The translations under genes and the position numbers were made by a program. This document shows positions 1 through 64,000 of a stretch of 64,000 nt of DNA, piece by piece. How positions within the stretch are numbered: position 1 is the first letter of the stretch; every line of letters begins with the position of its first letter. Origin of the DNA: Bacteroidales bacterium (lineage in GTDB: Bacteria > Bacteroidota > Bacteroidia > Bacteroidales > UBA3663). The stretch spans positions 19,680 to 83,679 of the forward strand of contig JAFZBE010000047.1 in assembly GCA_017561935.1 (NCBI GenBank), in the 5' to 3' direction. The notes under the pieces were generated by a model. It did no database searches and was not told the DNA's origin. It saw only the letters and a program-made list of their open reading frames with translations.

Positions 1-441
1 CAACCAGGCATGGATATCGCGCATCACTTCGATAGCCGTGTAGGAGGCTGGGTCACGTGGTTGGAAGCGCTCGTCGTAAGTAACTGCTTCGACCACCTCC
101 TTGCAAAGACGATAACCCTGCCGTGTGCCATTATAGTCGTGGACGTAAGTGTGGTAAATCATCCGCTTATGGCGCAAACGCTCGAAGTCGTCGTGCAAGG
201 TCATGACCTTCAGAACCGAGCAATCGAGATAATTCGCAATCTCTCGGCGGCTCGCTACCGCATCGCCATCGAGCATGATGGCCAGAATGACACATTCGAC
301 AGGACTAATTTTCAGTTTTCGTTTGATGAAGGATGTCTCGCGCTTCACCGAAAGTAACATTGTCTCACTCAGTTTGCTGTCCTTGGCCTTCGTCAAAATG
401 GTCTCGAAGGCGCCTGCTAAAGTCATTTTCGTAGTACTCAT
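1..441 (-). CDS. hypothetical protein, N-terminal part only (runs off left edge); winged-helix-like start
   Basis: Absent from the ORF track because no stop is in view. ATG at 441 on the minus strand stays open for 147 codons to position 1 (MSTTKMTLAGAFETILTKAKDSKLSETMLLSVKRETSFIKRKLKISPVECVILAIML...). It starts 25 nt after the stop of the upstream helicase gene on the same strand. Track ORF 10..357(+) is its antisense shadow. Confidence 0.5.
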   Translation of the reverse strand, partial: MSTTKMTLAGAFETILTKAKDSKLSETMLLSVKRETSFIKRKLKISPVECVILAIMLDGDAVASRREIANYLDCSVLKVMTLHDDFERLRHKRMIYHTYVHDYNGTRQGYRLCKEVVEAVTYDERFQPRDPASYTAIEVMRDIHAWL

Positions 442-465
442 TAGCAAATCATCAAAAAAGGTTAA

Positions 466-3400
466 TTATATCGCAGACAAATCTCTGGGTCGGAAGATTC
501 GTGGCATCAGATAGCCGTGACACATGCCTCCTTGATTGTCGGAATAGGTGACCAGATGTCCGTGCCCCTTGCTTTGCGCCAGCAACCGCTGCTTCTTGTC
601 GAAGAGCTTTTCGCCGAAGCGTTGGGCCCTCGCTATGCCCTGCAGGATGTTGCCAGTCACGATATAGGCAATCTCGCGCGTCCGTTTGGGACGAATGCTG
701 TCCCATTTCTGGAGCGTGAATCCACGTACACGGCTACGGAAGATGTTGAGTTGTGACTGTCGGCTTATAGTGTCGAGGACAGCATGCTCGGTAAGGGGAA
801 TCTCGAGTTTCCGTCGTCCATCGTTCACGGCAAAGACGGCTTTGATGTTGGAACGTGACAGTCGGCCGTTGGCGATGCGATAGCCAAGGAAGATGCCTAT
901 CGATACGAAGTCAATCATTCCTGCATTGTCGATGACACCATCCTCGAACAAAGACATCGGGATACCTACTACCTGACTTGGGCAGAACATCGCTAGATCG
1001 CGCTTGATGGCACGTGTGTCGGACTCCACCTTCATAATCTGCTTGTTTTGCCCCTCCATGTCGTAGGCCTGGCTCCTCAGCGTTTCAAGTCGTTTCGGGG
1101 TGTATTTCACTTGTTCGCCAGGGTCGGTGTAGCGGGTCAGTTCGGCAAGTTTCCGTGCGGCTACAAGTCGAAGTTGCTTGTAGCGTATCAGGATGTTCTT
1201 TACCTTCTCGTCCTTCGCCTCGTCAATCCTTTGTTTCACTGTGACCATATCTGCCAACATCTTTTGAAGACGTTCGATCTCGGCTGCCGTCATGGGTTTG
1301 CGAAGCACATCCACCTCCAGTTCTTCGAGCCAGGCATCCTGTTCGAACACGCTCTTGGCCTCTGCTTTATCCTTGCCTGCCGCAAAGACCTGACGGCGTA
1401 TTAGGGTAGCCCGAAGCGGTATCATCTTGGCCACAAGCTCGTTCTCGCCGTTCTCGTTCAGATATTCCATCAGGTCGTGGTAGCGTTGCATCACGTCTTG
1501 AAGCATCTCCTCCTGGTCGTGGCAATTCATTAGTGCCAAGGAGTTCATGAAGACACGCACCAGGTCGGTCTGCGTCTCCTCGTCATTGACGTCGGGCATG
1601 TCAGGGATGAATGCTGCCATCTCGGGATGGTCGAGCAAGTACTCCTTGACCACGCGTGAACCATACTTGTTGAGAATGTTCTCGTAGGGTGCATCGGTCT
1701 TCTGGTTGGCTGTCACATTTGCATTGAGTGATCGCTGTCGGCGCTCGTTCATCATCAGGAAACGTTGTTCGGCAGGGATGGGCGACGACAGGATAATGTA
1801 GTGGCAATGGTCGAGTTGCCCGGTGCGGTCGGCACGGCCGTCGAACTGCGTCTGGCGGTCGGCACAGTCCTGCAGTTCCCAGGTGATGACGACGCGTTGG
1901 CGCGTATCTTCGTACTCGGGACTGTTGTGGAGCGAGATGCCTGTGCCCATCATACGGTTGCCGATCAGGACATCGATCCGCCCATTGTTGAAGTCAGCTG
2001 CCAGCTTCTTTTTGTCGCTAGGCTTGCACCTTACGCAAATTGCGCTTCTGTCTTCGTCATTGAGTTGTAAACCGAGACGTCGTTGCGTCAGTACGCCCAC
2101 GCTGTAGCCTGCCTGTTCGATGCGCTGCACGAAGTAGTCGATCGGACTGAGTGGTAGGCCAGTCAGTGTCCGGTCGATGCGACGACGAATGCTGTCGTAG
2201 GCCTCCTTTGCCTCACCACCAGGGAAGGCGGCATTGAGCTCGTAGATACTGATTACATTGTCGCACTTGTAGTGGGGTGCGTGTTCATGCTTTCGAGCAT
2301 TGCTGGGACGAACGCCCAAGCCGGTAACCGTGTAATGGAGCATACCGCTCAGACTCTTGTGCAGCACCAGGGCAAATTCATCGGAAGGCAGTACTTCGCC
2401 CACATCTGCGAGATTCACAAGTTGGGCTTCCATCGTATGATTGATTTGCACGATGGGCTTTTTCCCTTCGCGGAGCACGTCGAGGGTAGCTTTCACTGCA
2501 TCTTCAGCCTTGGTGGACATCAGCAACTGCTGGATGATGGGCATCATACGCTTTGAAAATCGTTCATAAAGGACGTTGACTGTGTCTTCGGCTAAGGGCA
2601 TATATTCGTTCAGATCACACTTTTGACGCAACACCGCTTCAGCATCGAGCGTATTGAGGTAGGGCTCGATGAAACGCTCTTGGAAGTCATAGAGATCCTG
2701 CACGATTTCAATCACAGCGTCGTAGCGTCGGCGTCGGAGAGTCACAGCATCTTCGTCGGTGGTGATCCGCAGTTCGCGCACCACACCGCTCATATCGCGT
2801 TCGCGGCGTGTCATGCAGCCCGACTCGGTCAGACCTTTGGCCAGTTCTTCCTGCAGAATGGGGCCGCCATGAGCCACAATGTCGATGAGTTGCTCGGCTC
2901 CGATATGTGCATCACCGATAGCCGTCTTGAGGGCATAGAGCGGCATGGACGAGGGATACTTGGCATAGGTAGCCGATGAGTAGCACACACCTCTTGCCTG
3001 CTGCACGGCTTCGCGGAAAAACTTGCCTACATTGCTCATGTCGCCGCTGGCATTATGGCATTCGTCCATCAGCAGATATGTGTCCTTGATGAAATTGCGT
3101 ACGCGACTGACTTTCCAGTTGGTACTCTCCCGACGCATCAGCTGCGAGTAGGTCAGCATCAGAAAATCATAGCCTGGGGGCAACGTGCCATACAAACGGA
3201 AGTGCTCCATCTCGCTCCGTGTGGGCAGATCATAGACCACATTGCCTTGTTGGTCAGTGACCTTTGCCTCATGGTCAGCGTTGAGGATAAAGGGGCGGAG
3301 GTGTCCGCAGCCGATGTCGTGCAGGTCGCGGTACATGTCGGAGAAGAGCAGCGAACGTTCGGTCACATACACGGGGATCCTTCGTTTCAGCAACGACCAC

Positions 3401-3780
3401 ACAATCAAGGCAGCCAGTTGTCGCCCCTTGCCTACGCCCGTCATGTCGCCGAGGATGAAGCCACGACCACGGCCCATCTGGAAGATGGCCATCGCCACGC
3501 CATCGATCTGTTCGGCGCTCAGCACGCGCTGCATCTCGTCGATGGTGTAGAACCCCAACTGCTGTCGTACCCACTGGTCCACCGGTCCTTTCTCCTGCTC
3601 GATCTGAGCCAACACATTCTCTACAGCACCGGCCATACCCATCGGGATCATCGTCCCGATCTTGCCGCCGGTGCTATAAGGCTGATATGCCACCGTGTCG
3701 GCCACCTCCCATTGTTTCATCTTCTCCATATCTTTGTCATCTGAATTTTCGACCGCAAAGATACGAAGCTTTTTCGACAT
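466..3780 (-). CDS. Strawberry-notch-like (SBNO family) P-loop helicase/NTPase
   Basis: ILGDMTGVGKGRQLAALI (Walker A in the GVGKGR context typical of Sbno proteins), MDECHNASG (DExH box), and a long C-terminal helicase/Sbno-C-like region. Start set at MSKKLRIF (3780). The maximal ORF extends to 3828. Confidence 0.8.
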   Translation of the reverse strand: MSKKLRIFAVENSDDKDMEKMKQWEVADTVAYQPYSTGGKIGTMIPMGMAGAVENVLAQIEQEKGPVDQWVRQQLGFYTIDEMQRVLSAEQIDGVAMAIFQMGRGRGFILGDMTGVGKGRQLAALIVWSLLKRRIPVYVTERSLLFSDMYRDLHDIGCGHLRPFILNADHEAKVTDQQGNVVYDLPTRSEMEHFRLYGTLPPGYDFLMLTYSQLMRRESTNWKVSRVRNFIKDTYLLMDECHNASGDMSNVGKFFREAVQQARGVCYSSATYAKYPSSMPLYALKTAIGDAHIGAEQLIDIVAHGGPILQEELAKGLTESGCMTRRERDMSGVVRELRITTDEDAVTLRRRRYDAVIEIVQDLYDFQERFIEPYLNTLDAEAVLRQKCDLNEYMPLAEDTVNVLYERFSKRMMPIIQQLLMSTKAEDAVKATLDVLREGKKPIVQINHTMEAQLVNLADVGEVLPSDEFALVLHKSLSGMLHYTVTGLGVRPSNARKHEHAPHYKCDNVISIYELNAAFPGGEAKEAYDSIRRRIDRTLTGLPLSPIDYFVQRIEQAGYSVGVLTQRRLGLQLNDEDRSAICVRCKPSDKKKLAADFNNGRIDVLIGNRMMGTGISLHNSPEYEDTRQRVVITWELQDCADRQTQFDGRADRTGQLDHCHYIILSSPIPAEQRFLMMNERRQRSLNANVTANQKTDAPYENILNKYGSRVVKEYLLDHPEMAAFIPDMPDVNDEETQTDLVRVFMNSLALMNCHDQEEMLQDVMQRYHDLMEYLNENGENELVAKMIPLRATLIRRQVFAAGKDKAEAKSVFEQDAWLEELEVDVLRKPMTAAEIERLQKMLADMVTVKQRIDEAKDEKVKNILIRYKQLRLVAARKLAELTRYTDPGEQVKYTPKRLETLRSQAYDMEGQNKQIMKVESDTRAIKRDLAMFCPSQVVGIPMSLFEDGVIDNAGMIDFVSIGIFLGYRIANGRLSRSNIKAVFAVNDGRRKLEIPLTEHAVLDTISRQSQLNIFRSRVRGFTLQKWDSIRPKRTREIAYIVTGNILQGIARAQRFGEKLFDKKQRLLAQSKGHGHLVTYSDNQGGMCHGYLMPRIFRPRDLSAI

Positions 3781-3830
3781 GCAAAATCCTTTGCAACCTT
3801 GAAAATCGACAACCCCACTTTTGTGCACAA

Positions 3831-3868
3831 AGAGGGCTGCACAACCTTCGCTGTGCAGCCCTCTTTTT
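3831..3868 (-). terminator. stem-loop terminator after the PNPOx-like gene (also readable on + strand)
   Basis: agagggctgcaca / tgtgcagccctct inverted repeat with an 8-nt loop, T/A runs on both sides, 22 nt after the stop at 3890. Confidence 0.6.
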
Positions 3869-3889
3869 AAAAATTATTTGTTCTTGAAA

Positions 3890-4291
3890 CTAGAACTCAA
3901 AGGTCTTGGTAGGAGCCACAAATGAGCAAATTGATGCCTTGACCTGAGTCAGATAATACACCGCTGTATTGCCATCATTCTCGTTGTACATGGCACGCAG
4001 CTCGGGATAGGCATCGAGCATTGCCTTCTTAGCCTCGATACGGGGATCCTCGACCAACACTGCAGCGATGCGGCACCATTTGCCCTGTCCATCGAAAGCG
4101 CTGATCTCTACCTTCGGATTAGCGGCAATCTGATGTGCCACGGGCTTCACATGTCCTGTCTGAACATAAAGTTTGCCCTCGAACTCGATGAATGTCCCAA
4201 AAGGACGAACGCGGGGCTGATCGCCCTCGCACGTAGCAATGAAGTAGCACGGACAGCTCTTCACAAACTTCAAGATCTCTTCCATGGTCAA
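3890..4291 (-). CDS. pyridoxamine 5'-phosphate oxidase-like FMN-binding family protein
   Basis: 133 aa with a split-barrel PNPOx-like pattern (CYFIATCEGDQPRVRPFG...GKLYVQTG...KVEISAF). Confidence 0.65.
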   Translation of the reverse strand: MTMEEILKFVKSCPCYFIATCEGDQPRVRPFGTFIEFEGKLYVQTGHVKPVAHQIAANPKVEISAFDGQGKWCRIAAVLVEDPRIEAKKAMLDAYPELRAMYNENDGNTAVYYLTQVKASICSFVAPTKTFEF

Positions 4292-4298
4292 TTGTTTT

Positions 4299-6572
4299 TT
4301 ATTTATGTATTCTCTTGTATTCCTTGCCTGCTATCCTGACTACGTAAATACCCTTGGGAAGATGGTTGAGAGTTGTTGAGGTGGCAGGATCGGAAGGATA
4401 GCCCTCAAGAACAAGCTCTCCCCTCAGGTTATAGACACGCAGCGTGGAACCATCGTTGATCTCGGCATCTATTGCCCCCTGTTGTTCCGGATCAATGATA
4501 TCACCTATCTCATAATAGCTCAATAGAGACTCGGGATCGGTTGAGGGGAGGGTGAGATAAGCCTTGTTGGCAGCGAGGGTCTGCATATTGCTTGATGTCA
4601 CACGATAGAAGCCAACAATCCCATTCTGCTTTAGAAGCACATAACTGTCGGCAGGTGCCCACATCTCTTTGCAAGAGCCGTTGAGCAGTCCCAACGGACG
4701 ATGGTCCCATTCGGGAATCCTGTACCCCGAGATGGTATAGAGCCCCGGTTCGCCTTGGACGAGATAGGGCTTGTTGGCTTCGAAGGTCGTGACGGTCAGC
4801 AGTGTCAGTTTTCCGTTGTTTGCTTCATTGATCATATAGGCCGACAACCCCTCAGGAACGACAGCGGCGAATGGGATATAGACAGTTTCCCATCCAATAG
4901 AGGAGATGGACAGTTCATAGTCGCCGACGGTACACGATAGCTTCGTGTCCATCCAAGGAATCCTCTTGCCGATGTAATCCTTCACCTGTGCGACTTCGGC
5001 CATATAACTGCCCCAAACGGGAATGTTGGGGTGTATCTGCTGCAGCATGACAGGCCAACGCCAGAAGTTTATCTCCTGAGATTGGTTAAGTGAGTCAGCA
5101 AAACTGTCGACGATGTCCAGTAGCGCCGTCTCGTCGATGGCACTGGTGGCACGTAATCGTGCCCATTCAGCCTGAAGTCCATGTTGGGCGCAGGAATCGG
5201 ACAGGAGGATATCGACAAACCGCTTCATGTCGCCAATATTTGAACCGCCTGACCTATAGAGCCAATCCGACTTCCCGTTGATGGGGTAGGTGCGATAGTC
5301 ATCGTCGAAGGACAAATCCATATCCCAGACGGGACAAGCATATAGACGATTATCGCCTCGCGGCTTGTACATATAGACACTATAATAGGTGTCGGTATTT
5401 CCCACAAACTCCTGATGCAGATGTCGCTTGATGAAGCTAGGTAGGTCAAGATACTGCTGGTAACCCGTTTCCTCGTCGAAATCCTTGTTATAAAGCTTTT
5501 TCTCCATCTTGTTGAAATGACTTTTGATATAAGCTTTCTGGACATCAAGAATCTCGTCGCTGTTGGGCGACTTGATGGTTACAGGGTTCTTGTGCGTAGA
5601 GTTGAACCAAACGGGCTCGTTCGTGGCATATCCATCGATTTCGATAAGGTAGCCTCCGGTGAGCGAATCCCCTGCAACACAGAGGGAATCCATCGGATCG
5701 ATGTCAATCCTTCCCTTGCGGATTTCCACTTGGTCGCAAAGTTCGTAGCAGCCTTTGAAGTCACCATTGACCCATACGTTGACAGGTATGCAGAAGGGAG
5801 TATAGGTCAGTCCGATGCGTCGGCTGATTTCGAACGCAAGCATGTTGCGCATCAAGGTCTTGTCTAGAAGACTCGGCAGAAGCGTCCATTTCCTGGCTTT
5901 TGAGGGAGATCCAAGAATACGCCTCTTCTGGTCGAACTTGATGCGATAGGGTTTCTTATCAAGAGTCATGGTGTAATTTCCCCTCAGACGGATGGTGCCG
6001 GTATCTTGAACAAGTTTCTTTCCATCAGCCGAAATGATGGAGATGATCGAGGGTAACTGATGCTCCTTATCTACAGGCTCCTTAAGACCCTCGACGTAGA
6101 TGGAAACTGTAGGCAGGTTGGTAGGAGAGTAGAAAAGCGAATCATCACCCTCGGCCTCGAAACCGTAGAATTCCAGCTGGGCGACTTCTGAACGGAAGCC
6201 ATGAGGACCGAGGTAACGGACATAACGGAAAGCTCGGCTGACGTGGATGTCGGCATAGGCAGTCTGACCTACAGTCAGAGAATCGAGGATCATATAAAGA
6301 GGCAGTGCATCGGAAAAGTCGGAAGTGTTCGCACCTTCGATAAGGCCATAGCGTGTGGGATTACCGGAGGAGGGGCATATGCCGACGGAGGTAATGACAT
6401 AGGGGGTCGAAAGGTCGAATCCCATCCAATCCTTTCCATTACCTATGGGTGTGCCTGCCAATCGCTGCTGAGCAGAAACAACGAAAGGGGTCAGCATCAT
6501 GAAAAGCATCATGCTCTTCAAAATGCCGACTCCTATAGAGAGCAAATGGAACGTTGTCCAGCTTGACTTCAT
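4299..6572 (-). CDS. CotH-family protein (putative kinase) with N-terminal discoidin-like region and T9SS C-terminal sorting domain
   Basis: Signal peptide. CotH-like core (KKPYRIKFD..., YYSVYMYKP..., CPVWDMDLSFDDD). C-terminal ~80 aa beta-rich tail ending GIYVVRIAGKEYKRIHK, typical of Por/T9SS CTDs. Confidence 0.65.
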   Translation of the reverse strand: MKSSWTTFHLLSIGVGILKSMMLFMMLTPFVVSAQQRLAGTPIGNGKDWMGFDLSTPYVITSVGICPSSGNPTRYGLIEGANTSDFSDALPLYMILDSLTVGQTAYADIHVSRAFRYVRYLGPHGFRSEVAQLEFYGFEAEGDDSLFYSPTNLPTVSIYVEGLKEPVDKEHQLPSIISIISADGKKLVQDTGTIRLRGNYTMTLDKKPYRIKFDQKRRILGSPSKARKWTLLPSLLDKTLMRNMLAFEISRRIGLTYTPFCIPVNVWVNGDFKGCYELCDQVEIRKGRIDIDPMDSLCVAGDSLTGGYLIEIDGYATNEPVWFNSTHKNPVTIKSPNSDEILDVQKAYIKSHFNKMEKKLYNKDFDEETGYQQYLDLPSFIKRHLHQEFVGNTDTYYSVYMYKPRGDNRLYACPVWDMDLSFDDDYRTYPINGKSDWLYRSGGSNIGDMKRFVDILLSDSCAQHGLQAEWARLRATSAIDETALLDIVDSFADSLNQSQEINFWRWPVMLQQIHPNIPVWGSYMAEVAQVKDYIGKRIPWMDTKLSCTVGDYELSISSIGWETVYIPFAAVVPEGLSAYMINEANNGKLTLLTVTTFEANKPYLVQGEPGLYTISGYRIPEWDHRPLGLLNGSCKEMWAPADSYVLLKQNGIVGFYRVTSSNMQTLAANKAYLTLPSTDPESLLSYYEIGDIIDPEQQGAIDAEINDGSTLRVYNLRGELVLEGYPSDPATSTTLNHLPKGIYVVRIAGKEYKRIHK

Positions 6573-6598
6573 TGTTCGAAATTGTTATATCTAGGGTG

Positions 6599-6606
6599 CA
6601 AAGATA
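6599..6606 (-). promoter_or_regulatory. Bacteroidota -7 box (TATCTTTG) for the CotH-like gene
   Basis: The plus strand reads caaagata. This is the TAnnTTTG consensus on the minus strand, 27 nt upstream of the ATG at 6572. Confidence 0.55.
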
Positions 6607-6650
6607 ATAACAATTATCGAACGCGCCAAATATTTCGTGAAAAAAACGTA

Positions 6651-7583
6651 CTAACCTGCGAAAAGGACGGTCGAGAGGTAACGCTCGCCCGTGTCGGGAA
6701 GAACAACGACTACCCGTTTGCCCTTGTTCTCGGGACGACGTGCCACCTCGCCGGCAGCAAAGAGAGCTGCACCTGCTGAGATGCCTACGAGCAGACCTTC
6801 CTGACGAGCTATCTCGCGACCAGTGGCGATGGCGTCATCGTTCTCGACATCGAACACTTCATCGATGACTTGCGCATCGTAGGTCTTGGGAATGAAGCCC
6901 GCTCCGATGCCTTGGATCTTGTGCGGGCCGCTTGGTCCGCCGTTGAGCACAGGCGAAGACTTCGGTTCGACAGCTATCACTTTGATGTTCGGATTCTGCT
7001 CCTTCAAATATTTGCCTGTTCCACTGATGGTGCCTCCTGTGCCTACTCCTGCCACCAGGATATCCACCTTACCGTCGGTATCGCGCCATATCTCGGGGCC
7101 CGTGGTGGCATAGTGCTTGGCAGGATTGGCGGCGTTCTCGAACTGCTGGAGGATGATGCTGCTAGGCGTCTTGTCACGCAACTCCTCGGCTGCACGGATA
7201 GCGCCGGGCATGCCGTCCTTGCCAGGAGTCAACTGCACCACGGCACCGTATGCCTTCACCAGGTTGCGACGTTCGATGCTCATCGTCTCGGGCATGGTGA
7301 GGATAAGCTTGTATCCTTTCACAGCACTGACCATTGCCAGACCTACGCCTGTATTGCCGCTGGTAGGCTCGATGATGGTGGCTCCCGGCTTCAGCAGGCC
7401 TTTCTGTTCGGCATCCTCGATCATTGCCAAAGCAATACGATCCTTCACACTGCCGCCTGGATTAAAAAACTCTACCTTGGCTATGACGGGGGTGTCAATG
7501 CCTTTTGCATTTGAAAACTTGTTGAGCTCCACAAGTGGGGTGTTGCCGATAAGATCGGTCAACTGTTTAGAAATTTTTGCCAT
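6651..7583 (-). CDS. cysK: cysteine synthase A (O-acetylserine sulfhydrylase)
   Basis: [10 protein letters not shown]...NPGGSVKDR (PLP lysine motif), GTGGTISG, 310 aa. Confidence 0.95.
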
Positions 7584-7613
7584 GTCTTCGATGTTTTAAT
7601 AAAATAATACCTT

Positions 7614-8324
7614 TTAATCCTCTTTTACAATCGGGTAGAGTTCGATAAACTCCCCTTGATGGCTACTGCCATCATTAATCAGTTCGGCAACCTTTTGTCC
7701 CACCGTCTCAATGTCATGGAAACCGGGAAGACTCATATTGCCGTTCAAATCGGTCGTAGTTGGCCCAGGATGGACGGAGAACACCTCCAAAGGCGAACTG
7801 CTTTGCTGAAACTCCACTGCCATCACACCCATCATGGCGTTCTGGGCTGCCTTACTTGCCACGTAGGCGAGCGGGTGCCAATAGGGGCTGATCTTCGAAG
7901 GTACTGTGATGTTTACAATCCTGCCGCCGTTCTTTTCGAGCAAAGGCATGAGCGCCTTGGTAAGCGCGAAAGTGCCTATGAAGTTCACATCGATGGTTTC
8001 CCTGATGTCGGAGATGTCGGTATGCTGACTATCGACACCCATGTTGCCCGGAATGCCCGCATTGTTGACGAGAAGTGACAACTTGGGATATTTTTCATTC
8101 ACCTCCTTGGCGGCCTGCTCGAGACCTTCGAGGTCTTTCAGTTCGATGTTAATCCAACCGAGCACATCGACACCTGATGATGCCAGCTTTGCGACAGCTT
8201 CCGAAGCCCGATCGTTGTTTCGAGCACCGATGACAACCTTCCAGCCACTGAGGCCGAGATGTTTTGCGATACCAAATCCGATGCCTTTATTTGCACCTGT
8301 TACCAATACAATCTTTTCTTTCAT
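7614..8324 (-). CDS. SDR-family oxidoreductase
   Basis: VLVTGANKGIGFGIA (TGxxxGxG), NNAG, YVASKAA (YxxxK). Confidence 0.85.
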   Translation of the reverse strand: MKEKIVLVTGANKGIGFGIAKHLGLSGWKVVIGARNNDRASEAVAKLASSGVDVLGWINIELKDLEGLEQAAKEVNEKYPKLSLLVNNAGIPGNMGVDSQHTDISDIRETIDVNFIGTFALTKALMPLLEKNGGRIVNITVPSKISPYWHPLAYVASKAAQNAMMGVMAVEFQQSSSPLEVFSVHPGPTTTDLNGNMSLPGFHDIETVGQKVAELINDGSSHQGEFIELYPIVKED

Positions 8325-8332
8325 TTGCTATT

Positions 8333-9625
8333 TTAAATTTTTTCAAAGGCTTGAGCGAGGTCCTCAAGAATGTCCTCGATATGCTCCGTGCCGACCGACA
8401 GGCGAATGGTCGAGGGCGTGATATGCTGTTCGGCCAATTCCTCGGGTGAAAGCTGTGAGTGGGTCGTCGTGTAGGGATGGATGACGAGACTCTTCACATC
8501 AGCCACATTGGCCAGCAGCGAAAATATCTGGAGCGCATCGATAAACTTCCATGCTTCCTCCTGTCCTCCCTTGATCTCGAAGGTGAAGATCGAGCCGCCA
8601 CCGTTGGGGAAATACTTCTTGTAGAGCTGGTGGTCGGGATGGCTCTCGAGGGCAGGATGGTTCACCTTGGCCACCTTGGGATGCTTGGCAAGGAAGTCCA
8701 CCACCTTGAGTGCATTCTCGACATGACGTTCCACACGCAGGCTCAACGTCTCGACACCCTGCAACAGGATAAATGCATTAAAGGGTGAGAGGGTAGCACC
8801 CGTATCGCGCAGCAGGACCGCACGAATGCGTGTGACGTATGCAGCAGCTCCTACAGCCTGGGCAAAGACGATGCCATGATACGAAGGATCGGGCTTGGCC
8901 AAGGTGGGGAACTTGTCGGGATTAGCCAACCAGTCGAACCTGCCACCATCGACAATGACACCGCCGAGGCTGGTACCATGTCCACCCAGGAACTTCGTGG
9001 CCGAATGAACCACGATGTCGGCACCATGCTCCAAAGGGCGGATCAGATAAGGTGTGCCGAAAGTATTGTCCACGATGAACGGGATACCATACTTATGTGC
9101 CACGGCTGCCACACCCTCGAGGTCAAGCACGTCGCTGTTGGGGTTGCCGAAAGTCTCGGCATACACCACTTTCGTATTAGGCCGAATGGCAGCTTCCAGC
9201 GCGGCAAGGTCATTTACATTAACGATGGTATTGGTGACGCCTTGCGTAGCTAGCGTATGGGTAATCAGATTGTACGAACCACCATAAAGGTTATCGGCAG
9301 CCACGATGTGGTCTCCTGCCTGCACAATGTTCTGCAGAGCGTAGGTGATGGCAGCGGCTCCACTGGCAACGGCCAGACCTGCTATACCGCCCTCCAAAGC
9401 AGCCACACGATCCTCGAACACACCTTGTGTGGAGTTGGTCAGACGACCGTAGATGTTACCTGCATCACGCAATCCGAACCGGTCGGCAGCATGCTGGCTA
9501 TTGTGAAACACATAACTCGTGGTCTGATAAATGGGCACGGCACGGGCATCAGTGGCGGGGTCGGCCTGTTCTTGTCCTACATGAAGCTGAAGGGTCTCGA
9601 AACGAAAATTCTTTTTTGCACACAT
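8333..9625 (-). CDS. metY: O-acetylhomoserine aminocarboxypropyltransferase/sulfhydrylase (PLP-dependent)
   Basis: FETLQLHVGQ...AVPIYQTTSYVF, HSATKFLGGHG (PLP Lys), 430 aa. Confidence 0.9.
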   Translation of the reverse strand: MCAKKNFRFETLQLHVGQEQADPATDARAVPIYQTTSYVFHNSQHAADRFGLRDAGNIYGRLTNSTQGVFEDRVAALEGGIAGLAVASGAAAITYALQNIVQAGDHIVAADNLYGGSYNLITHTLATQGVTNTIVNVNDLAALEAAIRPNTKVVYAETFGNPNSDVLDLEGVAAVAHKYGIPFIVDNTFGTPYLIRPLEHGADIVVHSATKFLGGHGTSLGGVIVDGGRFDWLANPDKFPTLAKPDPSYHGIVFAQAVGAAAYVTRIRAVLLRDTGATLSPFNAFILLQGVETLSLRVERHVENALKVVDFLAKHPKVAKVNHPALESHPDHQLYKKYFPNGGGSIFTFEIKGGQEEAWKFIDALQIFSLLANVADVKSLVIHPYTTTHSQLSPEELAEQHITPSTIRLSVGTEHIEDILEDLAQAFEKI

Positions 9626-9656
9626 AATCTTACAATTTTAAGTTATTTTACGGGTG

Positions 9657-9664
9657 CAAAGATA
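9657..9664 (-). promoter_or_regulatory. -7 box (TATCTTTG) for metY-SDR-cysK transcription
   Basis: The plus strand reads caaagata, 32 nt upstream of the ATG at 9625. Confidence 0.55.
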
Positions 9665-9793
9665 CGGCCTTTGGAAATATTCTCCAAATTTCTTGCGAAT
9701 TTCGGAAAATCTATCTAAATTTGCGCCGTCGAAAGAGATTCTTTCCGATACAGGCTTTCAAAAACCCACCAAACAGAATAAAATTCCAAATTT

Positions 9794-10258
9794 ATGACCG
9801 AGACATTAGACAAAACCGACTTGCTGATACTCAAAACGCTTCAAAAAAATGCGAAATTGACCACAAAAGAGCTTGCTGATGCCGTAAATCTTACTCCTAC
9901 ACCCGTCTTTGAACGGCAAAAAAGACTCGAAAAACAGGGTTACATCAAGAAATACGTAGCTGTGCTCGACCCCGAGAAACTGGGGCAGGGGCTGCTGGTA
10001 TTCTGCAAAGTGAAGCTGAAGCAGATTAACCACGAGATTGCCGATGCCTTCACTCGTCGCATCCAGCGCATCCCTGAAGTGACCGAGTGCTATAACACGA
10101 GTGGCGCCTACGATTATTTATTAAAAGTTCGCGCGCGAGACATGAAACAGTACCAGGAGTTCGTGCTCAATAAACTCGGCGACATCGACTCGGTCGGCGC
10201 TATCGAAAGTACCTTCGTCATGAGCGAGATAAAGCAGAACTACGGCATCAATATATAA
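9794..10258 (+). CDS. Lrp/AsnC-family transcriptional regulator
   Basis: LDKTDLLILKTLQKNAKLTTKELADAVNLTPTPVFERQKRLEKQGYIKKY followed by a C-terminal RAM/AsnC_trans_reg-like half. It is divergent from the sulfur-amino-acid genes. Confidence 0.9.
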   Translation: MTETLDKTDLLILKTLQKNAKLTTKELADAVNLTPTPVFERQKRLEKQGYIKKYVAVLDPEKLGQGLLVFCKVKLKQINHEIADAFTRRIQRIPEVTECYNTSGAYDYLLKVRARDMKQYQEFVLNKLGDIDSVGAIESTFVMSEIKQNYGINI

Positions 10259-10265
10259 GAAACGA

Positions 10266-11486
10266 CTAATATAGACCTACCTTGCCGACTCCAAAACGCT
10301 TGTGGTAAATCAGGGCTTTGCAACGGAACCAAAGGTCCACAAATGGGGTATAAAGGTCACAGAGGATAGGCAGTCCAACCATCGGATGCTGCTTCAACAC
10401 CTTTGCCGAACTGATGTGGGTATAGACAATAAGTGCCAGGCGAATCAGAAGCATAGCAAGCACTGCGCAGAGTGTAGTCCATGCATGCTGATGCGTGCCT
10501 GAGCCGCTAAAGATCCGAATGATGGCGTAAACTATCAGGATGAGGCCGGGGATAACTGTGGCATATCGGGTGAAGTATTCGACTAACTTCACCACGGCAG
10601 GCACCCATGGATAGAGGCGGGAGGTGAAACCTCGGTTCAAACGGTCGATGGACCAGTTGATGAAAAGAGGTCGTGAAAGGTCGTTCATGACTGTATCGGG
10701 CCGACAATCGACAGCCACGTTGCCATTGCGAGCCACATCTGCCACGAAGAGATCGTCTTCGCCAGGCTGCATCTTGAGATGTCGTTGGAAACCCTGACTG
10801 CGATTGGCATAGAACGTCTGCTTGCGGAATGCCAGGTTCTGCCCCCAACCTGCATACGCCTTCATCGAAAGAGTGATTCCGAACATCAGCAGCAAGCGCT
10901 GAAAGAGATCGAACTGACAAAAACGAGACAAGAAACTCGTGTGACGCTCATAGACAACAGGACCCAGAACGACTTCGATGCCTGGGTTGGCAAAATGGCT
11001 TGCTAATCCACTGATCCACTCGGCTGATGCAGGCAAACACTCGGCATGTGTCGTTAGGATGATGTCATAGTGTGAAGATTTCGTGCCAAGCAATACGGCA
11101 AGCTTGCGGTGGCTCATGGCTCGCGTCTTCTCGTCAATCTTGGTATGCATCAGGATGTCGGAACGCTGGTCCATCATAGAGAGTACGTCTTGCGTATCGT
11201 CGCATGAATTGTCGTCAAGCACGATAACCTCGTATTTGGGATAATTCTGGCTTAGCAGCACAGGAAGATTTCGTGCCAAAGCTTCAGCCTGGTTGTGGCT
11301 ATAGACCAACACACTGACGCCAGGCAGTTCGCCGCCCGCATAAACGGGAGCCTTTGCCTGGCGACAAGCTTGTCGACGTAACCCTTGCCAAATGATCAGG
11401 TTCAGGATAAGTTGGATGAGCCAGGCCACCACAAAGATGGTAGCCATGGACACCAGCCAAAAGGGATAATCTATTGTGACGTTCAT
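10266..11486 (-). CDS. membrane-anchored family-2 glycosyltransferase
   Basis: VSVLVYSHNQAEALARNLPVLLSQNYPKYEVIVLDDNSCDDT (GT2 DxD region), flanked by TM helices. Confidence 0.75.
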   Translation of the reverse strand: MNVTIDYPFWLVSMATIFVVAWLIQLILNLIIWQGLRRQACRQAKAPVYAGGELPGVSVLVYSHNQAEALARNLPVLLSQNYPKYEVIVLDDNSCDDTQDVLSMMDQRSDILMHTKIDEKTRAMSHRKLAVLLGTKSSHYDIILTTHAECLPASAEWISGLASHFANPGIEVVLGPVVYERHTSFLSRFCQFDLFQRLLLMFGITLSMKAYAGWGQNLAFRKQTFYANRSQGFQRHLKMQPGEDDLFVADVARNGNVAVDCRPDTVMNDLSRPLFINWSIDRLNRGFTSRLYPWVPAVVKLVEYFTRYATVIPGLILIVYAIIRIFSGSGTHQHAWTTLCAVLAMLLIRLALIVYTHISSAKVLKQHPMVGLPILCDLYTPFVDLWFRCKALIYHKRFGVGKVGLY

Positions 11487-11491
11487 TCAAG

Positions 11492-12439
11492 TCAGAGGGT
11501 GGCCAGATAGTTGCTCACGTTCTGTTCGATACGTGCTGCGATATCGCCATTGTCGGCTGCGGGGATAAACTTCTCACCAACGATATGCTCGTAGAGTTCA
11601 ATGTAGCGATCGCTCACCGAACGTGCATACTCGTCGGTAATCTCGGGCATCACCTGTCCGGGTTCGTTCATGAAGTTGTGGTCGATGAGCCACTGGCGTA
11701 CGAACTCCTTCGAAAGCTGCTTTTGAGGCAAGCCTTTCTCGAACTTCTCCTCATAACCATCGGCATAGAAATAACGGCTGGAGTCGGGAGTGTGTATTTC
11801 GTCGATGAGATAGACCTTACCGTCCTTCTTGCCGAACTCATATTTGGTATCGACGAGTATCAGACCCTTGGCCGCAGCAATCTCGGTGCCACGCTTGAAG
11901 AGGGCACGTGTGTATTGCTCAACAAGCTCATAATCCTCCTTGCTGACCAGCCCCTGGGCAATGATCTCCTCCTTCGAGATATTGAGGTCGTGTCCCTCCT
12001 CGGCTTTGGTTGTTGGGGTAATGATAGGCTCGGGGAAACGCTCGTTTTCGCGCATACCCTCAGGAAGTTTAACACCGCACAACTCACGGCAGCCTTTCTT
12101 GTATTCGCGCCAAGCAGAACCGGTAAGGTAGCCACGAATAATCATCTCAACACGGAAACCTTCGCATTTGAGGCCTACTGTGACCATAGGATCGGGTGTT
12201 GCCAACTTCCAGTTGGGTACGATATCGGCAGTAGCATCGAGAAACTTTGCAGCGATCTGGTTCAAAACCTGGCCCTTGTAGGGTATGCCTTTAGGAAGAA
12301 TAACATCGAATGCGGAGATGCGGTCGGTAGCAACCATCACCATCAGGTCATCGTTAATGTTATAGACGTCACGAACCTTGCCGTGATAGACAGATTTCTG
12401 ACCTTTGAAGTTGAAGTCAGTGCGAGTGAGTGCGCTCAT
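11492..12439 (-). CDS. purC: phosphoribosylaminoimidazole-succinocarboxamide synthase
   Basis: YHGKVRDVY...[11 protein letters not shown]...[11 protein letters not shown], 315 aa. Confidence 0.95.
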
Positions 12440-12510
12440 ATCTTTGTTTGTTTAGAGTATTTTCAAAAATGCGCCGCAAAATTAGAAAAAATAAGGCATA
12501 CTTCCAAATA

Positions 12511-13464
12511 TCAAGGCACAAAAATTGGGGCTGCCATACCATATTTGGCCAATAATGCATCTTTGCGTTGCAAAGTGTCTTGTCTGAACTTCACGTATTC
12601 TTCCGATTCCGGGTCAGACGGTCTGTGTCGGAAAGCTTTTACAATCGGCGAAGCCTCGCACATATATTTCTTCAGGGGAATGGAGAAACAGCAGTCGGTT
12701 ACAAGTTCCTTGACAGCCTCTATTGCTAATGGGGAAGGATGAACCAGATCGTCAGCATAGAATCGATAGTCACGCAGGTCGTCCATCAATAGTTCATATA
12801 CGGGCAGATACTCTACTCGTTCGGCGTAATGCTGCTGCAAGGCATCGATGGCCAAGAGTAAAGTGCCTTTCGACAACTGGTTGCCATGCAGTCCATCCTT
12901 GACATGGCGAATGGGACTGACGGTGAAGATAAAATGCTTATAGGCTGAAGCCTCAATGATAGGATTCCAAAGTGCAACAATCTCTTCGACCGAGAGACGC
13001 CGCCGCACAAAATCGTTAGTCGGAAACTTATGGCAGTTGGCCACTACGCTACCCTCGCGCTCATATACCCAACTGGTCCCCAGCGTAACAATCACATGCT
13101 GTGTTTGCTGCCAGAAATCTCGCACTTGAGCATCGAGCTCGACGAGTTGTCGTTGCAGCTCTTCAGCATCCTTGCCACTCCATTTGCTGTGATGAGCAAA
13201 ACTGAAATATCGCCCTTCATGAAAGCACAGTTCGAAAGGGATATCCTCGTCGTTCGACGCAATGACACGCTTCAAGGACATGGCTATACTGGCGGGATTG
13301 AAGAGCACACCCCAGGGATTGGACATCACAGGCAACCAATGCTCCTGCATCCATGTGCCGATATTATCGGTGAAGCACGAACCCAAAAGCAGAACACCCT
13401 CACGACAACCGATGAGTTGTCGCAAGGGTGTACGTTCTATTTCGGTGCGTAACCTTTGCATCAT
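12511..13464 (-). CDS. GSCFA-domain protein
   Basis: LLGSCFTDNIG near the N-terminus and an overall GSCFA-family layout. The start overlaps the upstream stop by 4 nt. Confidence 0.7.
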   Translation of the reverse strand: MMQRLRTEIERTPLRQLIGCREGVLLLGSCFTDNIGTWMQEHWLPVMSNPWGVLFNPASIAMSLKRVIASNDEDIPFELCFHEGRYFSFAHHSKWSGKDAEELQRQLVELDAQVRDFWQQTQHVIVTLGTSWVYEREGSVVANCHKFPTNDFVRRRLSVEEIVALWNPIIEASAYKHFIFTVSPIRHVKDGLHGNQLSKGTLLLAIDALQQHYAERVEYLPVYELLMDDLRDYRFYADDLVHPSPLAIEAVKELVTDCCFSIPLKKYMCEASPIVKAFRHRPSDPESEEYVKFRQDTLQRKDALLAKYGMAAPIFVP

Positions 13465-13820
13465 TCCTTGCCTCTCATTACCTTCCAGGCCTTCTTCGAG
13501 CGACGACCAACGGTGTCGGCCACTTGTTTGGTCTTCCTGCCGAATCGTTCGCCCTTTGACCCGACGCTATCGACAACAACAGCCGTGCCATTTGCAATCT
13601 TCTTGCCCCAACGAGGAGCTTTGGCGCCTACGCTATCGATGACTACCTCGGTGCCATCGGCAACCTTCTTGCCAAAACGTGTGCCCTTCGAACGGATGCT
13701 GTCGGCGACAACACGGGAACGGGTCTTGAACTTGCTGTCCTGCTCCTGTGCAGAAACAAAACTGGAGCCTACTGATGCCGATGCAATGATCAACGCAAGG
13801 GCTAATATAAATTTTCTCAT
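13461..13820 (-). CDS. small secreted basic protein with three 22-aa internal repeats
   Basis: Signal peptide MRKFILALALIIASASVGSSFVSA. Repeats are VADSIRSKGTRFGKKVADGTEV / VIDSVGAKAPRWGKKIANGTAV / VVDSVGSKGERFGRKTKQVADT. Confidence 0.6.
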   Translation of the reverse strand: MRKFILALALIIASASVGSSFVSAQEQDSKFKTRSRVVADSIRSKGTRFGKKVADGTEVVIDSVGAKAPRWGKKIANGTAVVVDSVGSKGERFGRKTKQVADTVGRRSKKAWKVMRGKE

Positions 13821-13917
13821 TGTATTATGTTTTTAGAATAGATGCTATAGATGCTATAGTGAATATAGGCACTATAGAGAATATTTCATCAATAAGACTA
13901 AAGCCAAGCGTTAAGGT

Positions 13918-14904
13918 TTAAAGGGTGTCAGGCGAAGGAGAAGATGGGGTGTCGGCCGCTTGCTTCTGCGCAAGCTCATATTTGTCGTAAGCATCGACGA
14001 TTTTCTGAACGAGCCGATGACGCACAATGTCGCGCTTGTCGAACTCAACCGTTGCGATACCCGGAATGCCACGGAGGATACGTTGAGCTTGCACAAGGCC
14101 AGAACCCACGTTGCGTGGCAGATCGACTTGGCTAGTATCTCCCGTAACAATCATGCGAGCACCTAAACCAAGGCGTGTAAGGAACATCTTGATTTGGGGA
14201 GCGGTGGTGTTCTGTGCTTCGTCGAGAATGATGATTGCGTCGCTCAGAGTGCGGCCACGCATATAGGCCAAAGGAGCAATCTGGATAACATTGGTCTCAA
14301 GCAATTCGCGTAATTTTGCCGTAGGAATCATGTCTTCCAGAGCATCATAGAGCGGCTGTAGGTAGGGATCAAGCTTGTCCTTCATCTCACCAGGAAGGAA
14401 CCCGAGTTTCTCGCCTGCCTCGACAGCAGGACGTGACAGGATGATCTTGCGAATTTCCTTATTTTTCAACGCTCGCACCGCCAGGGCGATAGCCACGTAG
14501 GTTTTGCCAGAACCTGCAGGGCCGACAGCGAAACAGAGATCGTTTTTGGCAAATGCATCGACAAGTCGCTTCTGGTTCTCAGTACGTGCAGTGATGGGTT
14601 TGCCGTTTACGCCGTAGATGATCAGGCTTTCCTGCCGCTTCTCCACGGGACTTTCGCCGTTGAAGAAACTCAGGATAACCTCTTCGTTGAGTTTGTTGTA
14701 TTCGTTGCAGTAGTTGATCAATCGATCCACGAAGGACTGGAACAACTCAATGTCGTCCTCGTCGCCATATACCTTGATGGCCCTGCCTCGCGCAGCAAAA
14801 CGGAGCTTGGGATACAGTGTTTTGAGCAACAGAATGTTCGAATTGTTCGTGCCATAGAAAATAACAGGGTCGGCCTGTTCCAAAAGAATAACTTTCTCTA
14901 TCAT
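13918..14904 (-). CDS. phoH: PhoH-family ATPase
   Basis: AVGPAGSGKTYVAIA (Walker A), IIILDEAQN (Walker B), MIVTGDTSQVDLP. Start placed at MIEKVILLEQ because the -7 box lies inside the longer ORF. Confidence 0.9.
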   Translation of the reverse strand: MIEKVILLEQADPVIFYGTNNSNILLLKTLYPKLRFAARGRAIKVYGDEDDIELFQSFVDRLINYCNEYNKLNEEVILSFFNGESPVEKRQESLIIYGVNGKPITARTENQKRLVDAFAKNDLCFAVGPAGSGKTYVAIALAVRALKNKEIRKIILSRPAVEAGEKLGFLPGEMKDKLDPYLQPLYDALEDMIPTAKLRELLETNVIQIAPLAYMRGRTLSDAIIILDEAQNTTAPQIKMFLTRLGLGARMIVTGDTSQVDLPRNVGSGLVQAQRILRGIPGIATVEFDKRDIVRHRLVQKIVDAYDKYELAQKQAADTPSSPSPDTL

Positions 14905-14909
14905 GGGTG

Positions 14910-14917
14910 CAAAGATA
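14910..14917 (-). promoter_or_regulatory. -7 box (TATCTTTG) for phoH
   Basis: The plus strand reads caaagata, ending 5 nt from the ATG at 14904. This implies a near-leaderless mRNA. Confidence 0.5.
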
Positions 14918-14997
14918 AGCACTATTTGACACAATGCCAAATTTTATACGAGGATTTTTCTGGAAGCTTGAAAAAATGACCAAAGCAGGGAGAAGCA

Positions 14998-16272
14998 TCA
15001 CTTCAGGAAACGATCGGCAAAGAGGATGAACTGCTCCCAGTCGTATGGCAGGACAGCATGTGGACCTTTACGATAATGGTAACCAATTGTGCCTCCTGCG
15101 ACTGGAACATCCACGGCAGGCATCTCTGTCTGCGCTTGCCCCTCGGCATTTACAATACCCGATAGTTTATAGAGGGCATAGACTGGCTCGGCACCCTTTG
15201 CACCAAGAAATTCACCACGCGGGTCGGCCCACTGGTCATCCTCAGCACTGGCTACATAGACGGGACGAGGTGCGATGAGGGCGATGACCTCATGCTGGTC
15301 GAAGGGCATCAGGTCTTCGTGATGGCTGAATTGACGGAAGTTGCCGCAAAACCACTGGTGGTTGAATTCGTTGACACATTCGACGGTCTCACCATAGCAT
15401 CGACGGGATAAAGCCGTACCGCAACAGCCTGAATTGACTGGGATGACGATGCGGAAACGTTGGTCGATAGCTCCTGCCCAAAGTACTGTCTTGCCAAGAC
15501 GAGAGTGACCGAGCAAGGCCACACGCGAAGCATCGACAAGGGGTTCTGTCTCAAGATAGTCCATGGCACGGCTTATCGTCCACGCCCAACAACTAATGGC
15601 AGCCCATTGGTCGGGCAAAGGATAGGTCTGACCAGGGGCATAGAAATGCTGATGGAGTGTGCTAGAGCGGAACAAGTCGCTTGCCTTATCAGGACAGGCA
15701 TCAGTGTAACAGAATGTGACGAGACCATAACCATGTGCCAGCAAAGTGTCGGGTTGCCAACTGGCAAGAGCCCAACGCGAGGTCCATATTGAATCGTTGG
15801 GGAAGAACGTCAGACCGAAGAAGACCGGATGCCCCTTGTCCGAGTTACCTTCATTAGGTACGACGATGGAGAGGGGGATATTGGGGCCATCGGCAGAAAG
15901 ATGCAGGACGATGTCGCGCCGGATGGCCTTACCGTTGCGGAAGGCGGGGTCAGTGCCGACCACTTCCCAGCAGAAGCCCTCGTCGGGAGCGGGTGCATGG
16001 CCATACATGAATGATTCGAGCAGATTGACGAGTTCGGGACGGCGATGCTCCTCCCATTCCTCCACTGTGGTCACTCGTGAGCCGTCGAGACAAAGAAGCG
16101 GGTCGGGGAGCTCATACTCGGGAACCAAAGACTCATCGTAATTGGCGTTCTTGTAATAGTTTTGGAAGTCAGGCTTATGCACAAAACGTTCATATTGACC
16201 CCAGCATGGAGTCAATATGAACGCTGTTAGTGAGAGCAGAAAAAGCCTGCGTAGAAGATTTATCGTATCCAT
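14998..16272 (-). CDS. secreted alpha/beta hydrolase, glucuronoyl-esterase (CE15)-like
   Basis: Signal peptide. LLGHSRLGKTVLWAGAIDQRF resembles the CE15 G-C/H-S-R-x-G-K nucleophile motif. Confidence 0.55.
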   Translation of the reverse strand: MDTINLLRRLFLLSLTAFILTPCWGQYERFVHKPDFQNYYKNANYDESLVPEYELPDPLLCLDGSRVTTVEEWEEHRRPELVNLLESFMYGHAPAPDEGFCWEVVGTDPAFRNGKAIRRDIVLHLSADGPNIPLSIVVPNEGNSDKGHPVFFGLTFFPNDSIWTSRWALASWQPDTLLAHGYGLVTFCYTDACPDKASDLFRSSTLHQHFYAPGQTYPLPDQWAAISCWAWTISRAMDYLETEPLVDASRVALLGHSRLGKTVLWAGAIDQRFRIVIPVNSGCCGTALSRRCYGETVECVNEFNHQWFCGNFRQFSHHEDLMPFDQHEVIALIAPRPVYVASAEDDQWADPRGEFLGAKGAEPVYALYKLSGIVNAEGQAQTEMPAVDVPVAGGTIGYHYRKGPHAVLPYDWEQFILFADRFLK

Positions 16273-18446
16273 AACAGTTCACGGTATTTGGGCATGGGCC
16301 AGATGTTGTCGTCGCAGATCTCCTCGAGCTTGTCGATGGGACGACGTATGGAGTGGAATGACTCGGCAATCTCGTAATAGGCGAGCGCCTTCTGATAGGC
16401 ATCGTCAATCTTATTGGCGATACGACGCTTATCTACCATTGCATCGACCTTGACCTTGATGTCGGAGTTGTAGGCGGCAATCTTTTTGATGATGGCTATC
16501 TCGGGAGCACTTAGATCCTCCCATGTAGTGGGGAAGAGCGATTTCATCATTGCCACATTTTTCAGTAGCTGTGACTGATAGCTCATGGCAGCAGGAATGA
16601 TATGATTGATGGCAAGGTCGCCAAGTACACGTGCCTCGATCTGGATGAGCTTGGCGTAGGTCTCAAACTTCACCTCGTTGCGTGCCTGCAGCTCTTGCTT
16701 GGTGAAGACACCCAACTTGGAGAACATCTCAACCGAATCGGGCTTGACGTACTCGAGGATCATCTTAGGCACACAACGCTCCACGTCGAGTCCGCGTTTC
16801 TGCGCTTCCTTTTGCCACTCCTCAGAATATCCATTACCATCGAAACAAACGGTGTCGATGATACGTGCGATGATGGGCTTGAGAGTCCTCATCACTGCGA
16901 TCTTCAAACTTGTTCCTTTCGCAAGCTCCTGGTCAACTTCGGCCTTGAAGTCATTGAGCTGTTCGGCAACGATGGAGTTGAGAGCTATCATTGCGCTTGC
17001 ACAGTTGGCCTTGGCGCCGACGGCACGGAACTCAAAGCGATTGCCGGTGAAGGCGAATGGAGAAGTGCGGTTACGGTCGGTATTGTCGATGAAGATCTGT
17101 GGAATCTCGACCAAGCCGATGTCATACTTGTGTTTGCCCGCAATGACGATATCCGTATCATCAGGCACAGTAAGGAGCTTACGAAGTACTTCGGTCATCG
17201 TGCGTCCGAGGAACGCAGAGATAATGGCTGGTGGTGCTTCATTGGCACCCAATCGGTGTGCATTGGTGGCCGAAGCAATGGATGCCTTGAGCAATGGCCC
17301 ATGACGACGCAGAGCTTCAAGGGCATTGACAAAGAAGACTACAAACTGCAGGTTGCTCATCGGATCCTTGCCAGGAGCGAAGAGCATCGTGCCTGTGTCG
17401 GTCTGCAGGGACCAGTTGTTGTGCTTTCCCGAACCATTGATGCCCTCGAATGGCTTCTCGTGAAGCAGTACGCGAAAACCATGACGACGAGCTACGCGTT
17501 TCATCACACCCATGATGAGCATGTTCTGGTCGACAGAGAGATTACATTCTCCATAGATTGGAGCGAACTCGAATTGGTTGGGGGCCACCTCGTTATGACG
17601 CGTCTTCATTGGAATACCTAGACGAAGGCCCAAAATCTCAAGATCCTTCATGAAAGCCTGCACACGGGAAGGTATCTGCCCGAAATAATGGTCATCCATC
17701 TGCTGGTTCTTACTCGAACCATGACCCATGAGCGTGCGACCCGTGGTGATGAGGTCAGGTCGAGCAGAATAAAGATTGTCATCCACAAGGAAATATTCCT
17801 GCTCCCAACCGAGGTTGACCTGAACCTTCTTCACATCAGGATCGAAAAGCTGACAGACCGATAAAGCTGCCTTGCTGACAGCTTTGAGGGCCTTCTTGAG
17901 AGGTGCCTTGTAATCGAGTGCCTCGCCAGTATAGGAAATGAAGACGGTGGGGATACAGAGGCAGTCATCAAGGATGAATACAGGCGACGTGGGATCCCAG
18001 GCAGTATATCCACGAGCCTCAAAGGTGGCACGTATACCACCCGATGGGAAACTGGATGCGTCAGGCTCCTGCTGCACAAGGCTCTTGCCTTCAAAGGCTT
18101 CGATCATGCCGCCCTTGCCATCATATTCCATGAACGAATCATGCTTCTCTGCTGTCGATTCGGTGAGGGGTTGGAACCAGTGACTGCAATGCGTCACTCC
18201 ATGTTCCATAGCCCACTGCTTCATGCCTGCAGCCACGCCGTCGGCCACCTCCAGATCGAGCGGCTTGCCATTGTCGATACAGTTTAGGAGGGAACGAAGG
18301 GTCTTGGCATCAAGGTACTTCTGCATCTTCTCGCGATTGAAGACCAGTTCGCCGAAATACTCCGAAGGTCGGCCATCGGGAATAGGATATTCTGCAGCCC
18401 GTTTCTTGAAAGCAGCCTCGATGGCATCAAATCTCAATTTGCTCAT
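16260..18446 (-). CDS. glnN: glutamine synthetase, type III
   Basis: 728 aa, typical GSIII length. N-terminus MSKLRFDAIEAAFKKR.., catalytic core HEKPFEGINGSGKHNNWS. Confidence 0.95.
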   Translation of the reverse strand: MSKLRFDAIEAAFKKRAAEYPIPDGRPSEYFGELVFNREKMQKYLDAKTLRSLLNCIDNGKPLDLEVADGVAAGMKQWAMEHGVTHCSHWFQPLTESTAEKHDSFMEYDGKGGMIEAFEGKSLVQQEPDASSFPSGGIRATFEARGYTAWDPTSPVFILDDCLCIPTVFISYTGEALDYKAPLKKALKAVSKAALSVCQLFDPDVKKVQVNLGWEQEYFLVDDNLYSARPDLITTGRTLMGHGSSKNQQMDDHYFGQIPSRVQAFMKDLEILGLRLGIPMKTRHNEVAPNQFEFAPIYGECNLSVDQNMLIMGVMKRVARRHGFRVLLHEKPFEGINGSGKHNNWSLQTDTGTMLFAPGKDPMSNLQFVVFFVNALEALRRHGPLLKASIASATNAHRLGANEAPPAIISAFLGRTMTEVLRKLLTVPDDTDIVIAGKHKYDIGLVEIPQIFIDNTDRNRTSPFAFTGNRFEFRAVGAKANCASAMIALNSIVAEQLNDFKAEVDQELAKGTSLKIAVMRTLKPIIARIIDTVCFDGNGYSEEWQKEAQKRGLDVERCVPKMILEYVKPDSVEMFSKLGVFTKQELQARNEVKFETYAKLIQIEARVLGDLAINHIIPAAMSYQSQLLKNVAMMKSLFPTTWEDLSAPEIAIIKKIAAYNSDIKVKVDAMVDKRRIANKIDDAYQKALAYYEIAESFHSIRRPIDKLEEICDDNIWPMPKYRELLWIR

Positions 18447-18473
18447 ATTCTGTTGGTTTTGTAGATTATCTTT

Positions 18474-19190
18474 TTAGAATGAAACACCCACGGCGAAGTA
18501 AATCTTATCAGAAGCAGGGTTATATACGACTTGGCCATAGAACGGGAGGTTGAAAAGCTCCTTGTTGGCAGTCATTGTGACATTGCATACCTTGAAACCA
18601 TCGGTGTCGATCTGTGTGAAGCTATCGTCCCAAAGGCTGGCACCAATGGTAGCCGAGCCATCGATGCCTCCGAGTTTCCAAGGCGCACTCACCTCGACAT
18701 AGGTGGAGTAGGCACGATCATCATTGGGACCCAAGTCACAGCCGGCCACCACCGTATTCCAAGCAAAGGCCAACGGACCGAAATCGTAGGCAAGATTTGC
18801 TTCAAGTGTATGCGAAGAACAACTGTTGAAGTTCCATGTGCCGAAATATCCATCCGTATGGAAATAATAATCTGTTACACCAACAGTCAACGCCTCAATG
18901 GGATTCCATGTCAAGGAAAGGTCAAACTCTGTCATGTTCAAAGCATCCTCGCCCTTCTCAAACAATTCAGCAGAGGCCCATGCGCCGATACTGATGCCTG
19001 CCTTATTGAATGTCACCGTGGCGGAAGGTTGTACGCTAAATCCACCACATTCCTGACCACGCCAAAGATAAGAACTCACAATATCGGCACCCACACTGAA
19101 AGTCACCGATGGTCCGGGTTCCTCGGCGAAAGAGGAAGAGAAACCAAAACCAGCACATACGAAAGTAACAACAACAAATACCTTTTTCAT
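18474..19190 (-). CDS. outer-membrane beta-barrel protein (TorF/Gcw_chp-like putative porin)
   Basis: Signal peptide, alternating-hydrophobic beta strands, and a C-terminal aromatic residue (..AVGVSF). It is co-transcribed upstream of glnN. Confidence 0.55.
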   Translation of the reverse strand: MKKVFVVVTFVCAGFGFSSSFAEEPGPSVTFSVGADIVSSYLWRGQECGGFSVQPSATVTFNKAGISIGAWASAELFEKGEDALNMTEFDLSLTWNPIEALTVGVTDYYFHTDGYFGTWNFNSCSSHTLEANLAYDFGPLAFAWNTVVAGCDLGPNDDRAYSTYVEVSAPWKLGGIDGSATIGASLWDDSFTQIDTDGFKVCNVTMTANKELFNLPFYGQVVYNPASDKIYFAVGVSF

Positions 19191-19235
19191 AACACTTCGC
19201 GCTATATACTTATAATCTGTTTAATAATGGCGCCG

Positions 19236-19243
19236 CAAAGATA
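19236..19243 (-). promoter_or_regulatory. -7 box (TATCTTTG) for porin-glnN
   Basis: The plus strand reads caaagata, 46 nt upstream of the ATG at 19190. Confidence 0.55.
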
Positions 19244-19566
19244 AGGGGCATTCTTGAATTATCCAAATTATTTCCAGTTTTTTTTCAGAATCTGTTGATA
19301 ATTGTTCAACAACAATGCAGTTCAGTCATTTTTTGCTTAGAAAAATAGCTTAATGCAAACATTGCGAAAGACCTTTTGCCTCGATCATCTCTCTTTATTA
19401 CAAAAGATATGTTTTCGTTCATCATAATGTCAATAGATAAAAGAAATGGCAACAATATTTCGTTAAAAAGTTACTCCCGATAATGCAAAAAGTCAAAAAA
19501 TCCTTTAAAAACGCACGCACGCGAAACGTTTTTGACTAAAAAATTCGGACAATTCAAAAAAAAAAC

Positions 19567-19574
19567 ATATCTTT
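19567..19574 (+). promoter_or_regulatory. -7 box (TATCTTTG) for the glycogen-synthase-like gene
   Basis: tatctttg lies 46 nt upstream of the ATG at 19620. Confidence 0.55.
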
Positions 19575-19619
19575 GCACCAATTCTCCTAGCCGCACATCC
19601 CCAAGGAGAAGCAAGACAT

Positions 19620-20453
19620 ATGAACAAAACCAAGATCCTCTTCATCAACACCGAAGTCATGCCGTACCTCCCCGAGGCACGCATGTCGAGCATCGGACGC
19701 CAGCTGCCACAAGGCATTCAAGACGCAGGACACGAGATCCGCACCTTCATGCCTCGATTCGGGCAGATCAACGAACGACGCAATCAGCTTCACGAGGTGA
19801 TCAGGCTCTCGGGCATGAACCTGATTATTAACGACACCGATCACCCGCTAATCATCAAGGTGGCGTCAATCCAGCAGGCTCGCATGCAGGTTTATTTCAT
19901 CGATAACGACGAATACTTTACCCATCGCAACAAATACGGCAACTCACACGGTGAGTACATCGATAATGCCGAGCGTTGTGTCTTCTTTGCCCGTGGCGTC
20001 ATCGAAACCATCCGCAAACTGCGCTGGAAACCAGATGTGGTCTATTGCCAGGGATGGTTCTCGGCCATTTCGCCCATATATATAAAGAAGACATTTGCCG
20101 AAGACCCCTGTTTCCGCGGTGTAAAGATTGTGTTTGCCATGTTCGATAATGGGTTCGAGGGTCATCTTGCAAGTAACTTCTATCGCACAGTGAAACGCGA
20201 AGGAGTACTCAAGGCCGACCTTATCGAGGTGAAGGACAAGCCCGTCGATTATGTGGCCCTTTGCAAACTCGCTGTCAAATTCTGCGACGGACTAATCATC
20301 ACCGATAACACGCTTGCTGCCGAGGAAGTAAAGGCGTACGCCGAAAGCCGCGGTATAAGTGTTCTCGATGCGACTGATGAAGAACTTGACATCCAGAAAT
20401 ATGACGATTTCTTCGAACTTTTCAACCCCAATGGTTCTGAAGAAGAAGATTGA
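19620..20453 (+). CDS. glycogen/starch synthase catalytic-domain (GT5 N-terminal) protein, short form
   Basis: KILFINTEVMPYLPEARMSSIGRQLPQGIQDAGHEIRTFMPRFG matches the starch-synthase N-domain. It is only 277 aa, as in Bacteroidota short forms. Confidence 0.7.
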   Translation: MNKTKILFINTEVMPYLPEARMSSIGRQLPQGIQDAGHEIRTFMPRFGQINERRNQLHEVIRLSGMNLIINDTDHPLIIKVASIQQARMQVYFIDNDEYFTHRNKYGNSHGEYIDNAERCVFFARGVIETIRKLRWKPDVVYCQGWFSAISPIYIKKTFAEDPCFRGVKIVFAMFDNGFEGHLASNFYRTVKREGVLKADLIEVKDKPVDYVALCKLAVKFCDGLIITDNTLAAEEVKAYAESRGISVLDATDEELDIQKYDDFFELFNPNGSEEED

Positions 20454-20493
20454 AAAAACAATTAATAGTTAACAATTATTGTCCACTTCAAAC

Positions 20494-22272
20494 GTGAAAC
20501 TGCTTATCAACGTAGCCCAACGACTATTCTCCCTCGTTTCGGCTTTGTGCATACTTGTTTCAGTAACATCTTGCGAAGACACACTCTCGGACGTTGGTGC
20601 CTCAACGATGCCAGAGAGTGATGAAATCAGAATTGAAGCCGACACGCTGCGATGCGCAGTCGCCACAGGGTATCGTGATTCCATTTATGTGCGTACAGGT
20701 TATCCCCTCCTTGGCAACATTACCGATCCGGAATATGGTAGTGTGAAGGCAGGCTATCTGGCTCAGTTCTATGCCAGCACAAACATCACATTGAACGAGT
20801 CGAGCAATGACTCTGTCACCTTCGACATTCTTCGTACATCGGTACCACATGACCTTGGTCTTGATCCCAAGGGCATCTATACTTCTCATTTCGACTCTTT
20901 GGTAGCCAACACGCTCGACTCCCTGACCTTGCGTGTCTATTACAACACTTATTATGGCGACTCGTTGACTCCTATGCAGTTCAGCGTCTATGCATTGAAC
21001 AGCGACGCAAAGCTGGAAAAAGAGCCCGAAAGTGCATTTTATAGTAACAACGATTTTGCCAAGTATTACGACACCAATGCCTTCCTGGGCAGGAAGGCTT
21101 ATACGGCAGCCAACCGCGTCTTGAGTGACTCAGTTCGTAGTCTCGACTCCTATCTCCCATACATCGAGGTGCGTTTGAATGATGACCTGAAGAACGAGTT
21201 CTTCCAGAAGATTGTTGCATCAGCCATTGCACGTGACGCAGCTGGCAAGGCCAACTACAACTACACCGATATTTTTGCCAATATCGAGTCGATGCGTGAA
21301 AACTTCCTATCGGGTGTAGCTATTCAACCCACTTTCGGAGATGGTTCGATTATCAAGGTCTATAATACTGCCATCTACTTCTACTATCACAGCTACCACA
21401 AGTATTCGAAGGATGGAACCCTCTTGCGCAACTCCACCGATACCGGTGACTCAGCCTACGTCACTTCCCATGTGCAGTATATGGCTGTCACACCCGACGT
21501 CGTTCAGATGTCGAGTCTTGAGTTGAAAGACATCAAGAAGGACTACCGATTAACGGACACCGAGCACGCTTACATCACTTCACCTCAGGGATATTACGCC
21601 ACCGTCGATTTGCCGATAGGTAAGGCCATTCGTACGATGATGGACCATCCTATGCGCCGCGACTATGCCTATTTCCTCAATGGTGCCAACTTCTCGCTGA
21701 TGTGCGAGAAGCCACAGGGGGCCCTGTTAAGTAACACACCGGCTTCAAGGGTGATGCTCATCGAGGAAAGCAAGATGAACAGGTTCTTTGAAGAAAGCCG
21801 TGTGCCCGACGAGGCTGCTGCTGCCATCGGCACCTTTGTGGCCGACTCGGTGAAAAACTTCATCTATTATTACAGTTTCGGAAATCTCAACGAACTTGTC
21901 ATTGGCTTGGCAGGCCAAACCAATCATGGCAGTTGGGATAAGGAGCAGGTGGCTACTTCGCTCCAATGGGCCAAGCAGATCAAGGCAGTAGAACCGACAA
22001 CGTTCCTGCCCGAACTCTCCCAATCGACATTGGATAGTTATTCCGACGAAGACTACAAAAACAACACCGACGGCATCCGTACCATTGTGCAGAGTGCACT
22101 GGATAGTTATACGGTCCACATGGCCGTCATTCCTGTTGATGTTTCGACCAGTTCATCGTCTGGCGCAGTCCTTTCTGTAAGCAACTACATTCTGCCTACT
22201 GCCATTAAGGTGAAACGCGACAGCAGCAAGCAATTCCTACAATACATCTATACGCAGGGCGGCTCGCTTTAA
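20494..22272 (+). CDS. lipoprotein, DUF4270-like (from memory of the conserved neighbour of the short glycogen synthase)
   Basis: A GTG start gives MKLLINVAQRLFSLVSALCILVSVTSCED (lipobox). The track ORF begins at TTG 20479. The family call rests on recollection of synteny only. Confidence 0.5.
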   Translation: MKLLINVAQRLFSLVSALCILVSVTSCEDTLSDVGASTMPESDEIRIEADTLRCAVATGYRDSIYVRTGYPLLGNITDPEYGSVKAGYLAQFYASTNITLNESSNDSVTFDILRTSVPHDLGLDPKGIYTSHFDSLVANTLDSLTLRVYYNTYYGDSLTPMQFSVYALNSDAKLEKEPESAFYSNNDFAKYYDTNAFLGRKAYTAANRVLSDSVRSLDSYLPYIEVRLNDDLKNEFFQKIVASAIARDAAGKANYNYTDIFANIESMRENFLSGVAIQPTFGDGSIIKVYNTAIYFYYHSYHKYSKDGTLLRNSTDTGDSAYVTSHVQYMAVTPDVVQMSSLELKDIKKDYRLTDTEHAYITSPQGYYATVDLPIGKAIRTMMDHPMRRDYAYFLNGANFSLMCEKPQGALLSNTPASRVMLIEESKMNRFFEESRVPDEAAAAIGTFVADSVKNFIYYYSFGNLNELVIGLAGQTNHGSWDKEQVATSLQWAKQIKAVEPTTFLPELSQSTLDSYSDEDYKNNTDGIRTIVQSALDSYTVHMAVIPVDVSTSSSSGAVLSVSNYILPTAIKVKRDSSKQFLQYIYTQGGSL

Positions 22273-22376
22273 TGCCCACCCGTTTTGCTTCTCTTATATA
22301 TTATTATATGTGTGTCCCGAAAAGGAATGCACTGCCTGTATTTATCAAAGGTTTTTAATATTTCAAGGTATTTGTT

Positions 22377-23882
22377 ATGAGTGATCGTCTTTACATCTTT
22401 GACACGACATTGCGTGACGGAGAACAAGTGCCTGGCTGCCAGTTAAACACCGTGGAGAAGATCCAGGTGGCCAAGGCCTTAGAACAACTCGGTGTCGATG
22501 TCATCGAAGCGGGCTTCCCTATTTCAAGCCCGGGTGACTTCAATTCCGTTGTCGAAATCTCCAAGGCTGTGACGTGGCCTACCATTTGTGCACTCACACG
22601 TGCTGTACAAAAGGACATTGACGTTGCTGCCGAAGCGTTGCAGTATGCCAAGCACAAGAGAATTCACACCGGCATAGGCACCTCTGATTCGCACATCAAG
22701 TATAAGTTCAACTCTACACGCGAAGAAATCATCGAGCGTGCGGTAGCAGCCATCAAGTATGCCCGCAACAAGGTGGATGAAATCGAATTCTACGCCGAAG
22801 ATGCAGGACGTACCGAGAATGAATATCTGGCCCGTGTCGTCGATGCAGCCATTAAGGCAGGTGCCACCATCATCAATATTCCTGATACCACGGGCTACTG
22901 CATGCCTTGGGAGTATGGTGAGAAGATCAAATACCTCATGGATCATGTTGAGGGTCTGCAAGATGGCCGAGCCATCCTTTCGACCCATTGTCACAATGAC
23001 CTGGGTATGGCTACCGCCAACACCATCTCGGGTGTTGTCAATGGGGCACGACAAGTGGAAGTCACTATCAATGGTATCGGTGAGCGTGCAGGCAATACTT
23101 CGCTCGAAGAGATTGCCATGATCATCAAGTGCCATCAGGCAACAATGCCCGTAACCACCAACATCAATACTACCAAGATCTGGCCCTCGTCACGACTGGT
23201 AAGTTCACTCATGAACATGCCCGTACAACCCAACAAGGCCGTGGTTGGCAAGAATGCTTTTGCACATTCAAGTGGTATTCATCAGGATGGTGTCCTGAAG
23301 AACGTCCAGACTTACGAAATCATGGATCCGAAGGATGTGGGCATCGACGAAAACTCCATCGTACTCACCGCTCGTTCGGGTCGCGCTGCGTTGAAGCATC
23401 GTCTGAGCATCCTTGGAGTAGAACTTGAACAAGAGAAACTTGATAAGACCTACGAGGCATTCTTGCGCTTGGCCGACAAGAAGAAGGAACTCAACGACGA
23501 CGATCTGTTGATGCTCGCTGGCACGGAAAAGGCCGAAAGCAATCACGTGCAGCTCGATTCATTGCAAGTGACCACTGGCAAGGGCGTAACGCCCATCGCA
23601 GCCATTCGTCTCAAGGTGGCCAACGAGATCTTCGAAGCTGCAAGCATCGGCAATGGCCCTGTGGATGCTTCGATCAAGGCACTCAAGCAAATCATCCGAC
23701 GCGAAATGACCCTGAAGGAGATGACCATCCAGGCCATTTCGAAGGGTTCGGACGACCTCTGCAAGGTACACATGCAGGTAGAGCACGCCGACCATATCTA
23801 TTACGGTTTTGGCTCCGACACCGACATCGTCACCGCCTCCGTCGAGGCATATATCGACTGCATCAACAAGTTCAAGCATTAA
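22377..23882 (+). CDS. leuA: 2-isopropylmalate synthase
   Basis: [26 protein letters not shown], and a C-terminal LeuA dimerisation/regulatory domain. Confidence 0.95.
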
Positions 23883-23894
23883 TAACGTATCATA

Positions 23895-25286
23895 ATGGGA
23901 AAGACATTATTTGACAAAATCTGGGAAGCTCACGTCGTGCAGAAGGTCGAAGACGGCCCCACCCAGCTCTACATAGATCGTCTCTACGCTCACGAAGTGA
24001 CCTCGCCACAGGCATTCGATACATTGCGTGACAAAGGCATCAAGGTGTTCCGCCCTGACCACGTCATCGCCATGCCCGACCATAACACCCCAAGCGACCA
24101 GCAGGAAGTGATCAACGACCCCATTGGCCGCAATCAGGTCGAAACGCTTGCCAGAAACTGTGCAGAGTTCGGCATTAAACACTTCGCTATGGGCAGCAAG
24201 GATAATGGCATCATCCACGTCGTAGGTCCTGAGAAAGCACTCTCACTTCCTGGAATGACCATCGTCTGCGGCGACTCGCACACCTCCACCCACGGAGCCG
24301 TAGGTGCTATTGCCATGGGCATTGGAACTTCAGAAGTGGCCCAGGTGCTGGCATCGCAGTGCATCCTTCAGTCCAAGCCCAAGACCATGCGCATCAATAT
24401 CGAGGGACAGCTTCAACCAGGTGTTGTTGCCAAGGATGTCGCCCTTTATATCATGGCTCAGATGACCACTGCCGGTGCCACGGGTTATGCTGTGGAATAT
24501 GCTGGCTCGACGATTCGCAACATGTCGATGGAAGGCCGTCTGACGCTCTCGAACCTCTCCATCGAGATGGGTTCGCGTGCTGGCCTTATTGCTCCCGACG
24601 AGACAACGTTCGCCTACCTCAAGGGCCGCGAATACGCTCCCAAGGGCGAAGAATGGGACAAGGCCGTAGCCGAATGGCGTAAGCTCAAGGGTGACGATGA
24701 CGCTGTTTTCGACAAGGAGGTCACCTTCCGTGCCGAGGATATCAAGCCACGCATCACTTTCGGAACAAATCCCGGAGCAGGCATCGCCATCGACGAGTGC
24801 ATCCCTACGACCAATAGTATGAGCGAGTCGGAGAAGAAGCAGTTCCTCTCGCAGCTCGAGTACATGCAGTTCAAACCAGGTGAAAAACTTGAGGGACATC
24901 CTGTCGATTATTGTTTCTTGGGAGCTTGCACTAATGGTCGCATCGAGGACTTCCGAGCCTTTGCTTCCATTGTGAAAGGCAAGAAGAAGAATCCAAACGT
25001 CGTGGCATGGCTTGTGCCAGGTTCGTGGCTCGTACGTCAGCAGATTATTGATGAGGGCATCGACAAGGTGCTTGAAGAGGCTGGTTTTGAGCTGCGTCTC
25101 CCATCTTGCTCTGCTTGTCTCGCCATGAATCCCGACAAGGTGCCTGCTGGTAAGCTCGCCATCTCTACATCCAACCGTAACTTCGTCGGTCGTCAGGGCC
25201 CGGGTGCTCGCACCATCCTTGCTTCGCCACTCGTTGTAGCTGCTTCAGCCATCACCGGTGTTGTCACCGATCCCCGCAAGCTCTAA
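23895..25286 (+). CDS. leuC: 3-isopropylmalate dehydratase large subunit
   Basis: [12 protein letters not shown]..., [31 protein letters not shown]. Confidence 0.95.
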
Positions 25287-25306
25287 TCGTTAATCATTTG
25301 CAGACT

Positions 25307-25924
25307 ATGGCACATCAGAAATTCAGCTTAATCAAATCGACCTGCATCCCTATCCAGATAGACAACTGCAATACCGATCTCATCATCCCGGCACGTTACC
25401 TGGCCTCAACGTCGCGCGATCCCAAGTTCTTCGGCGATGCCTTCATGCATGACCTGCGTTACAACGCAAAGGGCGAGCTTGTAGCTGACTTCGTATTGAA
25501 CCGACCCGTTTTTAGCGAGGCTCCTCATGAGGGTTGCCACGAGATTATCGTGGGTGGTCAGAACTGGGGTTCAGGCTCCAGCCGCGAGCACGCAGCCTGG
25601 GCCATTTCAGGTTATGGCGTTCGCGTGGTAATCTCTAGCAGCTTTGCCGATATCCACCGCAACAACCTGCTCAACTGCTTCGTACTGCCCGTCATCGTCA
25701 GCGAGGCTTTCCAGCAGGAACTTTTTGCTTCGATAGCCAAGGATGCCGACACCGTGGTCACCGTGGATCTCCCGAACCAGACCGTCACCAACGAGGCAAC
25801 AGGTCATAGCGAGAAGTTTGACATCAACAGCTATAAGAAATACTGCTTGATGAACGGCTACGACGATATCGACTACCTCCTTTCGCAGACCGATAAGATT
25901 GAAGCTTTCGAAAACAAGAAGTAA
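25307..25924 (+). CDS. leuD: 3-isopropylmalate dehydratase small subunit
   Basis: NWGSGSSREHAAWA motif. Start placed at ATG 25307 (MAHQKF); the track ORF begins at TTG 25298. Confidence 0.9.
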   Translation: MAHQKFSLIKSTCIPIQIDNCNTDLIIPARYLASTSRDPKFFGDAFMHDLRYNAKGELVADFVLNRPVFSEAPHEGCHEIIVGGQNWGSGSSREHAAWAISGYGVRVVISSSFADIHRNNLLNCFVLPVIVSEAFQQELFASIAKDADTVVTVDLPNQTVTNEATGHSEKFDINSYKKYCLMNGYDDIDYLLSQTDKIEAFENKK

Positions 25925-27444
25925 TGAAACTCGAGATACTCGACACGACTCTACGCGATGGAGAACAGACCTCGGGGGTAGCATTCAGCGCTCCCGAGAA
26001 ACTTTCTATTGCCCGTAAACTGCTCGAAGAAGTCGGTGTTGACCGCGTCGAGATAGCCTCTGCACGCGTCAGTAACGGCGAATTTGCATGCGTCTGCAAG
26101 GTATGCACATGGGCTAAGGAGGCAGGATTCCTCGACAAAATCGAAGTACTGGGCTTCTGCGACAATGGCGCATCCATCGAGTGGATCCGCAATGCCGGCG
26201 GCAAGGTCATCAACCTGTTGGCCAAGGGTTCTGAGAAACACTGCATCGCCCAACTCAAGAAACAGCCCGAGGAACACTTTGCCGACGTGCTTCGCAACAT
26301 CGACATGGCGATTGCTGCCGGTCTGAAAGTCAACATCTACCTGGAGGACTGGTCGAACGGCATGATCCAGTCCCCACAATATGTGATGAACATGATGGAG
26401 GCTCTTCACGATGCACCCATCCAGCGATTCATGCTGCCCGACACGCTGGGTATCCTTTCACCACGACGAACGAAGATGTTCTTCGAGCAGATGGTGACCA
26501 AATATCCGCAACTGCATTTCGACTTCCATGCTCACAACGATTACGACCTGGCTGTAGCCAATGTGTTGGCTGCTGCCGAGGCTGGTGCACGTGGCGTGCA
26601 TGCCACGGTGAACGGACTGGGCGAAAGGGCGGGCAATGCCTCGCTTTCCAGTGTCGTGGCCGTTCTCAACGACATGATACCCGATGCAGAGCTGAGCATC
26701 ATCGAACAAAGCATCAACAGTCTGAGTCGCATGGTTGAAAGCTACAGTGGTTTAGCTACCGCCCCCAATGCTCCTATCGTGGGCGAAAATGTATTCACAC
26801 AGACGGCGGGCATACATGCCGACGGCGACAAGAAAGCGAAGCTCTACGTCAATCCACTGCTTCCCGAGCGCTTCGGACGAAGTCGCGAATATGCCCTCGG
26901 CAAGATGTCGGGCAAAGCCAACATCGAGCAAAACCTCAAGTTATTGGGCATCCATTTGAGTGACTATGACATGCGTCGCGTCACCGAACGCATCAACGAA
27001 ATGGGAGACAAGAAGGAACACGTCACCATCGACGATCTTCCTTACATCATTTCCGATGTCCTGCATCACGATGCTCATTCGGAACGCATCAAGCTCGTCT
27101 CCTACATGGTTTCGACAGCCTACGGTCTGCATCCTCAGGCTTGCGTGAAGCTCGACATCGACGGACAACAATACGAAGAATCCGCTACGGGCGATGGTCA
27201 ATACGACGCCTTTGTACGTGCCGTGCGCCACATCTACCGCAACAAGCTCAACCGCACATTCCCTTGGCTCACCAATTACGTGGTTACGATTCCTCCCGGA
27301 GGACGCACCGATGCGCTTGTTCAAACCGCTATTTCTTGGGAATACGAGGGGAAAGTCTATCGCACCCGTGGTCTTGATGCCGACCAAACTGAGGCTGCCA
27401 TCAAGGCGACCATCAAGATGCTCAATCTTCTCGAAGGCGAGTAG
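25924..27444 (+). CDS. cimA: (R)-citramalate synthase / second IPMS-family aldolase
   Basis: [33 protein letters not shown], and a LeuA_dimer-like C-terminus. Substrate assignment is inferred from the usual Bacteroidota leu-operon layout. Confidence 0.75.
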   Translation: MKLEILDTTLRDGEQTSGVAFSAPEKLSIARKLLEEVGVDRVEIASARVSNGEFACVCKVCTWAKEAGFLDKIEVLGFCDNGASIEWIRNAGGKVINLLAKGSEKHCIAQLKKQPEEHFADVLRNIDMAIAAGLKVNIYLEDWSNGMIQSPQYVMNMMEALHDAPIQRFMLPDTLGILSPRRTKMFFEQMVTKYPQLHFDFHAHNDYDLAVANVLAAAEAGARGVHATVNGLGERAGNASLSSVVAVLNDMIPDAELSIIEQSINSLSRMVESYSGLATAPNAPIVGENVFTQTAGIHADGDKKAKLYVNPLLPERFGRSREYALGKMSGKANIEQNLKLLGIHLSDYDMRRVTERINEMGDKKEHVTIDDLPYIISDVLHHDAHSERIKLVSYMVSTAYGLHPQACVKLDIDGQQYEESATGDGQYDAFVRAVRHIYRNKLNRTFPWLTNYVVTIPPGGRTDALVQTAISWEYEGKVYRTRGLDADQTEAAIKATIKMLNLLEGE

Positions 27445-27509
27445 GAGAGGATTCCTCCCTTATACTCCCTTTTTTGCTCATTTACTCCTCTTAATAGCCC
27501 TTATAAACA

Positions 27510-28589
27510 ATGAAACTCAAATTAGCTGTACTCCCGGGCGATGGTATCGGACCCGAGATCATGGAACAAGGCCTCGCCGTCACCGAGGCCATCTGCAAGA
27601 AGTTCGGTCATGAACTGAGTTACAAATATGCCATCTGTGGAGCAGATGCCATCGACAAGGTGGGCGATCCCTTCCCCGAAGAGACTTTCCAGACTTGTAT
27701 GGAGACTGATGCCGTGCTCTTCGCCAGTGTGGGTGATCCCAAGTATGACAACAATCCGAATTCGAAGGTTCGTCCCGAACAGGGTCTGCTCGCCATGCGC
27801 AAGAAGCTCGGTCTGTTTGCAAACATTCGTCCCGTGACTACCTTCGACTGCCTCGTACACAAGTCACCCTTGAAGGACGAGGTCGTAAAGGGCGCCGATT
27901 TCATCTGCATCCGCGAACTCACCGGCGGTATGTATTTCGGCCAGAAGAAGGAGCCTTCGATCAACGAGAACGGCGTAGAGGATGCCTTCGACACCAACTA
28001 CTACTCGCGTCCTGAAGTGGAGCGTATTCTGCACGTGGCTTATCAGTACGCCCGTCAGCGTCGCAACCATGTCACCGTAGTCGATAAGGCCAACGTGCTC
28101 GCTTCATCCCGTCTCTGGCGCAAGATTGCCCAAGAGGTGATGCTTCAGTATCCCGATGTTACCACCGACTTCATGTACGTTGACAATGCCTCGATGCGCA
28201 TGATTCAGGAGCCACGTTTCTTCGACGTCATGGTTACCGAGAACACTTTCGGCGACATCCTTACCGATGAAGGCAGCTGCATCACAGGCTCAATGGGTCT
28301 GCTTCCCTCTGCTTCTACCGGCGAACACACTCCAGTCTTCGAGCCTATCCATGGATCATGGCCACAGGGCAAGGGCCTCAACATCGCCAACCCATTGGCA
28401 CAGATCCTCTCCGCTGCCATGCTCTTCGAATACTTCGGTCTCAAGGAAGAAGGCGCGCTCATCCGCGAAGCTGTCGATGAGTCGCTCGCTCAGAACGTCC
28501 GCACTCCCGAAATCCAAGTCGAAGGTGGCGCTAAATACGGCACCAGGGAAGTCGGCCAGTGGATTGTTGACTATATCAACAAGAAATGA
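27510..28589 (+). CDS. leuB: 3-isopropylmalate dehydrogenase
   Basis: [26 protein letters not shown], 359 aa. Confidence 0.95.
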
Positions 28590-29332
28590 CAAACTACAAC
28601 CCTTTTACGCTCGAAGGAAAAACTATCCTGGTGACAGGAGCTTCGTCGGGCATCGGGCGGGCCACTGCTGTCGAGTGCGCCAAGCTCGGTTCCCGAGTGG
28701 TCATTTCTGGTCGTAACAAGGAGCGTCTTGCAGAGACATTCAGTCAGCTCGAAGGTGAAGGCCACTTACAGATTGTGGCAGACCTCAGCAAGCAGGAGGA
28801 TATTGATAACTTGGTAGCTCAAACGCCTGCGCTCAATGGCCTCGTCAATAATGCAGGGCAAAACAGTCTTGTCACCGTCAATTACATCGAACGGACTGAT
28901 CTCGACACCATCTATCAGACCAACGTCTTTGCTCCTATCCTATTGACCAAGGGACTGTTGAAAAAGAGAAAGATTCTTAAAGGTGGCTCCATCGTTTTCA
29001 CTTCCTCCATCGCTTCTTCACTTAGCACACCAGGAAGCTGCCTATATGCTTCAACAAAGGCATCCGTCAGTTCCTTTATGCGCTCTTGTGCCGTAGAACT
29101 CGGCGGTCGTGGAATACGTTCCAATGCAGTGCTGCCAGGCACTATTGAAACATCATTGGGAATTGGCAATGTCCCCGATGAACTTTTTGCCAAAGACAAG
29201 GACCTGTATGCATTGAAGAGATACGGTAAGCCCGAAGAGGTGGCCTATGCCATCATCTACCTCCTCTCCGATGCTGCCGCCTGGGTCACCGGCACTTCAC
29301 TTGTCATAGATGGAGGACGACTCCTGAAATAA
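28586..29332 (+). CDS. SDR-family oxidoreductase
   Basis: [26 protein letters not shown]. The start overlaps the leuB stop by 4 nt. Confidence 0.85.
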
Positions 29333-29375
29333 ACCAAGAACTTCAAGCGAAAAGACAACGAAATTGAGGCAAAAA

Positions 29376-29413
29376 GATAGCCGAGCACGTTATTTGTGCT
29401 CGGCTATCTTTTA
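29376..29413. terminator. bidirectional rho-independent terminator between convergent SDR and GH28 genes
   Basis: gatagccgagcac / gtgctcggctatc stem flanked by aaaaa and tttt. Confidence 0.75.
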
Positions 29414-29436
29414 TCTTGGGATTTTGTCAAAGCCAA

Positions 29437-30936
29437 CTATTTCTCCACAAATCCCGTAACGTCGGCGGTGATTACACGCTCGCCTTTCGAGTTCTGAATC
29501 TTGACGTTCTCGAAGGTGATGTCCTTGGCGTAGTGCATCTCGCAGCCCTTGTCGGCGACGAAAAGGGAGTTGCGCATCTGGAGGTTCTCAAGAGGCATCT
29601 CGGGCAGGCCGTTGAACCAGATGGCACGTTTGGCACCCTGGCAAATGACATTCGAGACGTAGAGGTTGCGGAAGCAGGGAGTCTCCTCGGTTACTGGTGG
29701 CACAGCATCTTCGGCCGAACTGTCCTTGTCAGCCTTGCCACCCACGGGCTTGTTGGAATAATAGAGGTCGAAGGTGAAGGCATCGCCCGAGATAGCTACC
29801 ATGTTGATTTGGTCGATGTAGATATTCTCGATCACGCCACCGCGACCACGTGTCGATTTCATGCGCAGACCTGTATCGGTGCCGTTGAAGAGGCAGTTGT
29901 GTACGTAAATGTTGTTGGCGCCCGAACTCATCTCCGAACCGATGACGAAACCTCCATGTCCATGCAGTACGGTGCATCCATCGATGATGACGTTCTGGCA
30001 GGGACGTTTCCAACTGCGTCCCTCAGCGTCCTTGCCCGACTTGATGCAGATGGCATCGTCGCCCACGTCGAACGTGGAGTTGAGGATCAATACGCGGTTG
30101 CACGATTCGAGGTCAAGGCCATCGCCATTCTGTGCGAACCAGGGATTTCGGATGGTGACATGGTCGATGATGAGGTCTTCGCACATCAGCGGATGTATGT
30201 TCCAAGCGGGAGAATTGGAGAAGGTGGCATCCTTGAGCAGGACACGATTGCAGCGAATGAATTCGAGCAGAACGGGACGCTGGGTGACGCGGCGCATATC
30301 AGGCTTATCAGCCTCGCCCTTCTCGGCATCCTCCTTGGCATTGGGATACCAAATATTGTTCATCTCAATACCGCTACCCGAAGTGAGCTCATTCCATTGG
30401 CTGGAGGTGAACTTGCCCTTCTTGCTGGGTCGCCATGCCTGACCTTGTCCGTCGAACGAGCCTGGTCCCGTGATAGCAATGTTGTTGACCTCATAGGCAT
30501 AGAGTGGCGCCATTTTCTTGGTCGCAGTATTGCCCTCATAAATGGTGGTTACATTGGGATATGCATCGAAGTCGGTGGTGAAAAGCACGAGAGCACCCTG
30601 CTCGACGTGCAGATCGACATTCGAAACAAACTGGATAGGTCCTGTAAGCCAAATGCCACTGGGGACGATGAGGTGTCCACCGCCTTTCTCGTCAAGAGCC
30701 TTCATGGCTGCAACAAAGGCTTCGGTGCATAGACTGCCTCCGTCGCCCTTGGCACCGAAGTCAGTGAGACGCACACTGTAGCCAGGTATATTGACTGTTG
30801 CCACATTGGGCATGTCAAATGGAGCCGCAGCATACCGGGGTTTAACATAAGGTGCAAGTGAGGAAGGTTCGCTTTGAGTTTGACAGGCTACCAGGCCCAC
30901 GGCCAGGAGCATCAGTAATGATAAATAACGATTCAT
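29437..30936 (-). CDS. glycoside hydrolase family 28 (polygalacturonase-like)
   Basis: NGDGLDLESC, GDDAICIKSGKD, HGHGGFVIGSE and RMKSTRGRGG are the four GH28 signature blocks. Start placed at MNRYLSLLMLLAVG, downstream of the -7 box. Confidence 0.85.
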   Translation of the reverse strand: MNRYLSLLMLLAVGLVACQTQSEPSSLAPYVKPRYAAAPFDMPNVATVNIPGYSVRLTDFGAKGDGGSLCTEAFVAAMKALDEKGGGHLIVPSGIWLTGPIQFVSNVDLHVEQGALVLFTTDFDAYPNVTTIYEGNTATKKMAPLYAYEVNNIAITGPGSFDGQGQAWRPSKKGKFTSSQWNELTSGSGIEMNNIWYPNAKEDAEKGEADKPDMRRVTQRPVLLEFIRCNRVLLKDATFSNSPAWNIHPLMCEDLIIDHVTIRNPWFAQNGDGLDLESCNRVLILNSTFDVGDDAICIKSGKDAEGRSWKRPCQNVIIDGCTVLHGHGGFVIGSEMSSGANNIYVHNCLFNGTDTGLRMKSTRGRGGVIENIYIDQINMVAISGDAFTFDLYYSNKPVGGKADKDSSAEDAVPPVTEETPCFRNLYVSNVICQGAKRAIWFNGLPEMPLENLQMRNSLFVADKGCEMHYAKDITFENVKIQNSKGERVITADVTGFVEK

Positions 30937-30967
30937 AATGTGTGAAAAAGAGTGTGTTAATTTGCTG

Positions 30968-30975
30968 CAAATATA
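30968..30975 (-). promoter_or_regulatory. -7 box (TATATTTG) for the GH28 gene
   Basis: The plus strand reads caaatata, 32 nt upstream of the ATG at 30936. Confidence 0.5.
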
Positions 30976-31069
30976 CAAATACATTTTGAAATATCCTAAT
31001 TTTCGGGACAAAAAAAGACAAAAAGACTAAAAAAACGACAAAATATTTTCAACTTTCACAGATTTTTTG

Positions 31070-31077
31070 TAACTTTG
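31070..31077 (+). promoter_or_regulatory. -7 box (TAACTTTG) for glyQS
   Basis: gtaactttgc is the same core that recurs five times, in the opposite orientation, at 60.9-61.4 kb. Confidence 0.5.
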
Positions 31078-31150
31078 CGCCGTTTTTGGTGATAATTGTG
31101 ATATACAACAATTGTTACTTGTTAATTGTTCATTATTAATTCAATAAAAT

Positions 31151-32698
31151 ATGGCAAATCAGGAAGATGTTTTCAAGAAGCTGGTGTCCCACTGCAAGGA
31201 GTATGGCTTCGTTTTCCCTTCGAGTGAAATCTATGACGGACTGGGCGCAGTCTATGACTACGGACAGAACGGCGTCGAGCTCAAGAACAATATCAAGCGC
31301 TACTGGTGGGAGGCTATGACCAAGCTCCACGAGAACATCGTGGGCATCGATGCCGCCATCTTCATGCACCCAACAGTCTGGAAGGCTTCGGGACACGTCG
31401 ATGCATTCAATGACCCGCTCATCGACAACCGCGACTCCAAGAAGCGTTATCGTGCCGATGTGCTCATCGAGGAGCAGCTTGCCAAGATCGAGGACAAGAT
31501 CAACAAGGAGGTCGAGAAGGCTCGCAAGCGTTTTGGCGAGGCTTTCGACGAGGCTCAGTTCCGTGCCACCAATGGCCGTGTACTTGAAAATCAGGCCAAG
31601 TGGGATGCCCTGCATCAGCGCTATAGCGATGCCATGAACAAGATGGACCTCGAAGAACTGAAGCAGATCATCCTCGACGAGGAGATCGTCTGCCCCATCA
31701 GCGGCACCCGCAACTGGACCGACGTGCGTCAGTTCAACCTCATGTTCTCCACCGAGATGGGGTCGACAGCCGACGGTGCCATGAAAATTTATCTTCGCCC
31801 AGAGACCGCACAGGGTATCTTCGTCAACTATCTCAACGTACAGAAGTCTGGCCGCATGAAGCTGCCTTTCGGCATTGCCCAGATCGGTAAGGCTTTCCGC
31901 AACGAGATCGTAGCACGCCAGTTCATCTTCCGTATGCGCGAGTTCGAACAGATGGAGATGCAGTTCTTCATCAAGCCCGGTACCGAGCTTGATTGGTTTG
32001 CCAAGTGGAAGAAGACTCGTCTGGCCTGGCACAAGGCCCTCGGCTTCGGCGATGCCATGTATCGCTATCACGATCATGAGAAGCTGGCCCACTATGCCAA
32101 TGCTGCCACCGATATCGAGTTCAACATGCCATTCGGTTTCAAGGAGGTGGAGGGCATCCATTCCCGTACCAACTTCGACCTCTCGCAGCACGCCAAGTAC
32201 AGCGGCAAGAAGATTGAGTACTTCGACCCCGAGACCCGCGAGTCATTCGTTCCCTACGTCATCGAGACCTCTATCGGTGTCGATCGCATGTTCCTCAGCA
32301 TCATGGCCGGTGCATATCGTGAGGAGGAAGTCAATGGCGAGCGTCGCGTAGTTCTTGCATTGCCACCCGCTTTGGCTCCTGTCAAGGTGGCCATCCTGCC
32401 TCTCGTCAACAAGGACGGTCTGCCAGAGAAGGCCGAGGAGATCCTCCGCGAGCTTCGTTACGACTACACCTGCCAGATCGAAGTGAAGGATTCCATCGGC
32501 AAGCGCTATCGTCGTCAGGACGCCATAGGCACGCCCTATTGCGTCACCGTTGACGGACAGACACTCGAGGACAACACCGTTACCCTCCGTTTCCGCGACA
32601 CCATGGAGCAGGAGCGCGTAGCCATCGCCGACCTCCACAAGATCATCGGCGACTCGGTGAACATCTCCTCACTGCTTCGTAAGATTGAGAACGACTAA
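31151..32698 (+). CDS. glyQS: glycine--tRNA ligase (homodimeric class II type)
   Basis: FVFPSSEIYDGLGAVYDYGQNG, FRNEI..R.FIFRMREFEQMEMQFF, ETSIGVDR. Confidence 0.95.
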   Translation: MANQEDVFKKLVSHCKEYGFVFPSSEIYDGLGAVYDYGQNGVELKNNIKRYWWEAMTKLHENIVGIDAAIFMHPTVWKASGHVDAFNDPLIDNRDSKKRYRADVLIEEQLAKIEDKINKEVEKARKRFGEAFDEAQFRATNGRVLENQAKWDALHQRYSDAMNKMDLEELKQIILDEEIVCPISGTRNWTDVRQFNLMFSTEMGSTADGAMKIYLRPETAQGIFVNYLNVQKSGRMKLPFGIAQIGKAFRNEIVARQFIFRMREFEQMEMQFFIKPGTELDWFAKWKKTRLAWHKALGFGDAMYRYHDHEKLAHYANAATDIEFNMPFGFKEVEGIHSRTNFDLSQHAKYSGKKIEYFDPETRESFVPYVIETSIGVDRMFLSIMAGAYREEEVNGERRVVLALPPALAPVKVAILPLVNKDGLPEKAEEILRELRYDYTCQIEVKDSIGKRYRRQDAIGTPYCVTVDGQTLEDNTVTLRFRDTMEQERVAIADLHKIIGDSVNISSLLRKIEND

Positions 32699-32730
32699 AG
32701 TATTGTTAACTGTTAATTGTTAATTGTTAA

Positions 32731-33438
32731 TTGAAAAAGATACTATATTTTCTGCTCGCTGTGGTGGCGATGCCGCTGATGTTGGCCTGCAATGACGATG
32801 ACGATGTAGATTACACCGAGTATTACGGTTGGCGCGACGAGAACAACGCGGTTACCGAATTGTTCGCTTCGGCGCAAAGTAGTGACTCTGTGCTCACCTA
32901 CTTCAATCAATGCGTGCAGTCACTCAAGGAGCCGCAGTATTATCCCAGCTTCTATCACTACGTGCATCACGCCAACCTCGACAGTCTGCGCAACCTCAAT
33001 CCCCGCAAGGATTACCGTCCATACTCGACGAGCACGCTCAGCGTACACTATACGCTCTTCCAGACCGACTCGCTGTATGCTACGGTGAAGCGTCAGGGCG
33101 GTTGGTCGAAGGAGTATCTGCGTAATCCCGGTGGCATCCTCGACTCATTATTCTTCGCTGCTGCCGAAGACAGTCCGCTCAAGGCCGACACCATCGAGTC
33201 CTATCAGGTAATGTTCTACTCGGGCTTCACGCCAAACGCAGTCATCACCGGTTGGGGCGACATCTTGCAGCAGATGTATATCGGCGATCACGTCGTTTGC
33301 ATGATTCCCTGGTTTCTGGCTTACGGGCAAAGCGGCAGTGGTTCGTCCATCAATCCTTATTCTAATCTCTTCTTCCGCATCGAGCTTTGTGACATCACCT
33401 TATGGGGCGGCAACGTAGAGCCGAAGAAAACCGAATAA
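32731..33438 (+). CDS. lipoprotein with C-terminal FKBP-type PPIase-like domain
   Basis: TTG start and lipobox (LMLACNDD). The C-terminus GWGDILQQMYIGDHVVCMIPWFLAYGQSGSGSSINPYSNLFFRIELCDI follows the FKBP pattern. Confidence 0.5.
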   Translation: MKKILYFLLAVVAMPLMLACNDDDDVDYTEYYGWRDENNAVTELFASAQSSDSVLTYFNQCVQSLKEPQYYPSFYHYVHHANLDSLRNLNPRKDYRPYSTSTLSVHYTLFQTDSLYATVKRQGGWSKEYLRNPGGILDSLFFAAAEDSPLKADTIESYQVMFYSGFTPNAVITGWGDILQQMYIGDHVVCMIPWFLAYGQSGSGSSINPYSNLFFRIELCDITLWGGNVEPKKTE

Positions 33439-33443
33439 TCAAA

Positions 33444-35165
33444 ATGATGAAAAATCTCATAAAGATAATCTCTCTGACGGCATGGACATTGTTCTGTGCC
33501 GTTAGTGTTTCTGCCCAACCGTCGGCTGGACAAGAAACACAGCTGGGCGACAACTGCACCAGCATCCTCGTCGGTCGAAAGGCCTCCATCGATGGCTCGG
33601 TCATTACTAGCCACAATTGCGACTCATGGTACCGCACCTGGATGCGTTGGGCGCCTGCTGCCGACTTCGAACGCGACACCGTGATGGATATTTACGAGGG
33701 CCGAATGCACACCGAATATCCCGATTCGAAGGACGGTGTCAAGGTCAAGGGACAGATCCCGCAACCTGCCGGACACACCTATCGTTATCTCGATACGGCT
33801 TATCCTTGTCTCAACGAACATCAGCTCGGCATCGGAGAGACCACTTTCACAGGCCGTGACACGCTCGAAAACAAGGAAGGCATGTTCATGATCGAAGAGC
33901 TCTGCCGTGTGGCTCTACAACGCTGCACCAAGGCACGCGAGGCCATTCTCCTTATTGGCCAACTTATCCACGAGTACGGCTATGGCGACTCGGGCGAATG
34001 TCTGACCATTGCCGATACCGACGAGGCATGGATCTTCGAGGCATTGGGCGAAGGCCCCGACCAAGTGGGTGGTGTATGGGCAGCCCAGCGCATTCCCGAT
34101 GACGAGGTTTGCGTCTCGGCCAACATCAGCCGAATCGGTTCGCTCAGCACGCTCACTCCTCCCGCCAAGCCCGCCAAGGCAAAGAAGGGTAAGAAGCCTG
34201 CCTACGCGCCCCTCGTCTCCGATACGCAGATGGCTTCGCAGAACGTCTTCGAAGTGGCCCGCAAGCTCGGGTTCTGGGACGGCACCAGCGAATTCTCCTT
34301 CTGGCGCGCCTACAGCGGTGTCAACTACTTCGACGAGCCCAAGAACTATTCCACACGCGAACTCTACATCATGCAGCAACTGGCTCCGTCGATGGGTTTC
34401 AACGACACGATGGACGAACTGCCTGTCAGCTTCCGTCCCGACTCGCTCGTCTCCTGTCGCAAGGTCATCAACCTGATTGGCACATGGTATGAAGGCGATT
34501 CCATCCTCGACCTCACCCAGAAGATGCGCATACCCAAGGCAAGCCGCGACCTGGCCGGCAAGAAGCCGTGGGCAAGCGAGGACAGCATCATCTCGTCCAT
34601 CGCCAATCCGTGGATGAACAGCCGCCTCATCAATACGCTCTATGCCTTGACAGGCGACAACGATTGGCATTGGGTACGCACCGTGGCTGTGCCCCAATGC
34701 GCCTACTCGACCGTTATCCAGCTGCGTGGATGGCTTCCCGATGCCGTGGGCGGCATCTGCTGGATGTCGCTCGACAATCCCGGCCAGTCGCCACGCTTCC
34801 CCATCTTCTGCGGCACCACCATACTGCCCAAGATGCTGCAGGTTTGCGGTCAGCACCGCTATCGCGACGACGCGCTCGTCTGGCATTATCGTCAGGCCAA
34901 CAAGCTTGCCACCGTTCGTTGGGGCGACTGCCGCAAGGACCTCGAATCGGCACGCAATTACTTCCTCGACAAGGCAGAGCGCGAACTACCCTTCGTCGAA
35001 CAGCAATACATGGGCATCCTGCGCTCCACCACCACTTCCGACGACCCTGATCAAGCGGCCATCGACTTCCTCAACGGCTACACCTCCGATTTCATCGGTG
35101 CCACCGTCCTTCGTTGGGATGAGCTCTATCGCCAATACTGGCGCATGTTCTGGAGCGGTTTCTAA
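33444..35165 (+). CDS. C69-family dipeptidase
   Basis: Signal peptide followed by CTSILVGRKASIDGSVITSHNCD (N-terminal nucleophile Cys context). Start at ATG 33444. Confidence 0.85.
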   Translation: MMKNLIKIISLTAWTLFCAVSVSAQPSAGQETQLGDNCTSILVGRKASIDGSVITSHNCDSWYRTWMRWAPAADFERDTVMDIYEGRMHTEYPDSKDGVKVKGQIPQPAGHTYRYLDTAYPCLNEHQLGIGETTFTGRDTLENKEGMFMIEELCRVALQRCTKAREAILLIGQLIHEYGYGDSGECLTIADTDEAWIFEALGEGPDQVGGVWAAQRIPDDEVCVSANISRIGSLSTLTPPAKPAKAKKGKKPAYAPLVSDTQMASQNVFEVARKLGFWDGTSEFSFWRAYSGVNYFDEPKNYSTRELYIMQQLAPSMGFNDTMDELPVSFRPDSLVSCRKVINLIGTWYEGDSILDLTQKMRIPKASRDLAGKKPWASEDSIISSIANPWMNSRLINTLYALTGDNDWHWVRTVAVPQCAYSTVIQLRGWLPDAVGGICWMSLDNPGQSPRFPIFCGTTILPKMLQVCGQHRYRDDALVWHYRQANKLATVRWGDCRKDLESARNYFLDKAERELPFVEQQYMGILRSTTTSDDPDQAAIDFLNGYTSDFIGATVLRWDELYRQYWRMFWSGF

Positions 35166-35280
35166 GCTTGCACATACATTTTTAGTAAATATATGCAAAA
35201 ATATTTGGTTGAACAAATAATTGTCTTTATCTTTGCTGCGTGAACTAACATTATCACGTAATCCATAAAACTTAACTGCT

Positions 35281-35454
35281 ATGAAAGAACAAGTATTAAA
35301 GGCAATGCGTGAGGCTGGAAAACCAGTCTCTGCAGGTGATGTGACCAAGGCACTGGGTGCCGATCGTAAGGAAGTTGACAAGGCTTTTGCCGAACTGAAG
35401 AAGGAGGGAGCCATCGTATCGCCCGTCCGCTGCAAATGGGAACCCGCCAAATAA
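35281..35454 (+). CDS. small (57 aa) winged-helix-like protein, below the ORF-track length cut-off
   Basis: My own translation: MKEQVLKAMREAGKPVSAGDVTKALGADRKEVDKAFAELKKEGAIVSPVRCKWEPAK. It has an ATG start, a TAA stop and coding-like composition. Confidence 0.5.
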   Translation: MKEQVLKAMREAGKPVSAGDVTKALGADRKEVDKAFAELKKEGAIVSPVRCKWEPAK

Positions 35455-35459
35455 CTGTT

Positions 35460-36617
35460 ATGAGGATCCGTTATTCTTTGGCGTTGCTGTTTGTCCTGTT
35501 GCTCTCCTCGTGCATCAAGGACGAACTGCCCAACGCAGAATGTGACATCTTAAGCGCATGGGTGGAGGGCGACCAATATGCCGATATCTTCTACAATAAG
35601 TCACAGATGCGCCTGGAAAACATCTCGACATCAGAAAAGGAGATCGTTTTCACTGTACGTTCGCTTATCTCGATGCCAAAGAAGTTGCCAGTGCATTTCA
35701 ACATCACCCCAGGTGCTACCATCGAACCGGCCAACGGCTCGGAACAGGACTTCTCGAAAGGTCCCGTGACATATATAGTGACATCTGAGGATGGCGAATG
35801 GAAACGCCAATACGCTGTGGCCTTCAAGGAGCTCAACCTCCCCACCTACAAGTTCAGCTTCGAAAACTACGAGACCGTAGAACTTTACGGCAACTACTAT
35901 CACGAGTTCTACGAAGTCGATCAGTCGGGCACTCACCACAACATCTGGGCTTCAGGCAATTCGGGTGCCGTCCTGGTCAAGACTGACTCGAAACCAGAGG
36001 ATCAACCAACCTATTCCACTCCGAACGGGTATGCCGGACGCGGAGTCTGCCTCAATACGCAGGATGCAGGCTCACTGGGTCACCTATTCGGCAAACCCAT
36101 TGCAGCAGGCAATCTCTTCATGGGCAGATTCATCCTCGAAAATGTGCTCATCGATGCGTTGAAGGCTACCGAGTTCGGTCGTCCCATCGACCGTGTTCCC
36201 GTGCGTGTAACGGGTTTTTACAAATACCATCCGGGCGACGTCTTCACCGACAAGGACATGAATGAAATACCCTCTCGAACTGACGAGGCAAGCATCTACG
36301 CCGTATTCTATCGCAACAAGGATAGCGAAGGCAAGGATGTGTACCTGTATGGCAACGATGTGCTCTCGAGCCCTTACATCGTAAAGAAGGCACAAGTGGC
36401 ATCGCTGCCACCCACCGACGAATGGACACGCTTCGAGATGTTCTTTGAAGGCGACGAGGCTGACACCAGGATCTTGACCTCACAGGGTTACAACATGACA
36501 CTCGTGTTCTCGTCGAGCAAGGAAGGGGCTTCGTTCGAAGGAGCTATCGGAAGCGTTCTTTACGTGGACGAGGTAGAGGTATCATTTGAAGAACTCGAAA
36601 CAACTGACGCTTCATGA
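35460..36617 (+). CDS. lipoprotein, PCMD-like (putative carbohydrate-metabolism domain; recollection only)
   Basis: MRIRYSLALLFVLLLSSC lipobox. GYAGRGVCLNTQDAGSLGHLFGKPIAAGNLFMGRF resembles PCMD-family proteins. Confidence 0.45.
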   Translation: MRIRYSLALLFVLLLSSCIKDELPNAECDILSAWVEGDQYADIFYNKSQMRLENISTSEKEIVFTVRSLISMPKKLPVHFNITPGATIEPANGSEQDFSKGPVTYIVTSEDGEWKRQYAVAFKELNLPTYKFSFENYETVELYGNYYHEFYEVDQSGTHHNIWASGNSGAVLVKTDSKPEDQPTYSTPNGYAGRGVCLNTQDAGSLGHLFGKPIAAGNLFMGRFILENVLIDALKATEFGRPIDRVPVRVTGFYKYHPGDVFTDKDMNEIPSRTDEASIYAVFYRNKDSEGKDVYLYGNDVLSSPYIVKKAQVASLPPTDEWTRFEMFFEGDEADTRILTSQGYNMTLVFSSSKEGASFEGAIGSVLYVDEVEVSFEELETTDAS

Positions 36618-37369
36618 AAAGGATTATCATCATCAGTCTGGCATTTTTCTTGTCATTGTTATTGGCGGGCAGTACCTTCGGTCAAGATAAGAATAAGATG
36701 TTTCATGTAACCGTTCGCGCCGGCTACAATATCGGTGGTACGGCACCTCTCGGTGTCCCTGCCACCATACGCAGTATCGATTCCTTCACCCCCACAACAT
36801 CCGTGATGGGAGGCATCGACTTTCAGCTGACTCCTGGCAGATGGGGAATATTGGCAGGTGTGCACTACGAGAACAAAGCCATGGACACCAAGGTGACCAC
36901 CAAGGGTTATCGCATGGAGCTGGTGAAAGGTGACAGTCGGATGGAAGGTCTCTTCACTGGTCACGTCAAGCAGGAGGTTACACAATGGATGCTCACCATC
37001 CCTGTCATGCTTACATGCCGCCTTGGCAGTAGAGTCACATGGAAAGTCGGCCCGTACATTTCTATACTGACCGACAAGGATTTCAGCGGTATTGCCTCCG
37101 ACGGTTACTTGCGACAGGGCGACCCAACAGGTCCTCGCATCAACATGGGAGCCAAAGAGGGTGAATGGGCCACCTATGACTTCAGCGACGAGATGGAAGA
37201 TCGCCAATATGGAGTTGCCATGGGCTTCGACTGGCGGCTCTCGCAGCATGTGGGTATCATGACCGATATCAACTGGGGTCTGACGGGCGTCTTCGACAGC
37301 GACTTCAAGACTGTTGAGCAGACGCTCTATCCCATCTACGCTACCATTGGTCTGTATTTGGCCTTCTAA
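36614..37369 (+). CDS. outer-membrane beta-barrel protein
   Basis: Signal peptide, alternating beta-strand pattern, terminal ..IGLYLAF. 4-nt overlap with the upstream gene. Confidence 0.6.
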   Translation: MKRIIIISLAFFLSLLLAGSTFGQDKNKMFHVTVRAGYNIGGTAPLGVPATIRSIDSFTPTTSVMGGIDFQLTPGRWGILAGVHYENKAMDTKVTTKGYRMELVKGDSRMEGLFTGHVKQEVTQWMLTIPVMLTCRLGSRVTWKVGPYISILTDKDFSGIASDGYLRQGDPTGPRINMGAKEGEWATYDFSDEMEDRQYGVAMGFDWRLSQHVGIMTDINWGLTGVFDSDFKTVEQTLYPIYATIGLYLAF

Positions 37370-37390
37370 TCAGCCGACATGTATAAACAA

Positions 37391-37435
37391 TCAGCGGGCT
37401 ACTGAAATCAAATCGGTAACCCGCTGATGTTTTTG
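37391..37435. terminator. stem-loop terminator between convergent genes
   Basis: tcagcggg...cccgctga stem followed by gttttt. Confidence 0.6.
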
Positions 37436-37443
37436 ATGCATGC

Positions 37444-37875
37444 TCAGTCATCCACGATGCCATAGCGTTGCTTCCAGTCGATGTAGTACTGTGGCTCCTC
37501 TAGCATCAGCTCCTGCTTTTGGTCGATGAAGAGCTGGATGGTGGTGGCTCGGCAACAGAGCGCATCGTCGCTCTCACGACGTATCTCGTAGCGATAGTCC
37601 AGTCGTGCACCACGCTTGGGAACGTAGGTGGTGCGTATCACAGCCACGTCGTTGAGCTCCAAGGGGCCATAGTACTTCACGTGCACATCGACAATGGGAG
37701 CCAGTATGCCTGCAGCCACCATGTCGGCATAGCCGATGCCCGGAAAGTGACGTCCGAACGACTCGCGGCCATCCTCCATATACTTGATGTAGGAGCCGTG
37801 CCAGGCACGTCCCATGGCATCAATCTCACTGAACTTGACGGGAATCCTTGTAATGTCTTCCAGTTTCATGTCCAT
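37444..37875 (-). CDS. 4HBT/YbgC-type acyl-CoA (acyl-ACP) thioesterase
   Basis: IPVKFSEIDAMGRAWHGSYIKYMEDGRESF is a hotdog thioesterase motif. Confidence 0.75.
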   Translation of the reverse strand: MDMKLEDITRIPVKFSEIDAMGRAWHGSYIKYMEDGRESFGRHFPGIGYADMVAAGILAPIVDVHVKYYGPLELNDVAVIRTTYVPKRGARLDYRYEIRRESDDALCCRATTIQLFIDQKQELMLEEPQYYIDWKQRYGIVDD

Positions 37876-37878
37876 TGT

Positions 37879-38529
37879 TTATTTCACATCGAACACGGAA
37901 TCGTTGACGGGCACATCCATCTTGTAATTCGAGAACTCATACAGCTCATAGTTGCCCGACTTGCCATTGAGGCGCACGCTACGCAACTCGCCAGCCTTCG
38001 TGTCGATCACGATGACAAACGATTGATAGACGAGCTTGCGACGCTCGGCTGCATTGGCGGTGATGGGGGTGATGGTCATCGTCATGCTGGTGGCATCGCG
38101 CTCCATATCCACGTCGGCCACATCGCTGAGGTCGGTATCGGCATTGCCACTGGTGATGTTCTTGATGGCAGTGGTGAGAGGACCCAAAGATGATGAGCTG
38201 CTGCCCGAAGCCGTCGAGGCCTTGCCGTCCTGCACGATGGTGAACTTCTCACCGTCGGTCACAAGTTTATCCTTGCCGCTATTGGTCGAAACGCACATCT
38301 TCGCAGGCTTCTTGAAGTAGAACGTACCCGTCGAAACCTGGTCTTTGGTAACCATCGTGTTATGGGTGGTCTTCTTGACCGAAGCGGTCATCGAACTGAT
38401 TTTCTGATAACCTTCCATGGCTTGCTTCATCACATCCTGATCCTGTGCCTGGATGGTAGAAACCGAAGTAGAGAGGGCTGCAATCGAGGCCACGAGGGCC
38501 ACTGCTATTATTCTGACAATTTTTTTCAT
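37879..38529 (-). CDS. LolA-like lipoprotein-carrier-fold protein
   Basis: Signal peptide. SSMTASVKKTTHNTMVTKDQVSTGTFYFKKPAKMCV matches the LolA-family pattern. Confidence 0.65.
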   Translation of the reverse strand: MKKIVRIIAVALVASIAALSTSVSTIQAQDQDVMKQAMEGYQKISSMTASVKKTTHNTMVTKDQVSTGTFYFKKPAKMCVSTNSGKDKLVTDGEKFTIVQDGKASTASGSSSSSLGPLTTAIKNITSGNADTDLSDVADVDMERDATSMTMTITPITANAAERRKLVYQSFVIVIDTKAGELRSVRLNGKSGNYELYEFSNYKMDVPVNDSVFDVK

Positions 38530-38549
38530 ATTATTTTGATTAAATAATC

Positions 38550-39278
38550 TTAGGTATATAGTCCACCATTGATGCTGATCACGTTACCGGTGATGTATCC
38601 GGCCTGAGGAGAAGCAAGGAAGGCAACGAGTTCCGCCACTTCCTCGGGCTGTCCGAAACGGTTAGCGGGGATGGTCTTCTTCAAAGCTGCCTCGTCGAGG
38701 CCCTCCACCATATCGGTCTTGATGAAGCCTGGAGCCACAGCATTGACGGTGATGTTCTTGCGGGCCACTTCCTTGGCAAGAGCCTTGGTGGCAGCCACCA
38801 GTCCGCCCTTGGCCGCACTGTAGTTGGTCTGTCCCTGCATGCCCATGATACCGCTTACGCTGGCCATGTTGATGATGCGACCGAACTTGTGGAACTGCAT
38901 CTGCGGGATGAGTGGAGCTGTGACGTTATAGAAGCCGCCGAGAGTGACGTTGATGACGCTGTACCAGTCTTCGGCGGGCATGAGGGCCATCAGGTTGTCA
39001 CGACGGATGCCGGCATTGTTGACAACCACCTCGATGTATTCATCCTCGTGGGCCTTCTGCCAATTCTCGAGCGCAGTCTTGACTTGCTCGGCTTCGCCGA
39101 CATTAAATTGCAGCATCTCGCCATCGCTGCCTGCTTCGCGAACCAGTCGCAGTGTCTCCTCAGCTGCATCGGTACGGCTCACATAATTGATGATGATATG
39201 GTAGCCCATTTGTGCCAGTTTGACACTCACCGCACGGCCGATGCCGCGACTACCTCCAGTTACTAAAGCGTATTTCAT
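38550..39278 (-). CDS. 3-oxoacyl-ACP reductase (FabG-like ketoreductase)
   Basis: MKYALVTGGSRGIGRAV, NNAG, YSAAKGG. Start at MKYAL (39278). Confidence 0.85.
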   Translation of the reverse strand: MKYALVTGGSRGIGRAVSVKLAQMGYHIIINYVSRTDAAEETLRLVREAGSDGEMLQFNVGEAEQVKTALENWQKAHEDEYIEVVVNNAGIRRDNLMALMPAEDWYSVINVTLGGFYNVTAPLIPQMQFHKFGRIINMASVSGIMGMQGQTNYSAAKGGLVAATKALAKEVARKNITVNAVAPGFIKTDMVEGLDEAALKKTIPANRFGQPEEVAELVAFLASPQAGYITGNVISINGGLYT

Positions 39279-39384
39279 AATTATCAAATAACAATTTACA
39301 AATAACAATTGTCTGCGGATACCATTTCTTTGACCATAGAACGCCCCAATGGTTTAACTAGCCCCTCTCGCTTCGTCCCCCATC

Positions 39385-39474
39385 GGCAGCCAAGCTTGGC
39401 TGCCTCTCAAACCCCTCAAACTTCTCATACCTCTCAAACCGTCCTCCCCCTAAGCAGGGGGACCAAGGGGGTCC
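39385..39474. repeat. GC-rich palindromic intergenic element inside the lipid operon
   Basis: Perfect 20-bp palindrome GGCAGCCAAGCTTGGCTGCC (39385-39404). Three CTCAAAC-type repeats. Hairpin CCCCCTAAGCAGGGGG (39446-39461). The 21-mer ccccctgcttagggggaggac (reverse complement) recurs at 59996-60016. Confidence 0.7.
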
Positions 39475-40953
39475 CTACCTCGTTTGCGTTATCTCCCAAG
39501 CGGCCTGTTTGCCGATGATCTCGGCCACGGTGAACAACGATGTCATCGTAACACCGAGCAATCCGTGCAAGGTCAAGCTCTGGCCGGTAAGGAGGAGGTT
39601 GGGGATGGGTGTCTTGGCCGACAGCAAGGTCATCATCGGGTTGTGATAATCCTTGCGCACGCCATAACACGAACCATTGGGTGTAAGTGTATAGTCACGA
39701 TAGGTCAAAGGCGTGGAACTGTAATGTGCTTCAACCATATTGTGCAGCCCGGGGATGAACCGCTCGGCCAAGGCGACACATTCGTTATAGAGGCGTTCCT
39801 TCATTGCCTTATACTCATCACCACGACGTCCGACGGTGGTATTCTCCCATTGCGAAATCTTCTCCCACGGCAACGGAGTGAGGATGTCGAGGATGCGTGC
39901 ATCGTCGCCTTCGATGGGACAACGACACGATACCAGGCATCCTTTCACGGGGCCATCTTCGTTGAAGTAGGTCCACACATTGGGTTTCATGTAGATGTAC
40001 TGGTTCCAGTTGAAGTATTTCAGCGTCCCCGGCTTCATAATTAGCGAAGTTGTGAACATGCCGTAGGTGTTCTCGAGCCGTAGGATTCGGTTTCGATAGA
40101 CCTTCTTCATCTTCGTCGATTCCTTCACCAGGCCCACCGTGACGGCAGGATGCGCATTGCTGATGAACCACGCGCCCTCATACACCTCGCCGTTCTTGCA
40201 ACGGGCTGCTACAAGGCGACCATCCTTCTCTACGAGTTCTTCGACTTCGGAGTTGCAGATAATCTCGCCTCCCAACGTCTTGATCTGGTCCATCAATCGG
40301 TTGACGATAAGGTTGCCATCGCCGCGCAGACGATACGAGCCCTGGATGAACGAATTGTTGCCCTGTGCGAAATTATAGAGGGGTAGGGTATCCTTGGCGA
40401 GCTCCATCTTGAGCGACGAACCGCTCAGCACATTGATAAGAAGCTCGTCTTTGAACGTCTCATGCAGAAAGTCGTAGGTGCTTGAGGCAAAGAGCGACTG
40501 GGTGAAGAAGTCCACTTCGTCGCGCGGCAGGATGGCATCGTAGAGGTGATCGCATACCTCGTTCATGATGTTGCAGTACTTCTCCAGGCCCTTGCGTTCC
40601 TTGGGGAAGTCCTGCGAAAGGGTTTCGACGAAAGCTTCGGCACCCTCGGCATATTTAAATGTGCGGTCACCGATGGTCACACGGTCGAAGCCTGTAGGGT
40701 CGAGATGCTGCCACGGCAGGTCCATCAGTCCCAAATACTTGAACGGTGCATACAGGCAGCCGCCCTCACCGATACCGCCCACATAATGCATACCGGTATC
40801 GAGCAGCTCGCCATGGCGACGGAAGCTCTGCATGCAGCCACCCGGCTGCTGCTGGCGCTCCAGGATCACCACCTTCATACCCCGTCTGGCTAGGATCAAT
40901 CCGCATTGGAGTCCTCCTAGACCAGAGCCAACTATAACGACATCATATTTCAT
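39475..40953 (-). CDS. CrtI/phytoene-desaturase-family FAD-dependent oxidoreductase
   Basis: MKYDVVIVGSGLGGLQCGLILARRGMKVVILE (GxGxxG, beta-alpha-beta fold), 492 aa. Confidence 0.8.
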   Translation of the reverse strand: MKYDVVIVGSGLGGLQCGLILARRGMKVVILERQQQPGGCMQSFRRHGELLDTGMHYVGGIGEGGCLYAPFKYLGLMDLPWQHLDPTGFDRVTIGDRTFKYAEGAEAFVETLSQDFPKERKGLEKYCNIMNEVCDHLYDAILPRDEVDFFTQSLFASSTYDFLHETFKDELLINVLSGSSLKMELAKDTLPLYNFAQGNNSFIQGSYRLRGDGNLIVNRLMDQIKTLGGEIICNSEVEELVEKDGRLVAARCKNGEVYEGAWFISNAHPAVTVGLVKESTKMKKVYRNRILRLENTYGMFTTSLIMKPGTLKYFNWNQYIYMKPNVWTYFNEDGPVKGCLVSCRCPIEGDDARILDILTPLPWEKISQWENTTVGRRGDEYKAMKERLYNECVALAERFIPGLHNMVEAHYSSTPLTYRDYTLTPNGSCYGVRKDYHNPMMTLLSAKTPIPNLLLTGQSLTLHGLLGVTMTSLFTVAEIIGKQAAWEITQTR

Positions 40954-40983
40954 ATTCTTATCCTTGCAACTCCCTCAAACTTT

Positions 40984-43509
40984 TCAAACTTTCGAACCCT
41001 TCAAACCTTTTTTCTTCTCTTTCGAAGAAAGCCTCCGATAGAGGAACGGCTCAACAACGTATGCAAACAGAACGGCTGCAATCATGCCCACCAATGTGGC
41101 AAAACCTACTGACTTGATGGCAGGATGCACAGCAAAGTTCATCGAACCAACGGTCACTATCAAGGCAAGAGCCGAGAAAAGGATGGCCGTCTTATGAAAG
41201 CCGAGGAGCTTGTTTTTGTGCGTATCCGCACCACCCTTCCCAATCAGGCCGTTCATCACGAAAATCGAGTAATCGACACCGATGCCGAAGATGAACGTCG
41301 AGATGATGATATTGATCAGGTTGAATCGTATGCCGAAGATGTTCATCGCACCCAGCACAATGATCCACGAGATGACAATGGGCAGGAAGCAAAGCAACGA
41401 GTTCTTCAGGTTGAACCTGAACGAAACCAGCAGCACAAGGAGCACGAAAGCCATCGAAACCCACTGCAGCACGTTGAAGTCCTGGCCAAGCTGGCGCAAG
41501 GTGTCTTGTGCATAGTAATAGGTGTCGAGCACCATCAGGTTGGGCTCGTTGGCCACAGCATCGCAGATGCGGTGATAGTCGGTCGAATCGCTGCGCACCG
41601 AGTCGAGCTCGCAATACACCGTGGTGAAGCAGAGGTATGAGCTGTCGTACGATTTCTCCATCAGCGTCGTGCGATATCCTTCGGGAATGAAATCCTGTTC
41701 ATAGAGGGCATCCGGCTCGTAATCGCGCGTGGCAGCTTCAAAGAACGGTTCGAAAGCCGAAGCATTCACACCCACCTTTGGTGCACATTTATTGATTAAC
41801 GTGCGCACGTTGGCAAGGCGTTCCTCGGTCCAGTAGTTGTGCCAGGCATCGATACGCTCCTGCTGTATCCGCTTAGGGATGAACAGTTCCGATGTGCGGG
41901 TATATTTGGTGACAAGACCGACTTGCTGCAACGAGTCGAGTTTCTCTGCCATGAGCGAGAAGTTCTCGATAGCCTCCTCCATCGTGGCACCGCTGGCAGC
42001 GAAATACTGATGACGGTCGCCCGAATCGGTCTTGTGGCGCACCAGCGCATCCGTCTCGGCAAGGTGCTTCGGCCAATAGCCCAGGTTGCGCATGTCGGCA
42101 TCGAAGTTGGTGCCTCCATAGATGTAGTAACCTACGCAAATCACGGTCAGCAGGGCAATAATGACCAGTAGAGGCTTGTTGCGGTCGATGGGATAGGCAT
42201 TGATGCGGTCGATGACCTTGAAGGCATGGCGGTTCATCTTGTTCTTTCTCTCGTCGAAGAACGGAGGCAGGAAAACCAGCGAGAACACCGTGGTGCCCAC
42301 AATGGCAAAAGTGGCAAACAGTCCGAAATCCTGTAGGAGGTCGGTCTGGATGAAGATGAGTCCGAGGAACGAGCCGATGGTGGTGATGCAGCCCATTAGC
42401 ACAGGCTTCACTTGGTCCTTCAGTACCTGTACGGGATCACCTACATACTTGTAGTGCGTGATGACATGCAGCACATAGCTCAAAGCCACGCCGAGCACCA
42501 CAGCACCGATGCCCAGGGCAAGAAGCGAGAACTGCCCTTTGATGAAGTACATCATCGCCAGGCCGAACACGGTGCCGAAGAATACTGGCAGCAACAACAG
42601 CGGGATGGTGTTCCAGTTGCGGAAGCAGATGAAGATGATGAGCAGCACGATGACCAGCGACCAGATGATATTGCTCTTGATGTCCTTCTTCAAGGTCCAC
42701 GAGTTATAGGCACCGTTGGCCGGCGAGCCGTAATAACCAATCTTTACACCAGGGGCCTTGGCCTCAAACTGCTGGATGTAATTGTTCATCCATTCGAAGA
42801 GGATAGCGCCGTGTCCCGAGTCAGTGCTCGCAAAACGTGGCGTGATGACGACTATGGCCACCGTCGAATCGGGCACCATCAGGTGGTTGTTGACAATCGA
42901 GTAGCTGCCACCCGCATTCATCAGCCCCTTCATCTGGTCCATCAGTACATAACGCATGCCGATAGGGTCCATCTGCAGCAGTTCGGGGAAAGCCTCACCG
43001 ATGAGGGTATTGGCCTGTGCCTTGTTCTCCAGCAGCTGATGCATGATGTGCGCCTCGGTCTGCAAGGTGTCGAAGCCAGCGTAAGCCGAGGTGTCGATGT
43101 AGTTGGGCATGTGTTGCTCCATGTAGTCGATGGCTTCGAACATGATGTCCTCGGTATGCACTTGGCTGAAAAGGTTGCCAATGGTGTGTTGACTCTCCGG
43201 ACGGCTATTGTCCTTGGCCTGAATGGAGTCGCAGAACGCATCCACCACCTGGCAGAGCGAATCCACACCAATGCCTTCGCGGTCGTGGAAGGCAATGAAG
43301 GTCTTGTCCTTGATTCTGAGGCTTGAGAAAGCTAGCTTGATGCTTCCGTCCTCATTCCTCGATGAAGGTAGGAGGCGCGCGACATCCTCCTCAAGGTAGA
43401 TTTTGGTCGAATAATAACCGAAGAACCCCAACAGCAAGGCCATGAGGATGATCCACACTGCCCTGTGCTTGTCGAAGTAATGATATATCTTGATGAAAAA
43501 GTTTGTCAT
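40984..43509 (-). CDS. MMPL/RND-superfamily exporter-like membrane protein
   Basis: 841 aa with two blocks of about 5-6 TM helices separated by large soluble loops. Confidence 0.7.
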   Translation of the reverse strand: MTNFFIKIYHYFDKHRAVWIILMALLLGFFGYYSTKIYLEEDVARLLPSSRNEDGSIKLAFSSLRIKDKTFIAFHDREGIGVDSLCQVVDAFCDSIQAKDNSRPESQHTIGNLFSQVHTEDIMFEAIDYMEQHMPNYIDTSAYAGFDTLQTEAHIMHQLLENKAQANTLIGEAFPELLQMDPIGMRYVLMDQMKGLMNAGGSYSIVNNHLMVPDSTVAIVVITPRFASTDSGHGAILFEWMNNYIQQFEAKAPGVKIGYYGSPANGAYNSWTLKKDIKSNIIWSLVIVLLIIFICFRNWNTIPLLLLPVFFGTVFGLAMMYFIKGQFSLLALGIGAVVLGVALSYVLHVITHYKYVGDPVQVLKDQVKPVLMGCITTIGSFLGLIFIQTDLLQDFGLFATFAIVGTTVFSLVFLPPFFDERKNKMNRHAFKVIDRINAYPIDRNKPLLVIIALLTVICVGYYIYGGTNFDADMRNLGYWPKHLAETDALVRHKTDSGDRHQYFAASGATMEEAIENFSLMAEKLDSLQQVGLVTKYTRTSELFIPKRIQQERIDAWHNYWTEERLANVRTLINKCAPKVGVNASAFEPFFEAATRDYEPDALYEQDFIPEGYRTTLMEKSYDSSYLCFTTVYCELDSVRSDSTDYHRICDAVANEPNLMVLDTYYYAQDTLRQLGQDFNVLQWVSMAFVLLVLLVSFRFNLKNSLLCFLPIVISWIIVLGAMNIFGIRFNLINIIISTFIFGIGVDYSIFVMNGLIGKGGADTHKNKLLGFHKTAILFSALALIVTVGSMNFAVHPAIKSVGFATLVGMIAAVLFAYVVEPFLYRRLSSKEKKKGLKGSKV

Positions 43510-43524
43510 TACGAATTATTATTG

Positions 43525-43914
43525 TTAGTTGTTAACTGCCAATTCCCCCTTGAGTTCCATATAGGTAGTTTCAGCATCGGCAATACTGGCCTGGATGATG
43601 TATGCCGAACTATCCTGGTTGGAAGTTAGCATCACGTTGACATCGACCAGAGGACAAACTTCGGGCGTGGCCACAGCCGTCAATCGACATTGCTTGATGG
43701 TCTTTATCATAAGGTTCTTGCCACTGAGCATCTCGGCACACTCGCGGATGGTCTCGATATTGCATACACCGGGGCACACCGGCTTATGAGGGAAGTGTCC
43801 ACGATAGACGTCGGCATCGGGAAGTAGCGCGATCAGATAGACGCCATGAAAGGGCGTCAGGATGTTCTCTTGCTGCACCTTGAAATATTTATCCTTTAGT
43901 AGCATAGTTTTCAT
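43525..43914 (-). CDS. FabZ/FabA-like beta-hydroxyacyl-ACP dehydratase
   Basis: YRGHFPHKPVCPGVCNIETIRECAEM contains the HFP..P..PGV dehydratase motif. Confidence 0.7.
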   Translation of the reverse strand: MKTMLLKDKYFKVQQENILTPFHGVYLIALLPDADVYRGHFPHKPVCPGVCNIETIRECAEMLSGKNLMIKTIKQCRLTAVATPEVCPLVDVNVMLTSNQDSSAYIIQASIADAETTYMELKGELAVNN

Positions 43915-43936
43915 TCGTAGGACATGGGTTCAACAA

Positions 43937-44362
43937 TCACTCGTCGGCCGTAAATATCTTCATCTGGGTGTCGGCCACCACTTCGCCATCCACGTTGGTT
44001 ACACCAGTGATGATGGTGATGCCATTCACCTCGGCACCCATGGTGACAGTGGTCTTGAGCACGTCGCCAATGGCTGGACGGCGATAGCAATGGAACTTCT
44101 TCACCTCGCCGATATATCCCACGGGAGCAGGTTCTCCCTTCACCACACAGCGATAGCCCGCAAAAGCACTGGCCGACTGAGCAATGTGCTCAATGAGTCC
44201 AGACTCCGACAGCAGCTGGTCATCCTCGATGAAGAAATTGTTGCCCCTGACGGCGAGTTCGGTCTCACACACGTCGCCCTCCACGCTGACCAGCGCATCG
44301 ACCATCATGATGGGGTCGCGCTGGGGAATCAGCTTCTTGATATCTTCTCCTTGATATAACAT
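43937..44362 (-). CDS. hotdog-fold dehydratase-like protein (second DH)
   Basis: LIPQRDPIMMVDALV...GLIEHIAQSASAF. It has the hotdog layout but no clear HFP motif. Confidence 0.6.
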   Translation of the reverse strand: MLYQGEDIKKLIPQRDPIMMVDALVSVEGDVCETELAVRGNNFFIEDDQLLSESGLIEHIAQSASAFAGYRCVVKGEPAPVGYIGEVKKFHCYRRPAIGDVLKTTVTMGAEVNGITIITGVTNVDGEVVADTQMKIFTADE

Positions 44363-44431
44363 GACAAATATAAGATTGCGCCCCGCGCACCATTGAAGGT
44401 TCGCAGGGCGCTTGATTACTAACTATCCGTC

Positions 44432-44674
44432 TTACTTCAGGTGGCTCTCGATGTAGTCGTAGAGCTGTGCGAAAGTCTTGACGGTGGGAAGGTCGGCAGC
44501 AGGAATCTTCACCTTGAAGGTGTGCTCAATCACTGCAACGAGGTCAACGAGCGAGAGGCTGTCGAGCTCAAGTGTGTCCTTGATGATGGCGTCGTCAGTC
44601 ATGACGTCCTGTTCAACCTCAAATTCCTCAGCGAGGACTTCCTTCACTTGATCGATAATTTCTTCACGTGTCAT
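44432..44674 (-). CDS. acyl carrier protein
   Basis: 80 aa with LELDSLSLVDLV, the phosphopantetheine Ser in a DSL context. Confidence 0.85.
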   Translation of the reverse strand: MTREEIIDQVKEVLAEEFEVEQDVMTDDAIIKDTLELDSLSLVDLVAVIEHTFKVKIPAADLPTVKTFAQLYDYIESHLK

Positions 44675-44692
44675 AGTTTTCTATTTTTTTAA

Positions 44693-45913
44693 TTAATAAT
44701 TCTTGATAATGAGTGTCGAGTTCGTGCCGCCAAAGCCGAAGCTGTTGCTGAGGAACATGTCAAAGTGTGCCTCCTGCGTCTTCGCAACGACGTTGATGCA
44801 AGCAGTCTCCTCGTCAGGCTCTTCGAAGTTGAGCGAACCGGCGATGAAGTTGTTCTTCATCATGAGGATCGAATAGATGGCCTCCGAAGCACCAGCCATC
44901 CACATCTCATGACCTGTCTGGCCCTTGGTCGAGGTCACGGGTACCTTAAAGTCGCCGAAGACATTAGCAATGGCCATGGCCTCGCGTCCGTCGCCAGCAT
45001 GCGTCGAAGTGGCGTGGGCATTCACATATCCGATCTCATGAACATCTACACCTGCGCTCTTCAAGGCAAGCTCCAGCGAACGCTGTGGGCCAGCCACGTT
45101 TGGCGTGCTGATGTGGTCGCCGTTGCCGCTGAAGCCCCAGCCGATAATCTCTGCAATGGGCTTGGCTCCACGTGCCAGCGCATGGTCAAGACTCTCGACG
45201 ATGAGCGTAGCCGCGCCACCGCCCGGCACGAGGCCATCACGGTTCTTGTCGAAGGGACGACTGGCCTTGGTGGGCTCATCCTCGCGAGTCGAGAATGCCT
45301 GGATGCCATCGAACGAACCAACCGACTCGGGGTTGACCTCCTGTGCGCCACCAGCAATGATGCAGTCCTGCAAGCCATCCTTGATGAGCAGATAGGCTAG
45401 GCCTAGTGCGTGGCTGCCCGATGCGCAAGCACCCGACGTGGTCAGGTTGATGCCGCGCAGATGGAACAGCGTAGCCAGATTCATCGTCACCGTCGAGTTC
45501 ATCGACTGGAAGATTGAACCCGAACCGCAGGCAGCGGTGTCCTTGTATTCGTAGATCTTGTTCACAGCCTTATATGTAGCCTGAGCCACCGAATCGTTGC
45601 CGAAGAGGATGCCCACTTCGTGCTCGTCAAGGAACTCCTGCGTGATGCCAGCCTGCTCCAGCGCCTGGCGGGTGGAACAATAGGCATACTGAGCCTCCTC
45701 AGGCATAAACTGTCGCTGATTGCGGAGGATGAGTTTCTTTAGGTCGGGCTTCTCGACGAAGGCAGTCAAAGCCGAGCGGAATCCCATGTCCTTACGGGTC
45801 TGGTCGAAAACGATACCTGATTTGCCGTTGTATAACGCATCTCTTACTGTATCCAAGTCATAGCCAAGGCAGGACCAGATTCCCATGCCTGTAATAACTA
45901 CTCTATTATTCAT
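44693..45913 (-). CDS. beta-ketoacyl-ACP synthase (KAS I/II-like)
   Basis: RVVITGMG, TSGACASGSHALG (active-site Cys), NAHATST, GHEMWMAGA, SNSFGFGGTNSTLI. Confidence 0.9.
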   Translation of the reverse strand: MNNRVVITGMGIWSCLGYDLDTVRDALYNGKSGIVFDQTRKDMGFRSALTAFVEKPDLKKLILRNQRQFMPEEAQYAYCSTRQALEQAGITQEFLDEHEVGILFGNDSVAQATYKAVNKIYEYKDTAACGSGSIFQSMNSTVTMNLATLFHLRGINLTTSGACASGSHALGLAYLLIKDGLQDCIIAGGAQEVNPESVGSFDGIQAFSTREDEPTKASRPFDKNRDGLVPGGGAATLIVESLDHALARGAKPIAEIIGWGFSGNGDHISTPNVAGPQRSLELALKSAGVDVHEIGYVNAHATSTHAGDGREAMAIANVFGDFKVPVTSTKGQTGHEMWMAGASEAIYSILMMKNNFIAGSLNFEEPDEETACINVVAKTQEAHFDMFLSNSFGFGGTNSTLIIKNY

Positions 45914-45952
45914 TTATATAATAAGATGCTATATTTCTAATTTTTTGCGGCG

Positions 45953-45960
45953 CAAAGATA
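45953..45960 (-). promoter_or_regulatory. -7 box (TATCTTTG) for the lipid cluster
   Basis: The plus strand reads caaagata, 40 nt upstream of the KAS ATG. Confidence 0.55.
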
Positions 45961-46085
45961 ACGCTTTTTTTCGTATTATCCTAATAATTTGTCGAAAATC
46001 GGCCGCAATTTCACAGAAAGCAAAAAAAACGTCTGTTTTTTATAAAAAATTACATCTATAATTTGCATTTTTCAAAAAGAAGTCT

Positions 46086-46093
46086 TATCTTTG
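46086..46093 (+). promoter_or_regulatory. -7 box (TATCTTTG) for ssrA
   Basis: tatctttg ends 11 nt before the GGGGCTGA 5' end of the tmRNA. Confidence 0.6.
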
Positions 46094-46104
46094 CACCCTC
46101 AAAC

Positions 46105-46498
46105 GGGGCTGACTGGCTTTGACAGCGGGATGGGCCTCTGTGTAAGCATGCAGTGAGATGTCACCTATCACTATAATACATGATGGCGAAATATAATTGG
46201 CGAGAATAACTACGCTCTTGCTGCTTAATCGAAGTATAGTAGATTGAAGCTTAATCGGCTGCCAAGGGTGGCTGACAAGACATCACCCCAAGGTCCTTGT
46301 TCCGAGACTGAGGAACCGGTGGTGCAGGTAAATCGGGACTAATCAGGGTCTGCCTCGCGGCTCTGGTGAAATTTTTGAGGATAAGGTGCCGCTTGGTGGT
46401 CCAGGTCTTGGCGACACCCGACAATCCAGGCTGGAATAAGCATGTAGAAAGCGCCGATACCCCCTGTTTGGACGAGGGTTCGAACCCCTCCAGCTCCA
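46105..46498 (+). ncRNA. ssrA: tmRNA (transfer-messenger RNA)
   Basis: The 5' GGGGCTGA pairs with the 3' CAGCTCC-A acceptor end. T-arm GGTTCGAACCCCTC. Tag ORF ggc gag aat aac tac gct ctt gct gct taa = GENNYALAA* at 46199-46228. Confidence 0.92.
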
Positions 46499-46500
46499 CA

Positions 46501-46538
46501 AAAATCCTACGCAGAGTACGTTCTGCGTAGGATTTTTT
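46501..46538. terminator. rho-independent terminator of ssrA (may also end the convergent minus-strand operon)
   Basis: aaaatcctacgcaga / tctgcgtaggatttt is a 15-bp stem followed by a T run. Confidence 0.85.
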
Positions 46539-46594
46539 GTCAACTAATCTTTTTACTAACCTTTTTTGTCAAATAGTTCTGACTATACCATTTT

Positions 46595-47617
46595 TCATTC
46601 TTTAATGATAAACCCTATGAGCCGAGGTCCGCTTCCTCCACCACAGGCAAGGAGGAAAAGAATGAAGATAATGCTGCCAATCCATCCCATCAGATAGACC
46701 ATGTGGCCGATGAACATCACCAGGAACAGGAAAGTGGCCAATGCACTCACCACATAGAGGGGGACATAAATCGCAAAGCCGATCAGTCCCGTCACACCCT
46801 TGTCGCCATCGATAAACATCGCGATAAGATGGAGTGCCAATCCGACGAAGAGAAGCAGAATGATCCACGGCTGGAGGAATGAGAAGAAGAAAAAGGTGAG
46901 CAGATAAAGGATTCCGCAGCCAAATACCGTAAGCGTACCGATATGTTTTGCGGCCGATCGCGCTTCATCCTCTCCCGCCAATCCGAAAAAGATGGATTGG
47001 ACAAAGAACAGGATGGACAGCATGACCAGCCAGAACACGATGGAGAACAACTCATCGTGAACGAAGAATCCAGGACTTCCACTATAGCCCAGCATACATT
47101 TCAACTCGTAATAGCCTAAAATGGCCAATCCCATCAAAGGGATGTATTTCCCCAAACGGAAGCTGCCAAAAATCTTGGATAATATCCAGCAAACCAACAA
47201 TACGATAAGCGGCAAGAAAAGCATATACTCGAAATAGCGGGTGGATTTGCTTTGCTCAATATGGATGCCAACGGAAGACAATGCATTCAGGAAATGTTTC
47301 TGAACGACCACAGCGGGATCCTTCACGTCTGCCTCGGGTTTTCCACCTACATCACCCGAAGTCGGTGATTTCCCTTTCTCCAAATACCTTGAAGCTACAT
47401 AGAATGTCTCGCCGGCATCATTCCTGCAGGTGGCCCATCCATTGACGATGGTATCCACGAGGATGACATCACCCTTCTTCAGTTCGCCCATTTTTTCGGC
47501 CGAGCCTTTAGGTGCTACCCTCATGTTCAGATTCGGGGAATTCACCACATAGGTTTCTGCTGCATAGCCCGCCATGCATAGCAGTAACAGTACGATAATT
47601 GTGACTAGTCTTTTCAT
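46595..47617 (-). CDS. signal-peptide SH3b-domain protein with about 6 C-terminal TM helices
   Basis: MKRLVTIIVLLLLCMAGYAA. YVVNSPNLNMRVAPKGSAEKMGELKKGDVILVDTIVNGWATC..FYVASRYL (bacterial SH3 pattern). Then long hydrophobic segments. Confidence 0.65.
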   Translation of the reverse strand: MKRLVTIIVLLLLCMAGYAAETYVVNSPNLNMRVAPKGSAEKMGELKKGDVILVDTIVNGWATCRNDAGETFYVASRYLEKGKSPTSGDVGGKPEADVKDPAVVVQKHFLNALSSVGIHIEQSKSTRYFEYMLFLPLIVLLVCWILSKIFGSFRLGKYIPLMGLAILGYYELKCMLGYSGSPGFFVHDELFSIVFWLVMLSILFFVQSIFFGLAGEDEARSAAKHIGTLTVFGCGILYLLTFFFFSFLQPWIILLLFVGLALHLIAMFIDGDKGVTGLIGFAIYVPLYVVSALATFLFLVMFIGHMVYLMGWIGSIIFILFLLACGGGSGPRLIGFIIKE

Positions 47618-47635
47618 AATATTATATTTTTGCCA

Positions 47636-50600
47636 TTAGTTTTTCAGTCCATCAATCTGGTTGAGCAGTTGCATGGTAGAAGCCATGTCGGCCTGTTCGA
47701 GAGCAACAAGACGTTCCTGCAAAGCCCTCTGTTTCAAAAGATATTCCAATCCCACACAGACCTCTGCCATATCAAGACGACCATAGTCGATAGCTGTCTG
47801 ACAAAGCATGCGCAGGAATTCGATCAACAGCTGGAAATCCTCGACACGACCTTTCTCGAAAACGGATTCATTGAGTATCGAGGCTATCTTCTCGCGATAC
47901 TCATCGGCCGAAGCCATATCATTATTCACCATATCCACCTGGGCACGAGTGGCATAGTAGTGCAGGGCTACGTTACGCACCTTGAGCGAATCGGGCATCA
48001 TCTTTGTCATCTTTTCGACCACCTCACCGGCAGATTTCAGGAAAAGAAGCGCCTTCGCGCCATCACCTGCACTCATTGCTGACACACGAGCCTGACGAAC
48101 CTTGTTGATCACAAAACTGCGCATCTTGTCGTCGTTATCAGGATCAGCATCAAGCTTCATTGACAGGATGTCCGATGCCGCCTGCAGGCTTGCCAGCGCA
48201 TCGGCGGTCTTTCCCTGCTTGTCGAGCATCTCGCCCAACTCATCGAAGATCAATGCCTTGTTCATCGGGTCGGGCTCGGCATCAGGCTTCTGACCAACCT
48301 TTTCCAATACCTGACGTCCAAGTGCTACTGCCTCATCGGTCTTGCCGCTTACCTTCAGCCGCATCATCTGATAATAGGCTGCCACCAGCAAATCGTCGGC
48401 ATGAAGGGAATCGGGGTTGCTCTCGAACAACTCTTCGAAGAGCTTGATAGCCTGTCCGGCACTCTGCTGGGCCTGGTCATATTCGTGGAAGAACTGGAAC
48501 AACATTCTGCCCGTGCCATCCAGTGCCGCCGCATAACGACGGACAACCTCGGGATTGCCTTCACGGAAACGCCGGTAGTTGTTGAAGACGGCATACTCAT
48601 GTTGCTTCTGATAGTAGAACGCGCTATTGTAGTCGCCATACTGCTCATAGTACTTGCTGATAACCGAATAGGCCAACGAATAGGCCGTAGTGGTGATAGC
48701 CGTATTGTTATGAGCACGTTTCATATCATTGATGGCATCGCGCAGCATCGATATCAGATTCTCGGCCGACTTGTGATCGCCATGATAGAGGTACAACTCG
48801 TTGCACAATTCGCCGGCGCTGCACAGGTTGTAGAAACTGAGCTGCAGGTACAATTCTGTTGCTGCATTACCATTCCTGTTAATATCCAGTATTGTACGGA
48901 AAGTGTGGAGAGCCTCAGCCACCCGTCCTGGCATATCGGCATGACTTGAGCTGTTCTTGCATAGGACGTTCCGCAACATCGAGGACAGGGAAGCAGCCGA
49001 TGCAGCCTCTTCTTCAGGAAGATGTTGCATTTGCCGATAGTCATCATAGTCGGGAATGGCTGCACCGAGAACTGCCGAAGCCTCGTCGGCCATATTGAGC
49101 ATCAGACGACCCATGAAGTCATCACCGGCCTCGAAAATAAGACCTGAGCCCTGGTGCAACAGCAAGGACATGGTATGTTTGCTGTTCACCCAACTGAAGG
49201 AATCGTAAACGTATGCCTCTCCTTTCCTGATCTGCCCGGCAGTTTCGGTATTGAAGATGCCCACTATCTCGGCTGCTGTCTTCTTATCGCCTGTATAGCT
49301 GAGGAACGTGGCAATATCCCTGGCAAGCACAACCGCATTGTCATTCCCGATATCCAGGACTTTCCTGAACCACTGGACAAAGTCATGACGGCGCTCGGAA
49401 AGGGCGATGGCGGCATTCACCAGATGGGGCCATACGAGAGAGGATGTATTGGAAAGAACCGCCTTCAGAACCTCTTCGGTGGGATTGTTGATTGCAATGG
49501 CTCCCATCTCGCGGCAAGCAAACTCATCATTCGGATTCTGATAAAGCAGATTGCCCATTCTGGCCGTGATATTCGCGTAGAAGTTCCCGAACGGCTCGTC
49601 ATCCTCATGGTGAACATACTTCACAATCCGGCGATAGCTCTGATAGGAAAAGTCAATGACGCCTGTACGGGAGTCGATCGTCAACAGGTCGCCCAACCAT
49701 CGTTTCATTGAAGAAAACTCCAACTGGTTCCAATAATCTCCCGCAAATGCCTGGAAATCCTGTTCACGCAAGCCGAAGCCGGTAGCAGCCAACAGGCGGA
49801 TGGAAGTCCATAGGAAACCGAAATTCATGAAACGGGCTGCGTCGTGGAGAAATACGATGAACAACTGTTCCGGATAAGGTGCAATCCGGCCCATCTCGTC
49901 GGTGATCTCCGTCAGGTAATTCTCGATGGCGGCATCTCCGTCGCCACGCATTCGGATCTGCTCATAATCGTAGGCTGTCAGACTTGTCAGTTTGCGTACC
50001 ATCAGCACATCCCATAACGGGCAGCCGCAACACAGTTCGTCATGCTCGGAGCGGGCATCCATCAGGTGATTGAGGACATTCTGCGGAAGGCTCTTGCCTT
50101 TCGCCTTCATCAATTCCCGAACAATCTGCCCACCTTCATCGGCATTGACAGGAGGCAAGAGAACCTTCGCGACATCCCATTCGGAGAAAAGATTCATCTT
50201 CTCGCTTTCTGCGGTAGCGATGAGCATACAGAAGTTCTGAAGTCCACCGAACATGAACTCATAGACATTCTGCATCAGATGAAGATCGTCGATGAGAAGG
50301 AGTGGTGGCATTTCAAGGTCCTTGGTAGCATGATAGAACTCCTCGGCCAGTTCACCGAACTCCACATCCTCGTCAAGACTGTAGCGGCGCTGTGGATGGA
50401 TTCGGGGGTCGGCAAGCCATTTTTTCAGCGCCAAAGCGGGAGTGTCGCCATAACGGGTAAAGTGGATGAACACCAACAGATCATCGACCTCCCCAAATCT
50501 TCGGTATGTTTCGCAGAGGAAAGCGGTTTTCCCATAGCCATAGCGGGCATAGATTAGACGGGGTTTCTGGTCTTCATCATATCTTGTCGCAATCTCGTTC

Positions 50601-51421
50601 AAGAAATTCTTGCGCGAATCGCAGTTCACATAGTGCTCACCTTCTTTTGCAATCTTCATGAGGTCGGCATCCGCCATCTGCTGGAACTCATTCACAGGAT
50701 TCTCCACTGCATTACTACCCTCATATAACATAATCTGAGCTTGCAGGGTCTTGATGAGGAACGATCCCAAGTCATCGAGTCCGGTCAACGATCGACCATC
50801 CCATCGGCAATTGTACTCATATATATTATTGCTACAGCTGGCTTTTTGGCAACCATCCTCAATCTTCTGCTTCAATGATGCAAGTTTGCGGTCGGCCTCG
50901 TCATTCAGGTTGCAGAACTTACGGCGAGCGACATCGTCCATCTGCTCATAGACGGCTGGATTGCGGAAACAGAACAGACAACGGCGCAAGGAGTTGGCAT
51001 CCATCAGGGCACCGAAGAGCATCTCAAGCTCTGTAACACTCTTCTGCTCACGGGATTCCTTACGGATGTACGTTCTTTCCTCGTCGGTCATCTCATCCAG
51101 CATCACCTGCCAACTTTCGGCCGATGGTATCCAGCCATAACGGTCGCCAAGCAGACCGATAAAGAATGGACGTGACTGGCGAATCTCAGAGATACACTCA
51201 CGCAGCACAATATTCTCCCGTTCATTCTCGTCGGCGTCCTGGGTGTTTACCCCCCAGCGCAAGTCGATGAACTGCAGCGTGAAGCCCTGTGGCGCCAGCA
51301 GCTGCTGAAGAGTCGGCGCGACTCTGTTCATGATCAGATCGCGCTCAGCATCCATGTCCTTGAAGGTACTGCTCAGGAACACCTTGATGTTCTTCCCGTT
51401 CTGCATGGCAGTATATGTCAT
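47636..51421 (-). CDS. STAND-type NTPase: DUF4062-like N-terminal domain + P-loop NTPase + C-terminal TPR-like repeats
   Basis: KVFLSSTFKDMDAERDL...FIGLLGDRYGWIP (aa 13-99). Walker A ARYGYGKT (nt 50525-50548). Walker B LLLIDDL (nt 50282-50302). The last ~400 aa form a helical repeat region with TPR-like periodicity. Confidence 0.8.
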   Translation of the reverse strand: MTYTAMQNGKNIKVFLSSTFKDMDAERDLIMNRVAPTLQQLLAPQGFTLQFIDLRWGVNTQDADENERENIVLRECISEIRQSRPFFIGLLGDRYGWIPSAESWQVMLDEMTDEERTYIRKESREQKSVTELEMLFGALMDANSLRRCLFCFRNPAVYEQMDDVARRKFCNLNDEADRKLASLKQKIEDGCQKASCSNNIYEYNCRWDGRSLTGLDDLGSFLIKTLQAQIMLYEGSNAVENPVNEFQQMADADLMKIAKEGEHYVNCDSRKNFLNEIATRYDEDQKPRLIYARYGYGKTAFLCETYRRFGEVDDLLVFIHFTRYGDTPALALKKWLADPRIHPQRRYSLDEDVEFGELAEEFYHATKDLEMPPLLLIDDLHLMQNVYEFMFGGLQNFCMLIATAESEKMNLFSEWDVAKVLLPPVNADEGGQIVRELMKAKGKSLPQNVLNHLMDARSEHDELCCGCPLWDVLMVRKLTSLTAYDYEQIRMRGDGDAAIENYLTEITDEMGRIAPYPEQLFIVFLHDAARFMNFGFLWTSIRLLAATGFGLREQDFQAFAGDYWNQLEFSSMKRWLGDLLTIDSRTGVIDFSYQSYRRIVKYVHHEDDEPFGNFYANITARMGNLLYQNPNDEFACREMGAIAINNPTEEVLKAVLSNTSSLVWPHLVNAAIALSERRHDFVQWFRKVLDIGNDNAVVLARDIATFLSYTGDKKTAAEIVGIFNTETAGQIRKGEAYVYDSFSWVNSKHTMSLLLHQGSGLIFEAGDDFMGRLMLNMADEASAVLGAAIPDYDDYRQMQHLPEEEAASAASLSSMLRNVLCKNSSSHADMPGRVAEALHTFRTILDINRNGNAATELYLQLSFYNLCSAGELCNELYLYHGDHKSAENLISMLRDAINDMKRAHNNTAITTTAYSLAYSVISKYYEQYGDYNSAFYYQKQHEYAVFNNYRRFREGNPEVVRRYAAALDGTGRMLFQFFHEYDQAQQSAGQAIKLFEELFESNPDSLHADDLLVAAYYQMMRLKVSGKTDEAVALGRQVLEKVGQKPDAEPDPMNKALIFDELGEMLDKQGKTADALASLQAASDILSMKLDADPDNDDKMRSFVINKVRQARVSAMSAGDGAKALLFLKSAGEVVEKMTKMMPDSLKVRNVALHYYATRAQVDMVNNDMASADEYREKIASILNESVFEKGRVEDFQLLIEFLRMLCQTAIDYGRLDMAEVCVGLEYLLKQRALQERLVALEQADMASTMQLLNQIDGLKN

Positions 51422-52362
51422 AAGGATGTCATATATGGTCGAATGTGGGAGAATATGCCCTCCTGCAATTGATCGACATTGATCATCAGATAGAGCAACC
51501 CCATGTCATAGAAACGCAGGTCGAAATAGTCGCTGGCATCGGTATCCAACTGCAACAGCTGTACCCATCCCGTTCCAAACTCGTTGTCCACATCCTCCTC
51601 GTAGGGCTTGCCTAAAAGTCGGAACCCATCACCACGCACTGGACCTTCTGAGAAGGTGATGATATGAGGCGATATCATATCGTCCTCCTGGAATGGATTT
51701 ACGCGTTTCAATTTGCAGGAGGGCACATCGGCATAAATGACCTTGACAGCATATTCCGGCCACTTGCCCAGTCCGTATGGTTGCTTCACGTCATAGCCGA
51801 GAAAATAGTCTATCTCGCCGAAGAACCAAAGCATCCCCCGCTTGGGCAACCAGTCATTATCGGGAAGATCCCCGCAGTTGATCTGACAAATGAACTGCAT
51901 GGGATACCTATTGCCGTCTTCATCGGTCGTGAAGGGATACATATCCTCGGAAGGCAACTGTGGGGCATCCCAGAAATAACTGCTGCCCGAAGGCTGTGCG
52001 ACGTCGGATGGAGTCAGTTCCATATCAATCCCATGGGGCCTTGCCAATTTGACACAATGCTGTATCTCGGATTGAATCCCCCACATGGCAGCTTCCGAAT
52101 CTGCCCGTATTCCTTCACTCAGTACCACCTCCTCACCCGTCTTGATAGTGTACTCCATGCCTCTGTACTCCAGGCCGAGCTGTCTTCCGTCGTAGAATGT
52201 CACTACAGGATTATCCCCCTTGCAATTATTCCAATGAGGTAGTTCTTGTCCTACGACAAGTTCCTCTTCAGGAATTTCGTACTGCTGCATGAGACTCCTG
52301 CCCATATTGACACCACGGTCGTGGGGTATTTCATAGATGTTGATGTAACAAACTGAAGACAT
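51418..52362 (-). CDS. DUF1963 (YwqG-like) domain protein
   Basis: YPMQFICQINCGDLPDNDWLPKRGMLWFFGE and WVQLLQLDTD...FYDMGLLYLMI match the DUF1963 pattern. The stop overlaps the STAND start (ATGA). Confidence 0.65.
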   Translation of the reverse strand: MSSVCYINIYEIPHDRGVNMGRSLMQQYEIPEEELVVGQELPHWNNCKGDNPVVTFYDGRQLGLEYRGMEYTIKTGEEVVLSEGIRADSEAAMWGIQSEIQHCVKLARPHGIDMELTPSDVAQPSGSSYFWDAPQLPSEDMYPFTTDEDGNRYPMQFICQINCGDLPDNDWLPKRGMLWFFGEIDYFLGYDVKQPYGLGKWPEYAVKVIYADVPSCKLKRVNPFQEDDMISPHIITFSEGPVRGDGFRLLGKPYEEDVDNEFGTGWVQLLQLDTDASDYFDLRFYDMGLLYLMINVDQLQEGIFSHIRPYMTSL

Positions 52363-52373
52363 CGTTATATCGT

Positions 52374-52985
52374 TTAGTCAAATATTACTCTTGGGTTCAT
52401 TATTCCTGGCGAACGCCATTCTATACCATATTCTGCCAACAGTTCACGTTTAGCCGACCAATAGCGGAAACAGAAGCCCATGTGGCGTGGCACACCCTTC
52501 AGTTCTTCATAGAGTCTTCGCTCTACTTCGTCAATCACCGACAGATAAGCATCGCTGTCCTCAACAGGGTCGTATTTCAGTGAGGGATTCTCCAGCCGGT
52601 CAAGACTGTACTCACAGTTCTCTTTGTCTTCCTCATCAATGGCATGATGGAGAGCTTTCTGAAAGGCTTTCTTTGCCATCAGGCGACGCGTATTCATCGA
52701 GTAGCATTCGCCTATGTCAAAATATGAGCGACACTTCCATTTGGCATTCTCTTCCGTATCCGGCTGGTCGTCGAGGAGCTCTTCGGCCTTAGCCAGAAGA
52801 GGCATCGCCAACCAACCCCGCTCATCACGGATATAGTTATCAGCCAGCTTTATCAATGCTATCACATAGTCGGAAATAGTCCCCTGATTAGGATTCTGCT
52901 CGTAAATCCGTCTGGTGATATCCACCAACTTCTCCTCATCAGAAGCCAGGTTTTCTGCCTGGCGAAGAACTGTTTTAGTATCCAT
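52374..52985 (-). CDS. hypothetical helical protein with conserved-looking C-terminal module
   Basis: 203 aa with a helical/TPR-like N-half. C-terminus RHMGFCFRYWSAKRELLAEYGIEWRSPGIMNPRVIFD. It is the first gene of the operon. Confidence 0.55.
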   Translation of the reverse strand: MDTKTVLRQAENLASDEEKLVDITRRIYEQNPNQGTISDYVIALIKLADNYIRDERGWLAMPLLAKAEELLDDQPDTEENAKWKCRSYFDIGECYSMNTRRLMAKKAFQKALHHAIDEEDKENCEYSLDRLENPSLKYDPVEDSDAYLSVIDEVERRLYEELKGVPRHMGFCFRYWSAKRELLAEYGIEWRSPGIMNPRVIFD

Positions 52986-53016
52986 GATTTTAGTTTTATG
53001 TTGTTATATTGTGGGG

Positions 53017-53024
53017 CAAATATA
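53017..53024 (-). promoter_or_regulatory. -7 box (TATATTTG) for the four-gene STAND operon
   Basis: The plus strand reads caaatata, 32 nt upstream of the ATG at 52985. Confidence 0.55.
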
Positions 53025-53498
53025 GGTGAAAAAAATGAAAGAACAAAATTAAAAGCGAAAAAATTATAGAAAAGTTTTGGACCCTATTTATTTTATGCAC
53101 GAAGTGCAATTATATGCAGGTATTGGACCTGCAATTTTCCGGCCTGAAGAATGCTGTTGAATCAGCATTCGAAGGGAGAGGCCCCATTCTTGGGGACTGC
53201 CTTAGCCGATTATATTAATCCGGGCTATTGAAGCCCACGTCTCAAATCCATTTTCACCTCCTTTTCTTGATATTATCGGTTTCTGTTTTCGATTTGTCGA
53301 AATGGATACTGCAAATATAGCGATATTTTGATAAATGTCCAAATAAATTGGAATCTTTTTGGAAAAAGAGTTAAAAAAATGAGTGGCATCCGTAATGGAT
53401 GTCCTACTCGATCTTGCCATAGGGCGCTTGTTAGCAAAAATTAACGTTTCTATTCAAAAAAATTACCGTTTAAATTTGCAGGTTTCGCAGAAAACCAT

Positions 53499-53506
53499 TA
53501 TCTTTG
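53499..53506 (+). promoter_or_regulatory. -7 box (TATCTTTG) for the 53543 gene
   Basis: tatctttg lies 37 nt upstream of the ATG. A second TAAATTTG box is at 53471-53478. Confidence 0.5.
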
Positions 53507-53542
53507 CAGCCGCGAATTGATAAGATGATGGTTGGATTTTAG

Positions 53543-54247
53543 ATGTTTGAGAAGATGGAAGCACTAAAGCAGTTGATTCTAGAAACATTGGCCACTCGTT
53601 TCGAAGGTGAGGAGTGGACCAAATTTGTGACGCTCGAACAGATCGCCGATGCTATGGTCAATGGTATCGACATTATGAAACTCAGGGATATCCTGGCCAA
53701 GAAGGCCGATAGGCGTCCCTTTACACTCTCAATGATCCGAAGGGAGAAGATGGTTAATCACAACTCTGTGGCCGGTTATTGGGAGATTTGTGCGGTGCGT
53801 GGTGACGAGCAGATCGTCATCCCATTTACTAACAGGTATTCGAAGGTGCTTTACACCTTCTTTATGCTGCATCCTGGACAAGAGTTCACGCTCGCGGGTC
53901 TTCAGAAGTACCACGGTGAGTTCAGACGTATTGCGCTCGCCCTGTTTTATGACTCGGAGAAAACTCACACCAAAGCTACACTCCTTGATGCTGAGAAGAT
54001 TGCCACCACGATGTGCAGTCGCTTCGGATTATCGGAAAAGGAGGGAAGCAACAATGAGCGTTCGGTGGCTCTTTCCAGGGCAAAGAGGTCCGTCCTCGAC
54101 ACTCTTGGCGAGGCGGCAGGCGATTACGTTATTCAGAGGACTTCAGACAAGGAGAAGCGCGTGCTGCGTCTTGCGCCCAATCTTGTACGTGTTCCTGAAG
54201 CATTCCGTGAAATCGTTGAAGGTTGGCAAGGGGGCCTTGTGGCGTAA
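53543..54247 (+). CDS. hypothetical protein (234 aa)
   Basis: Clean ORF with its own promoter and a downstream hairpin. I recognise no motif. Confidence 0.55.
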   Translation: MFEKMEALKQLILETLATRFEGEEWTKFVTLEQIADAMVNGIDIMKLRDILAKKADRRPFTLSMIRREKMVNHNSVAGYWEICAVRGDEQIVIPFTNRYSKVLYTFFMLHPGQEFTLAGLQKYHGEFRRIALALFYDSEKTHTKATLLDAEKIATTMCSRFGLSEKEGSNNERSVALSRAKRSVLDTLGEAAGDYVIQRTSDKEKRVLRLAPNLVRVPEAFREIVEGWQGGLVA

Positions 54248-54293
54248 CGTCATGGGGCCCCCTTGCCCGTTTGCAAGGTAGTAATGAACCAAC

Positions 54294-54325
54294 GAAAGCA
54301 GCTCGACTCACGTCGGGCTGCTTTC
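54294..54325. terminator. bidirectional stem-loop between convergent genes
   Basis: gaaagcagc / gctgctttc stem. Separately, a 12-bp inverted repeat GGCAAGGGGGCC/GGCCCCCTTGCC (54224-54266) brackets the stop codon. Confidence 0.55.
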
Positions 54326-54369
54326 TTCAACGCAACAATCTACTAAAATCCTCTTACGTCTTTATCTTA

Positions 54370-54834
54370 CTATGGAAGTGGATGAGGATGATGTGGATGC
54401 GTTTCGAAGTGGAAACCATAATCATCAAATATCATTACCGGAGCGTGGCTGCGCACGATGACTACGGGTGCCTTGCGCTCCACAACAACAACTTCTCTTT
54501 CGGGTTCGGCCTCGATGGGCGCAGTCTCTCCCTCGATGGGATCGTAAGCGGCATCGATGGGATCACCATTCTGATCGACAACGACCGTGCGCTCTACAAC
54601 CACTGGACGGGTAGCTGCCTTGGTGATGGCATGATCGACAACTGCGCCGATGGCTGCACCGAGGATGAACGAGCCGATGCTACCATGATAGTAGGGGGCA
54701 GGTCCACAGTGAACATATCCGTGGTGTGGACCACCATAGTGGCCTCCGTAGTAGCCGTAGTGACGAGGCTGTGCGAAAACGGTTCCTGCGGCGCAGGCTA
54801 CTATCAGTACGAGGGTGGTTAGGATCTTCTTCAT
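54370..54834 (-). CDS. small secreted His/Gly/Tyr-rich protein
   Basis: Signal peptide MKKILTTLVLIVACAAGTVFA. QPRHYGYYGGHYGGPHHGYVHCGPAPYYHG. One hydrophobic segment. C-terminal ETHPHHPHPLP. Confidence 0.55.
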   Translation of the reverse strand: MKKILTTLVLIVACAAGTVFAQPRHYGYYGGHYGGPHHGYVHCGPAPYYHGSIGSFILGAAIGAVVDHAITKAATRPVVVERTVVVDQNGDPIDAAYDPIEGETAPIEAEPEREVVVVERKAPVVIVRSHAPVMIFDDYGFHFETHPHHPHPLP

Positions 54835-55004
54835 TGTCTTATTTCGTTTTTGAGGTTAATTATCTTGTTCTTTTGCCTCTATGACGCAGCACCCTCCAGA
54901 TGGTTTATCCCCTGGTCCTCATTTTTAGCATTTCTTGACAACAATCCTAAACTTTCCTAACGGTTTAAACCTTTGGCCTAGTAGTTGTCATTTCACAAAA
55001 TATG

Positions 55005-55050
55005 AATGCCCAGCCGATCACGAGAATCAGCTGGGCATTTCTCTTTCTTC
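55005..55050. terminator. stem-loop terminator at the end of the 58.7-55.1 kb minus-strand gene string
   Basis: aatgcccagc / gctgggcatt is a 10-bp stem with T-rich flanks on both strands. Confidence 0.65.
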
Positions 55051-55115
55051 TCATTGCGGATGTTTATTCCATGCTGGGAGACGATGATGGATGTTGATTT
55101 TTATTCATCAAGAAT

Positions 55116-55388
55116 CTACTGTTTCGAGTCTATTATCGGTTTGATTTCTCGTTCAAAAAAGCCCTTCTCTTCAATTCTGTAGTGAGGAAGATATGCCTTC
55201 ACCCTCTCACTGTCCGAAACGAGATGCTCCGCACCAATATTATCCTGAAAGCACGACTTGTAGATATTCAGGAGCCGCGACTCCGAATAGATTTCCATCT
55301 GCCCATTGACGAACTTCTCTATGTCTTGGGCGTGAAGTGTTAGGGCGTACAGGAAGGCTATTGTTAGGAGGTTTTTTTTATGGACTAT
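55116..55388 (-). pseudogene. small secreted-protein gene lacking a canonical start codon (ATA at the expected start)
   Basis: The frame is open upstream of the track's ATG (55298) and encodes a signal-peptide-like (I)VHKKNLLTIAFLYALTLHAQD. There is no ATG/GTG/TTG between the upstream stop (55461-55463) and 55298. Confidence 0.35.
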
Positions 55389-55437
55389 TGTTTCGTTCTT
55401 ATATTTCTCTCTTTCTTGATGAATCGCTTTGCAAAGA

Positions 55438-56856
55438 TTATTGGTTAGAGAGCATGTCGGCTATTAATGGACATTCTCCTTTGCGCCACAAGCATTTATT
55501 ATTTAATTGACGTTCATATAATATGTATGCGGTGAACTCCATAAGGGATGATACATAATCGAACTGTACTCCCCCTTTAGGGCTATTTATTCCATCAAGA
55601 ATCCATTCTTCAATTCCATCTGGAACATCCTGAAAAAAGTAATATTTTTCTTCCTCACTGGCATTGGGTGGTAGATGTTTATTATAAACCAAGAAGTTTA
55701 CATCAAGAAGGTCTATGTCAATTCCAAATAGTTCTTTCCAGATACATTTCATTTCGTCATTTTGAGAAATGGCATTTTCAAGTGTCCTATCTACAGGTTC
55801 GTCATCAAATTCAGGATCATATTCAACTCTAAATTCATTATGACACAAATCTCCTTTAAGAAGGATATCCCAAGCTTTTGTGACATAGTATAAAGGTACT
55901 TCATAGGTGCCACCTTTTACTACGGTATTCAAAGATAGATCGTATCGTTTATTTACAATACGTTCTTTAAAAACTTCAGGAAGAATATAAAATACGCAAC
56001 CGATACTAATTATATCAGTGTTTTTTTCCCATTCTTTATTGGTTCTATTCCATTTGTCGTTTTCAATAATCTTCTCAACCACTGACTCAAAGCGCGTTTT
56101 AAGTTCTGGATAATTGTTTGCGGCAATTCCCCAACCTTCTACTTCAGTCTTATCAGGTGAAATAAAATTCCCATATAATCGTAAGTCTTTGTCTGAAATC
56201 TTAGTTGTTGTTGAATAGCCTTTATATTCAAGATGGTATTGCTTAGCTTGATAAAAGGATTCAATTATTTCAGACTTCAATCTTATTTTTTTGCTATTTC
56301 TGAGAGTAGTGTATATCCTTCGGACCAAGTCTTCAACGCGTGAAAACATACTCTTCCCAATTCTGTCTTCAGTAGAATTATATGTATAAAAGATACAGCA
56401 TTCTTCTAATGGAACACTAAGATCGCTTTTCCAATATTTCTCATGATAATTGCCTGGATTGCCTATCAATAGTTTAATGCCCATAGTGTAGATGTCGCCT
56501 GAATTCTTTTCATTGCCAAGAATAAACTCCTTTGGAGAATCTTTTTTGTTTAAAAGTAGATTTTCGAGCCATTCAAATATATGCTTGATATCTGTCATCG
56601 TGAAATCAAAATAGAGACGTTCATTGTAGAATCCATTAACGTTAATCTCCAATATTCCGGACTGTTTGGAATAGTTCAGAATGTCGGTAATTATATCACC
56701 TAAATGATTAGGCAAATTATTCATAAGTTTATCAATTTCCTTTTGTATTGTTTCCTCTTTCATATTCGAATGTATAAATGATGATTCATAATCAATGTCT
56801 ATATCGCAGGCATGAGTGTGTGTCTTTCCCTTTTTTACCTTGAAATGGGTAAACAT
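55438..56856 (-). CDS. hypothetical protein (472 aa) in an AT-rich patch
   Basis: Long clean ORF with a K/N/I/E/Y-rich product. It is visibly lower in GC than the flanking genes. I recognise no motif. Confidence 0.6.
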   Translation of the reverse strand: MFTHFKVKKGKTHTHACDIDIDYESSFIHSNMKEETIQKEIDKLMNNLPNHLGDIITDILNYSKQSGILEINVNGFYNERLYFDFTMTDIKHIFEWLENLLLNKKDSPKEFILGNEKNSGDIYTMGIKLLIGNPGNYHEKYWKSDLSVPLEECCIFYTYNSTEDRIGKSMFSRVEDLVRRIYTTLRNSKKIRLKSEIIESFYQAKQYHLEYKGYSTTTKISDKDLRLYGNFISPDKTEVEGWGIAANNYPELKTRFESVVEKIIENDKWNRTNKEWEKNTDIISIGCVFYILPEVFKERIVNKRYDLSLNTVVKGGTYEVPLYYVTKAWDILLKGDLCHNEFRVEYDPEFDDEPVDRTLENAISQNDEMKCIWKELFGIDIDLLDVNFLVYNKHLPPNASEEEKYYFFQDVPDGIEEWILDGINSPKGGVQFDYVSSLMEFTAYILYERQLNNKCLWRKGECPLIADMLSNQ

Positions 56857-57189
56857 AGGTTACCTAATTTGAATTGACAGTATAGAAACTTATGTGTGGC
56901 ATTTGGTATAGGTGACAGCTGCTACTATTCGTCTTTGTCCTTTCTCAAGGTGATCAAAAGCTTCGCCAAGACCTGTCATAGAACAGGGCTAATACAAGCG
57001 AGGTAAAAGACAGAAAAATGATGAAACTTCATATTTCGGGGTGCAAGATACGCATTTTTCTCGACATATCATTCATTTTCTTTGAAAAAATGCTTTTATG
57101 TGACTTTTTTTTCATAATTCAACCGGTTGCACAAGGACAAAGTTGGGGATTCCTTTGAACCATCAACTTTCGCCCTTGCGAAGATTGGA

Positions 57190-58737
57190 TCAATAATTCT
57201 CCTTCCTCATATATCTGAGAAGGAAACGGGCATCTGACTGTTTCTCTTCTGGTGAACTCTCGGAGCAGAACAGGGGTTCTTCGTAGATGTCAGGCAGGTA
57301 ATTATGATCCAACAGATATAATATGGCTTCGGTGCTGATGCTCTGATCGTTCCAGAACATTGTTATAGCCTCGTCTTGAGCAATCGTGGCGTCATAGTAG
57401 GGATTGGTTGGGTCGGCAATGCAGGGTGTATAGCCAAACGAGAAGTGCATAGCGAACTTTTGGGCGTTCTTGTCGATAAAGAACAGGGGATGCTTGCCTG
57501 TCAGGCCTTTCCTATTGAGGAAGTCAAGTTGTTCAGACCGATAGCCAATGTTCTTCATCAGATAGTCCTTCATCACCTCTCGGTTTTCGAAGTAATGGAT
57601 TTCCTTGCCGCCACACCGTTTCAATAGCATTTTGCCTGTTACGTCTTGGGTTCCTTCTGGCTTGTAGTTGGGGTCTTCCTTTACGAATTCATCCCAATGG
57701 TTAGCCATATTTTCGATGGGAATCATGATGCCGTTCATGTGCCAATTGGATAGATACTTCACAAAGATGGCACAGCAACCGTCAAGTTTGTGTAATTCTT
57801 CATCGTCAACCGTCATCTCGTCACGGGCAACCCGTATCTTTTTGCCATTGGTGCTGAGCAGCTGTAGCCACTGCCCGTTATCCTCGATTGAGAATCGATA
57901 ATAGCCCATGGGCAGAACCTCTATATCCATGATTTCCTGAGCCTCATGGAGCATCGACTTGGTGCGCATCAGTGCAGCAACGTATTCCTTTGGTTTGAGT
58001 GCCAGAGGACCAATCTTGTAAGCGAAGATGCTGTGCATAATGGCATAGAACATCCGCATTGACTCTGCAGGCATCCTTTCGCTCATGTCCTCGGCCTCCT
58101 TCATGCGTTTCTCAATCAGATTCTCTCCTGCAACACTTCTGGTCAGGTAGCAGTCCGTGAATGTCCATATCAAGGCAACTCGCATCTTCTGGAAATCCTC
58201 ACTGGCCTGCTGGAGCATATCGTTGATGTCATCCGTCAGCTCGTCGTTGATGGGAGATTGTTCAAATACGCTGTCCAGTCTTTCGAATGCTACAGTCGCC
58301 ATTCTTCTAAGCGATTCGTCATCAGCATTCCACCAGGAATCATTTTTCTCTGTCGCAGCATGCCATACGATGAATCTTACAGCCTCAAAACATGGCTCAT
58401 CGGGATAATACTCTGCGTCAGCATCGTGATACAAGGGAACAGCCTGGCCGAACATCTGTTGGCACAGGGCTGAAAACGACCTCCATTGTCCACTATCGGC
58501 CACGATGTCCTCCATGTAGTTCGCCAACAGGACGGCTGAGAGCCACATGATGGATGAAGTCTGCTCACCTAAATCCAAGCGCAATCGTTTGAAATCATCG
58601 AGTAGCTGGTTGGCCAGCTTCGTATAATATGCGTCTGTGTCGTATGCTGCCATTGAGGGATGCGACTGGCGTAAGTCCATCGCCACTATCCTTTGACTAT
58701 TTCTTGTTTTCATATCAAAATAATTATCATTCGTCAT
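57190..58737 (-). CDS. hypothetical protein (about 515 aa)
   Basis: Long clean ORF. Start moved to MTNDNYF (58737) because the -7 box lies inside the maximal ORF. MKTRN (58713) is an alternative start. Confidence 0.6.
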   Translation of the reverse strand: MTNDNYFDMKTRNSQRIVAMDLRQSHPSMAAYDTDAYYTKLANQLLDDFKRLRLDLGEQTSSIMWLSAVLLANYMEDIVADSGQWRSFSALCQQMFGQAVPLYHDADAEYYPDEPCFEAVRFIVWHAATEKNDSWWNADDESLRRMATVAFERLDSVFEQSPINDELTDDINDMLQQASEDFQKMRVALIWTFTDCYLTRSVAGENLIEKRMKEAEDMSERMPAESMRMFYAIMHSIFAYKIGPLALKPKEYVAALMRTKSMLHEAQEIMDIEVLPMGYYRFSIEDNGQWLQLLSTNGKKIRVARDEMTVDDEELHKLDGCCAIFVKYLSNWHMNGIMIPIENMANHWDEFVKEDPNYKPEGTQDVTGKMLLKRCGGKEIHYFENREVMKDYLMKNIGYRSEQLDFLNRKGLTGKHPLFFIDKNAQKFAMHFSFGYTPCIADPTNPYYDATIAQDEAITMFWNDQSISTEAILYLLDHNYLPDIYEEPLFCSESSPEEKQSDARFLLRYMRKENY

Positions 58738-58745
58738 TTTCCGTG

Positions 58746-58753
58746 CAAATATA
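58746..58753 (-). promoter_or_regulatory. -7 box (TATATTTG) for the 57190-58737 gene
   Basis: The plus strand reads caaatata, 8 nt from the ATG at 58737, directly downstream of the 42-bp repeat array. Confidence 0.5.
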
Positions 58754-58859
58754 AGCATTATTTTTGACATAAGATGCATTCAGCAAGAAAAATGAAGGGT
58801 TGGGTTCATTTTTTCCAAAATTCAACCGATTGCACACGGACAAAAACGTGGGAGGATGA

Positions 58860-59280
58860 TGGAAAGTCGAGGTATAACCAATTTTGGCCAAGAAAGGGTA
58901 TTCTTCGGTGGGAGAAAGACCAAAGTTGGCCAAGAAAGGGTATGCCGCGATGGGAGCATGACCAGTTTTGGCCAAGAAAGGGTATGCTGCGGTTGGATAG
59001 AGCACTCTGACGGGCGACAGAGTGCTTGCTCCGGTTGAAGTATGACCAAAGTTGGCCAAGAAAGGGTATGCCGACGTTGGAGAATGACCAGTTTTGGCTA
59101 AGAAAGGGTATGTCTCGGTTGGATAGAGCACTCTGACGGGCGACAGGATGCTTGCTCCGGTTGGAATATGACCGATCTTGGCCGAGAAAGGGTATGCGGA
59201 GGTTGGAGAATGACCATTTTCGGCCGAGAAAGGGTATGCCGCGATAGGAGTATAACCAGTCTTGGCCAAGAATGGTCATA
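58860..59280. repeat. 42-bp tandem repeat array with 126-bp higher-order periodicity
   Basis: The core GGCCAAGAAAGGGTA (and variants) starts at 58886, 58928, 58970, 59054, 59096, 59180, 59222 and 59264, so spacings are 42 or 84 bp. Every third unit is replaced by a hairpin-bearing unit (agcactctg-N8-cagagtgct at 59001-59026, degenerate copy at 59127-59152). Confidence 0.85.
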
Positions 59281-59297
59281 GTGCTGACGGAGATGCA

Positions 59298-59532
59298 TCA
59301 TTCTTCATTCTGAGCGGACTTCTCGTTGCGGGAGCGGAGTTTCTCGGCATTTTCGATGATGATCTTCCAGGAAACGCTGATCGACATTCAGGTAGAAGGC
59401 GACTTCCTGTGCGGAGTGAGTCTTTACTCATTTGACATAATCGACGACGGCATCGACGGCGATCTGTCCGGTGGGAGCCCCTCCTGTCTTCCAGAGCTCC
59501 TCAACTGTGGTAATTTGTTTGATAAAAATCAT
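59298..59532 (-). pseudogene. decayed small HTH-like gene (in-frame TGA plus apparent frameshift)
   Basis: MIFIKQITTVEELWKTGGAPTGQIAVDAVVDYVK-TGA(59428-59430)-VKTHSAQEVAFYLNV... Protein-like sequence then continues in the +1 frame (MSISVSWKIIIENAEKLRSRNEKSAQNEE*). Confidence 0.3.
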
Positions 59533-59566
59533 ACTGTTTGTTTTTTAAGGGTTAATATTGGTTTTT

Positions 59567-59650
59567 TTATCACGAATTGGCGAATTATAGAATTATTATG
59601 GCGGGTGGACTTCTGTCCTGTCAATTCTTTAATTCTCGAATTCGTGATTA
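59567..59650. repeat. TIR-bounded short element, copy 1
   Basis: TTATCACGAATTGGCGAATTATAGAATTATTAT ... GTCAATTCTTTAATTCTCGAATTCGTGAT. The termini ATCACGAATT/AATTCGTGAT are inverted repeats. Confidence 0.7.
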
Positions 59651-59666
59651 AGAAATGCTTCGCTCA

Positions 59667-59773
59667 ACAAATTCTCTCGGAAATAGTCTTAGTGGGGCTT
59701 AGCCTACCCCGCCCCCCTTTGTGGGGGGTAGGGGGGCTATAAGCCCCGACTATTTCCTCCTGGGAGAATTTGT
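59667..59773. repeat. 107-nt imperfect foldback (long palindrome) with GC-rich tip
   Basis: Arms pair as acaaattctc/gagaatttgt, ggaaatagtc/gactatttcc and ggggctta/taagcccc. C6/G6 runs lie around the loop tttgt. Confidence 0.7.
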
Positions 59774-59799
59774 CTCGCTGTCCTCTATCTCCTTTCTCT

Positions 59800-59913
59800 T
59801 TATCACGAATTATCGAATTATAGTATTATTATATCAAGCAGACTTTATCTGTTGAACTGTTATCGAGAGTCAACCTCAACACAGTCAATTCTTTAATTCT
59901 CAAATTCGTGATA
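59800..59913. repeat. TIR-bounded short element, copy 2 (direct repeat of 59567-59650 with a longer insert)
   Basis: TTATCACGAATTATCGAATTATAGTATTATTAT ... GTCAATTCTTTAATTCTCAAATTCGTGATAA. Confidence 0.7.
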
Positions 59914-59995
59914 AAAAATAACGTCTTACCCTCTCTTCTAGACCTTCGTTTATTTATAGGATGACAAAGTGGACCCAAGGGGGGACCCTCTCGTT

Positions 59996-60055
59996 CCCCC
60001 TGCTTAGGGGGAGGACTTGCTTGTCCGGACTTACTTCTTCCCCCTAAGCAGGGGG
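59996..60055. repeat. inverted pair of the CCCCCTAAGCAGGGGG hairpin motif just 3' of the 60068 gene
   Basis: ccccctgcttaggggg (59996-60011) and ccccctaagcaggggg (60040-60055). The same motif lies 3' of the crtI-like gene at 39446-39461. Confidence 0.7.
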
Positions 60056-60067
60056 ATTAGAGGGGGT

Positions 60068-60934
60068 CTAATCGTAGAGGGCGTGGAGGTCGGTCTGACT
60101 CAGGACTTCGTTATGATGGAGGACGAGGTTGTGGGTCAGACGGCCGCGATGGCCGTAGAGGATGTGCTGGAAACGGTGGCGCCAGTCCCACGAGAGGAGC
60201 TGGTAGTCGTTGCAGCGGCGAGTGAAACCGAAGAAGCCGATGCGGATGATCTTGCCGACCGAGTCGGGTGGCAGTGTGTGGAGGATGTCATTGCAGCAGC
60301 GTACGAGCGGATACTGGATGACATTGATCATACGCTGCTGGCGGGCAGCCTTGGTCATTCGACTGACGGTGCGAGGGCTGCGTCCTGTTGCCTTGGCCAG
60401 ATAGTTCACTGACAAGATGGTCTTTGCCGCATGAGAAGCACTTCCCGTGAGGGGAAGCCCCTTCGATTGTAACTCGTCGGCTCGGGTCTTGGCACTGATG
60501 TTGGTCAGAAGAAGCAGTTGGCGCATCTCACTTTCGATTTCAGTGACGTGGAGGTTTTCGCGAGGGCAGCACTTCACCTTTCCCACCACCATCTCGAGGC
60601 TTTTGCGTCCGCCCTTGAGGGTGACTTGGGTGGCGTACATCTTCTTCAGCGAACGGGCAACGATGATCTGCCGTCCGTTGGGGCACGTCGTCATCTGGAA
60701 CAGGCTGTTGCCTTCGCGGATGGCATCGAGGAGATTGTGCGCCTTGGTGTAGCCGAGGTGGAAGTCGCTGCGGAACTTCTTCTCGCTGGTGAAGATGTAG
60801 GTGCTGCTGGGACTAAGGCACTTCATGGCTACACTGAGGGCGACGAGGCTCCACTGCAAGGGGTCTTCCTTGACCTCCTGCAGCAGTGCCATCGGCACGT
60901 TGATGTAGTCCATTGTCAGTACTCTTGGTCTCAT
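60068..60934 (-). CDS. hypothetical protein (288 aa) with a probable helix-turn-helix
   Basis: Start placed at MRPRVLTMDYINVP, 17 nt after the first TAACTTTG box. LSVNYLAKATGRSPRTVSRMTKAARQQ is HTH-like. No family recognised. Confidence 0.6.
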   Translation of the reverse strand: MRPRVLTMDYINVPMALLQEVKEDPLQWSLVALSVAMKCLSPSSTYIFTSEKKFRSDFHLGYTKAHNLLDAIREGNSLFQMTTCPNGRQIIVARSLKKMYATQVTLKGGRKSLEMVVGKVKCCPRENLHVTEIESEMRQLLLLTNISAKTRADELQSKGLPLTGSASHAAKTILSVNYLAKATGRSPRTVSRMTKAARQQRMINVIQYPLVRCCNDILHTLPPDSVGKIIRIGFFGFTRRCNDYQLLSWDWRHRFQHILYGHRGRLTHNLVLHHNEVLSQTDLHALYD

Positions 60935-60944
60935 TGGTTTTTTT

Positions 60945-61400
60945 CGTTGCAAAGTTACGAAAAGGAAATTTGGCACTGTCCGAATTTGTCCGAATTTGTC
61001 CGAATTTGTCAGTTTTCGGAACAATGCTTTTTCACGATGCAAAGTTACGAAAAAGAAAATTGGCAGTGTCAGTTTGTGTCACTTTATGTCACTTTCCGAT
61101 ATATTGCCTCTTTTTCGTTGCAAAGTTACGAAATCGAAATTTGGCACTGTCCGCATTTGTCCGCATATGTCCGCTTATGTCCGTTTTCAGCAAAGCAATG
61201 TCTCGTCATTTGCGTTGCAAAGTTACGAAATAGTATTTTGGCATTGTCACCTTAGTGTCACCCTACGCATGGCGATGTCACCTTAGTGTCACCTTAATGT
61301 CACCTTACGAAAAGGAGCGCCTCTTTTTCGCTGCAAAGTTACGAAAAACAAATTTGGCAATGTCCAGCTTTGTCCAGCTATGTCCATTTGTGTCCAATTA
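60945..61400 (-). promoter_or_regulatory. array of five promoter-like modules, each with its own 10-11-bp TGTC-phased microrepeat
   Basis: GCAAAGTTACGAAA (minus strand: TTTCGTAACTTTGC, i.e. a TAACTTTG -7 box) occurs at 60959, 61039, 61120, 61217 and 61333. Each is followed by A(A/T)TTGGCAnTGTC and 3-5 repeats. See finding. Confidence 0.6.
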
Positions 61401-61612
61401 ATTTCGGGATGATTTATGTTTTAAAGAGTGTTGGAGGGAAGTATGATATTAATGCAAATTAAAAGTGGCAAACTAAGACGATATGGAAGAAGAAGATACT
61501 CAGATAGAAAAAAAACAGACCCAAAATTAGTGTAATTGTAGATTAAGTACTATTTTTGCAATGGAACGCAAAAATAATGAAACCTCTGCCACAGAATGGC
61601 GTACCTTAATCG

Positions 61613-61620
61613 TACTTTTG
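61613..61620 (+). promoter_or_regulatory. -7 box (TACTTTTG) for the WYL-regulator operon
   Basis: tacttttg lies 18 nt upstream of the ATG at 61639. Confidence 0.5.
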
Positions 61621-61638
61621 CACAAAAAATGAAATAAT

Positions 61639-62571
61639 ATGGTTGACAACGATCGAGGACAAAGCTTGATAAGCAAGTACGTTTGGGTGATAGACACTAT
61701 CTATCGCTGTCGTAAGATCTCGTTCAAAGAATTGAATGAGAGATGGCTGCGTGATACGGATATAAGCAGAGGTGTGGATATCCCCAAGCGAACTTTTGAC
61801 AACTGGCGATATGTCATCTGGGATATGTTCGGCATCAGTATCGTTAACGAGAATCGTGGCGATTATCGTTATTACATCGAGAACGAAGAGGACATCAGTG
61901 GGAACGGACTCCGCTCTTGGCTTTACAATACGTTCTGCGTGAGCAACGCTGTGGCCAACAGTCAAAGTGTCAAGGATCGTATCATCTTGGAATATGTGCC
62001 ATCGGGTCAGAATTATCTGAAACGTATCATTGATGCGATGAAGGAAAACCGTGTCCTCAACATAACCTACCGTAGCTATTGGAAAGACAATGAGAATAAT
62101 TTCGATGTGCAGCCCTACTGTGTGAAGTTGTATCGTCAACGATGGTATATGGTGGCACAAAGCATCAATCCGAATTATTTTGAGAAAGGACCACGTATCT
62201 ATGCTTTGGATCGTATCAAGAAACTCTTCATCAAGGATGAGCCTTTCGAAATGCCGAAGGATTGGAGTGCCCGAGATTTCTTTGATGGATGCTTTGGTAT
62301 CATTGCTGAGCAGACTGTTGAGGTTCAGCCGGTGAAACTTAAGGTTTCTGCACGACAGGCCAATTATATCCGCGATTTGAAAATGCATGAGTCGCAGGAA
62401 GAGATAGAACGTAACGAGGAATATAGCATTTTCAGAGTCTTTCTCCGTCCTGAGTTCGATTTCCAGCAGGAAATACTTTGGAATGGCGAGGACATGGAAG
62501 TGCTTGAGCCTCTTTGGCTCCGTCAGGAGATAGCTGAAAAGGTAAAAAGAATGTGGGATAAATATCAATAA
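61639..62571 (+). CDS. HTH-WYL-domain transcriptional regulator (BrxR/CapW-like architecture)
   Basis: N-terminal HTH (YVWVIDTIYRCRKISFKELNERW). WYL core RVLNITYRSYW...FDVQPYCVKLYRQRWYMVAQS....RIYALDRI. C-terminal extension. Confidence 0.8.
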   Translation: MVDNDRGQSLISKYVWVIDTIYRCRKISFKELNERWLRDTDISRGVDIPKRTFDNWRYVIWDMFGISIVNENRGDYRYYIENEEDISGNGLRSWLYNTFCVSNAVANSQSVKDRIILEYVPSGQNYLKRIIDAMKENRVLNITYRSYWKDNENNFDVQPYCVKLYRQRWYMVAQSINPNYFEKGPRIYALDRIKKLFIKDEPFEMPKDWSARDFFDGCFGIIAEQTVEVQPVKLKVSARQANYIRDLKMHESQEEIERNEEYSIFRVFLRPEFDFQQEILWNGEDMEVLEPLWLRQEIAEKVKRMWDKYQ

Positions 62572-62576
62572 ATGTT

Positions 62577-63653
62577 ATGGAACAAGATTTTAGTTATGAG
62601 GGCATTCGCAGGCTATGCTATCGTCATAGAAATGAAATCATTGAAATACATGAACACCCTCATCATTCTATCCTAAATTTTGATAATTTGTTTCGGAAGC
62701 TTGAAGGTAGGGAAGTTAGGTATATCGATCCTCTTGGGAAGTATAGATTTGCCAGATTTGGTCATTTCTACTTCAACGATAATGGTGTGATGATGTTGAT
62801 TACAGACGATGAAGAATACACACGGTTTCATCGTCCTGGCATTCTCTCACATACCCTTTGGTCCACAGTCCCTGTCATTTATGCTGGCATAGATACACGG
62901 ATACTGGACGATTGCAATCGTCCGATATTTACGGGAGATGTAGTAACCGATGTAGGAAATAGAGTAACATCGTACGTCCGTTATTTTCATCCCACGATTC
63001 CCGGATTGGCAGGCGATAATTGCGAGTCACAGTACAGACCTGGCCTTACATGGCACAAAGAAGGCACAGTATTCAGCGGTATCAGTCGCAAACTCTTCAA
63101 TCATTTCGACCTCTATGCCTTTGACTGGCCAAGGGAATCATTTTGCCCAAACGGGATAAGTCCCGAAGATGTAAGAGAGAGGGCCAAAGCAGCAATGGAA
63201 GAGCCTGCCTTCGTTGATAATCTTGCTACGACAAAACCCAAGCGAAGAATCTATACAGACACAATAGATGAGGCAATTCACGAAGGGTGTGTGGTCGCAT
63301 ACTTCAGAGGACAATCGCCTTTTGACGATGGCACACCTGGCTACGCGGTATTTTGCGACAATTATCCTCAAGGCTATAAAGGAAAGTGCTATGAGATAAT
63401 AATAGACGACAGGCATAATTATCCGAAGAGTCTGGAGTCTGGCATCAAAAAGTTCCTCCTTCATGCCCATAAACATCCCGAAACCACCTTCGCCCTTTGT
63501 GACTTTGTTCAAGATTTAAAAATTCCAAATGATATCCTTTCTATTATTGCACTCTTGTTTCAAGATTGGTTCTCCTTCAACATCCCCAATGTGATCCTTC
63601 CAGGATGGATTTTCTGGCAAATCGGGCTTGACGAATGTGTTGGAAAAGATTAA
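62577..63653 (+). CDS. hypothetical protein (358 aa)
   Basis: Clean ORF starting 6 nt after the WYL gene's stop. I recognise no motif. Confidence 0.6.
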   Translation: MEQDFSYEGIRRLCYRHRNEIIEIHEHPHHSILNFDNLFRKLEGREVRYIDPLGKYRFARFGHFYFNDNGVMMLITDDEEYTRFHRPGILSHTLWSTVPVIYAGIDTRILDDCNRPIFTGDVVTDVGNRVTSYVRYFHPTIPGLAGDNCESQYRPGLTWHKEGTVFSGISRKLFNHFDLYAFDWPRESFCPNGISPEDVRERAKAAMEEPAFVDNLATTKPKRRIYTDTIDEAIHEGCVVAYFRGQSPFDDGTPGYAVFCDNYPQGYKGKCYEIIIDDRHNYPKSLESGIKKFLLHAHKHPETTFALCDFVQDLKIPNDILSIIALLFQDWFSFNIPNVILPGWIFWQIGLDECVGKD

Positions 63654-63678
63654 TATAAAAACTAAAAACATTATTACT

Positions 63679-64000
63679 ATGGAAACAAAAAGCAAAGAAA
63701 AAAACAATGACGAAAGAAGTGAAAAACAACCAGAAAAGGCACGATTAGGTTCAATTGGTGAAAATTTAGTCATTGCAAAATTGATGGAACTAGGATGGGA
63801 CGCATTCAATGCTAACTGTTCTATCAAAAACTATAAATCTATTGATATTATATGTTTAAATATCGACGCAATTGAGAGCCCAGAAAAAGATTGGAAACCT
63901 GCGACATCGCTTATCCAAGTTAAGACGTCGGTTGGAAATAATATTCCTGTCGGATTTAGCCTCAAAGAAGCATGCGATAAGGACTATCTATGGAAAATGG
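63679..64000 (+). CDS. PD-(D/E)xK nuclease-fold-like protein, N-terminal part only (runs off right edge)
   Basis: My own translation: METKSKEKNNDERSEKQPEKARLGSIGENLVIAKLMELGWDAFNANCSIKNYKSIDIICLN...SLIQVKTS... The E ... D ... QxK spacing resembles restriction-endonuclease-like folds. Confidence 0.45.
   Translation, partial: METKSKEKNNDERSEKQPEKARLGSIGENLVIAKLMELGWDAFNANCSIKNYKSIDIICLNIDAIESPEKDWKPATSLIQVKTSVGNNIPVGFSLKEACDKDYLWKM

Follow-up and report, generated by a model that had tools for sequence, protein, structure and literature searches.

In Avs2, Vulcan and Vesta (10.64898/2026.09.04.749371, preprint), as in Swarozyc (10.64898/2026.05.01.722283, preprint) and Evangelion (10.64898/2026.06.25.731849, preprint), DUF4062/NIR domains deplete NAD+ and bring about a defence of the abortive-infection type. 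The TYPP superfamily, as defined, includes DUF1963/YwqG and is predicted to bind extended peptides (PMC4275035), and its eukaryotic members Tsr4/PDCD2 have been shown to be dedicated chaperones of uS5 (PMC6648895, PMC7736825). Both domains are found together in the window, i.e. the whole 64,000-nt stretch of DNA from a gut or rumen Bacteroidales bacterium analysed here, in a minus-strand operon of four genes, g1 to g4 (Table 1). By analogy with the NIR systems above, an anti-phage suicide switch is the most likely role of the operon. On balance it would be a cut-down but working form of a modular Bacteroidales gene cluster that has an NLR-like NAD+-depleting protein at its centre.

Table 1. 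Features of the four-gene operon and its surroundings in the window.
Feature	Position	Strand	Basis
Cassette, promoter region and four genes	46593..53051	-	blastn vs L001
Second -7-type match, TAATTTTG	53044-53051		TAnnTTTG scan
Bacteroidetes-type -7 box, TATATTTG	53017..53024	-	sequence read; ~32 nt upstream of g1 ATG
g1, 203 aa	52374..52985	-	AF2, Foldseek, alignments
g2, 314 aa, TYPP/DUF1963 (YwqG-like) at residues ~111-314	51418..52362	-	Pfam, PDB match
g3, 1261 aa, NIR(DUF4062)-STAND NTPase-TPR, NLR-like	47636..51421	-	Pfam, phmmer, conservation, profile search
g3 NIR/DUF4062 TIR-like NADase domain (predicted), residues 10-188	50858..51394	-	phmmer vs PDB 11gz_A
g3 predicted catalytic Glu E133, motif SVTELE	51023-51025	-	codons checked
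g3 P-loop NTPase core	50282..50539	-	motifs, conservation, profile matches
g3 Walker A GYGKT, residues 295-299 (K298)	50525-50539	-	codons checked
g3 Walker B LLLIDDL, residues 374-380 (D378)	50282-50302	-	codons checked
g3 TPR-like C-terminal array, ~residues 850-1240, presumed sensor	47702..48874	-	Pfam, NCBIfam, profile
g4, 340 aa	46595..47617	-	Pfam, hydropathy scan
Perfect 16-bp hairpin, A and T runs either side	46500..46537	.	inverted repeat I6 and sequence read
tmRNA (ssrA)	46105-46501	+	ARAGORN; Rfam 116.7 bits

A re-check of the ORF list bore out the original prediction of four tightly packed minus-strand genes (46595-52985), separated by 11 nt between g1 and g2, a 4-nt ATGA overlap between g2 and g3 (51418-51421) and 18 nt between g3 and g4. 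The overlap is present in the ORFs as predicted, but every g3 relative starts at the equivalent of Met6 in the window protein (51404-51406), which would give a product of 1256 aa behind an 11-nt gap, so the overlap may not mark the true start. The operon was also predicted to have its own promoter, and the -7 box is indeed present; TAnnTTTG is enriched across the window (46 matches vs 25 expected), and the scan found none on the minus strand within the operon, which fits a single transcript. The predicted end of the operon, at a hairpin 3' of ssrA, was likewise located: the hairpin lies between ssrA and g4, is the plus-strand terminator of ssrA and is the sole strong hairpin downstream of g4, a terminator common to both.

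The three-part STAND/NLR-like layout that had been proposed for g3 was recovered. At the N-terminus, suspected to be DUF4062/TIR-like, the Pfam DUF4062 match (2.6e-11, 44 bits) lies above the cut-off of 24.7 bits, and the NIR domain of human TEP1 (PDB 11gz_A) was matched at E=1e-23 with the single sequence in phmmer and at 2e-44 with a profile; this domain is a TIR-like NADase according to the 2026 preprints. The g3 motif SVTELE aligns with SVTEME of TEP1, which puts E133 opposite the published catalytic residue E1008 (chain numbering inferred), and S128, T130 and E133 are invariant across 24 homologues, pointing to g3 as a probable NAD+-depleting NADase. In the centre, the Walker A and Walker B motifs were confirmed at the nucleotides originally reported, and in the homologue alignment G295, G297 and D378 show no variation and K298 almost none; the g3 profile matches the NB-ARC region of plant RPP1 (7crb, 6.8e-6) as well as ADR2, PH0952 and Cdc6, and the Pfam models found on g3 relatives are NACHT, NPHP3_N and nSTAND. 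The C-terminal array is matched weakly by Pfam TPR_12, by NCBIfam FxSxx_TPR at residues 894-1092 and, at the profile level, by kinesin light chain, OGT and consensus TPRs (1e-14 to 1e-27). Within g3, dN/dS is lowest in the NIR domain (0.05-0.12) and highest in the TPR part (0.21-0.27).

The protein encoded by g1 comprises a helical module of 3 TPR-like repeats (~residues 16-132) and an unnamed C-terminal domain of ~70 aa (residues 134-203) ending in NPRVIFD-COOH, with the tail NP..FD-COOH invariant. Its AF2 model (pLDDT 94) returned TPR chaperone-like folds alone in Foldseek (IpgC, SGT, HOP; E~1e-2); no match to g1 was found in Pfam or NCBIfam, and the C-terminal domain has no Pfam model. The family contains 1589 clusters (~1,600), all with this domain at the C-terminus, and the domain also occurs joined to TPR/Sel1, LRR or PP2C modules, as a docking domain would be expected to. 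At 14 of 50 well-flanked loci the g1-like gene is solitary beside housekeeping genes, so the family is not defence-specific. In g2, the DUF1963 assignment is supported by Pfam (3e-15, 57.6 bits, cut-off 23) and by a match to YwqG (PDB 1pv5, E=6e-4); the domain follows a variable N-terminal extension of ~110 aa, and the short forms of relatives (205-228 aa) align to residues 111-314. To our knowledge, no client is known for any TYPP protein of bacteria. Tsr4/PDCD2 fall in the same superfamily as g2, but act in ribosome assembly, whereas g2 is tied to a protein with a TPR module and C-terminal domain and to an NLR-like predicted NADase. No PADLOC model matched g1, g2 or g4, and a literature search returned no paper on DUF1963/YwqG in phage defence, in agreement with the original view that the partners belong to no named defence system.

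Gene linkage was followed across Bacteroidales, and the first three genes stay syntenic down to 38% g3 identity. The order g1-g2-g3 is kept in P0001, P0007, P0010 and P0020 (g3 identity 94, 75, 54 and 38%, respectively) and in L018-L028 and L034, persisting as identity drops to 38% in g3, 30% in g1 and 46% in g2. At 35 of 79 species loci the g1-like gene has a TYPP gene no more than 1.5 kb away, and such pairs adjoin kinase/AAA/FHA/PP2C clusters and NPCBM-SH3 genes. In L052 a g1-like gene directly precedes a different NIR protein, and in L085 and L096 kinase/AAA/FHA/PP2C clusters open with a g1-like gene and close with a NIR protein. Two g3 relatives (P0027, L101) stand without g1 and g2, so the pair is not obligatory; g1 and g2 are nevertheless a conserved pair in the company of g3. 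The original expectation of synteny thus held for g1-g2-g3 and failed for g4, which is absent from many g1-g2-g3 loci (L004, L005, L009, L025-L028) and is not a fixed fourth gene: its family is narrow (9 clusters), it adjoins g3 or g3-AAA in L018-L022, L024 and L101, and elsewhere its position is occupied by AAA+ ATPase, zinc-ribbon, kinase-like or 2TM/RCK-like proteins. The nearest relatives carry an additional 2.5-kb AAA+ gene and a 2TM/RCK-like gene, making the window operon a reduced form of a larger modular cluster. The window g1 has a 26-aa in-frame deletion relative to every relative (229-230 aa), and a segment of ~97 aa present in the nearest relatives is missing from g3. With the AAA+ gene also gone, the window copy could be partly disabled.

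Selection on each of the four genes is purifying (dN/dS 0.10-0.31). The L001 copy shares 93% nucleotide identity (blastn) over 46593-52927 and 52923-53051 between unrelated flanks, so that only the cassette is common to the two genomic contexts. The cassette is absent after ssrA in all seven related contigs retrieved; in this lineage the content of the site beside ssrA varies, and neither an integrase nor an att duplication was found there. In other genomes the cassette occurs beside HipA or IS110 genes, with neighbours that are mostly housekeeping or glycan-utilisation genes, and viral contigs and plasmids carry next to no members of the family. A setting in a defence island, raised with the original prediction, was not observed: the operon has no recognised defence system on either side, the sole match being a WYL regulator 9 kb away.

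We infer an anti-phage role on the model of the NIR and STAND systems already characterised: g3 would stay an autoinhibited monomer until the TPR array, its fast-evolving part, recognises a trigger. The trigger would most probably be a phage protein, or a change that the phage induces in a host complex. Oligomerisation of the STAND NTPase with ATP (K298, D378) would follow, and activated g3 would deplete NAD+, stopping growth and aborting the infection. In the preferred reading, g1 (as a chaperone-type TPR module) and g2 (as a peptide-binding, chaperone-like fold) would act as an adaptor, dedicated co-chaperone or guarded complex, either passing the signal to g3 or holding it competent and silent, and g4 may serve as an envelope-facing input or secondary effector.

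A rather unlikely alternative is that the operon does not serve defence, and instead represents a stripped-down branch of a cellular signalling network (Ser/Thr kinase, FHA, PP2C, multi-AAA+, zinc-ribbon and membrane proteins) responding to envelope or nutritional cues, with g3 as a regulated NAD+-turnover or growth-arrest output and g1 and g2 as scaffolds. Consistent with this, g1-like/TYPP genes edge DZR-kinase-AAAx3-FHA-PP2C clusters at ~12 of 79 species loci, PP2C is the fusion partner of one g1 C-terminal domain, 2TM/RCK-like or 6-TM parts mark many cluster members as membrane proteins, and housekeeping neighbours are frequent with no enrichment of known defence genes nearby. However, all bacterial NIR proteins tested to date are anti-phage effectors, kinase/phosphatase modules also occur in defence systems (PADLOC mad6, PD-T4-6 and MkoA matches), and a patchy, context-switching cassette at a strain-variable spot fits accessory immunity genes better.

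It is improbable that g1 and g2 are passengers, whether immunity-like genes or orphan adaptors, beside a self-contained NLR defence formed by g3, with or without g4, as in Avs. Avs-type NIR-STAND proteins act alone, and g3 relatives without g1 and g2 exist, as do g1-like and TYPP genes without any STAND protein. The retained gene order at low identity, the promoter upstream of g1, the inheritance of the cassette as a unit, the purifying selection on g1 and g2 (dN/dS 0.10-0.22) and the independent g1-NIR adjacencies described above all speak against passengers. No toxin or secretion genes were found near the operon, and the original suggestion of orphan polymorphic-toxin immunity genes is accordingly unlikely.

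The original prediction also cast g4 as the executioner, and a very improbable reading is that it disrupts the membrane while g3 serves mainly as sensor or scaffold. The described layout of g4 agreed with the hydropathy scan, which gave a signal peptide and 5-6 TM helices. Between these lie a periplasmic SH3b domain (~residues 25-81), whose SH3_3 match (3e-5, 24.5 bits) falls slightly below the Pfam cut-off of 27, and a linker. A polytopic membrane protein is kept beside g3 in several arrangements, and relatives have other membrane proteins (2TM/RCK-like, x309) at similar positions; however, g4 is missing from the loci listed above, neither Pfam nor PADLOC assigned it to a pore-forming or known effector family, and its AF2 model is uninformative (pLDDT 47.7). 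The NADase domain of g3 is intact and strongly constrained and keeps its catalytic Glu, and is thus the likelier executioner. That the window copy is a decaying, non-functional remnant of a larger cluster, as the loss of the AAA+ gene, an x697 gene and parts of g1 and g3 might suggest, is more doubtful still, given that every ORF is intact, every deletion is in frame, the catalytic and NTPase motifs are preserved and a second genome has the same four-gene form, ~20% diverged at synonymous sites and with dN/dS of 0.11-0.22.

The SGT1-RAR1-HSP90 system, in which plant and animal NLRs are kept stable and competent with the support of a TPR co-chaperone whose C-terminal domain is conserved, offers an analogy for g1 and g2 as a hypothesis only, there being no sequence relationship. 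TerY-P-type triads, in which kinase/phosphatase modules accompany immune effectors, resemble the extended clusters of the relatives, again without sequence relationship and unlike the window, which has no kinase, FHA or PP2C gene. TEP1, NWD1, NWD2 and NPHP3 share the NIR-then-NACHT-like order of g3, the TEP1 NIR domain being its closest solved relative, but have WD40 or TROVE modules, vault or cilia roles and no operon partners. Swarozyc, Evangelion, Vulcan and Vesta, which are single-protein or two-gene systems, likewise use a DUF4062/NIR effector with a catalytic Glu, but lack a STAND NTPase and sense through an AUX stalk, HEAT repeats or a small C-terminal domain; the partner of Vesta is an alkaline phosphatase, whereas g3 is partnered by the TYPP and TPR proteins. 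The bNACHT/TIR-STAND proteins (10.1101/2022.07.19.500537) have the same effector-NTPase-repeat architecture and a patchy, mobile distribution, with nuclease, TIR or SIR2 effectors in place of NIR. PsAvs2 of Pseudomonas chlororaphis (Le Mouellic et al., bioRxiv 2026, 10.64898/2026.09.04.749371) is like g3 in its NIR domain with catalytic Glu, STAND region and TPR-type repeats, and the same logic would be expected of both, from sensing through oligomerisation and NAD+ depletion to growth arrest. It differs in that no Avs or other PADLOC model matched g3, the sensor regions are unrelated by sequence, the host belongs to another phylum, and PsAvs2 is a single gene whereas g3 lies in a conserved operon with partners (g1, g2 and g4) found in no described defence system. 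As NIR has already been shown to deplete NAD+ elsewhere, the core protein, g3, is a new member of an already known NIR-bearing kind, and the novelty lies in g1 and g2.

The third of four minus-strand genes packed beside the tmRNA gene (ssrA), g3, is predicted to encode an NLR-like protein made up of a NIR domain (DUF4062, a TIR-like NADase domain), a STAND NTPase and a TPR array, and its operon partners are a TPR protein with a C-terminal domain of its own (g1), a TYPP protein of the DUF1963/YwqG family (g2) and a membrane protein with an SH3b domain (g4). The four open reading frames, with their coordinates, strand and junctions, and the -7 box upstream of them were recovered as in the original prediction, with gaps of 11 nt between g1 and g2 and of 18 nt between g3 and g4, and a 4-nt ATGA overlap between g2 and g3. 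As ssrA is on the plus strand, the two units converge, and they meet at a perfect 16-bp hairpin (46500-46537). In a scan of the window, TAnnTTTG was enriched (46 matches observed, 25 expected) but had no match on the minus strand within the operon, where terminator-like sites also showed no excess over the chance level, which fits a single transcript. All relatives of g3 start at Met6 of the window protein (nt 51406), and the overlapping ATG may therefore not be its true start.

Coordinates of the operon genes, the promoter box and the neighbouring tmRNA gene
Feature	Position	Strand	Description
g1	52374-52985	minus	203 aa ORF
g2	51418-52362	minus	314 aa ORF
g3	47636-51421	minus	1261 aa ORF
g4	46595-47617	minus	340 aa ORF
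tmRNA gene (ssrA)	46105-46501	plus	
-7 box	53017-53024		TATATTTG, promoter of the operon, sequence read

Residues 13-101 of g3 match DUF4062 (PF13271) with 44 bits against a Pfam gathering threshold of 24.7, and the span 10-188 matches human TEP1 in its structurally solved TIR-like NIR domain (PDB 11gz_A) with E=1e-23 as a single sequence and 2e-44 as a family profile, bearing out the DUF4062-like N terminus that had been proposed. In the alignment with TEP1, SVTELE of g3 lies opposite SVTEME, and E133 is thereby paired, subject to an inferred chain numbering (894-1113), with E1008 of TEP1, which along with E97 of KpSwz and E108 of PsAvs2 is a published catalytic glutamate. Across a 24-sequence alignment with identity down to 18%, S128, T130 and E133 are invariant, as are G295, G297 and D378 of the P-loop, with K298 nearly invariant. 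A codon check placed Walker A (GYGKT) at residues 295-299 and Walker B (LLLIDDL) at 374-380, in agreement with the coordinates first assigned to them, and the motifs used to define STAND proteins, Walker A GxxGxGK[ST] and Walker B hhhhDD, are both conserved through the family. Among Pfam STAND-type models the single sequence matched just ATPase_2, under the cut-off (E=0.056); relatives of g3 carry precomputed Pfam NACHT, NPHP3_N, nSTAND1/3, AAA_16 and TPR domains, and the family profile of the central region matches the NB-ARC domain of the plant TIR-NLR RPP1 (6.8e-6) as well as ADR2, the archaeal STAND protein PH0952 and Cdc6, while that of the C-terminal third matches kinesin-light-chain, OGT and consensus TPR proteins. 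The anticipated three-part layout of effector, NTPase and repeat sensor could thus be located in full (NIR 10-188, P-loop ~290-440 and TPR ~850-1240), and the NIR match, the invariant motifs and the NB-ARC and TPR profile matches together argue for the NLR-like assignment. Within g3, dN/dS is lowest in the NIR domain (0.05-0.12) and highest in the TPR region (0.21-0.27), which is the pattern expected of a conserved effector and a diversifying sensor. A swapped C-terminal sensor in close relatives of g3 was considered and rejected, the 63% coverage being the effect of a ~96-aa indel at which the BLAST alignment broke in two.

The NIR domain is a TIR-like NADase, and NAD+ depletion with abortive-infection-type protection has been described for Avs2, Vulcan and Vesta (preprint 10.64898/2026.09.04.749371), Swarozyc (preprint 10.64898/2026.05.01.722283) and Evangelion (preprint 10.64898/2026.06.25.731849). 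By well-grounded homology, the TPR array of g3 would sense a trigger, after which the protein would oligomerise through its ATPase and the NIR domain would hydrolyse NAD+ through E133.

The order g1-g2-g3 was seen in at least 15 loci and is retained at g3 identities of 75, 54 and 38%, the far end having identities of 30% for g1 and 46% for g2. The nearest relatives have the arrangement g1-g2-g3-AAA+-g4-x697, in which x697 encodes a 2TM/RCK-like protein, and others have g1-g2-g3-AAA+-zinc ribbon-kinase-like-AAA+. The g4 gene follows g3 or g3-AAA+ in related loci from other genomes (L018-L022, L024 and L101, the last without g1 and g2), and a homologue with 35% identity lies within an AAA+/DZR/FHA cluster. 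Of the four-gene synteny by which the original prediction was to be judged, the first three genes were therefore found to keep their order while the position of g4 varies. Values of dN/dS for all four genes, two four-gene copies included, are between 0.10 and 0.31, indicating purifying selection, and by order and purifying selection g1-g4 are a functional, co-inherited unit of which g4 is the variable member.

The cassette, i.e. the four genes with their promoter region, is mobile: a rumen Bacteroidales MAG has a copy with 93% nucleotide identity, which lies not at ssrA but between an NQR operon and GH9 cellulase genes, with homology extending from ~65 nt upstream of g1 to the g4 stop codon. 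In other genomes the cassette borders on a HipA toxin gene, IS110 transposases or pairs of Peptidase_S24 genes. In locus L034 (7038-10318), the cassette directly follows two IS110 transposase genes and its g1 is broken up into two ORFs; in locus L020 (8038-9305), the place just upstream is taken by a HipA toxin gene pair. Viral contigs and plasmids are essentially devoid of the cassette family.

Directly left of ssrA (window ~37400-45900) is an aryl-polyene/FAS-like (flexirubin-like) cluster with genes for KAS, ACP, FabA-like dehydratases, an MMPL exporter, an FAD oxidoreductase, an SDR, a LolA-like protein and a thioesterase, which is part of the core genome. Seven related contigs retrieved by a metagenome scan with the tmRNA 3' end (an exact-match scan with the ssrA terminator gave no match) are 83-93% identical through this cluster and ssrA, lack the cassette in all seven cases and lose homology to the window ~40-70 nt after ssrA. 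In two of them (L108 and L112), the 42-nt-repeat gene found at window 58806-59279 lies ~1.9 kb downstream of ssrA and so marks its ancestral right-hand neighbour; by this comparison, window ~46.6-58.8 kb is strain-specific DNA. The repeat gene is a minus-strand ORF of 157 aa with nine tandem 42-nt units (14-aa repeats) at 58844-59305. Within the strain-specific DNA, a 472-aa minus-strand ORF (55438-56856) has 34% GC against ~52% elsewhere in the window, has no match in Pfam, NCBIfam or PADLOC, and was probably horizontally acquired. An ssrA-targeted integrative island was rejected, there being no att-like repeat (the final 23 nt of ssrA do not recur in the window, even with up to 3 mismatches allowed) and no integrase or transposase domain in 46.6-64 kb; its far border could be beyond the window.

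Several repeats were observed in the same region. A 60-nt stretch of the ssrA promoter region (46044-46103) is 72% similar to one upstream of ORF 53543-54247 (53457-53516), so that the two copies bracket ssrA and the cassette, and this likeness may merely be common promoter architecture. Upstream of the cassette, a 79-nt piece with a TATATTTG box (53281-53359) is present in opposite orientation in contig L001 (7899-7977), where it drives a 137-aa gene and a Peptidase_S24 gene; an inverton was rejected given that flanking inverted repeats are lacking, and the piece is probably a rearranged neighbouring promoter. At 60938-61401, five copies of a 43-78-nt repeat, each with a minus-strand TAACTTTG (-7-like) box and GTCCGnATTT mini-repeats after it, form a promoter-like array upstream of, or overlapping, ORF 60068-61042. 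A 32-nt inverted repeat (59563-59594 and 59887-59918, 91% complementary) encloses 292 nt, with direct repeats at 59566-59654 and 59799-59918, and the region it bounds could be an invertible or mobile element.

The g2 protein matches DUF1963/YwqG (PF09234) in two stretches (Pfam 3e-15, 57.6 bits against a cut-off of 23) and aligns with the YwqG structure 1pv5 over both repeats (E=6e-4), and thus has the family match, structure match and two-repeat beta fold by which TYPP proteins were recognised; its motifs LLGKP and QLLQLDTD were compared by eye only with the GGxP-like motifs and conserved Q. The TYPP domain was defined by Burroughs and Aravind and predicted to be peptide-binding and chaperone-like (PMC4275035), and in eukaryotes the family members Tsr4 and PDCD2 serve ribosomal protein uS5 as dedicated chaperones (PMC6648895, PMC7736825); no literature linking DUF1963, YwqG or TYPP to defence was found.

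No match to g1 was found in Pfam, NCBIfam or, by profile search, PDB sequences. Its AF2 model (pLDDT 94) predicts a three-TPR-like module, loosely like the chaperone TPRs of IpgC, SGT and HOP (Foldseek, E~1e-2, TM ~0.5), followed by a helical C-terminal domain of ~70 aa without a structural match, Foldseek against PDB and BFVD giving generic TPR/Sel1 folds only (best E~1e-2). In the alignment this domain is strikingly conserved (LKYDPVE...PRxMGFCFxYWSxK..L..YGIEWxSP..MNPRVxFD) and always forms the protein end, extending to the last residue in nearly all of 150 listed matches. An exhaustive HMMER search recovered it in 1589 clusters at 50% identity (E<=1e-3), either alone (69-130 aa) or after TPR/Sel1 repeats, LRRs and, once, a PP2C phosphatase. 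Comparison of the g1 and g3 families with hhalign gave weak TPR-TPR similarity only, and thus no homotypic domain common to the two.

A census of g1-like genes, taking one genome per species, gave 393 loci, almost all from gut or rumen Bacteroidales, and 79 of the best 80 were analysed with our own ORF calls and phmmer queries, making for a rough and biased sample. A TYPP gene was found within 1.5 kb of the g1-like gene in 35 of the 79 loci and anywhere in the locus in 42, a NIR-STAND gene in 14, an NPCBM-domain protein in 17, frequently accompanied by a small SH3 protein, and a zinc ribbon-Ser/Thr kinase-triple AAA+-FHA-PP2C cluster in about 12. The kinase cluster is closed by another NIR protein in L085 and L096, and in L052 the g1-like gene overlaps the start of a different NIR protein. 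These counts indicate that the pairing of g1 with TYPP is strong and that g1 is linked to NIR-STAND proteins repeatedly though not exclusively. A recurring cluster of a DZR protein, a ~1100-aa membrane Ser/Thr kinase, a ~1100-aa triple CbbX-like AAA+ protein, a DZR-FHA protein and PP2C was observed in Bacteroidales loci L016, L043, L050, L051, L055, L060, L061, L072, L080-L082, L085, L096 and L098; g1-like and TYPP genes often flank it, as does a NIR-STAND protein in some cases. It is apparently undescribed, and a kinase/AAA/FHA/PP2C-TYPP cluster is not described in Kaur et al. 2020.

For g1 and g2, a role as adaptor, co-chaperone or guarded complex would be favoured, though with rather low confidence, given the chaperone-type TPR of g1, the TYPP fold of g2, the docking-like C-terminal domain of g1 and the attachment of the pair to several large signalling proteins. 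A tentative extension, which we consider possible but rather doubtful, is that in gut and rumen Bacteroidales they are a previously unrecognised adaptor/co-chaperone pair that connects varied signalling machines to a single immune network, the machines being NLR-like NADases, multi-AAA+ ATPases, NPCBM-SH3 envelope proteins and membrane Ser/Thr kinases with their FHA and PP2C partners. The invariant FD-COOH tail of the g1 C-terminal domain might be a ligand of the TYPP groove or of a TPR groove. If the adaptor-pair reading is true, it would provide the first client and function for a bacterial TYPP/DUF1963 protein, a bacterial equivalent of NLR signalling assisted by chaperones or guards, and a defined ~70-aa C-terminal docking domain with ~1,600 clusters at 50% identity.

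One alternative explanation is that the operon is a non-defence signalling module. In 14 of the 50 g1-like loci with good flanks, none of the partners counted in the census was recognised and the neighbours are housekeeping genes (such as PnuC, MTHFR and two-component systems), and taken together the g1-like family also extends beyond defence-like contexts; the NIR domain of g3 and its invariant glutamate are shared with tested defence proteins. Alternatively, g1 and g2 could be passengers, as relatives of g3 can occur without them; set against this are the retained g1-g2-g3 order and the purifying selection on both genes. The related proposal that they are polymorphic-toxin immunity genes is unlikely, as Pfam, NCBIfam and PADLOC found within ~10 kb in the window neither an immunity array nor a toxin gene bearing a trafficking domain (such as Rhs, LXG or T6SS). 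A third alternative, raised in the original prediction, is that g4 is the membrane executioner. The protein has a signal peptide, a near-threshold SH3_3 match and about six TM helices, its family comprises nine clusters, and its AF2 model, built with nine homologues, was unusable (pLDDT 47.7); the variable fourth position between loci argues against g4 as the core executioner, and it may link the system to the envelope or be a secondary effector. That the window copy is a decaying remnant might be read from the 26-aa in-frame deletion in g1 relative to all relatives, the ~97 aa missing from g3 relative to the nearest ones and the absence of the 2.5-kb AAA+ gene that these carry between g3 and g4, against which stands the purifying selection on all four genes. 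The main weaknesses of the preferred account, a g3 NADase assisted by g1 and g2, are its reliance on preprints, the lack of a defence-island context and those g3 relatives without g1 and g2.

No recognised defence system was found near the operon in the window, and PADLOC on the four operon proteins and eight window neighbours gave one meaningful match, a WYL-WCX regulator (61639-62571); NCBIfam was uninformative on the operon proteins and gave no match among the neighbours. The regulator (310 aa) is followed after a 5-nt gap by a 358-aa ORF (61639-63653 together, plus strand), and the two are a candidate regulator-effector pair. Such pairs are often met in defence loci. According to the 2026 preprints, ~20% of NIR genes are near known defence genes. 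The role of NIR as an NADase immune effector was recognised only in 2026, and the tested examples, all from Proteobacteria and Firmicutes, consist of one or two genes.

The locus thus puts an NLR-type NIR protein, nearest among solved structures to the human TEP1 NIR domain, in abundant gut and rumen Bacteroidales, co-inherited with two conserved helpers from families without known bacterial function, and the wider modular network of kinase, FHA, PP2C, AAA+, zinc-ribbon and membrane proteins is absent from the defence-system library and searchable papers. The compact four-gene version could be easily cloned and dissected and, if the helpers are necessary, would offer a tractable bacterial model of accessory-protein control over NLR-like receptors and a first bacterial role for DUF1963/TYPP. 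Among known systems, g3 is a member of the recently defined NIR-bearing NLR-like proteins, without a match to Avs (AVAST) types 1-5 at E<=0.1 in PADLOC-DB v2.0. Its architecture is unlike that of Swarozyc, Evangelion and Vulcan, single proteins in which the NIR domain is joined to an AUX or HEAT sensor with no NTPase in between, whereas g3 has a ~600-aa STAND module between NIR and TPR. As the original prediction had it, the partner genes belong to no named defence system, this operon organisation being undescribed in PADLOC-DB v2.0 and the searched papers, and what is new at the operon level is the pair of TPR-CTD and TYPP proteins, the SH3b membrane protein and the kinship with a kinase/AAA+/FHA/PP2C network.

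Follow-up and report, generated by a model that had tools for sequence, protein, structure and literature searches.

Architecture of the array

The window, a stretch of 64,000 nucleotides of Bacteroidales DNA, contains on its minus strand an intact open reading frame of 288 codons (60068 to 60934; here called the 288-aa gene), behind an array of five tandem modules that are all oriented on the minus strand toward this gene. Each module has a conserved core that is followed, in the plus-strand view, by 3 to 5 repeats of 10 to 11 bp. The 15-mer TGCAAAGTTACGAAA occurs on the plus strand of the window in exactly five copies (60948, 61038, 61119, 61216, and 61332), against 0.09 expected by chance, a count reached in 0 of 100 shuffles. 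The conserved block spans 43 nt, is 81 to 100% identical among the five copies, and reads TGCAAAGTTACG-N10-TTGGCA-N-TGTC on the plus strand; the core-to-core spacings are 90, 81, 97, and 116 bp, and the inter-module spacers are 21 to 28 nt. The pattern GACA-N6-GACA-N6-GACA was found seven times in the window, always within the array, where 0.03 occurrences are expected. The five tandem cores with their own phased microrepeats, as described in an earlier sequence-only reading of this DNA, are therefore real. Its spacings of 81, 97, and 116 bp were correct, but its 80 bp should be 90 bp and its anchor at 60959 lies about 10 nt too high; likewise, its unit starts hold for modules 3, 4, and 5 but are 10 nt too high for modules 1 and 2.

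The letters used below denote repeat types known from single-copy cassettes in related loci, and each module matches one such type, giving the window stack the composition B-C-D-F-G. The core of module 1 (60948 to 60981; minus strand GGACA-G-TGCCAA-N10-CGTAACTTTGCA, with the -7 box TAACTTTG at 60950 to 60957) ends 14 nt before the ATG of the 288-aa gene at 60934. Its type G2 repeats (60977 to 61016; plus strand TGTCCGAATT at 60977, 60987, and 60997 and TGTCAGTTTT at 61007) are identical to the single-copy G2 control region at 40 of 40 nt, and Tandem Repeats Finder reported them at 60977 to 61010 with period 10 and 100% matches. Module 2 has the same conserved core (61038 to 61071) and type F repeats (61067 to 61096; TGTCAGTTTG, TGTCACTTTA, and TGTCACTTTC at 61067, 61077, and 61087; Tandem Repeats Finder, 61066 to 61095, period 10), whose top match is the single-copy type F at 32/40. 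The conserved core of module 3 (61119 to 61152) adjoins four TGTCCGnnTn units at 61148, 61158, 61168, and 61178 (repeats at 61148 to 61187; Tandem Repeats Finder, 61148 to 61183, period 10); because these score 33/40 against type D and equally against G2, the score alone is not decisive, and the module was assigned to type D by its CGGACA units. In module 4 (core, 61216 to 61249), the type C repeats have a period of 11 bp (61245 to 61308; TGTCACCTTAG-like units at 61245, 61256, 61276, 61287, and 61298; Tandem Repeats Finder, 61275 to 61307, period 11) and match the single-copy type C at 55 of 63 nt, including a 9-nt interruption at 61267 to 61275. Module 5, the most distant from the gene (core, 61332 to 61365), carries type B2 repeats with units at 61361, 61371, 61381, and 61391 (61361 to 61400; Tandem Repeats Finder, 61360 to 61386, period 10) that match the single-copy type B2 at 39 of 40 nt.

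Only module 1 lies directly before a gene, as had been noted, and the open reading frames that overlap modules 2 to 5 are not conserved. The array region has a G+C content of 0.40 to 0.47, with no distinct AT-rich block. Searched by BLASTN, the array had no match in collections of plasmids and phages, and a scan of viral contigs for the core gave 0 matches.

The 2.7-kb unit

The array and the 288-aa gene belong to a unit of about 2.7 kb, which comprises the stack, the 288-aa gene, an AraC-type gene, and a 42-bp repeat array and which is present in two or more copies per genome, in many contexts. In relatives, the AraC-type HTH_18 gene follows the 288-aa gene; in the window it is a pseudogene on the minus strand (59298 to 59532), interrupted by a nonsense codon and lacking an internal segment of about residues 58 to 140, so this copy of the unit may be decaying. 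The 42-bp tandem array (58877 to 59272, minus strand) consists of 9.4 copies with a TTGGCCAA palindrome in each and is kept at the far end of the same unit in relatives; a 157-aa open reading frame called within it is a translation artifact of the repeat. A WYL gene is found only in the window and one relative and represents an insertion/deletion difference relative to locus L013. The WYL protein had been put forward as a possible binder of the modules, which we reject because its gene is absent from nearly all relatives.

Promoter geometry of the core

Primary-sigma promoters of Bacteroidota have a -33 TTTG about 19 to 21 nt upstream of the -7 box. On the minus strand, the -7 box TAACTTTGC is perfect in five of five modules, in agreement with the sequence-only reading, and the core GGACA-N-TGCCAA-N10-CGTAnCTTTGCA is likewise present in all five. 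A -33 TTTG upstream of these boxes is absent in all modules; the GACA of the last repeat sits 19 nt upstream of the -7 box, at the position where the TTTG is expected. In a profile of 175 unique cassettes, the core positions carry 1.6 to 2.0 bits, period-10 peaks appear upstream, and the -7 box and its distance from the last repeat are invariant. The module -7 boxes fit the Bacteroides -7 consensus TANNTTTGY (PMC12632263). The cores of distal modules, -7 box included, are conserved as well as the proximal ones. Judged by sequence, modules 2 to 5 would be active as promoters.

TGCCAA is the most conserved element of the cassette, and the CG preceding the -7 box is also conserved. Since this CG is accompanied by an ECF-like geometry (GGACA-N17-CGTA), a different sigma factor may act at the cores. 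A sigma-54 promoter was considered by eye, as GTGCCA is the reverse complement of TGGCAC, and rejected, as the GG-N10-GC spacing fits neither strand. The stem that had been drawn around the -7 box exists, with 7 nt, in some modules and is only partly conserved among relatives. The idea that TGTC, GACA on the minus strand, is the shared element that is recognized throughout has been weakened and is rejected as a universal rule because other lineages pair the same core with unrelated 10-mers.

Single cassettes and stacks in related loci

Among about 100 related rumen loci, the cassette, a core at which a set of 3 to 6 direct repeats of 10 to 11 bp ends, occurs in two settings, either as single copies linked to DUF4248, a domain of unknown function that is spread through the Bacteroidales, or as stacks of 2 to 7. 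This DUF4248-linked cassette family was defined in the present analysis. The single copies, with at least 10 repeat types, sit between the DUF4248 gene and a DUF6261 or HU-HIG gene. DUF4248 lies upstream in 48 single-cassette loci, divergently transcribed except in L046 and L091, which have it co-directional, and DUF6261 lies downstream in 35; one fuller context was DnaB...DUF4248/cassette>DUF6261-PDDEXK-amidase.

Stacks were found exclusively in front of the 288-aa gene, which begins 9 to 297 nt after the last core in 31 of 31 relatives (the fetched loci with at least two cassettes and enough downstream DNA). Whether module number varies between strains had been raised as a question, and it does, from 2 to 7, with at least 15 compositions in a nearly fixed order, A-B-C-D-E-F-G. 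No DUF4248 or DUF6261 gene was found in the 64-kb window or adjoining any stack, and the modules in a stack are orphaned cassette copies. That the modules are full copies of single control regions, all facing one gene, that the -7 box and its distance from the last repeat are invariant, and that strains differ in module number and composition all fit the multi-input promoter stack, one of three readings offered from the sequence.

A stack could instead be a decoy, its orphan sites (about 20) titrating DUF4248-type proteins, or a neutral by-product of unequal recombination in which only the gene-proximal promoter matters. The missing DUF4248 neighbors would agree with this, as would the number of compositions, which is as expected from recombination between near-identical cores, the MITE-like insertions within several stacks, and the decayed HTH_18 gene of the window. 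We nevertheless consider it improbable, given the equal conservation of distal and proximal cores and -7 boxes, an orientation that is always toward the gene, the lack of stacks elsewhere, the retention of repeat types at 72 to 74% protein identity (L003 and L079), and the lack of terminators between modules.

It is very unlikely that each module makes its own short RNA, the array being a small-RNA gene cluster. Immediately downstream of some cores, small hairpins can be drawn, and single-copy loci have a conserved leader of about 45 to 60 nt after the core; however, a terminator scan found no intrinsic terminators on the minus strand inside the array, the array folds as RNA no better than its shuffles (z = -0.78), the tmRNA was the only Rfam match in the window and ten loci, and the short inter-module spacers leave only 21 to 28 nt.

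Phased direct repeats also resemble arm-type and Xis sites of integrative elements, such as lambda P' and X1-X2, and tmRNA genes are common integration targets. The modules might thus be recombination sites, either of this kind or those of an integron-like array of empty cassettes, as the sequence-only reading had considered; the tmRNA gene lies 14 kb from the array, and in some single-copy loci conservation stops about 50 nt past the core, where contigs often break. This is hardly credible, since gene lists show no integrase or recombinase beside stacks or single cassettes, the inverted repeats of the array region are only 10 to 13 nt long and not attC-like, the module order is fixed and always before one gene, and the strict promoter geometry would be left unexplained.

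Co-variation of repeats with DUF4248

Repeat type co-varies with the DUF4248 sequence. Loci that share a repeat type have DUF4248 at 94% identity, against 70% for loci that differ in type, the former type G having been split into G1, G2, and H after differences in DUF4248 were seen, whereas DUF6261 can reach 96 to 100% identity even where the repeat types differ. In Mantel tests, which make no use of types, the repeat block correlated with DUF4248 (rho, 0.56; reached in 0 of 2,000 permutations) but hardly with DUF6261 (rho, 0.13; reached in 354 of 2,000 permutations). A second lineage gave the same picture: L046 and L091 have HU-HIG genes that are 97% identical and near-identical leaders, their DUF4248 is about 65% identical, and their repeats are unrelated. 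Much of this co-variation could result from physical linkage, as just about 100 bp separates DUF4248 from the repeats. The structural model of DUF4248 (pLDDT, 88) had no significant fold match to a DNA-binding protein in the PDB; TPR matches from a PDB search by sequence were judged spurious.

The 288-aa protein

The predicted structure of the 288-aa protein is a tandem winged helix. No family match was found in Pfam, NCBIfam, PHROGs, or PADLOC, and a sequence profile search of the PDB returned nothing. By fold, only weak multi-winged-helix matches were obtained in the PDB, with RepE weakly among them; the top viral matches were two unnamed phage proteins (E values, 3e-10 and 6e-7; TM score, about 0.5), followed by proteins named replication initiator, replication protein O, and replisome organizer (E values, 3e-4 to 1e-1), so that the fold resemblance to phage initiators is weak to moderate. 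The family is narrow, closing at about 45 protein clusters in a profile search of 5.8 billion proteins; all traceable sources are rumen Bacteroidales, and the sole name among these clusters is "hypothetical protein." By hhalign, it is unrelated to the Lin1244_N-like protein of the DUF4248 cluster. The protein is 88 to 95% identical across stacks with different module sets. Homologues of the gene at 64%, 55%, and 50% identity have plain promoters without repeats, with TTTGG placed some 20 nt before the -7 box, where the -33 element is expected; the most distant homologue (43% identity) has four phased 10-mers of its own upstream.

These results bear on a replicative origin of the array, which the sequence-only reading had also entertained as an ori/par region of a plasmid-like element. 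The repeats would be iterons of, or an autoregulatory operator in, an integrated replicon, and the 288-aa protein would act as a Rep-like initiator, binding the repeats or GACA/TGCCAA either to fire replication or to repress its own promoters. The phage proteins and replication initiators among the viral fold matches, the weak RepE match, the nine-copy 42-bp array at the other end of the unit, the presence of the unit in several copies and contexts, and the phased 10-mers of the 43% homologue speak in its favor. Against it, identical kinds of cassette are found as single copies beside DUF4248/DUF6261 where the 288-aa gene is absent, the homologues at 50 to 64% identity lack repeats, the array (60940 to 61400) contains no DnaA boxes (TTWTNCACA), no Rep family was matched in Pfam, NCBIfam, or PHROGs, nor any Par family, and the -7 box geometry is strictly kept. 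Moreover, a protein so well conserved across differing stacks cannot account for seven specificities, and its proposed role as the binder that explains the five of the window is thereby made unlikely. We regard this origin as a whole as unlikely; as a variant of it, the 288-aa protein may bind the shared core.

A tandem promoter stack as the most likely explanation

Because the repeat type co-varies with DUF4248 and not with the downstream gene, we favor, at a probability of roughly 0.6, the explanation that the array is five tandem promoter cassettes, on the minus strand and reading into the 288-aa gene, with each one probably answering a different DUF4248-type regulator in trans. A cassette consists of the conserved core and 3 to 5 upstream direct repeats at one helical turn, of which the last is placed exactly at the -33 position, and the repeats would be the specificity element. 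The window sets B2, C, D, F, and G2 are copies of the single operator sets that lie between a DUF4248 variant and its DUF6261/HU-HIG target. A DUF4248-type protein, encoded at its own locus and acting in trans, would bind its cognate repeats head to tail and control RNA polymerase at the adjoining core. By analogy with class II activators such as PhoB or SARP, the sign of regulation is most likely activation, because the -33 element is missing. Any one of five regulators could then switch the 288-aa gene, in the manner of an OR gate. Homologous recombination between the near-identical cores of about 40 bp may generate the strain-specific subsets of 2 to 7 cassettes, which would explain why the subsets differ in a nearly fixed order.

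A further, speculative step, which we think rather unlikely, is that the unit with its Rep-like 288-aa gene is a hitchhiker or sentinel that eavesdrops on up to seven DUF4248-controlled elements. These elements would be clusters of DnaB helicase, DUF4248, DUF6261 or HU-HIG, and amidase, and when one of them turned on its private DUF4248, the matching cassette would fire the Rep-like gene. If so, the unit would act either as a satellite served by many helpers or as a trigger directed against those elements, and strains would tune their partners by cassette gain or loss.

The tandem promoter stack would give DUF4248 its first testable role, proposed here as that of small regulators with private operator sets of phased 10-mers, and would link it to the control of HU-HIG and DUF6261 genes. 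HU-HIG has undergone a lineage-specific expansion in Bacteroidetes, which earlier work noted without an explanation (PMC5499826). The array would also represent a natural modular promoter design, with a constant core and an exchangeable specificity block, up to seven of which stand in series before a single gene and are reshuffled among strains. Such a design would help to explain regulation in Bacteroidales of the rumen and gut and would provide a parts list of orthogonal promoter-regulator pairs for these hard-to-engineer bacteria.

Comparison with known systems

The parC centromere of plasmid R1, which also serves as an operator and is bound by ParR, resembles the modules in its sets of about five repeats with an 11-bp phase that abut a promoter core. 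No ParR/ParM or ParA/ParB genes were found here, the genes behind the array being the 288-aa gene and the AraC-type HTH_18 gene, and while the R1 repeats are of one kind and flank the promoter on both sides, those of the array are of five kinds and lie on one side. Classical iterons, as in RepE and pi plasmids or with lambda O, are 17 to 22 bp long, all alike, and specific to the Rep encoded next to them. An iteron replicon shares with this locus a tandem winged-helix gene beside direct repeats and a separate array of longer repeats (42 bp, nine copies), but here the same repeats also occur without the gene, and neither DnaA boxes nor a Rep family match were found.

Xis-type proteins are a second point of comparison, examples being lambda Xis, which acts on X1-X1.5-X2, and Xis2d of CTnDOT, which in Bacteroides activates the tra promoter. 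These are proteins of about 70 aa that act cooperatively on phased direct repeats, as the candidate regulators would, and from a position immediately upstream of -33 such a protein can activate a promoter in Bacteroides. They differ in that no integrase or att context was seen here and DUF4248 has no significant fold match; paralogous specificity types and stacking are foreign to Xis systems. Where different sigma factors read promoters in tandem, or where helper activators fire satellite promoters, as P2 Ogr does with P4 Psid, one gene also receives several independent inputs via serial promoters, and a gene can respond to the regulator of an element to which it does not itself belong. In contrast to these, the cores described here are near-identical and the operator repeats alone differ, and the 2 to 7 inputs vary by gain or loss of whole cassettes.

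The PhoB pho boxes and the SARP sites of Streptomyces support class II activation via phased direct repeats. The cassettes share with them head-to-tail direct repeats with a period of 10 to 11 bp, of which the proximal one replaces the -35 element (here -33) while a good downstream box is kept; the feature common to PhoB, OmpR, and SARP sites, helical-turn direct repeats with the last overlapping the upstream promoter element, is present. Here, by contrast, the co-varying candidate is DUF4248, which lacks a significant PDB fold match, with no identified OmpR-type winged-helix partner; sets comprise 3 to 6 units with an additional invariant TGCCAA in the spacer, and a single gene can have up to seven specificity sets in series upstream of it. 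Searches of the literature on DUF4248, DUF6261, HU-HIG, and Bacteroides direct-repeat promoters yielded no description of such an architecture, which is most likely a multi-input promoter stack and varies known principles.

A tandem array of promoter-like cassettes

The plus strand of the window contains exactly five copies of the 15-mer TGCAAAGTTACGAAA, starting at 60948, 61038, 61119, 61216 and 61332, against a chance expectation of 0.09 and with five occurrences reached in 0 of 100 shuffles, which bears out the five-fold recurrence of a core described in the sequence-only reading. A 43-nt block with 81 to 100% identity among copies encloses each 15-mer. The helically phased microrepeats reported beside each core were recovered by Tandem Repeats Finder as three to five repeats per block, with a period of 11 bp in module 4 and of 10 bp in the others, and the pattern GACA-N6-GACA-N6-GACA was found seven times in the 64-kb window, always within the array (expected, 0.03). 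The cores are spaced by 90, 81, 97 and 116 bp; the first of these distances had been given as 80 bp, while the other three were correct. Likewise, the earlier coordinates hold for modules 3 to 5, but the module 1 anchor and the units of the repeats in modules 1 and 2 had been placed 10 nt too high.

Read on the minus (coding) strand, each module consists of a short spacer, three to five N6-GACA units and G-TGCCAA-N10-CGTAACTTTGCA. The Bacteroidota -7 box proposed for this strand, TAACTTTGC, agrees with the Bacteroides consensus TANNTTTGY (PMC12632263). A -33 TTTG is absent from the modules at the expected distance upstream of this box, and that position, 19 nt upstream, is taken by GACA from the last repeat. 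In our reading, the GGACA-N17-CGTA geometry and the conserved CG preceding the -7 box would also be compatible with an ECF-type factor. The gene behind the array is an intact 288-codon open reading frame (ORF) on the minus strand (60068 to 60934), and 14 nt separate the end of module 1 from its ATG. A terminator scan of the minus strand found no intrinsic terminators inside the array. A small-RNA reading has little support; the array folds no better than shuffled sequences (z = -0.78), and an Rfam search with it returned no match.

Stacks preceding the 288-aa gene in relatives

A scan for the core gave 19 loci when one genome per species was used and at least 80 loci in JGI metagenomes, and further loci were reached through protein homologues. 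Together these yielded 245 cassettes (175 unique), nearly all from rumen Bacteroidales. The information profile of the cassettes shows an invariant skeleton, GGACAgTGCCAA-N10-CGTAaCTTTGCAnCG, and period-10 peaks upstream. Paludibacteraceae cassettes (loci L007, L020 and L021) have AGTGCCAGAT, GCAACGGTAA or GGGACGCAGT units and the core TGCCAATCCCCGCTATCGTATCTTTGCA. Cassettes occur either as single copies or in stacks of two to seven, so that module number does vary between strains, as had been asked. In all 31 fetched stack relatives with enough downstream DNA, the 288-aa gene begins 9 to 297 nt past the last core, and among the fetched loci none of the stacks preceded a different gene. Membership tests for an integron were negative, and an integron or arm-site explanation has little support.

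Seven types of repeat set (A to G) were distinguished in the stacks, and their order is nearly fixed. No fewer than 15 subsets were found (for example, A-B-D-E-F-G, A-B-D-F-G and D-E-G), the complete A-B-C-D-E-F-G stack is present in L005, L054 and L092, and the window composition, B-C-D-F-G, was found in no other locus. Judged from the sequences, this subset pattern is what would be produced by recombination between near-identical cores. That the array is a decoy or a neutral product of recombination is improbable, as this would leave unaccounted for both the equal conservation of the distal cores and their strict orientation. Hybrid modules were also observed: type G modules in the L001, L011 and L016 stacks combine G1 units (AAACCGACA) with G2 units (AATTCGGACA), L016 contains a B/F hybrid, and a module of L011 (at 1792) has lost its last GACA. 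A hybrid set of operators might be responsive to both of two regulators.

Single cassettes and the covariation of repeats with DUF4248

In 48 single-cassette loci, a 70-aa DUF4248 gene (Pfam E value, about 1e-24) lies upstream of the cassette. It is divergent in 46 of them, with 116 to 658 nt between it and the core (1,252 nt for L070), and co-directional in L046 and L091, where its identity is only about 30%. Downstream, a DUF6261 gene is found in 35 loci and is replaced by HU-HIG in a more distant lineage; one fuller context runs from a DnaB helicase gene to DUF4248, the cassette and, reading onward from it, DUF6261, PDDEXK_3 and Amidase_2. Two alternative conserved leaders follow single-cassette cores (e.g., L010, L023 and L074 versus L071 and L025): one, GAATCGCAAACGAGGGCAG..., leads directly into DUF6261 66 to 72 nt on, and the other, GATCTTTGAAATAnCGGCATCGATTTC..., is followed by 300 to 900 nt of variable sequence and then DUF6261. 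Either leader occurs with several repeat types, which indicates recombination at the core.

Single cassettes have at least 10 repeat types (A, B1, B2, C, D, E, F, G1, G2 and H), with perhaps a further type, I, at one locus. Compared with these single-copy types, module 1 (first GACA at plus-strand coordinate 60980) is type G2 (40/40), module 2 (61070) is type F (32/40), module 4 (61248) is type C (55/63, with the 9-nt interruption shared) and module 5 (61364) is type B2 (39/40). Module 3 (61151) matches types D and G2 equally at 33/40 and was assigned to D through its CGGACA units. Over the same stretch, the window modules are identical to one another at 10 to 33 of 40 positions.

DUF4248 has a mean identity of 94% within a repeat type versus 70% between types (between-type maximum, 84%), the split of type G into G1, G2 and H having been made after the protein differences were seen. 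A comparison of repeat-block with protein similarity that uses no manual types gave a Spearman coefficient of 0.56 for DUF4248, reached in 0 of 2,000 permutations, and of 0.13 for DUF6261, reached in 354 of 2,000. DUF6261 does not track repeat type, with 96 to 100% identity across types (e.g., L031, type D, versus L066, type H) and as little as 75% within one type. Part of the covariation with DUF4248 is due to physical linkage, because gene and repeats are adjacent. In the distant second lineage, L046 and L091 have HU-HIG genes that are 97% identical and near-identical leaders, whereas identity between their DUF4248 proteins is about 65% and the two sets of repeats, GCGTTTGAsr at one locus and CGTTTAAGGn with CGTATAAGTA at the other, are unrelated. 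GACA is therefore not universal in the repeats and is a component of the core. Within DUF4248, variable residues are concentrated in and around a long helix (residues 22 to 35), and a fold search with its model (pLDDT, 88) gave no significant match.

The 288-aa protein and its unit

Searches of Pfam, NCBIfam, PHROG and PADLOC with the 288-aa protein returned no match. Its family closed at about 45 protein clusters, for which the sole name from any source is "hypothetical protein," and its traced loci come from rumen Bacteroidales. By its fold matches, the AlphaFold model (pLDDT, 81) looks like a tandem winged-helix protein. Matches in the PDB were weak (RPC62, MarR, SarS and RepE; every E value >0.01). 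In a viral library, the top two were unnamed phage proteins (E values, 3e-10 and 6e-7; TM score, about 0.5), followed by proteins annotated as replication initiator, replication protein O and replisome organizer.

In relatives, the 288-aa gene is followed by a gene for a 162-aa AraC-type HTH_18 protein and then by a 42-bp tandem array (e.g., L012, 5578 to 5987). The window copy of the HTH_18 gene is a minus-strand pseudogene (59298 to 59532) with a TGA at about codon 39 and a deletion of about residues 58 to 140, and the 42-bp array (58877 to 59272; 9.4 copies, with an additional 126-bp higher-order period) has the palindrome TTGGCCAA in every unit. This array could provide binding sites for the AraC-type protein or for the 288-aa protein. 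A 157-aa ORF (58806 to 59279) and the "208-aa" genes of relatives are translations of this repeat. Together with the stack and the two genes, the 42-bp array makes up a unit of about 2.7 kb that occurs in many genomic contexts, with two copies in several genomes.

The fold hints and the 42-bp array favor the main rival explanation, that the cassettes are an iteron origin or a Rep operator. However, cassettes exist without the 288-aa gene, a single protein conserved at about 90% cannot account for seven specificities, and DnaA boxes are missing from the array, as are Rep family signatures from the protein. The ori/par reading is improbable, with negative membership tests for both iteron origins and par centromeres.

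Neighboring elements

Two copies of a palindromic element of ~95 to 120 nt (59562 to 59655 and 59797 to 59918) lie between the HTH_18 remnant and the 288-aa gene; they have ~32-nt terminal inverted repeats, TTTTTTATCACGAATTGGCGAATTATAGAATT / AATTCTTTAATTCTCGAATTCGTGAT, and look like MITEs. A separate G+C-rich 21-nt hairpin directly follows the 288-aa stop codon (59995 to 60056). An element of ~270 nt, bounded by the terminal inverted repeats GGTGAAAATGGC...GCCATTTTCACC and containing several hairpins, is inserted directly past promoter cores, in stacks and behind single cassettes (L019, 6040 to 6330 and after 6524; also L047, L059, L072 and L103). A variable-length ORF starting MADNLGPMAW derives from it and is spurious.

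The WYL/WCX-domain gene adjoining the array (plus strand, 61639 to 62571) had been named for binding tests and is carried only by the window and L042. L013 has the two flanks in common with the window, namely the array and the 358-aa gene (84% identical), but lacks the WYL gene, which is thus an insertion/deletion difference outside the conserved unit. Farther away, a tmRNA gene (46105 to 46501) is followed by genes (46595 to 56856) of lower or uneven G+C content, including a 1261-aa DUF4062/TPR protein, a DUF1963 protein and several family-less ORFs. This region looks like a variable island adjoining the tmRNA gene; PADLOC gave no match in it.

Proposed mechanism and comparison with known systems

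We propose that each cassette is a candidate promoter without a -33 element and that it would require, or be gated by, a protein that binds head-to-tail along the phased repeats. That such a factor is needed is suggested by homologues of the 288-aa gene at 50 to 64% identity, which lack the repeats and have TTTGG about 20 nt before their -7 box. A 43% homologue is preceded by one set of phased 10-mers of a different kind, four TAAACGTCAR units, which in L112 (330 to 410) stand before CGTATCTTTGCA; upstream of a 50% homologue, L111 (900 to 1100) has repeats of about 60 nt with TGGCCAGACAAGC. From the sequence comparisons, the most probable occupant of the repeats is the corresponding DUF4248 variant, which would act in trans. 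Modules 2 to 5 are predicted to have promoter activity, and with five terminator-free cassettes in series, any of five regulators could drive the 288-aa gene.

Literature searches found no description of the array architecture and no function for DUF4248. The array is similar in appearance to parC, and its design works like that of PhoB and SARP class II sites. We rate it as regulated promoters with phased direct-repeat operators, arranged in tandem, both of which are known principles. What appear to be undescribed are the combination of a constant core with exchangeable specificity blocks paired with DUF4248 variants and the stacking, variable between strains, of as many as seven of these blocks in front of a single gene.

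Follow-up and report, generated by a model that had tools for sequence, protein, structure and literature searches.

A WYL-regulator-led cassette with a YopX-like protein and a PD-(D/E)xK-type protein as a candidate defence operon of a rumen Bacteroidales bacterium

At the right-hand end of a 64,000-nt stretch of DNA from an uncultured rumen Bacteroidales bacterium (hereafter the window), a WYL transcription regulator (ORF1), a two-domain protein (ORF2) and a predicted PD-(D/E)xK nuclease (ORF3) form one operon of a variable genomic island. On balance, we regard this cassette as a WYL-controlled candidate defence operon of an undescribed type. Its gene order recurs far beyond chance and was found again in dozens of species-representative genomes, gut bacteria among them. 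The conserved core consists of operator, WYL gene and ORF2 with a swappable third gene, next to which there is a separate tight pairing of ORF2-like genes with ORF3. The preliminary description, drawn from the window alone, had taken the three genes together as one candidate module; they are indeed conserved neighbours, but not a fixed trio.

All three genes lie on the forward strand where they had been described, ORF1 at 61639-62571, ORF2 at 62577-63653 and ORF3 from 63679 onwards. The gap of 25 nt between the ORF2 stop and the ORF3 start was given correctly, whereas ORF1 and ORF2 are separated by 5 nt rather than 6 nt. ORF3 is cut by the window, as had been noted, so that 107 of its 204 residues are encoded there (63679-64000). 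The metagenome contig ena:ERZ27256882:k141_2680771 (L001), which coincides letter for letter with the final 3000 nt of the window before running beyond it, supplied the complete gene (11103-11717 on the contig, with an end equivalent to window position 64293). The G+C content is 0.40-0.42 at 61-64 kb compared to ~0.51 over most of the window, in agreement with the lower GC reported before, and the ORF1-ORF3 segment is patchily distributed as well as low in G+C. Housekeeping genes flank the cassette. Its surroundings showed neither integrase nor conjugation genes, and phage structural, integrase or replication genes were found at its flanks neither in the window nor in most related loci. An integrase was sought beside the tmRNA gene, where the adjoining ORFs encode an SH3 protein and a DUF4062-TPR protein instead, and an Rfam search of 52-64 kb returned no match. 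Just upstream of the cassette, the window contains iteron-like repeats and a 324-aa HTH-like gene; together with a DUF3843 gene, these were rejected as parts of the module, being common to the closest lineage only. ORF4 (441/463 aa), located just past the window, was rejected as a fourth component and treated as a separate insertion: its homologs are found without WYL, ORF2 or ORF3, it is missing in the close relative L006, and PDB and Pfam hold no relative of it except for a sub-threshold DUF4299 match. In PADLOC-DB v2.0.0, ORF2, ORF3 and ORF4 have no match at E ≤ 1. Only the WYL protein matches PADLOC, and no recognised defence gene is adjacent within the window's own cassette. The two genes that follow the regulator are uncatalogued as a pair, and the suggestion of an uncatalogued system type is borne out in that no PADLOC-DB v2 system fits.

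ORF1 (310 aa) heads the cassette and is a WYL-WCX transcription regulator according to its Pfam matches (WYL PF13280, 3.2e-15; WCX PF25583, 2.9e-11), which agrees with its first assignment as a WYL protein; PADLOC WYL models match it with E-values down to 2e-29. Its N-terminal 110 residues, in which no profile recognised an HTH (Pfam, PDB profile search), probably form a winged HTH to judge from their sequence pattern. The more specific assignment to the BrxR/CapW type has to be revised. Against PDB, the ORF1 family profile matches DriD with 1.2e-14 and PafBC with 6e-14, compared to 0.027-0.65 for CapW and 0.71 for BrxR (7qfz). Judged by sequence, the regulator thus appears closer to DriD/PafBC than to BrxR/CapW, the closest matches being to its WYL-WCX part; the N-terminal DNA-binding domain did not align to those of DriD/PafBC in the profile search. 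Because the fit to DriD/PafBC is so much better, the label “repressor” is an assumption, and a DNA-damage-inducible role is a real rival to defence.

BrxR and CapW are WYL regulators that head phage-defence operons and islands (PMC9122601, PMC9122589, PMC9122588). Like them, ORF1 has WYL and WCX domains, which a presumptive HTH would precede, and is the first gene of a cassette with variable content. Restriction-type genes lie in its vicinity in related loci, whereas in the window's own cassette only the WYL protein matches PADLOC. However, its sequence similarity to them is marginal (E 0.03-0.7), and a YopX-like protein combined with a PD-(D/E)xK nuclease corresponds to no system described with BrxR or CapW. 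DriD, PafBC and DdaA, in turn, act as homodimers, have a nucleic acid as ligand and bind near the core promoter (PMC12041258, PMC12392091), but they run chromosomal DNA-damage regulons, whereas ORF1 is confined to islands that are patchily distributed, low in G+C and variable in their cargo.

The inverted-repeat operator that had been suspected upstream of the WYL gene was found as a candidate site at 61581-61607 on the forward strand. The site (AACCTCTGCCA-CAGAA-TGGCGTACCTT) reads as an imperfect inverted repeat of the 11-5-11 type, in which 7 of 11 arm positions are complementary, and it is conserved in related loci. The block AACCTCTGCCAC-N4-TGGCG(T/C)ACC is kept in 19 aligned loci, among which the sequence farther upstream is unrelated, and the L001-L005 homology extends exactly from the operator to the ORF2 stop, after which the third gene differs. 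The operator pattern has a single exact match in the 64-kb window and, in the loci examined, is present only at island promoters; second promoters of related islands carry perfect 11-5-11 palindromes (GACCTCTGCCA-N5-TGGCAGAGGTC), the perfect palindromic version of the operator being GACCTCTGCCACCAGCTGGCAGAGGTC. Five nucleotides past the operator and ~26 nt before the WYL ATG lies TACTTTTG (61613-61620, forward strand), which we take to be a Bacteroidetes-type -7 promoter box. This box is present as first described, and its position is conserved in related loci. The -7 consensus of Bacteroides promoters is TAnnTTTG, and because this motif occurs 46 times on both strands of the window, it is not significant by itself. 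There is no -7 box within 150 nt upstream of ORF2 or ORF3. The operator overlaps the upstream side of the promoter, reaching from about -45 to -19 with its centre near -32, a location that fits repression and also PafBC-like activation. The geometry, in contrast to the protein sequence, matches that of BrxR, whose R-BOX is an imperfect inverted repeat with 11-bp arms and a 5-bp spacer and is present at two sites per island (PMC9122601); in both cases the site lies upstream of the regulator's own gene, and the islands related to that of ORF1 contain a second one. A perfect 9-nt inverted repeat at 61551-61576 (TATTTTTGC-N8-GCAAAAATA) was rejected as operator because other loci do not conserve it. 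A regulon search with the pattern ACCTCTGCCAYNNNNTGGC across genome contigs was equally unproductive: the matches listed were mostly due to chance and from unrelated phyla, and they added just a handful of Bacteroidales loci (L110, L122, L129) from which no regulon could be drawn up.

ORF2 (358 aa, 62577-63653), in which the preliminary description could place no motif, is revealed by structure model, fold search and hhalign as a protein of two domains, one YopX-like and the other a degenerate A1S_2505-like domain. The protein itself has no match in Pfam (E ≤ 0.1), PADLOC or PHROGs, and its sole NCBIfam match is to the A1S_2505 N-terminal family (NF049995) with 13.9 bits and E 0.047 at a cut-off of 45 bits. 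The AF2 model (pLDDT 90.3, pTM 0.87) indicates that domain A (~residues 45-170) is YopX-like. In Foldseek searches, the model retrieved many YopX proteins from BFVD (probabilities 0.9-1.0, target TM-scores 0.43-0.56, E 5e-3 to 0.1) and YopX (2p84, probability 0.84) from PDB. Domain A also bears the YopX signature IFTGD(V/I)V, and among the relatives of ORF2, L049 scores 23.4 bits and P0196, P0224, P0247 and P0281 score 18-22 bits against Pfam YopX (PF09643, cut-off 22.4), while the ORF2 of the window is below the threshold of both PF09643 and NF049995. Domain B (~residues 253-350) is, as far as profile comparison goes, a degenerate A1S_2505-N-terminal-like domain. It was aligned by hhalign to the intact A1S_2505 domain with 95.8% and E 7e-9 over positions 38-131 only, and it is devoid of the invariant Gly/His-rich segment FVFGSNLxGxHxGGAA; relatives with the permuted order B-A reach 86-144 bits against NF049995. 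Attempts to assign domain B to a known fold or family by PDB sequence profiles, Foldseek and Pfam gave just low-probability PARG/macro matches. The idea of a macro-like domain therefore draws on depositor annotations (two phage depositors labelled the A1S_2505-type domain “Macro/Poa1p”) and on domain fusions, as ORF2-related proteins are fused to ADP-ribosylglycohydrolase or LigT (2H) phosphoesterase.

Relatives of ORF2 are rare, amounting to only 147 among 1.84 billion representatives, and they come as A-only, A-B and permuted B-A forms as well as in LigT-, DUF1643- or WYL-fused forms, one of which (P0254) is a WYL-WCX-domain-A fusion. The searches used found no homolog of ORF2 in 2.9 million viral contigs (IMG/VR), INPHARED phages or PLSDB plasmids, and none of the A-only form in the viral collections. 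Two loci combining ORF3 with the B-A form are located on IMG/VR contigs, and 469 phage records contain the intact A1S_2505 domain, encoded in early regions of N4-like phages. Although YopX and A1S_2505 are phage protein families to which ORF2 appears homologous, ORF2 is chromosomal and bacterial, and it differs from both in that the two domains are fused, and permuted in relatives. The literature on YopX, Nmad2/3 and A1S_2505 yielded no functional data, and a role of ORF2 as sensor or partner is a guess.

For ORF3, the proposed likeness to restriction endonucleases was confirmed at the level of the predicted fold. The structure model was built on P0072 (pLDDT 89.4 with AF2), which is 90% identical to the protein of the window's lineage, and points to a restriction-endonuclease-like alpha-beta-beta-beta-alpha-beta core. 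In Foldseek, P0072 matched the SPARDA DREN nuclease (probability 1.0), Hjc, EcoRV, I-Ssp6803I and Cas4, and ranks 1-21 are PD-(D/E)xK proteins throughout. The motif stretches GENLV, SIDIIC and IQVKTS are in keeping with this fold: E28, D56 and Q80 never vary in family alignments of 30-47 sequences, and K82 hardly does. At the acidic position of the (D/E)xK motif, ORF3 accordingly has Q, a kind of variant that is known, and nuclease activity seems probable from model and motif. Family libraries returned weak YraN NCBIfam matches and nothing significant, and some family members have been named “Holliday junction resolvase-like” by JGI. The alpha-beta-beta-beta core and the E...D...xK layout are common to ORF3 and to DREN of the short-pAgo system SPARDA, archaeal Hjc resolvase and YraN/UPF0102, but ORF3 differs from these by the Q in place of the acidic residue, by an extra conserved C-terminal region of ~70 residues (SAPAG...WLEGK...CE..W.NIW) and by having no Argonaute partner.

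The related loci show how these genes are combined. Of 31 loci with an A-B-type ORF2, 22 have the WYL gene adjoining it, and the median gap between the two genes is 3 nt (19 loci). Of 36 ORF3 genes, 26 directly follow a YopX-like (domain-A) gene, here at a median distance of 16 nt. For the A-only and B-A forms the counts are biased, since their loci were identified through ORF3. Many A-B ORF2 genes have no adjacent ORF3, and the slot after ORF2 can be taken by ORF3, by Nmad2 plus Nmad3, by a GIY-YIG-like gene or by an RNase T exonuclease. GmrSD pairs, PLD, RhuM-Fic, AAA and RNase T exonuclease genes were found as neighbours in related loci, GmrSD, PLD and RhuM-Fic often further downstream, and a distant domain-A protein is encoded beside GmrSD and a type I HsdR. 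Compared to the window proteins, identity in the 19 paired loci is 72% on average for WYL and 43% for ORF2, which diverges much faster and does so in all 19. In the close relative L006, the WYL gene and the -7 box are gone and ORF2 and ORF3 have been retained, so the module can decay or be dispensable.

We propose that one Bacteroidetes-type promoter (TACTTTTG) serves all three genes. A dimer of ORF1 would bind the 11-5-11 site and set the transcription of its own gene, ORF2 and ORF3. What the WYL domain senses may be a signal of nucleic-acid type (ssDNA, for example, or some other product that arises on infection or DNA damage), which would alter operator occupancy and increase expression. 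ORF3, as a small Hjc/DREN-like PD-(D/E)xK DNA nuclease, would be the executing enzyme, and ORF2, whose domain B may be the remnant of an A1S_2505-like domain, would be its dedicated partner, either recognising the trigger or target or gating the nuclease. The position behind ORF2 would represent an exchangeable effector slot (ORF3, Nmad2 plus Nmad3, GIY-YIG-like), behind which an RNase T-type exonuclease gene is often found. The most likely role of such an arrangement is to defend the cell against phages or other mobile DNA, as a system of uncatalogued type; as the case is one of guilt by association, the cassette is a candidate. Points that count against this reading are the DriD/PafBC-like sequence of ORF1, the Q in the ORF3 motif, the lack of a recognised defence gene next to the cassette in the window and the loss of the WYL gene and -7 box in L006.

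An unlikely but serious alternative is that the cassette belongs to the DNA-damage response or to repair. A DriD/PafBC/DdaA-like activator switched by ssDNA would then induce ORF3, the accessory ORF2 and, in relatives, a DEDDh exonuclease, and the nuclease would process damaged or stalled DNA, not invaders. This is what the profile values of ORF1 suggest (1e-14 for DriD and 6e-14 for PafBC against 0.03-0.7 for CapW and BrxR), and the operator, which borders on the -7 box and takes the place expected for a -33 element, resembles the PafBC arrangement. Repair would also be a plausible task for an Hjc-like nuclease and for an RNase T/DnaQ-like exonuclease. DriD is indeed an ssDNA-sensing activator of transcription (PMC12041258), and a WYL activator of Moraxellaceae governs the DNA-damage response together with defence genes (PMC12392091). 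However, a patchy, island-like distribution, low G+C and swappable downstream genes are unlike a core repair regulon. The restriction of the operator to island promoters in the loci examined, the rapid divergence of ORF2 and the type IV restriction (GmrSD), PLD and Fic genes in the neighbourhood speak against this alternative as well.

Two further readings seem less probable still. In a toxin-antitoxin-like or addiction module, which we consider improbable, ORF3 would be a toxic nuclease, ORF2 its neutraliser and the WYL protein a brake, and the module would mainly stabilise the island and not confer immunity. The tight pairing of ORF2-like genes with ORF3 at short gaps would agree with such a design, as would RhuM-Fic and further toxin-like genes close by, the iteron-like repeats and HTH-like gene just upstream in the window, and the coincident loss of WYL gene and -7 box in L006, which is expected if unregulated expression is harmful. 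Yet ORF2 is far larger and more complex than typical antitoxins, many A-B ORF2 genes are without a neighbouring ORF3, and genes for an integrase or for conjugation were not found around the cassette. Part of this reading overlaps with our preferred one because many abortive-infection systems share the same formal architecture. Since both ORF2 domains represent phage protein families, the cassette might also be a domesticated or decaying fragment of a phage or satellite, acting in superinfection exclusion or counter-defence, for example by handling ADP-ribose-type modifications. We judge this highly improbable: the status of YopX as a phage family, the 469 phage records with the intact A1S_2505 domain, the fusions to ADP-ribosylglycohydrolase or LigT phosphoesterase and the two ORF3 plus B-A loci on IMG/VR contigs stand against the lack of ORF2 and A-only homologs in IMG/VR and INPHARED by the searches used, the absence of phage structural, integrase and replication genes around the cassette in the window and most loci, and the housekeeping genes at its flanks.

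Within the defence reading, it is possible, if doubtful, that the cassette represents a new anti-phage class, in which a YopX/A1S_2505-like sensing or gating subunit and a PD-(D/E)xK effector are placed in a WYL-controlled island “chassis” with an exchangeable slot. The bacterium would have captured two domains of phage early proteins, one of them probably macro-like and handling ADP-ribose-type ligands, of which there is a thin hint. If true, YopX, which is very common among phages, would for the first time be placed in a functional context.

WYL-led defence islands are an established concept, the tested examples of which are almost all from Proteobacteria, and the phage immunity of gut and rumen Bacteroidales is poorly charted. 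If the cassette is a defence module, it would be a further system type, one specific to Bacteroidales of gut and rumen and with a modular layout of regulator, adaptor and exchangeable effector, would offer a testable operator and regulator pair for Bacteroidetes promoters, and would tie the widespread phage families YopX and A1S_2505 to nuclease-based conflict systems. With its DriD/PafBC-like sequence and BrxR-like operator, ORF1 is also well suited to the question whether WYL regulators carried on islands are activators or repressors.

The cassette at the right-hand end of the window consists of three genes on the plus strand, each in the place that the preliminary description had assigned to it. 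ORF1 (61639–62571, 310 aa) encodes a WYL regulator (Pfam WYL 3.2e-15, WCX 2.9e-11) that also matches PADLOC WYL models. ORF2 (62577–63653, 358 aa) follows in the expected order, with a measured gap of 5 nt instead of the 6 nt first reported, and ORF3 starts after a further 25 nt, at 63679, and runs past the window edge. The last 3,000 nt of the window are identical in the metagenome contig ena:ERZ27256882:k141_2680771 (L001), which supplies the sequence beyond the edge: full-length ORF3 has 204 aa and is followed by a 441/463-aa ORF4 (L001 11792–13183, window-equivalent 64368–65759) and then by housekeeping genes (Memo/AMMECR1, a radical-SAM gene and pectate lyase). The low G+C noticed earlier is borne out, with 0.40–0.42 at the cassette vs ~0.51 over most of the window. 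The nearest genomes are MAGs of Bacteroidales from the rumen. ORF4 belongs to a rare ~463-aa family (31 clusters) whose homologues elsewhere stand alone among housekeeping genes or beside a 438-aa gene and a DUF1016/YhcG nuclease; it is probably a separate insertion, an independent island gene.

The restriction-endonuclease-like fold first proposed for ORF3 is backed by both structure and conservation. A model built from a 90%-identical family member (pLDDT 89.4) has as its leading structural matches exclusively PD-(D/E)xK enzymes, namely the SPARDA DREN domain (probability 1.0), Hjc, EcoRV, I-Ssp6803I and Cas4; the E-values are modest (1e-3 to 1e-2), the matches are mutually consistent and the catalytic residues align. 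E28, D56 and Q80-V-K82 show little or no variation across the family, which comprises >200 clusters at 90% identity, mostly from Bacteroidales and all from gut or rumen samples. By predicted fold and motif, ORF3 is a PD-(D/E)xK nuclease, and presumably an active one.

ORF2, previously described as lacking any placeable motif, has no match in Pfam, PADLOC or PHROGs and a single library match, in NCBIfam (13.9 bits), but its AF2 model (pLDDT 90.3, pTM 0.87) and profile comparisons reveal two domains. Domain A (residues ~45–170) resembles YopX phage proteins in BFVD (probabilities 0.9–1.0) and the phage-37 ORF041 structure 2p84, and remoter relatives reach or near the Pfam YopX threshold. Domain B (residues ~253–350) is a homologue of the NCBIfam “A1S_2505 N-terminal” domain (hhalign 95.8%, E 7e-9) without its first ~37 positions, where the invariant FVFGSNLxGxHxGGAA segment lies. 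Besides the A-B form of the window, architectures include A alone (229–248 aa), a permuted B-A with intact B domain (373–402 aa, 86–144 bits), LigT(2H phosphoesterase)-A-B, A-DUF1643, WYL-WCX-A (protein P0254) and ADP-ribosylglycohydrolase-B. The superfamily is rare (147 proteins in 1.84 billion representatives), and no relatives of ORF2 itself were found in IMG/VR, INPHARED or PLSDB. Intact B domains are frequent in phages (469 records), mainly in early regions of N4-like phages, as in loci L218 and L219, where the small A1S_2505 domain is encoded early, close to RNAP1. Two depositors named the phage domain “Macro/Poa1p” or “ADP-ribosylglycohydrolase”, and at locus L075 (1515–2699) the gene immediately before an ORF3 homologue is a fusion of an ADP-ribosylglycohydrolase with an intact A1S_2505 domain. 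The fusion, the early-gene context and these labels together hint at ADP-ribose-related chemistry.

Counts in species-representative genomes support part of the conserved trio proposed earlier: WYL adjoins the A-B gene in 22 of 31 distinct genes (directly upstream in 18 and downstream in four; median gap 3 nt), and a domain-A gene lies immediately 5′ of ORF3 in 26/36 (median gap 16 nt). The gene that follows A-B ORF2 differs between loci: ORF3 (5), a GIY-YIG-like protein (5), Nmad2+Nmad3 (4), an RNase T-type exonuclease (4) and others, often with GmrSD pairs, PLD, RhuM-Fic and AAA ATPase genes farther downstream. Between the window lineage and locus L005, where Nmad2/3 replace ORF3, DNA homology (84%) sets in exactly at the operator and extends to the ORF2 stop. 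WYL is much better conserved than ORF2 in 19/19 loci (mean identity 72% vs 43%). In a MAG assigned to Firmicutes (CAYFQD010000033.1, labelled Oscillospiraceae), a variant form of the operator accompanies a WYL-ORF2-exonuclease-GmrSD cassette, the result of horizontal transfer or else of faulty binning.

The inverted-repeat operator sought between 61560 and 61638 corresponds to a conserved block at 61581–61607, AACCTCTGCCA-N5-TGGCG(T/C)ACC.., which is kept in 19 aligned loci with unrelated upstream flanks and has one exact match in the window. It is followed in these loci by a TAnnTTTG (−7) box (61613–61620) ~26 nt before the WYL start codon. No −7 box was found ahead of ORF2 or ORF3, so the three genes likely share a single transcript. 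In the close relative L006 (Bacteroidales MAG RGIG7573, 4206–4253), a clean deletion equivalent to window 61601–62543, from the operator right arm to WYL codon ~302, removes the −7 box; ORF2 and ORF3 are retained despite the WYL loss, and ORF4 is also missing. A perfect 9-nt inverted repeat, TATTTTTGC-N8-GCAAAAATA (61551–61576), is not kept in other loci; another TAnnTTTG box, 30 nt 5′ of the conserved operator, lies within it.

In related islands there is an additional site, perfectly palindromic in its 11-5-11 layout (GACCTCTGCCA-N5-TGGCAGAGGTC), which stands before another promoter after a PLD gene or ahead of an AAA gene. Perfect or near-perfect versions, GACCTCTGCCA-N5-TGGC(A/G)GAGGTC plus −7 box, lie at L016 9910, L018 15442, L046 12506 and on the minus strand of L122 (7735 on the reverse complement), preceding an uncharacterised 190–210-aa gene (MVD(L/I)HDYDI...); in L016 and L018 they stand just past a PLD-nuclease gene. 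These palindromes look like another target for regulators of this WYL family. The sites bound by BrxR are imperfect 11-bp repeats separated by 5 bp, two R-BOXes per island (PMC9122601), a geometry identical to that of the candidate operator of the cassette.

The BrxR/CapW type initially suggested for ORF1 is not favoured by the WYL family profile, which matches DriD (1.2e-14) and PafBC (6e-14) far better than CapW (0.027–0.65) or BrxR (0.71). CapW and BrxR are repressors (PMC9122588, PMC9122601), DriD is an activator switched on by ssDNA (PMC12041258), and DdaA activates damage and defence genes alike (PMC12392091). By sequence, ORF1 may be either an activator or a repressor.

G+C is patchy from the tmRNA region (46105–52985) to ~66 kb, and this stretch may represent a single variable island that includes further conflict genes; no integrase was found. 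The tmRNA gene (46105-499) is followed on the minus strand by a 1,260-aa DUF4062+TPR protein (47636–51421) and a DUF1963 protein (51418–52362). A 472-aa ORF (55438–56856, minus), located where window G+C is lowest (0.34–0.38), has nothing significant in the family libraries (sub-threshold NCBIfam match, E 0.0065). Adjoining a DUF3843 gene (57190–58779, minus), a 42-nt-period tandem array (58877–59272; 126-nt higher order, ~9.4 copies) holds the palindrome TTGGCCAA in every unit and has no Rfam match. A 324-aa HTH-like ORF (60068–61042, minus) is overlapped at its 5′ end and in its upstream region by dense short tandem repeats at 60977–61400: 10–11-nt units (TGTCCGAATT, TGTCCGCATA, ATGTCACCTTA), an 81-nt repeat and three 20-nt GCAATGTCCAGCTTTGTCCA units that overlap one another. 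These repeats look iteron-like and are common only to the closest lineage (L001, L002, L006).

Taken together, a WYL regulator that would bind DNA and a ligand would control an operon encoding a probable nuclease effector and its presumed dedicated YopX-like partner, within a modular island with exchangeable effectors. On this best-supported reading we lean towards a candidate system against phages or MGEs, one that PADLOC does not contain and that may confer immunity. It is unlikely that the operon is instead a DNA-damage-inducible repair module; a TA-like addiction module is less probable still, and a remnant derived from a phage or satellite, with phage-type function, is the least probable of these readings. 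WYL-led defence cassettes are an already known kind of element; the libraries and papers searched contain no description of this cargo, of its domain composition with permutations, of the exchangeable slot or of the Bacteroidales operator. Although one among many uncharacterised island cassettes, the putative defence operon is clearly bounded and lends itself readily to testing.
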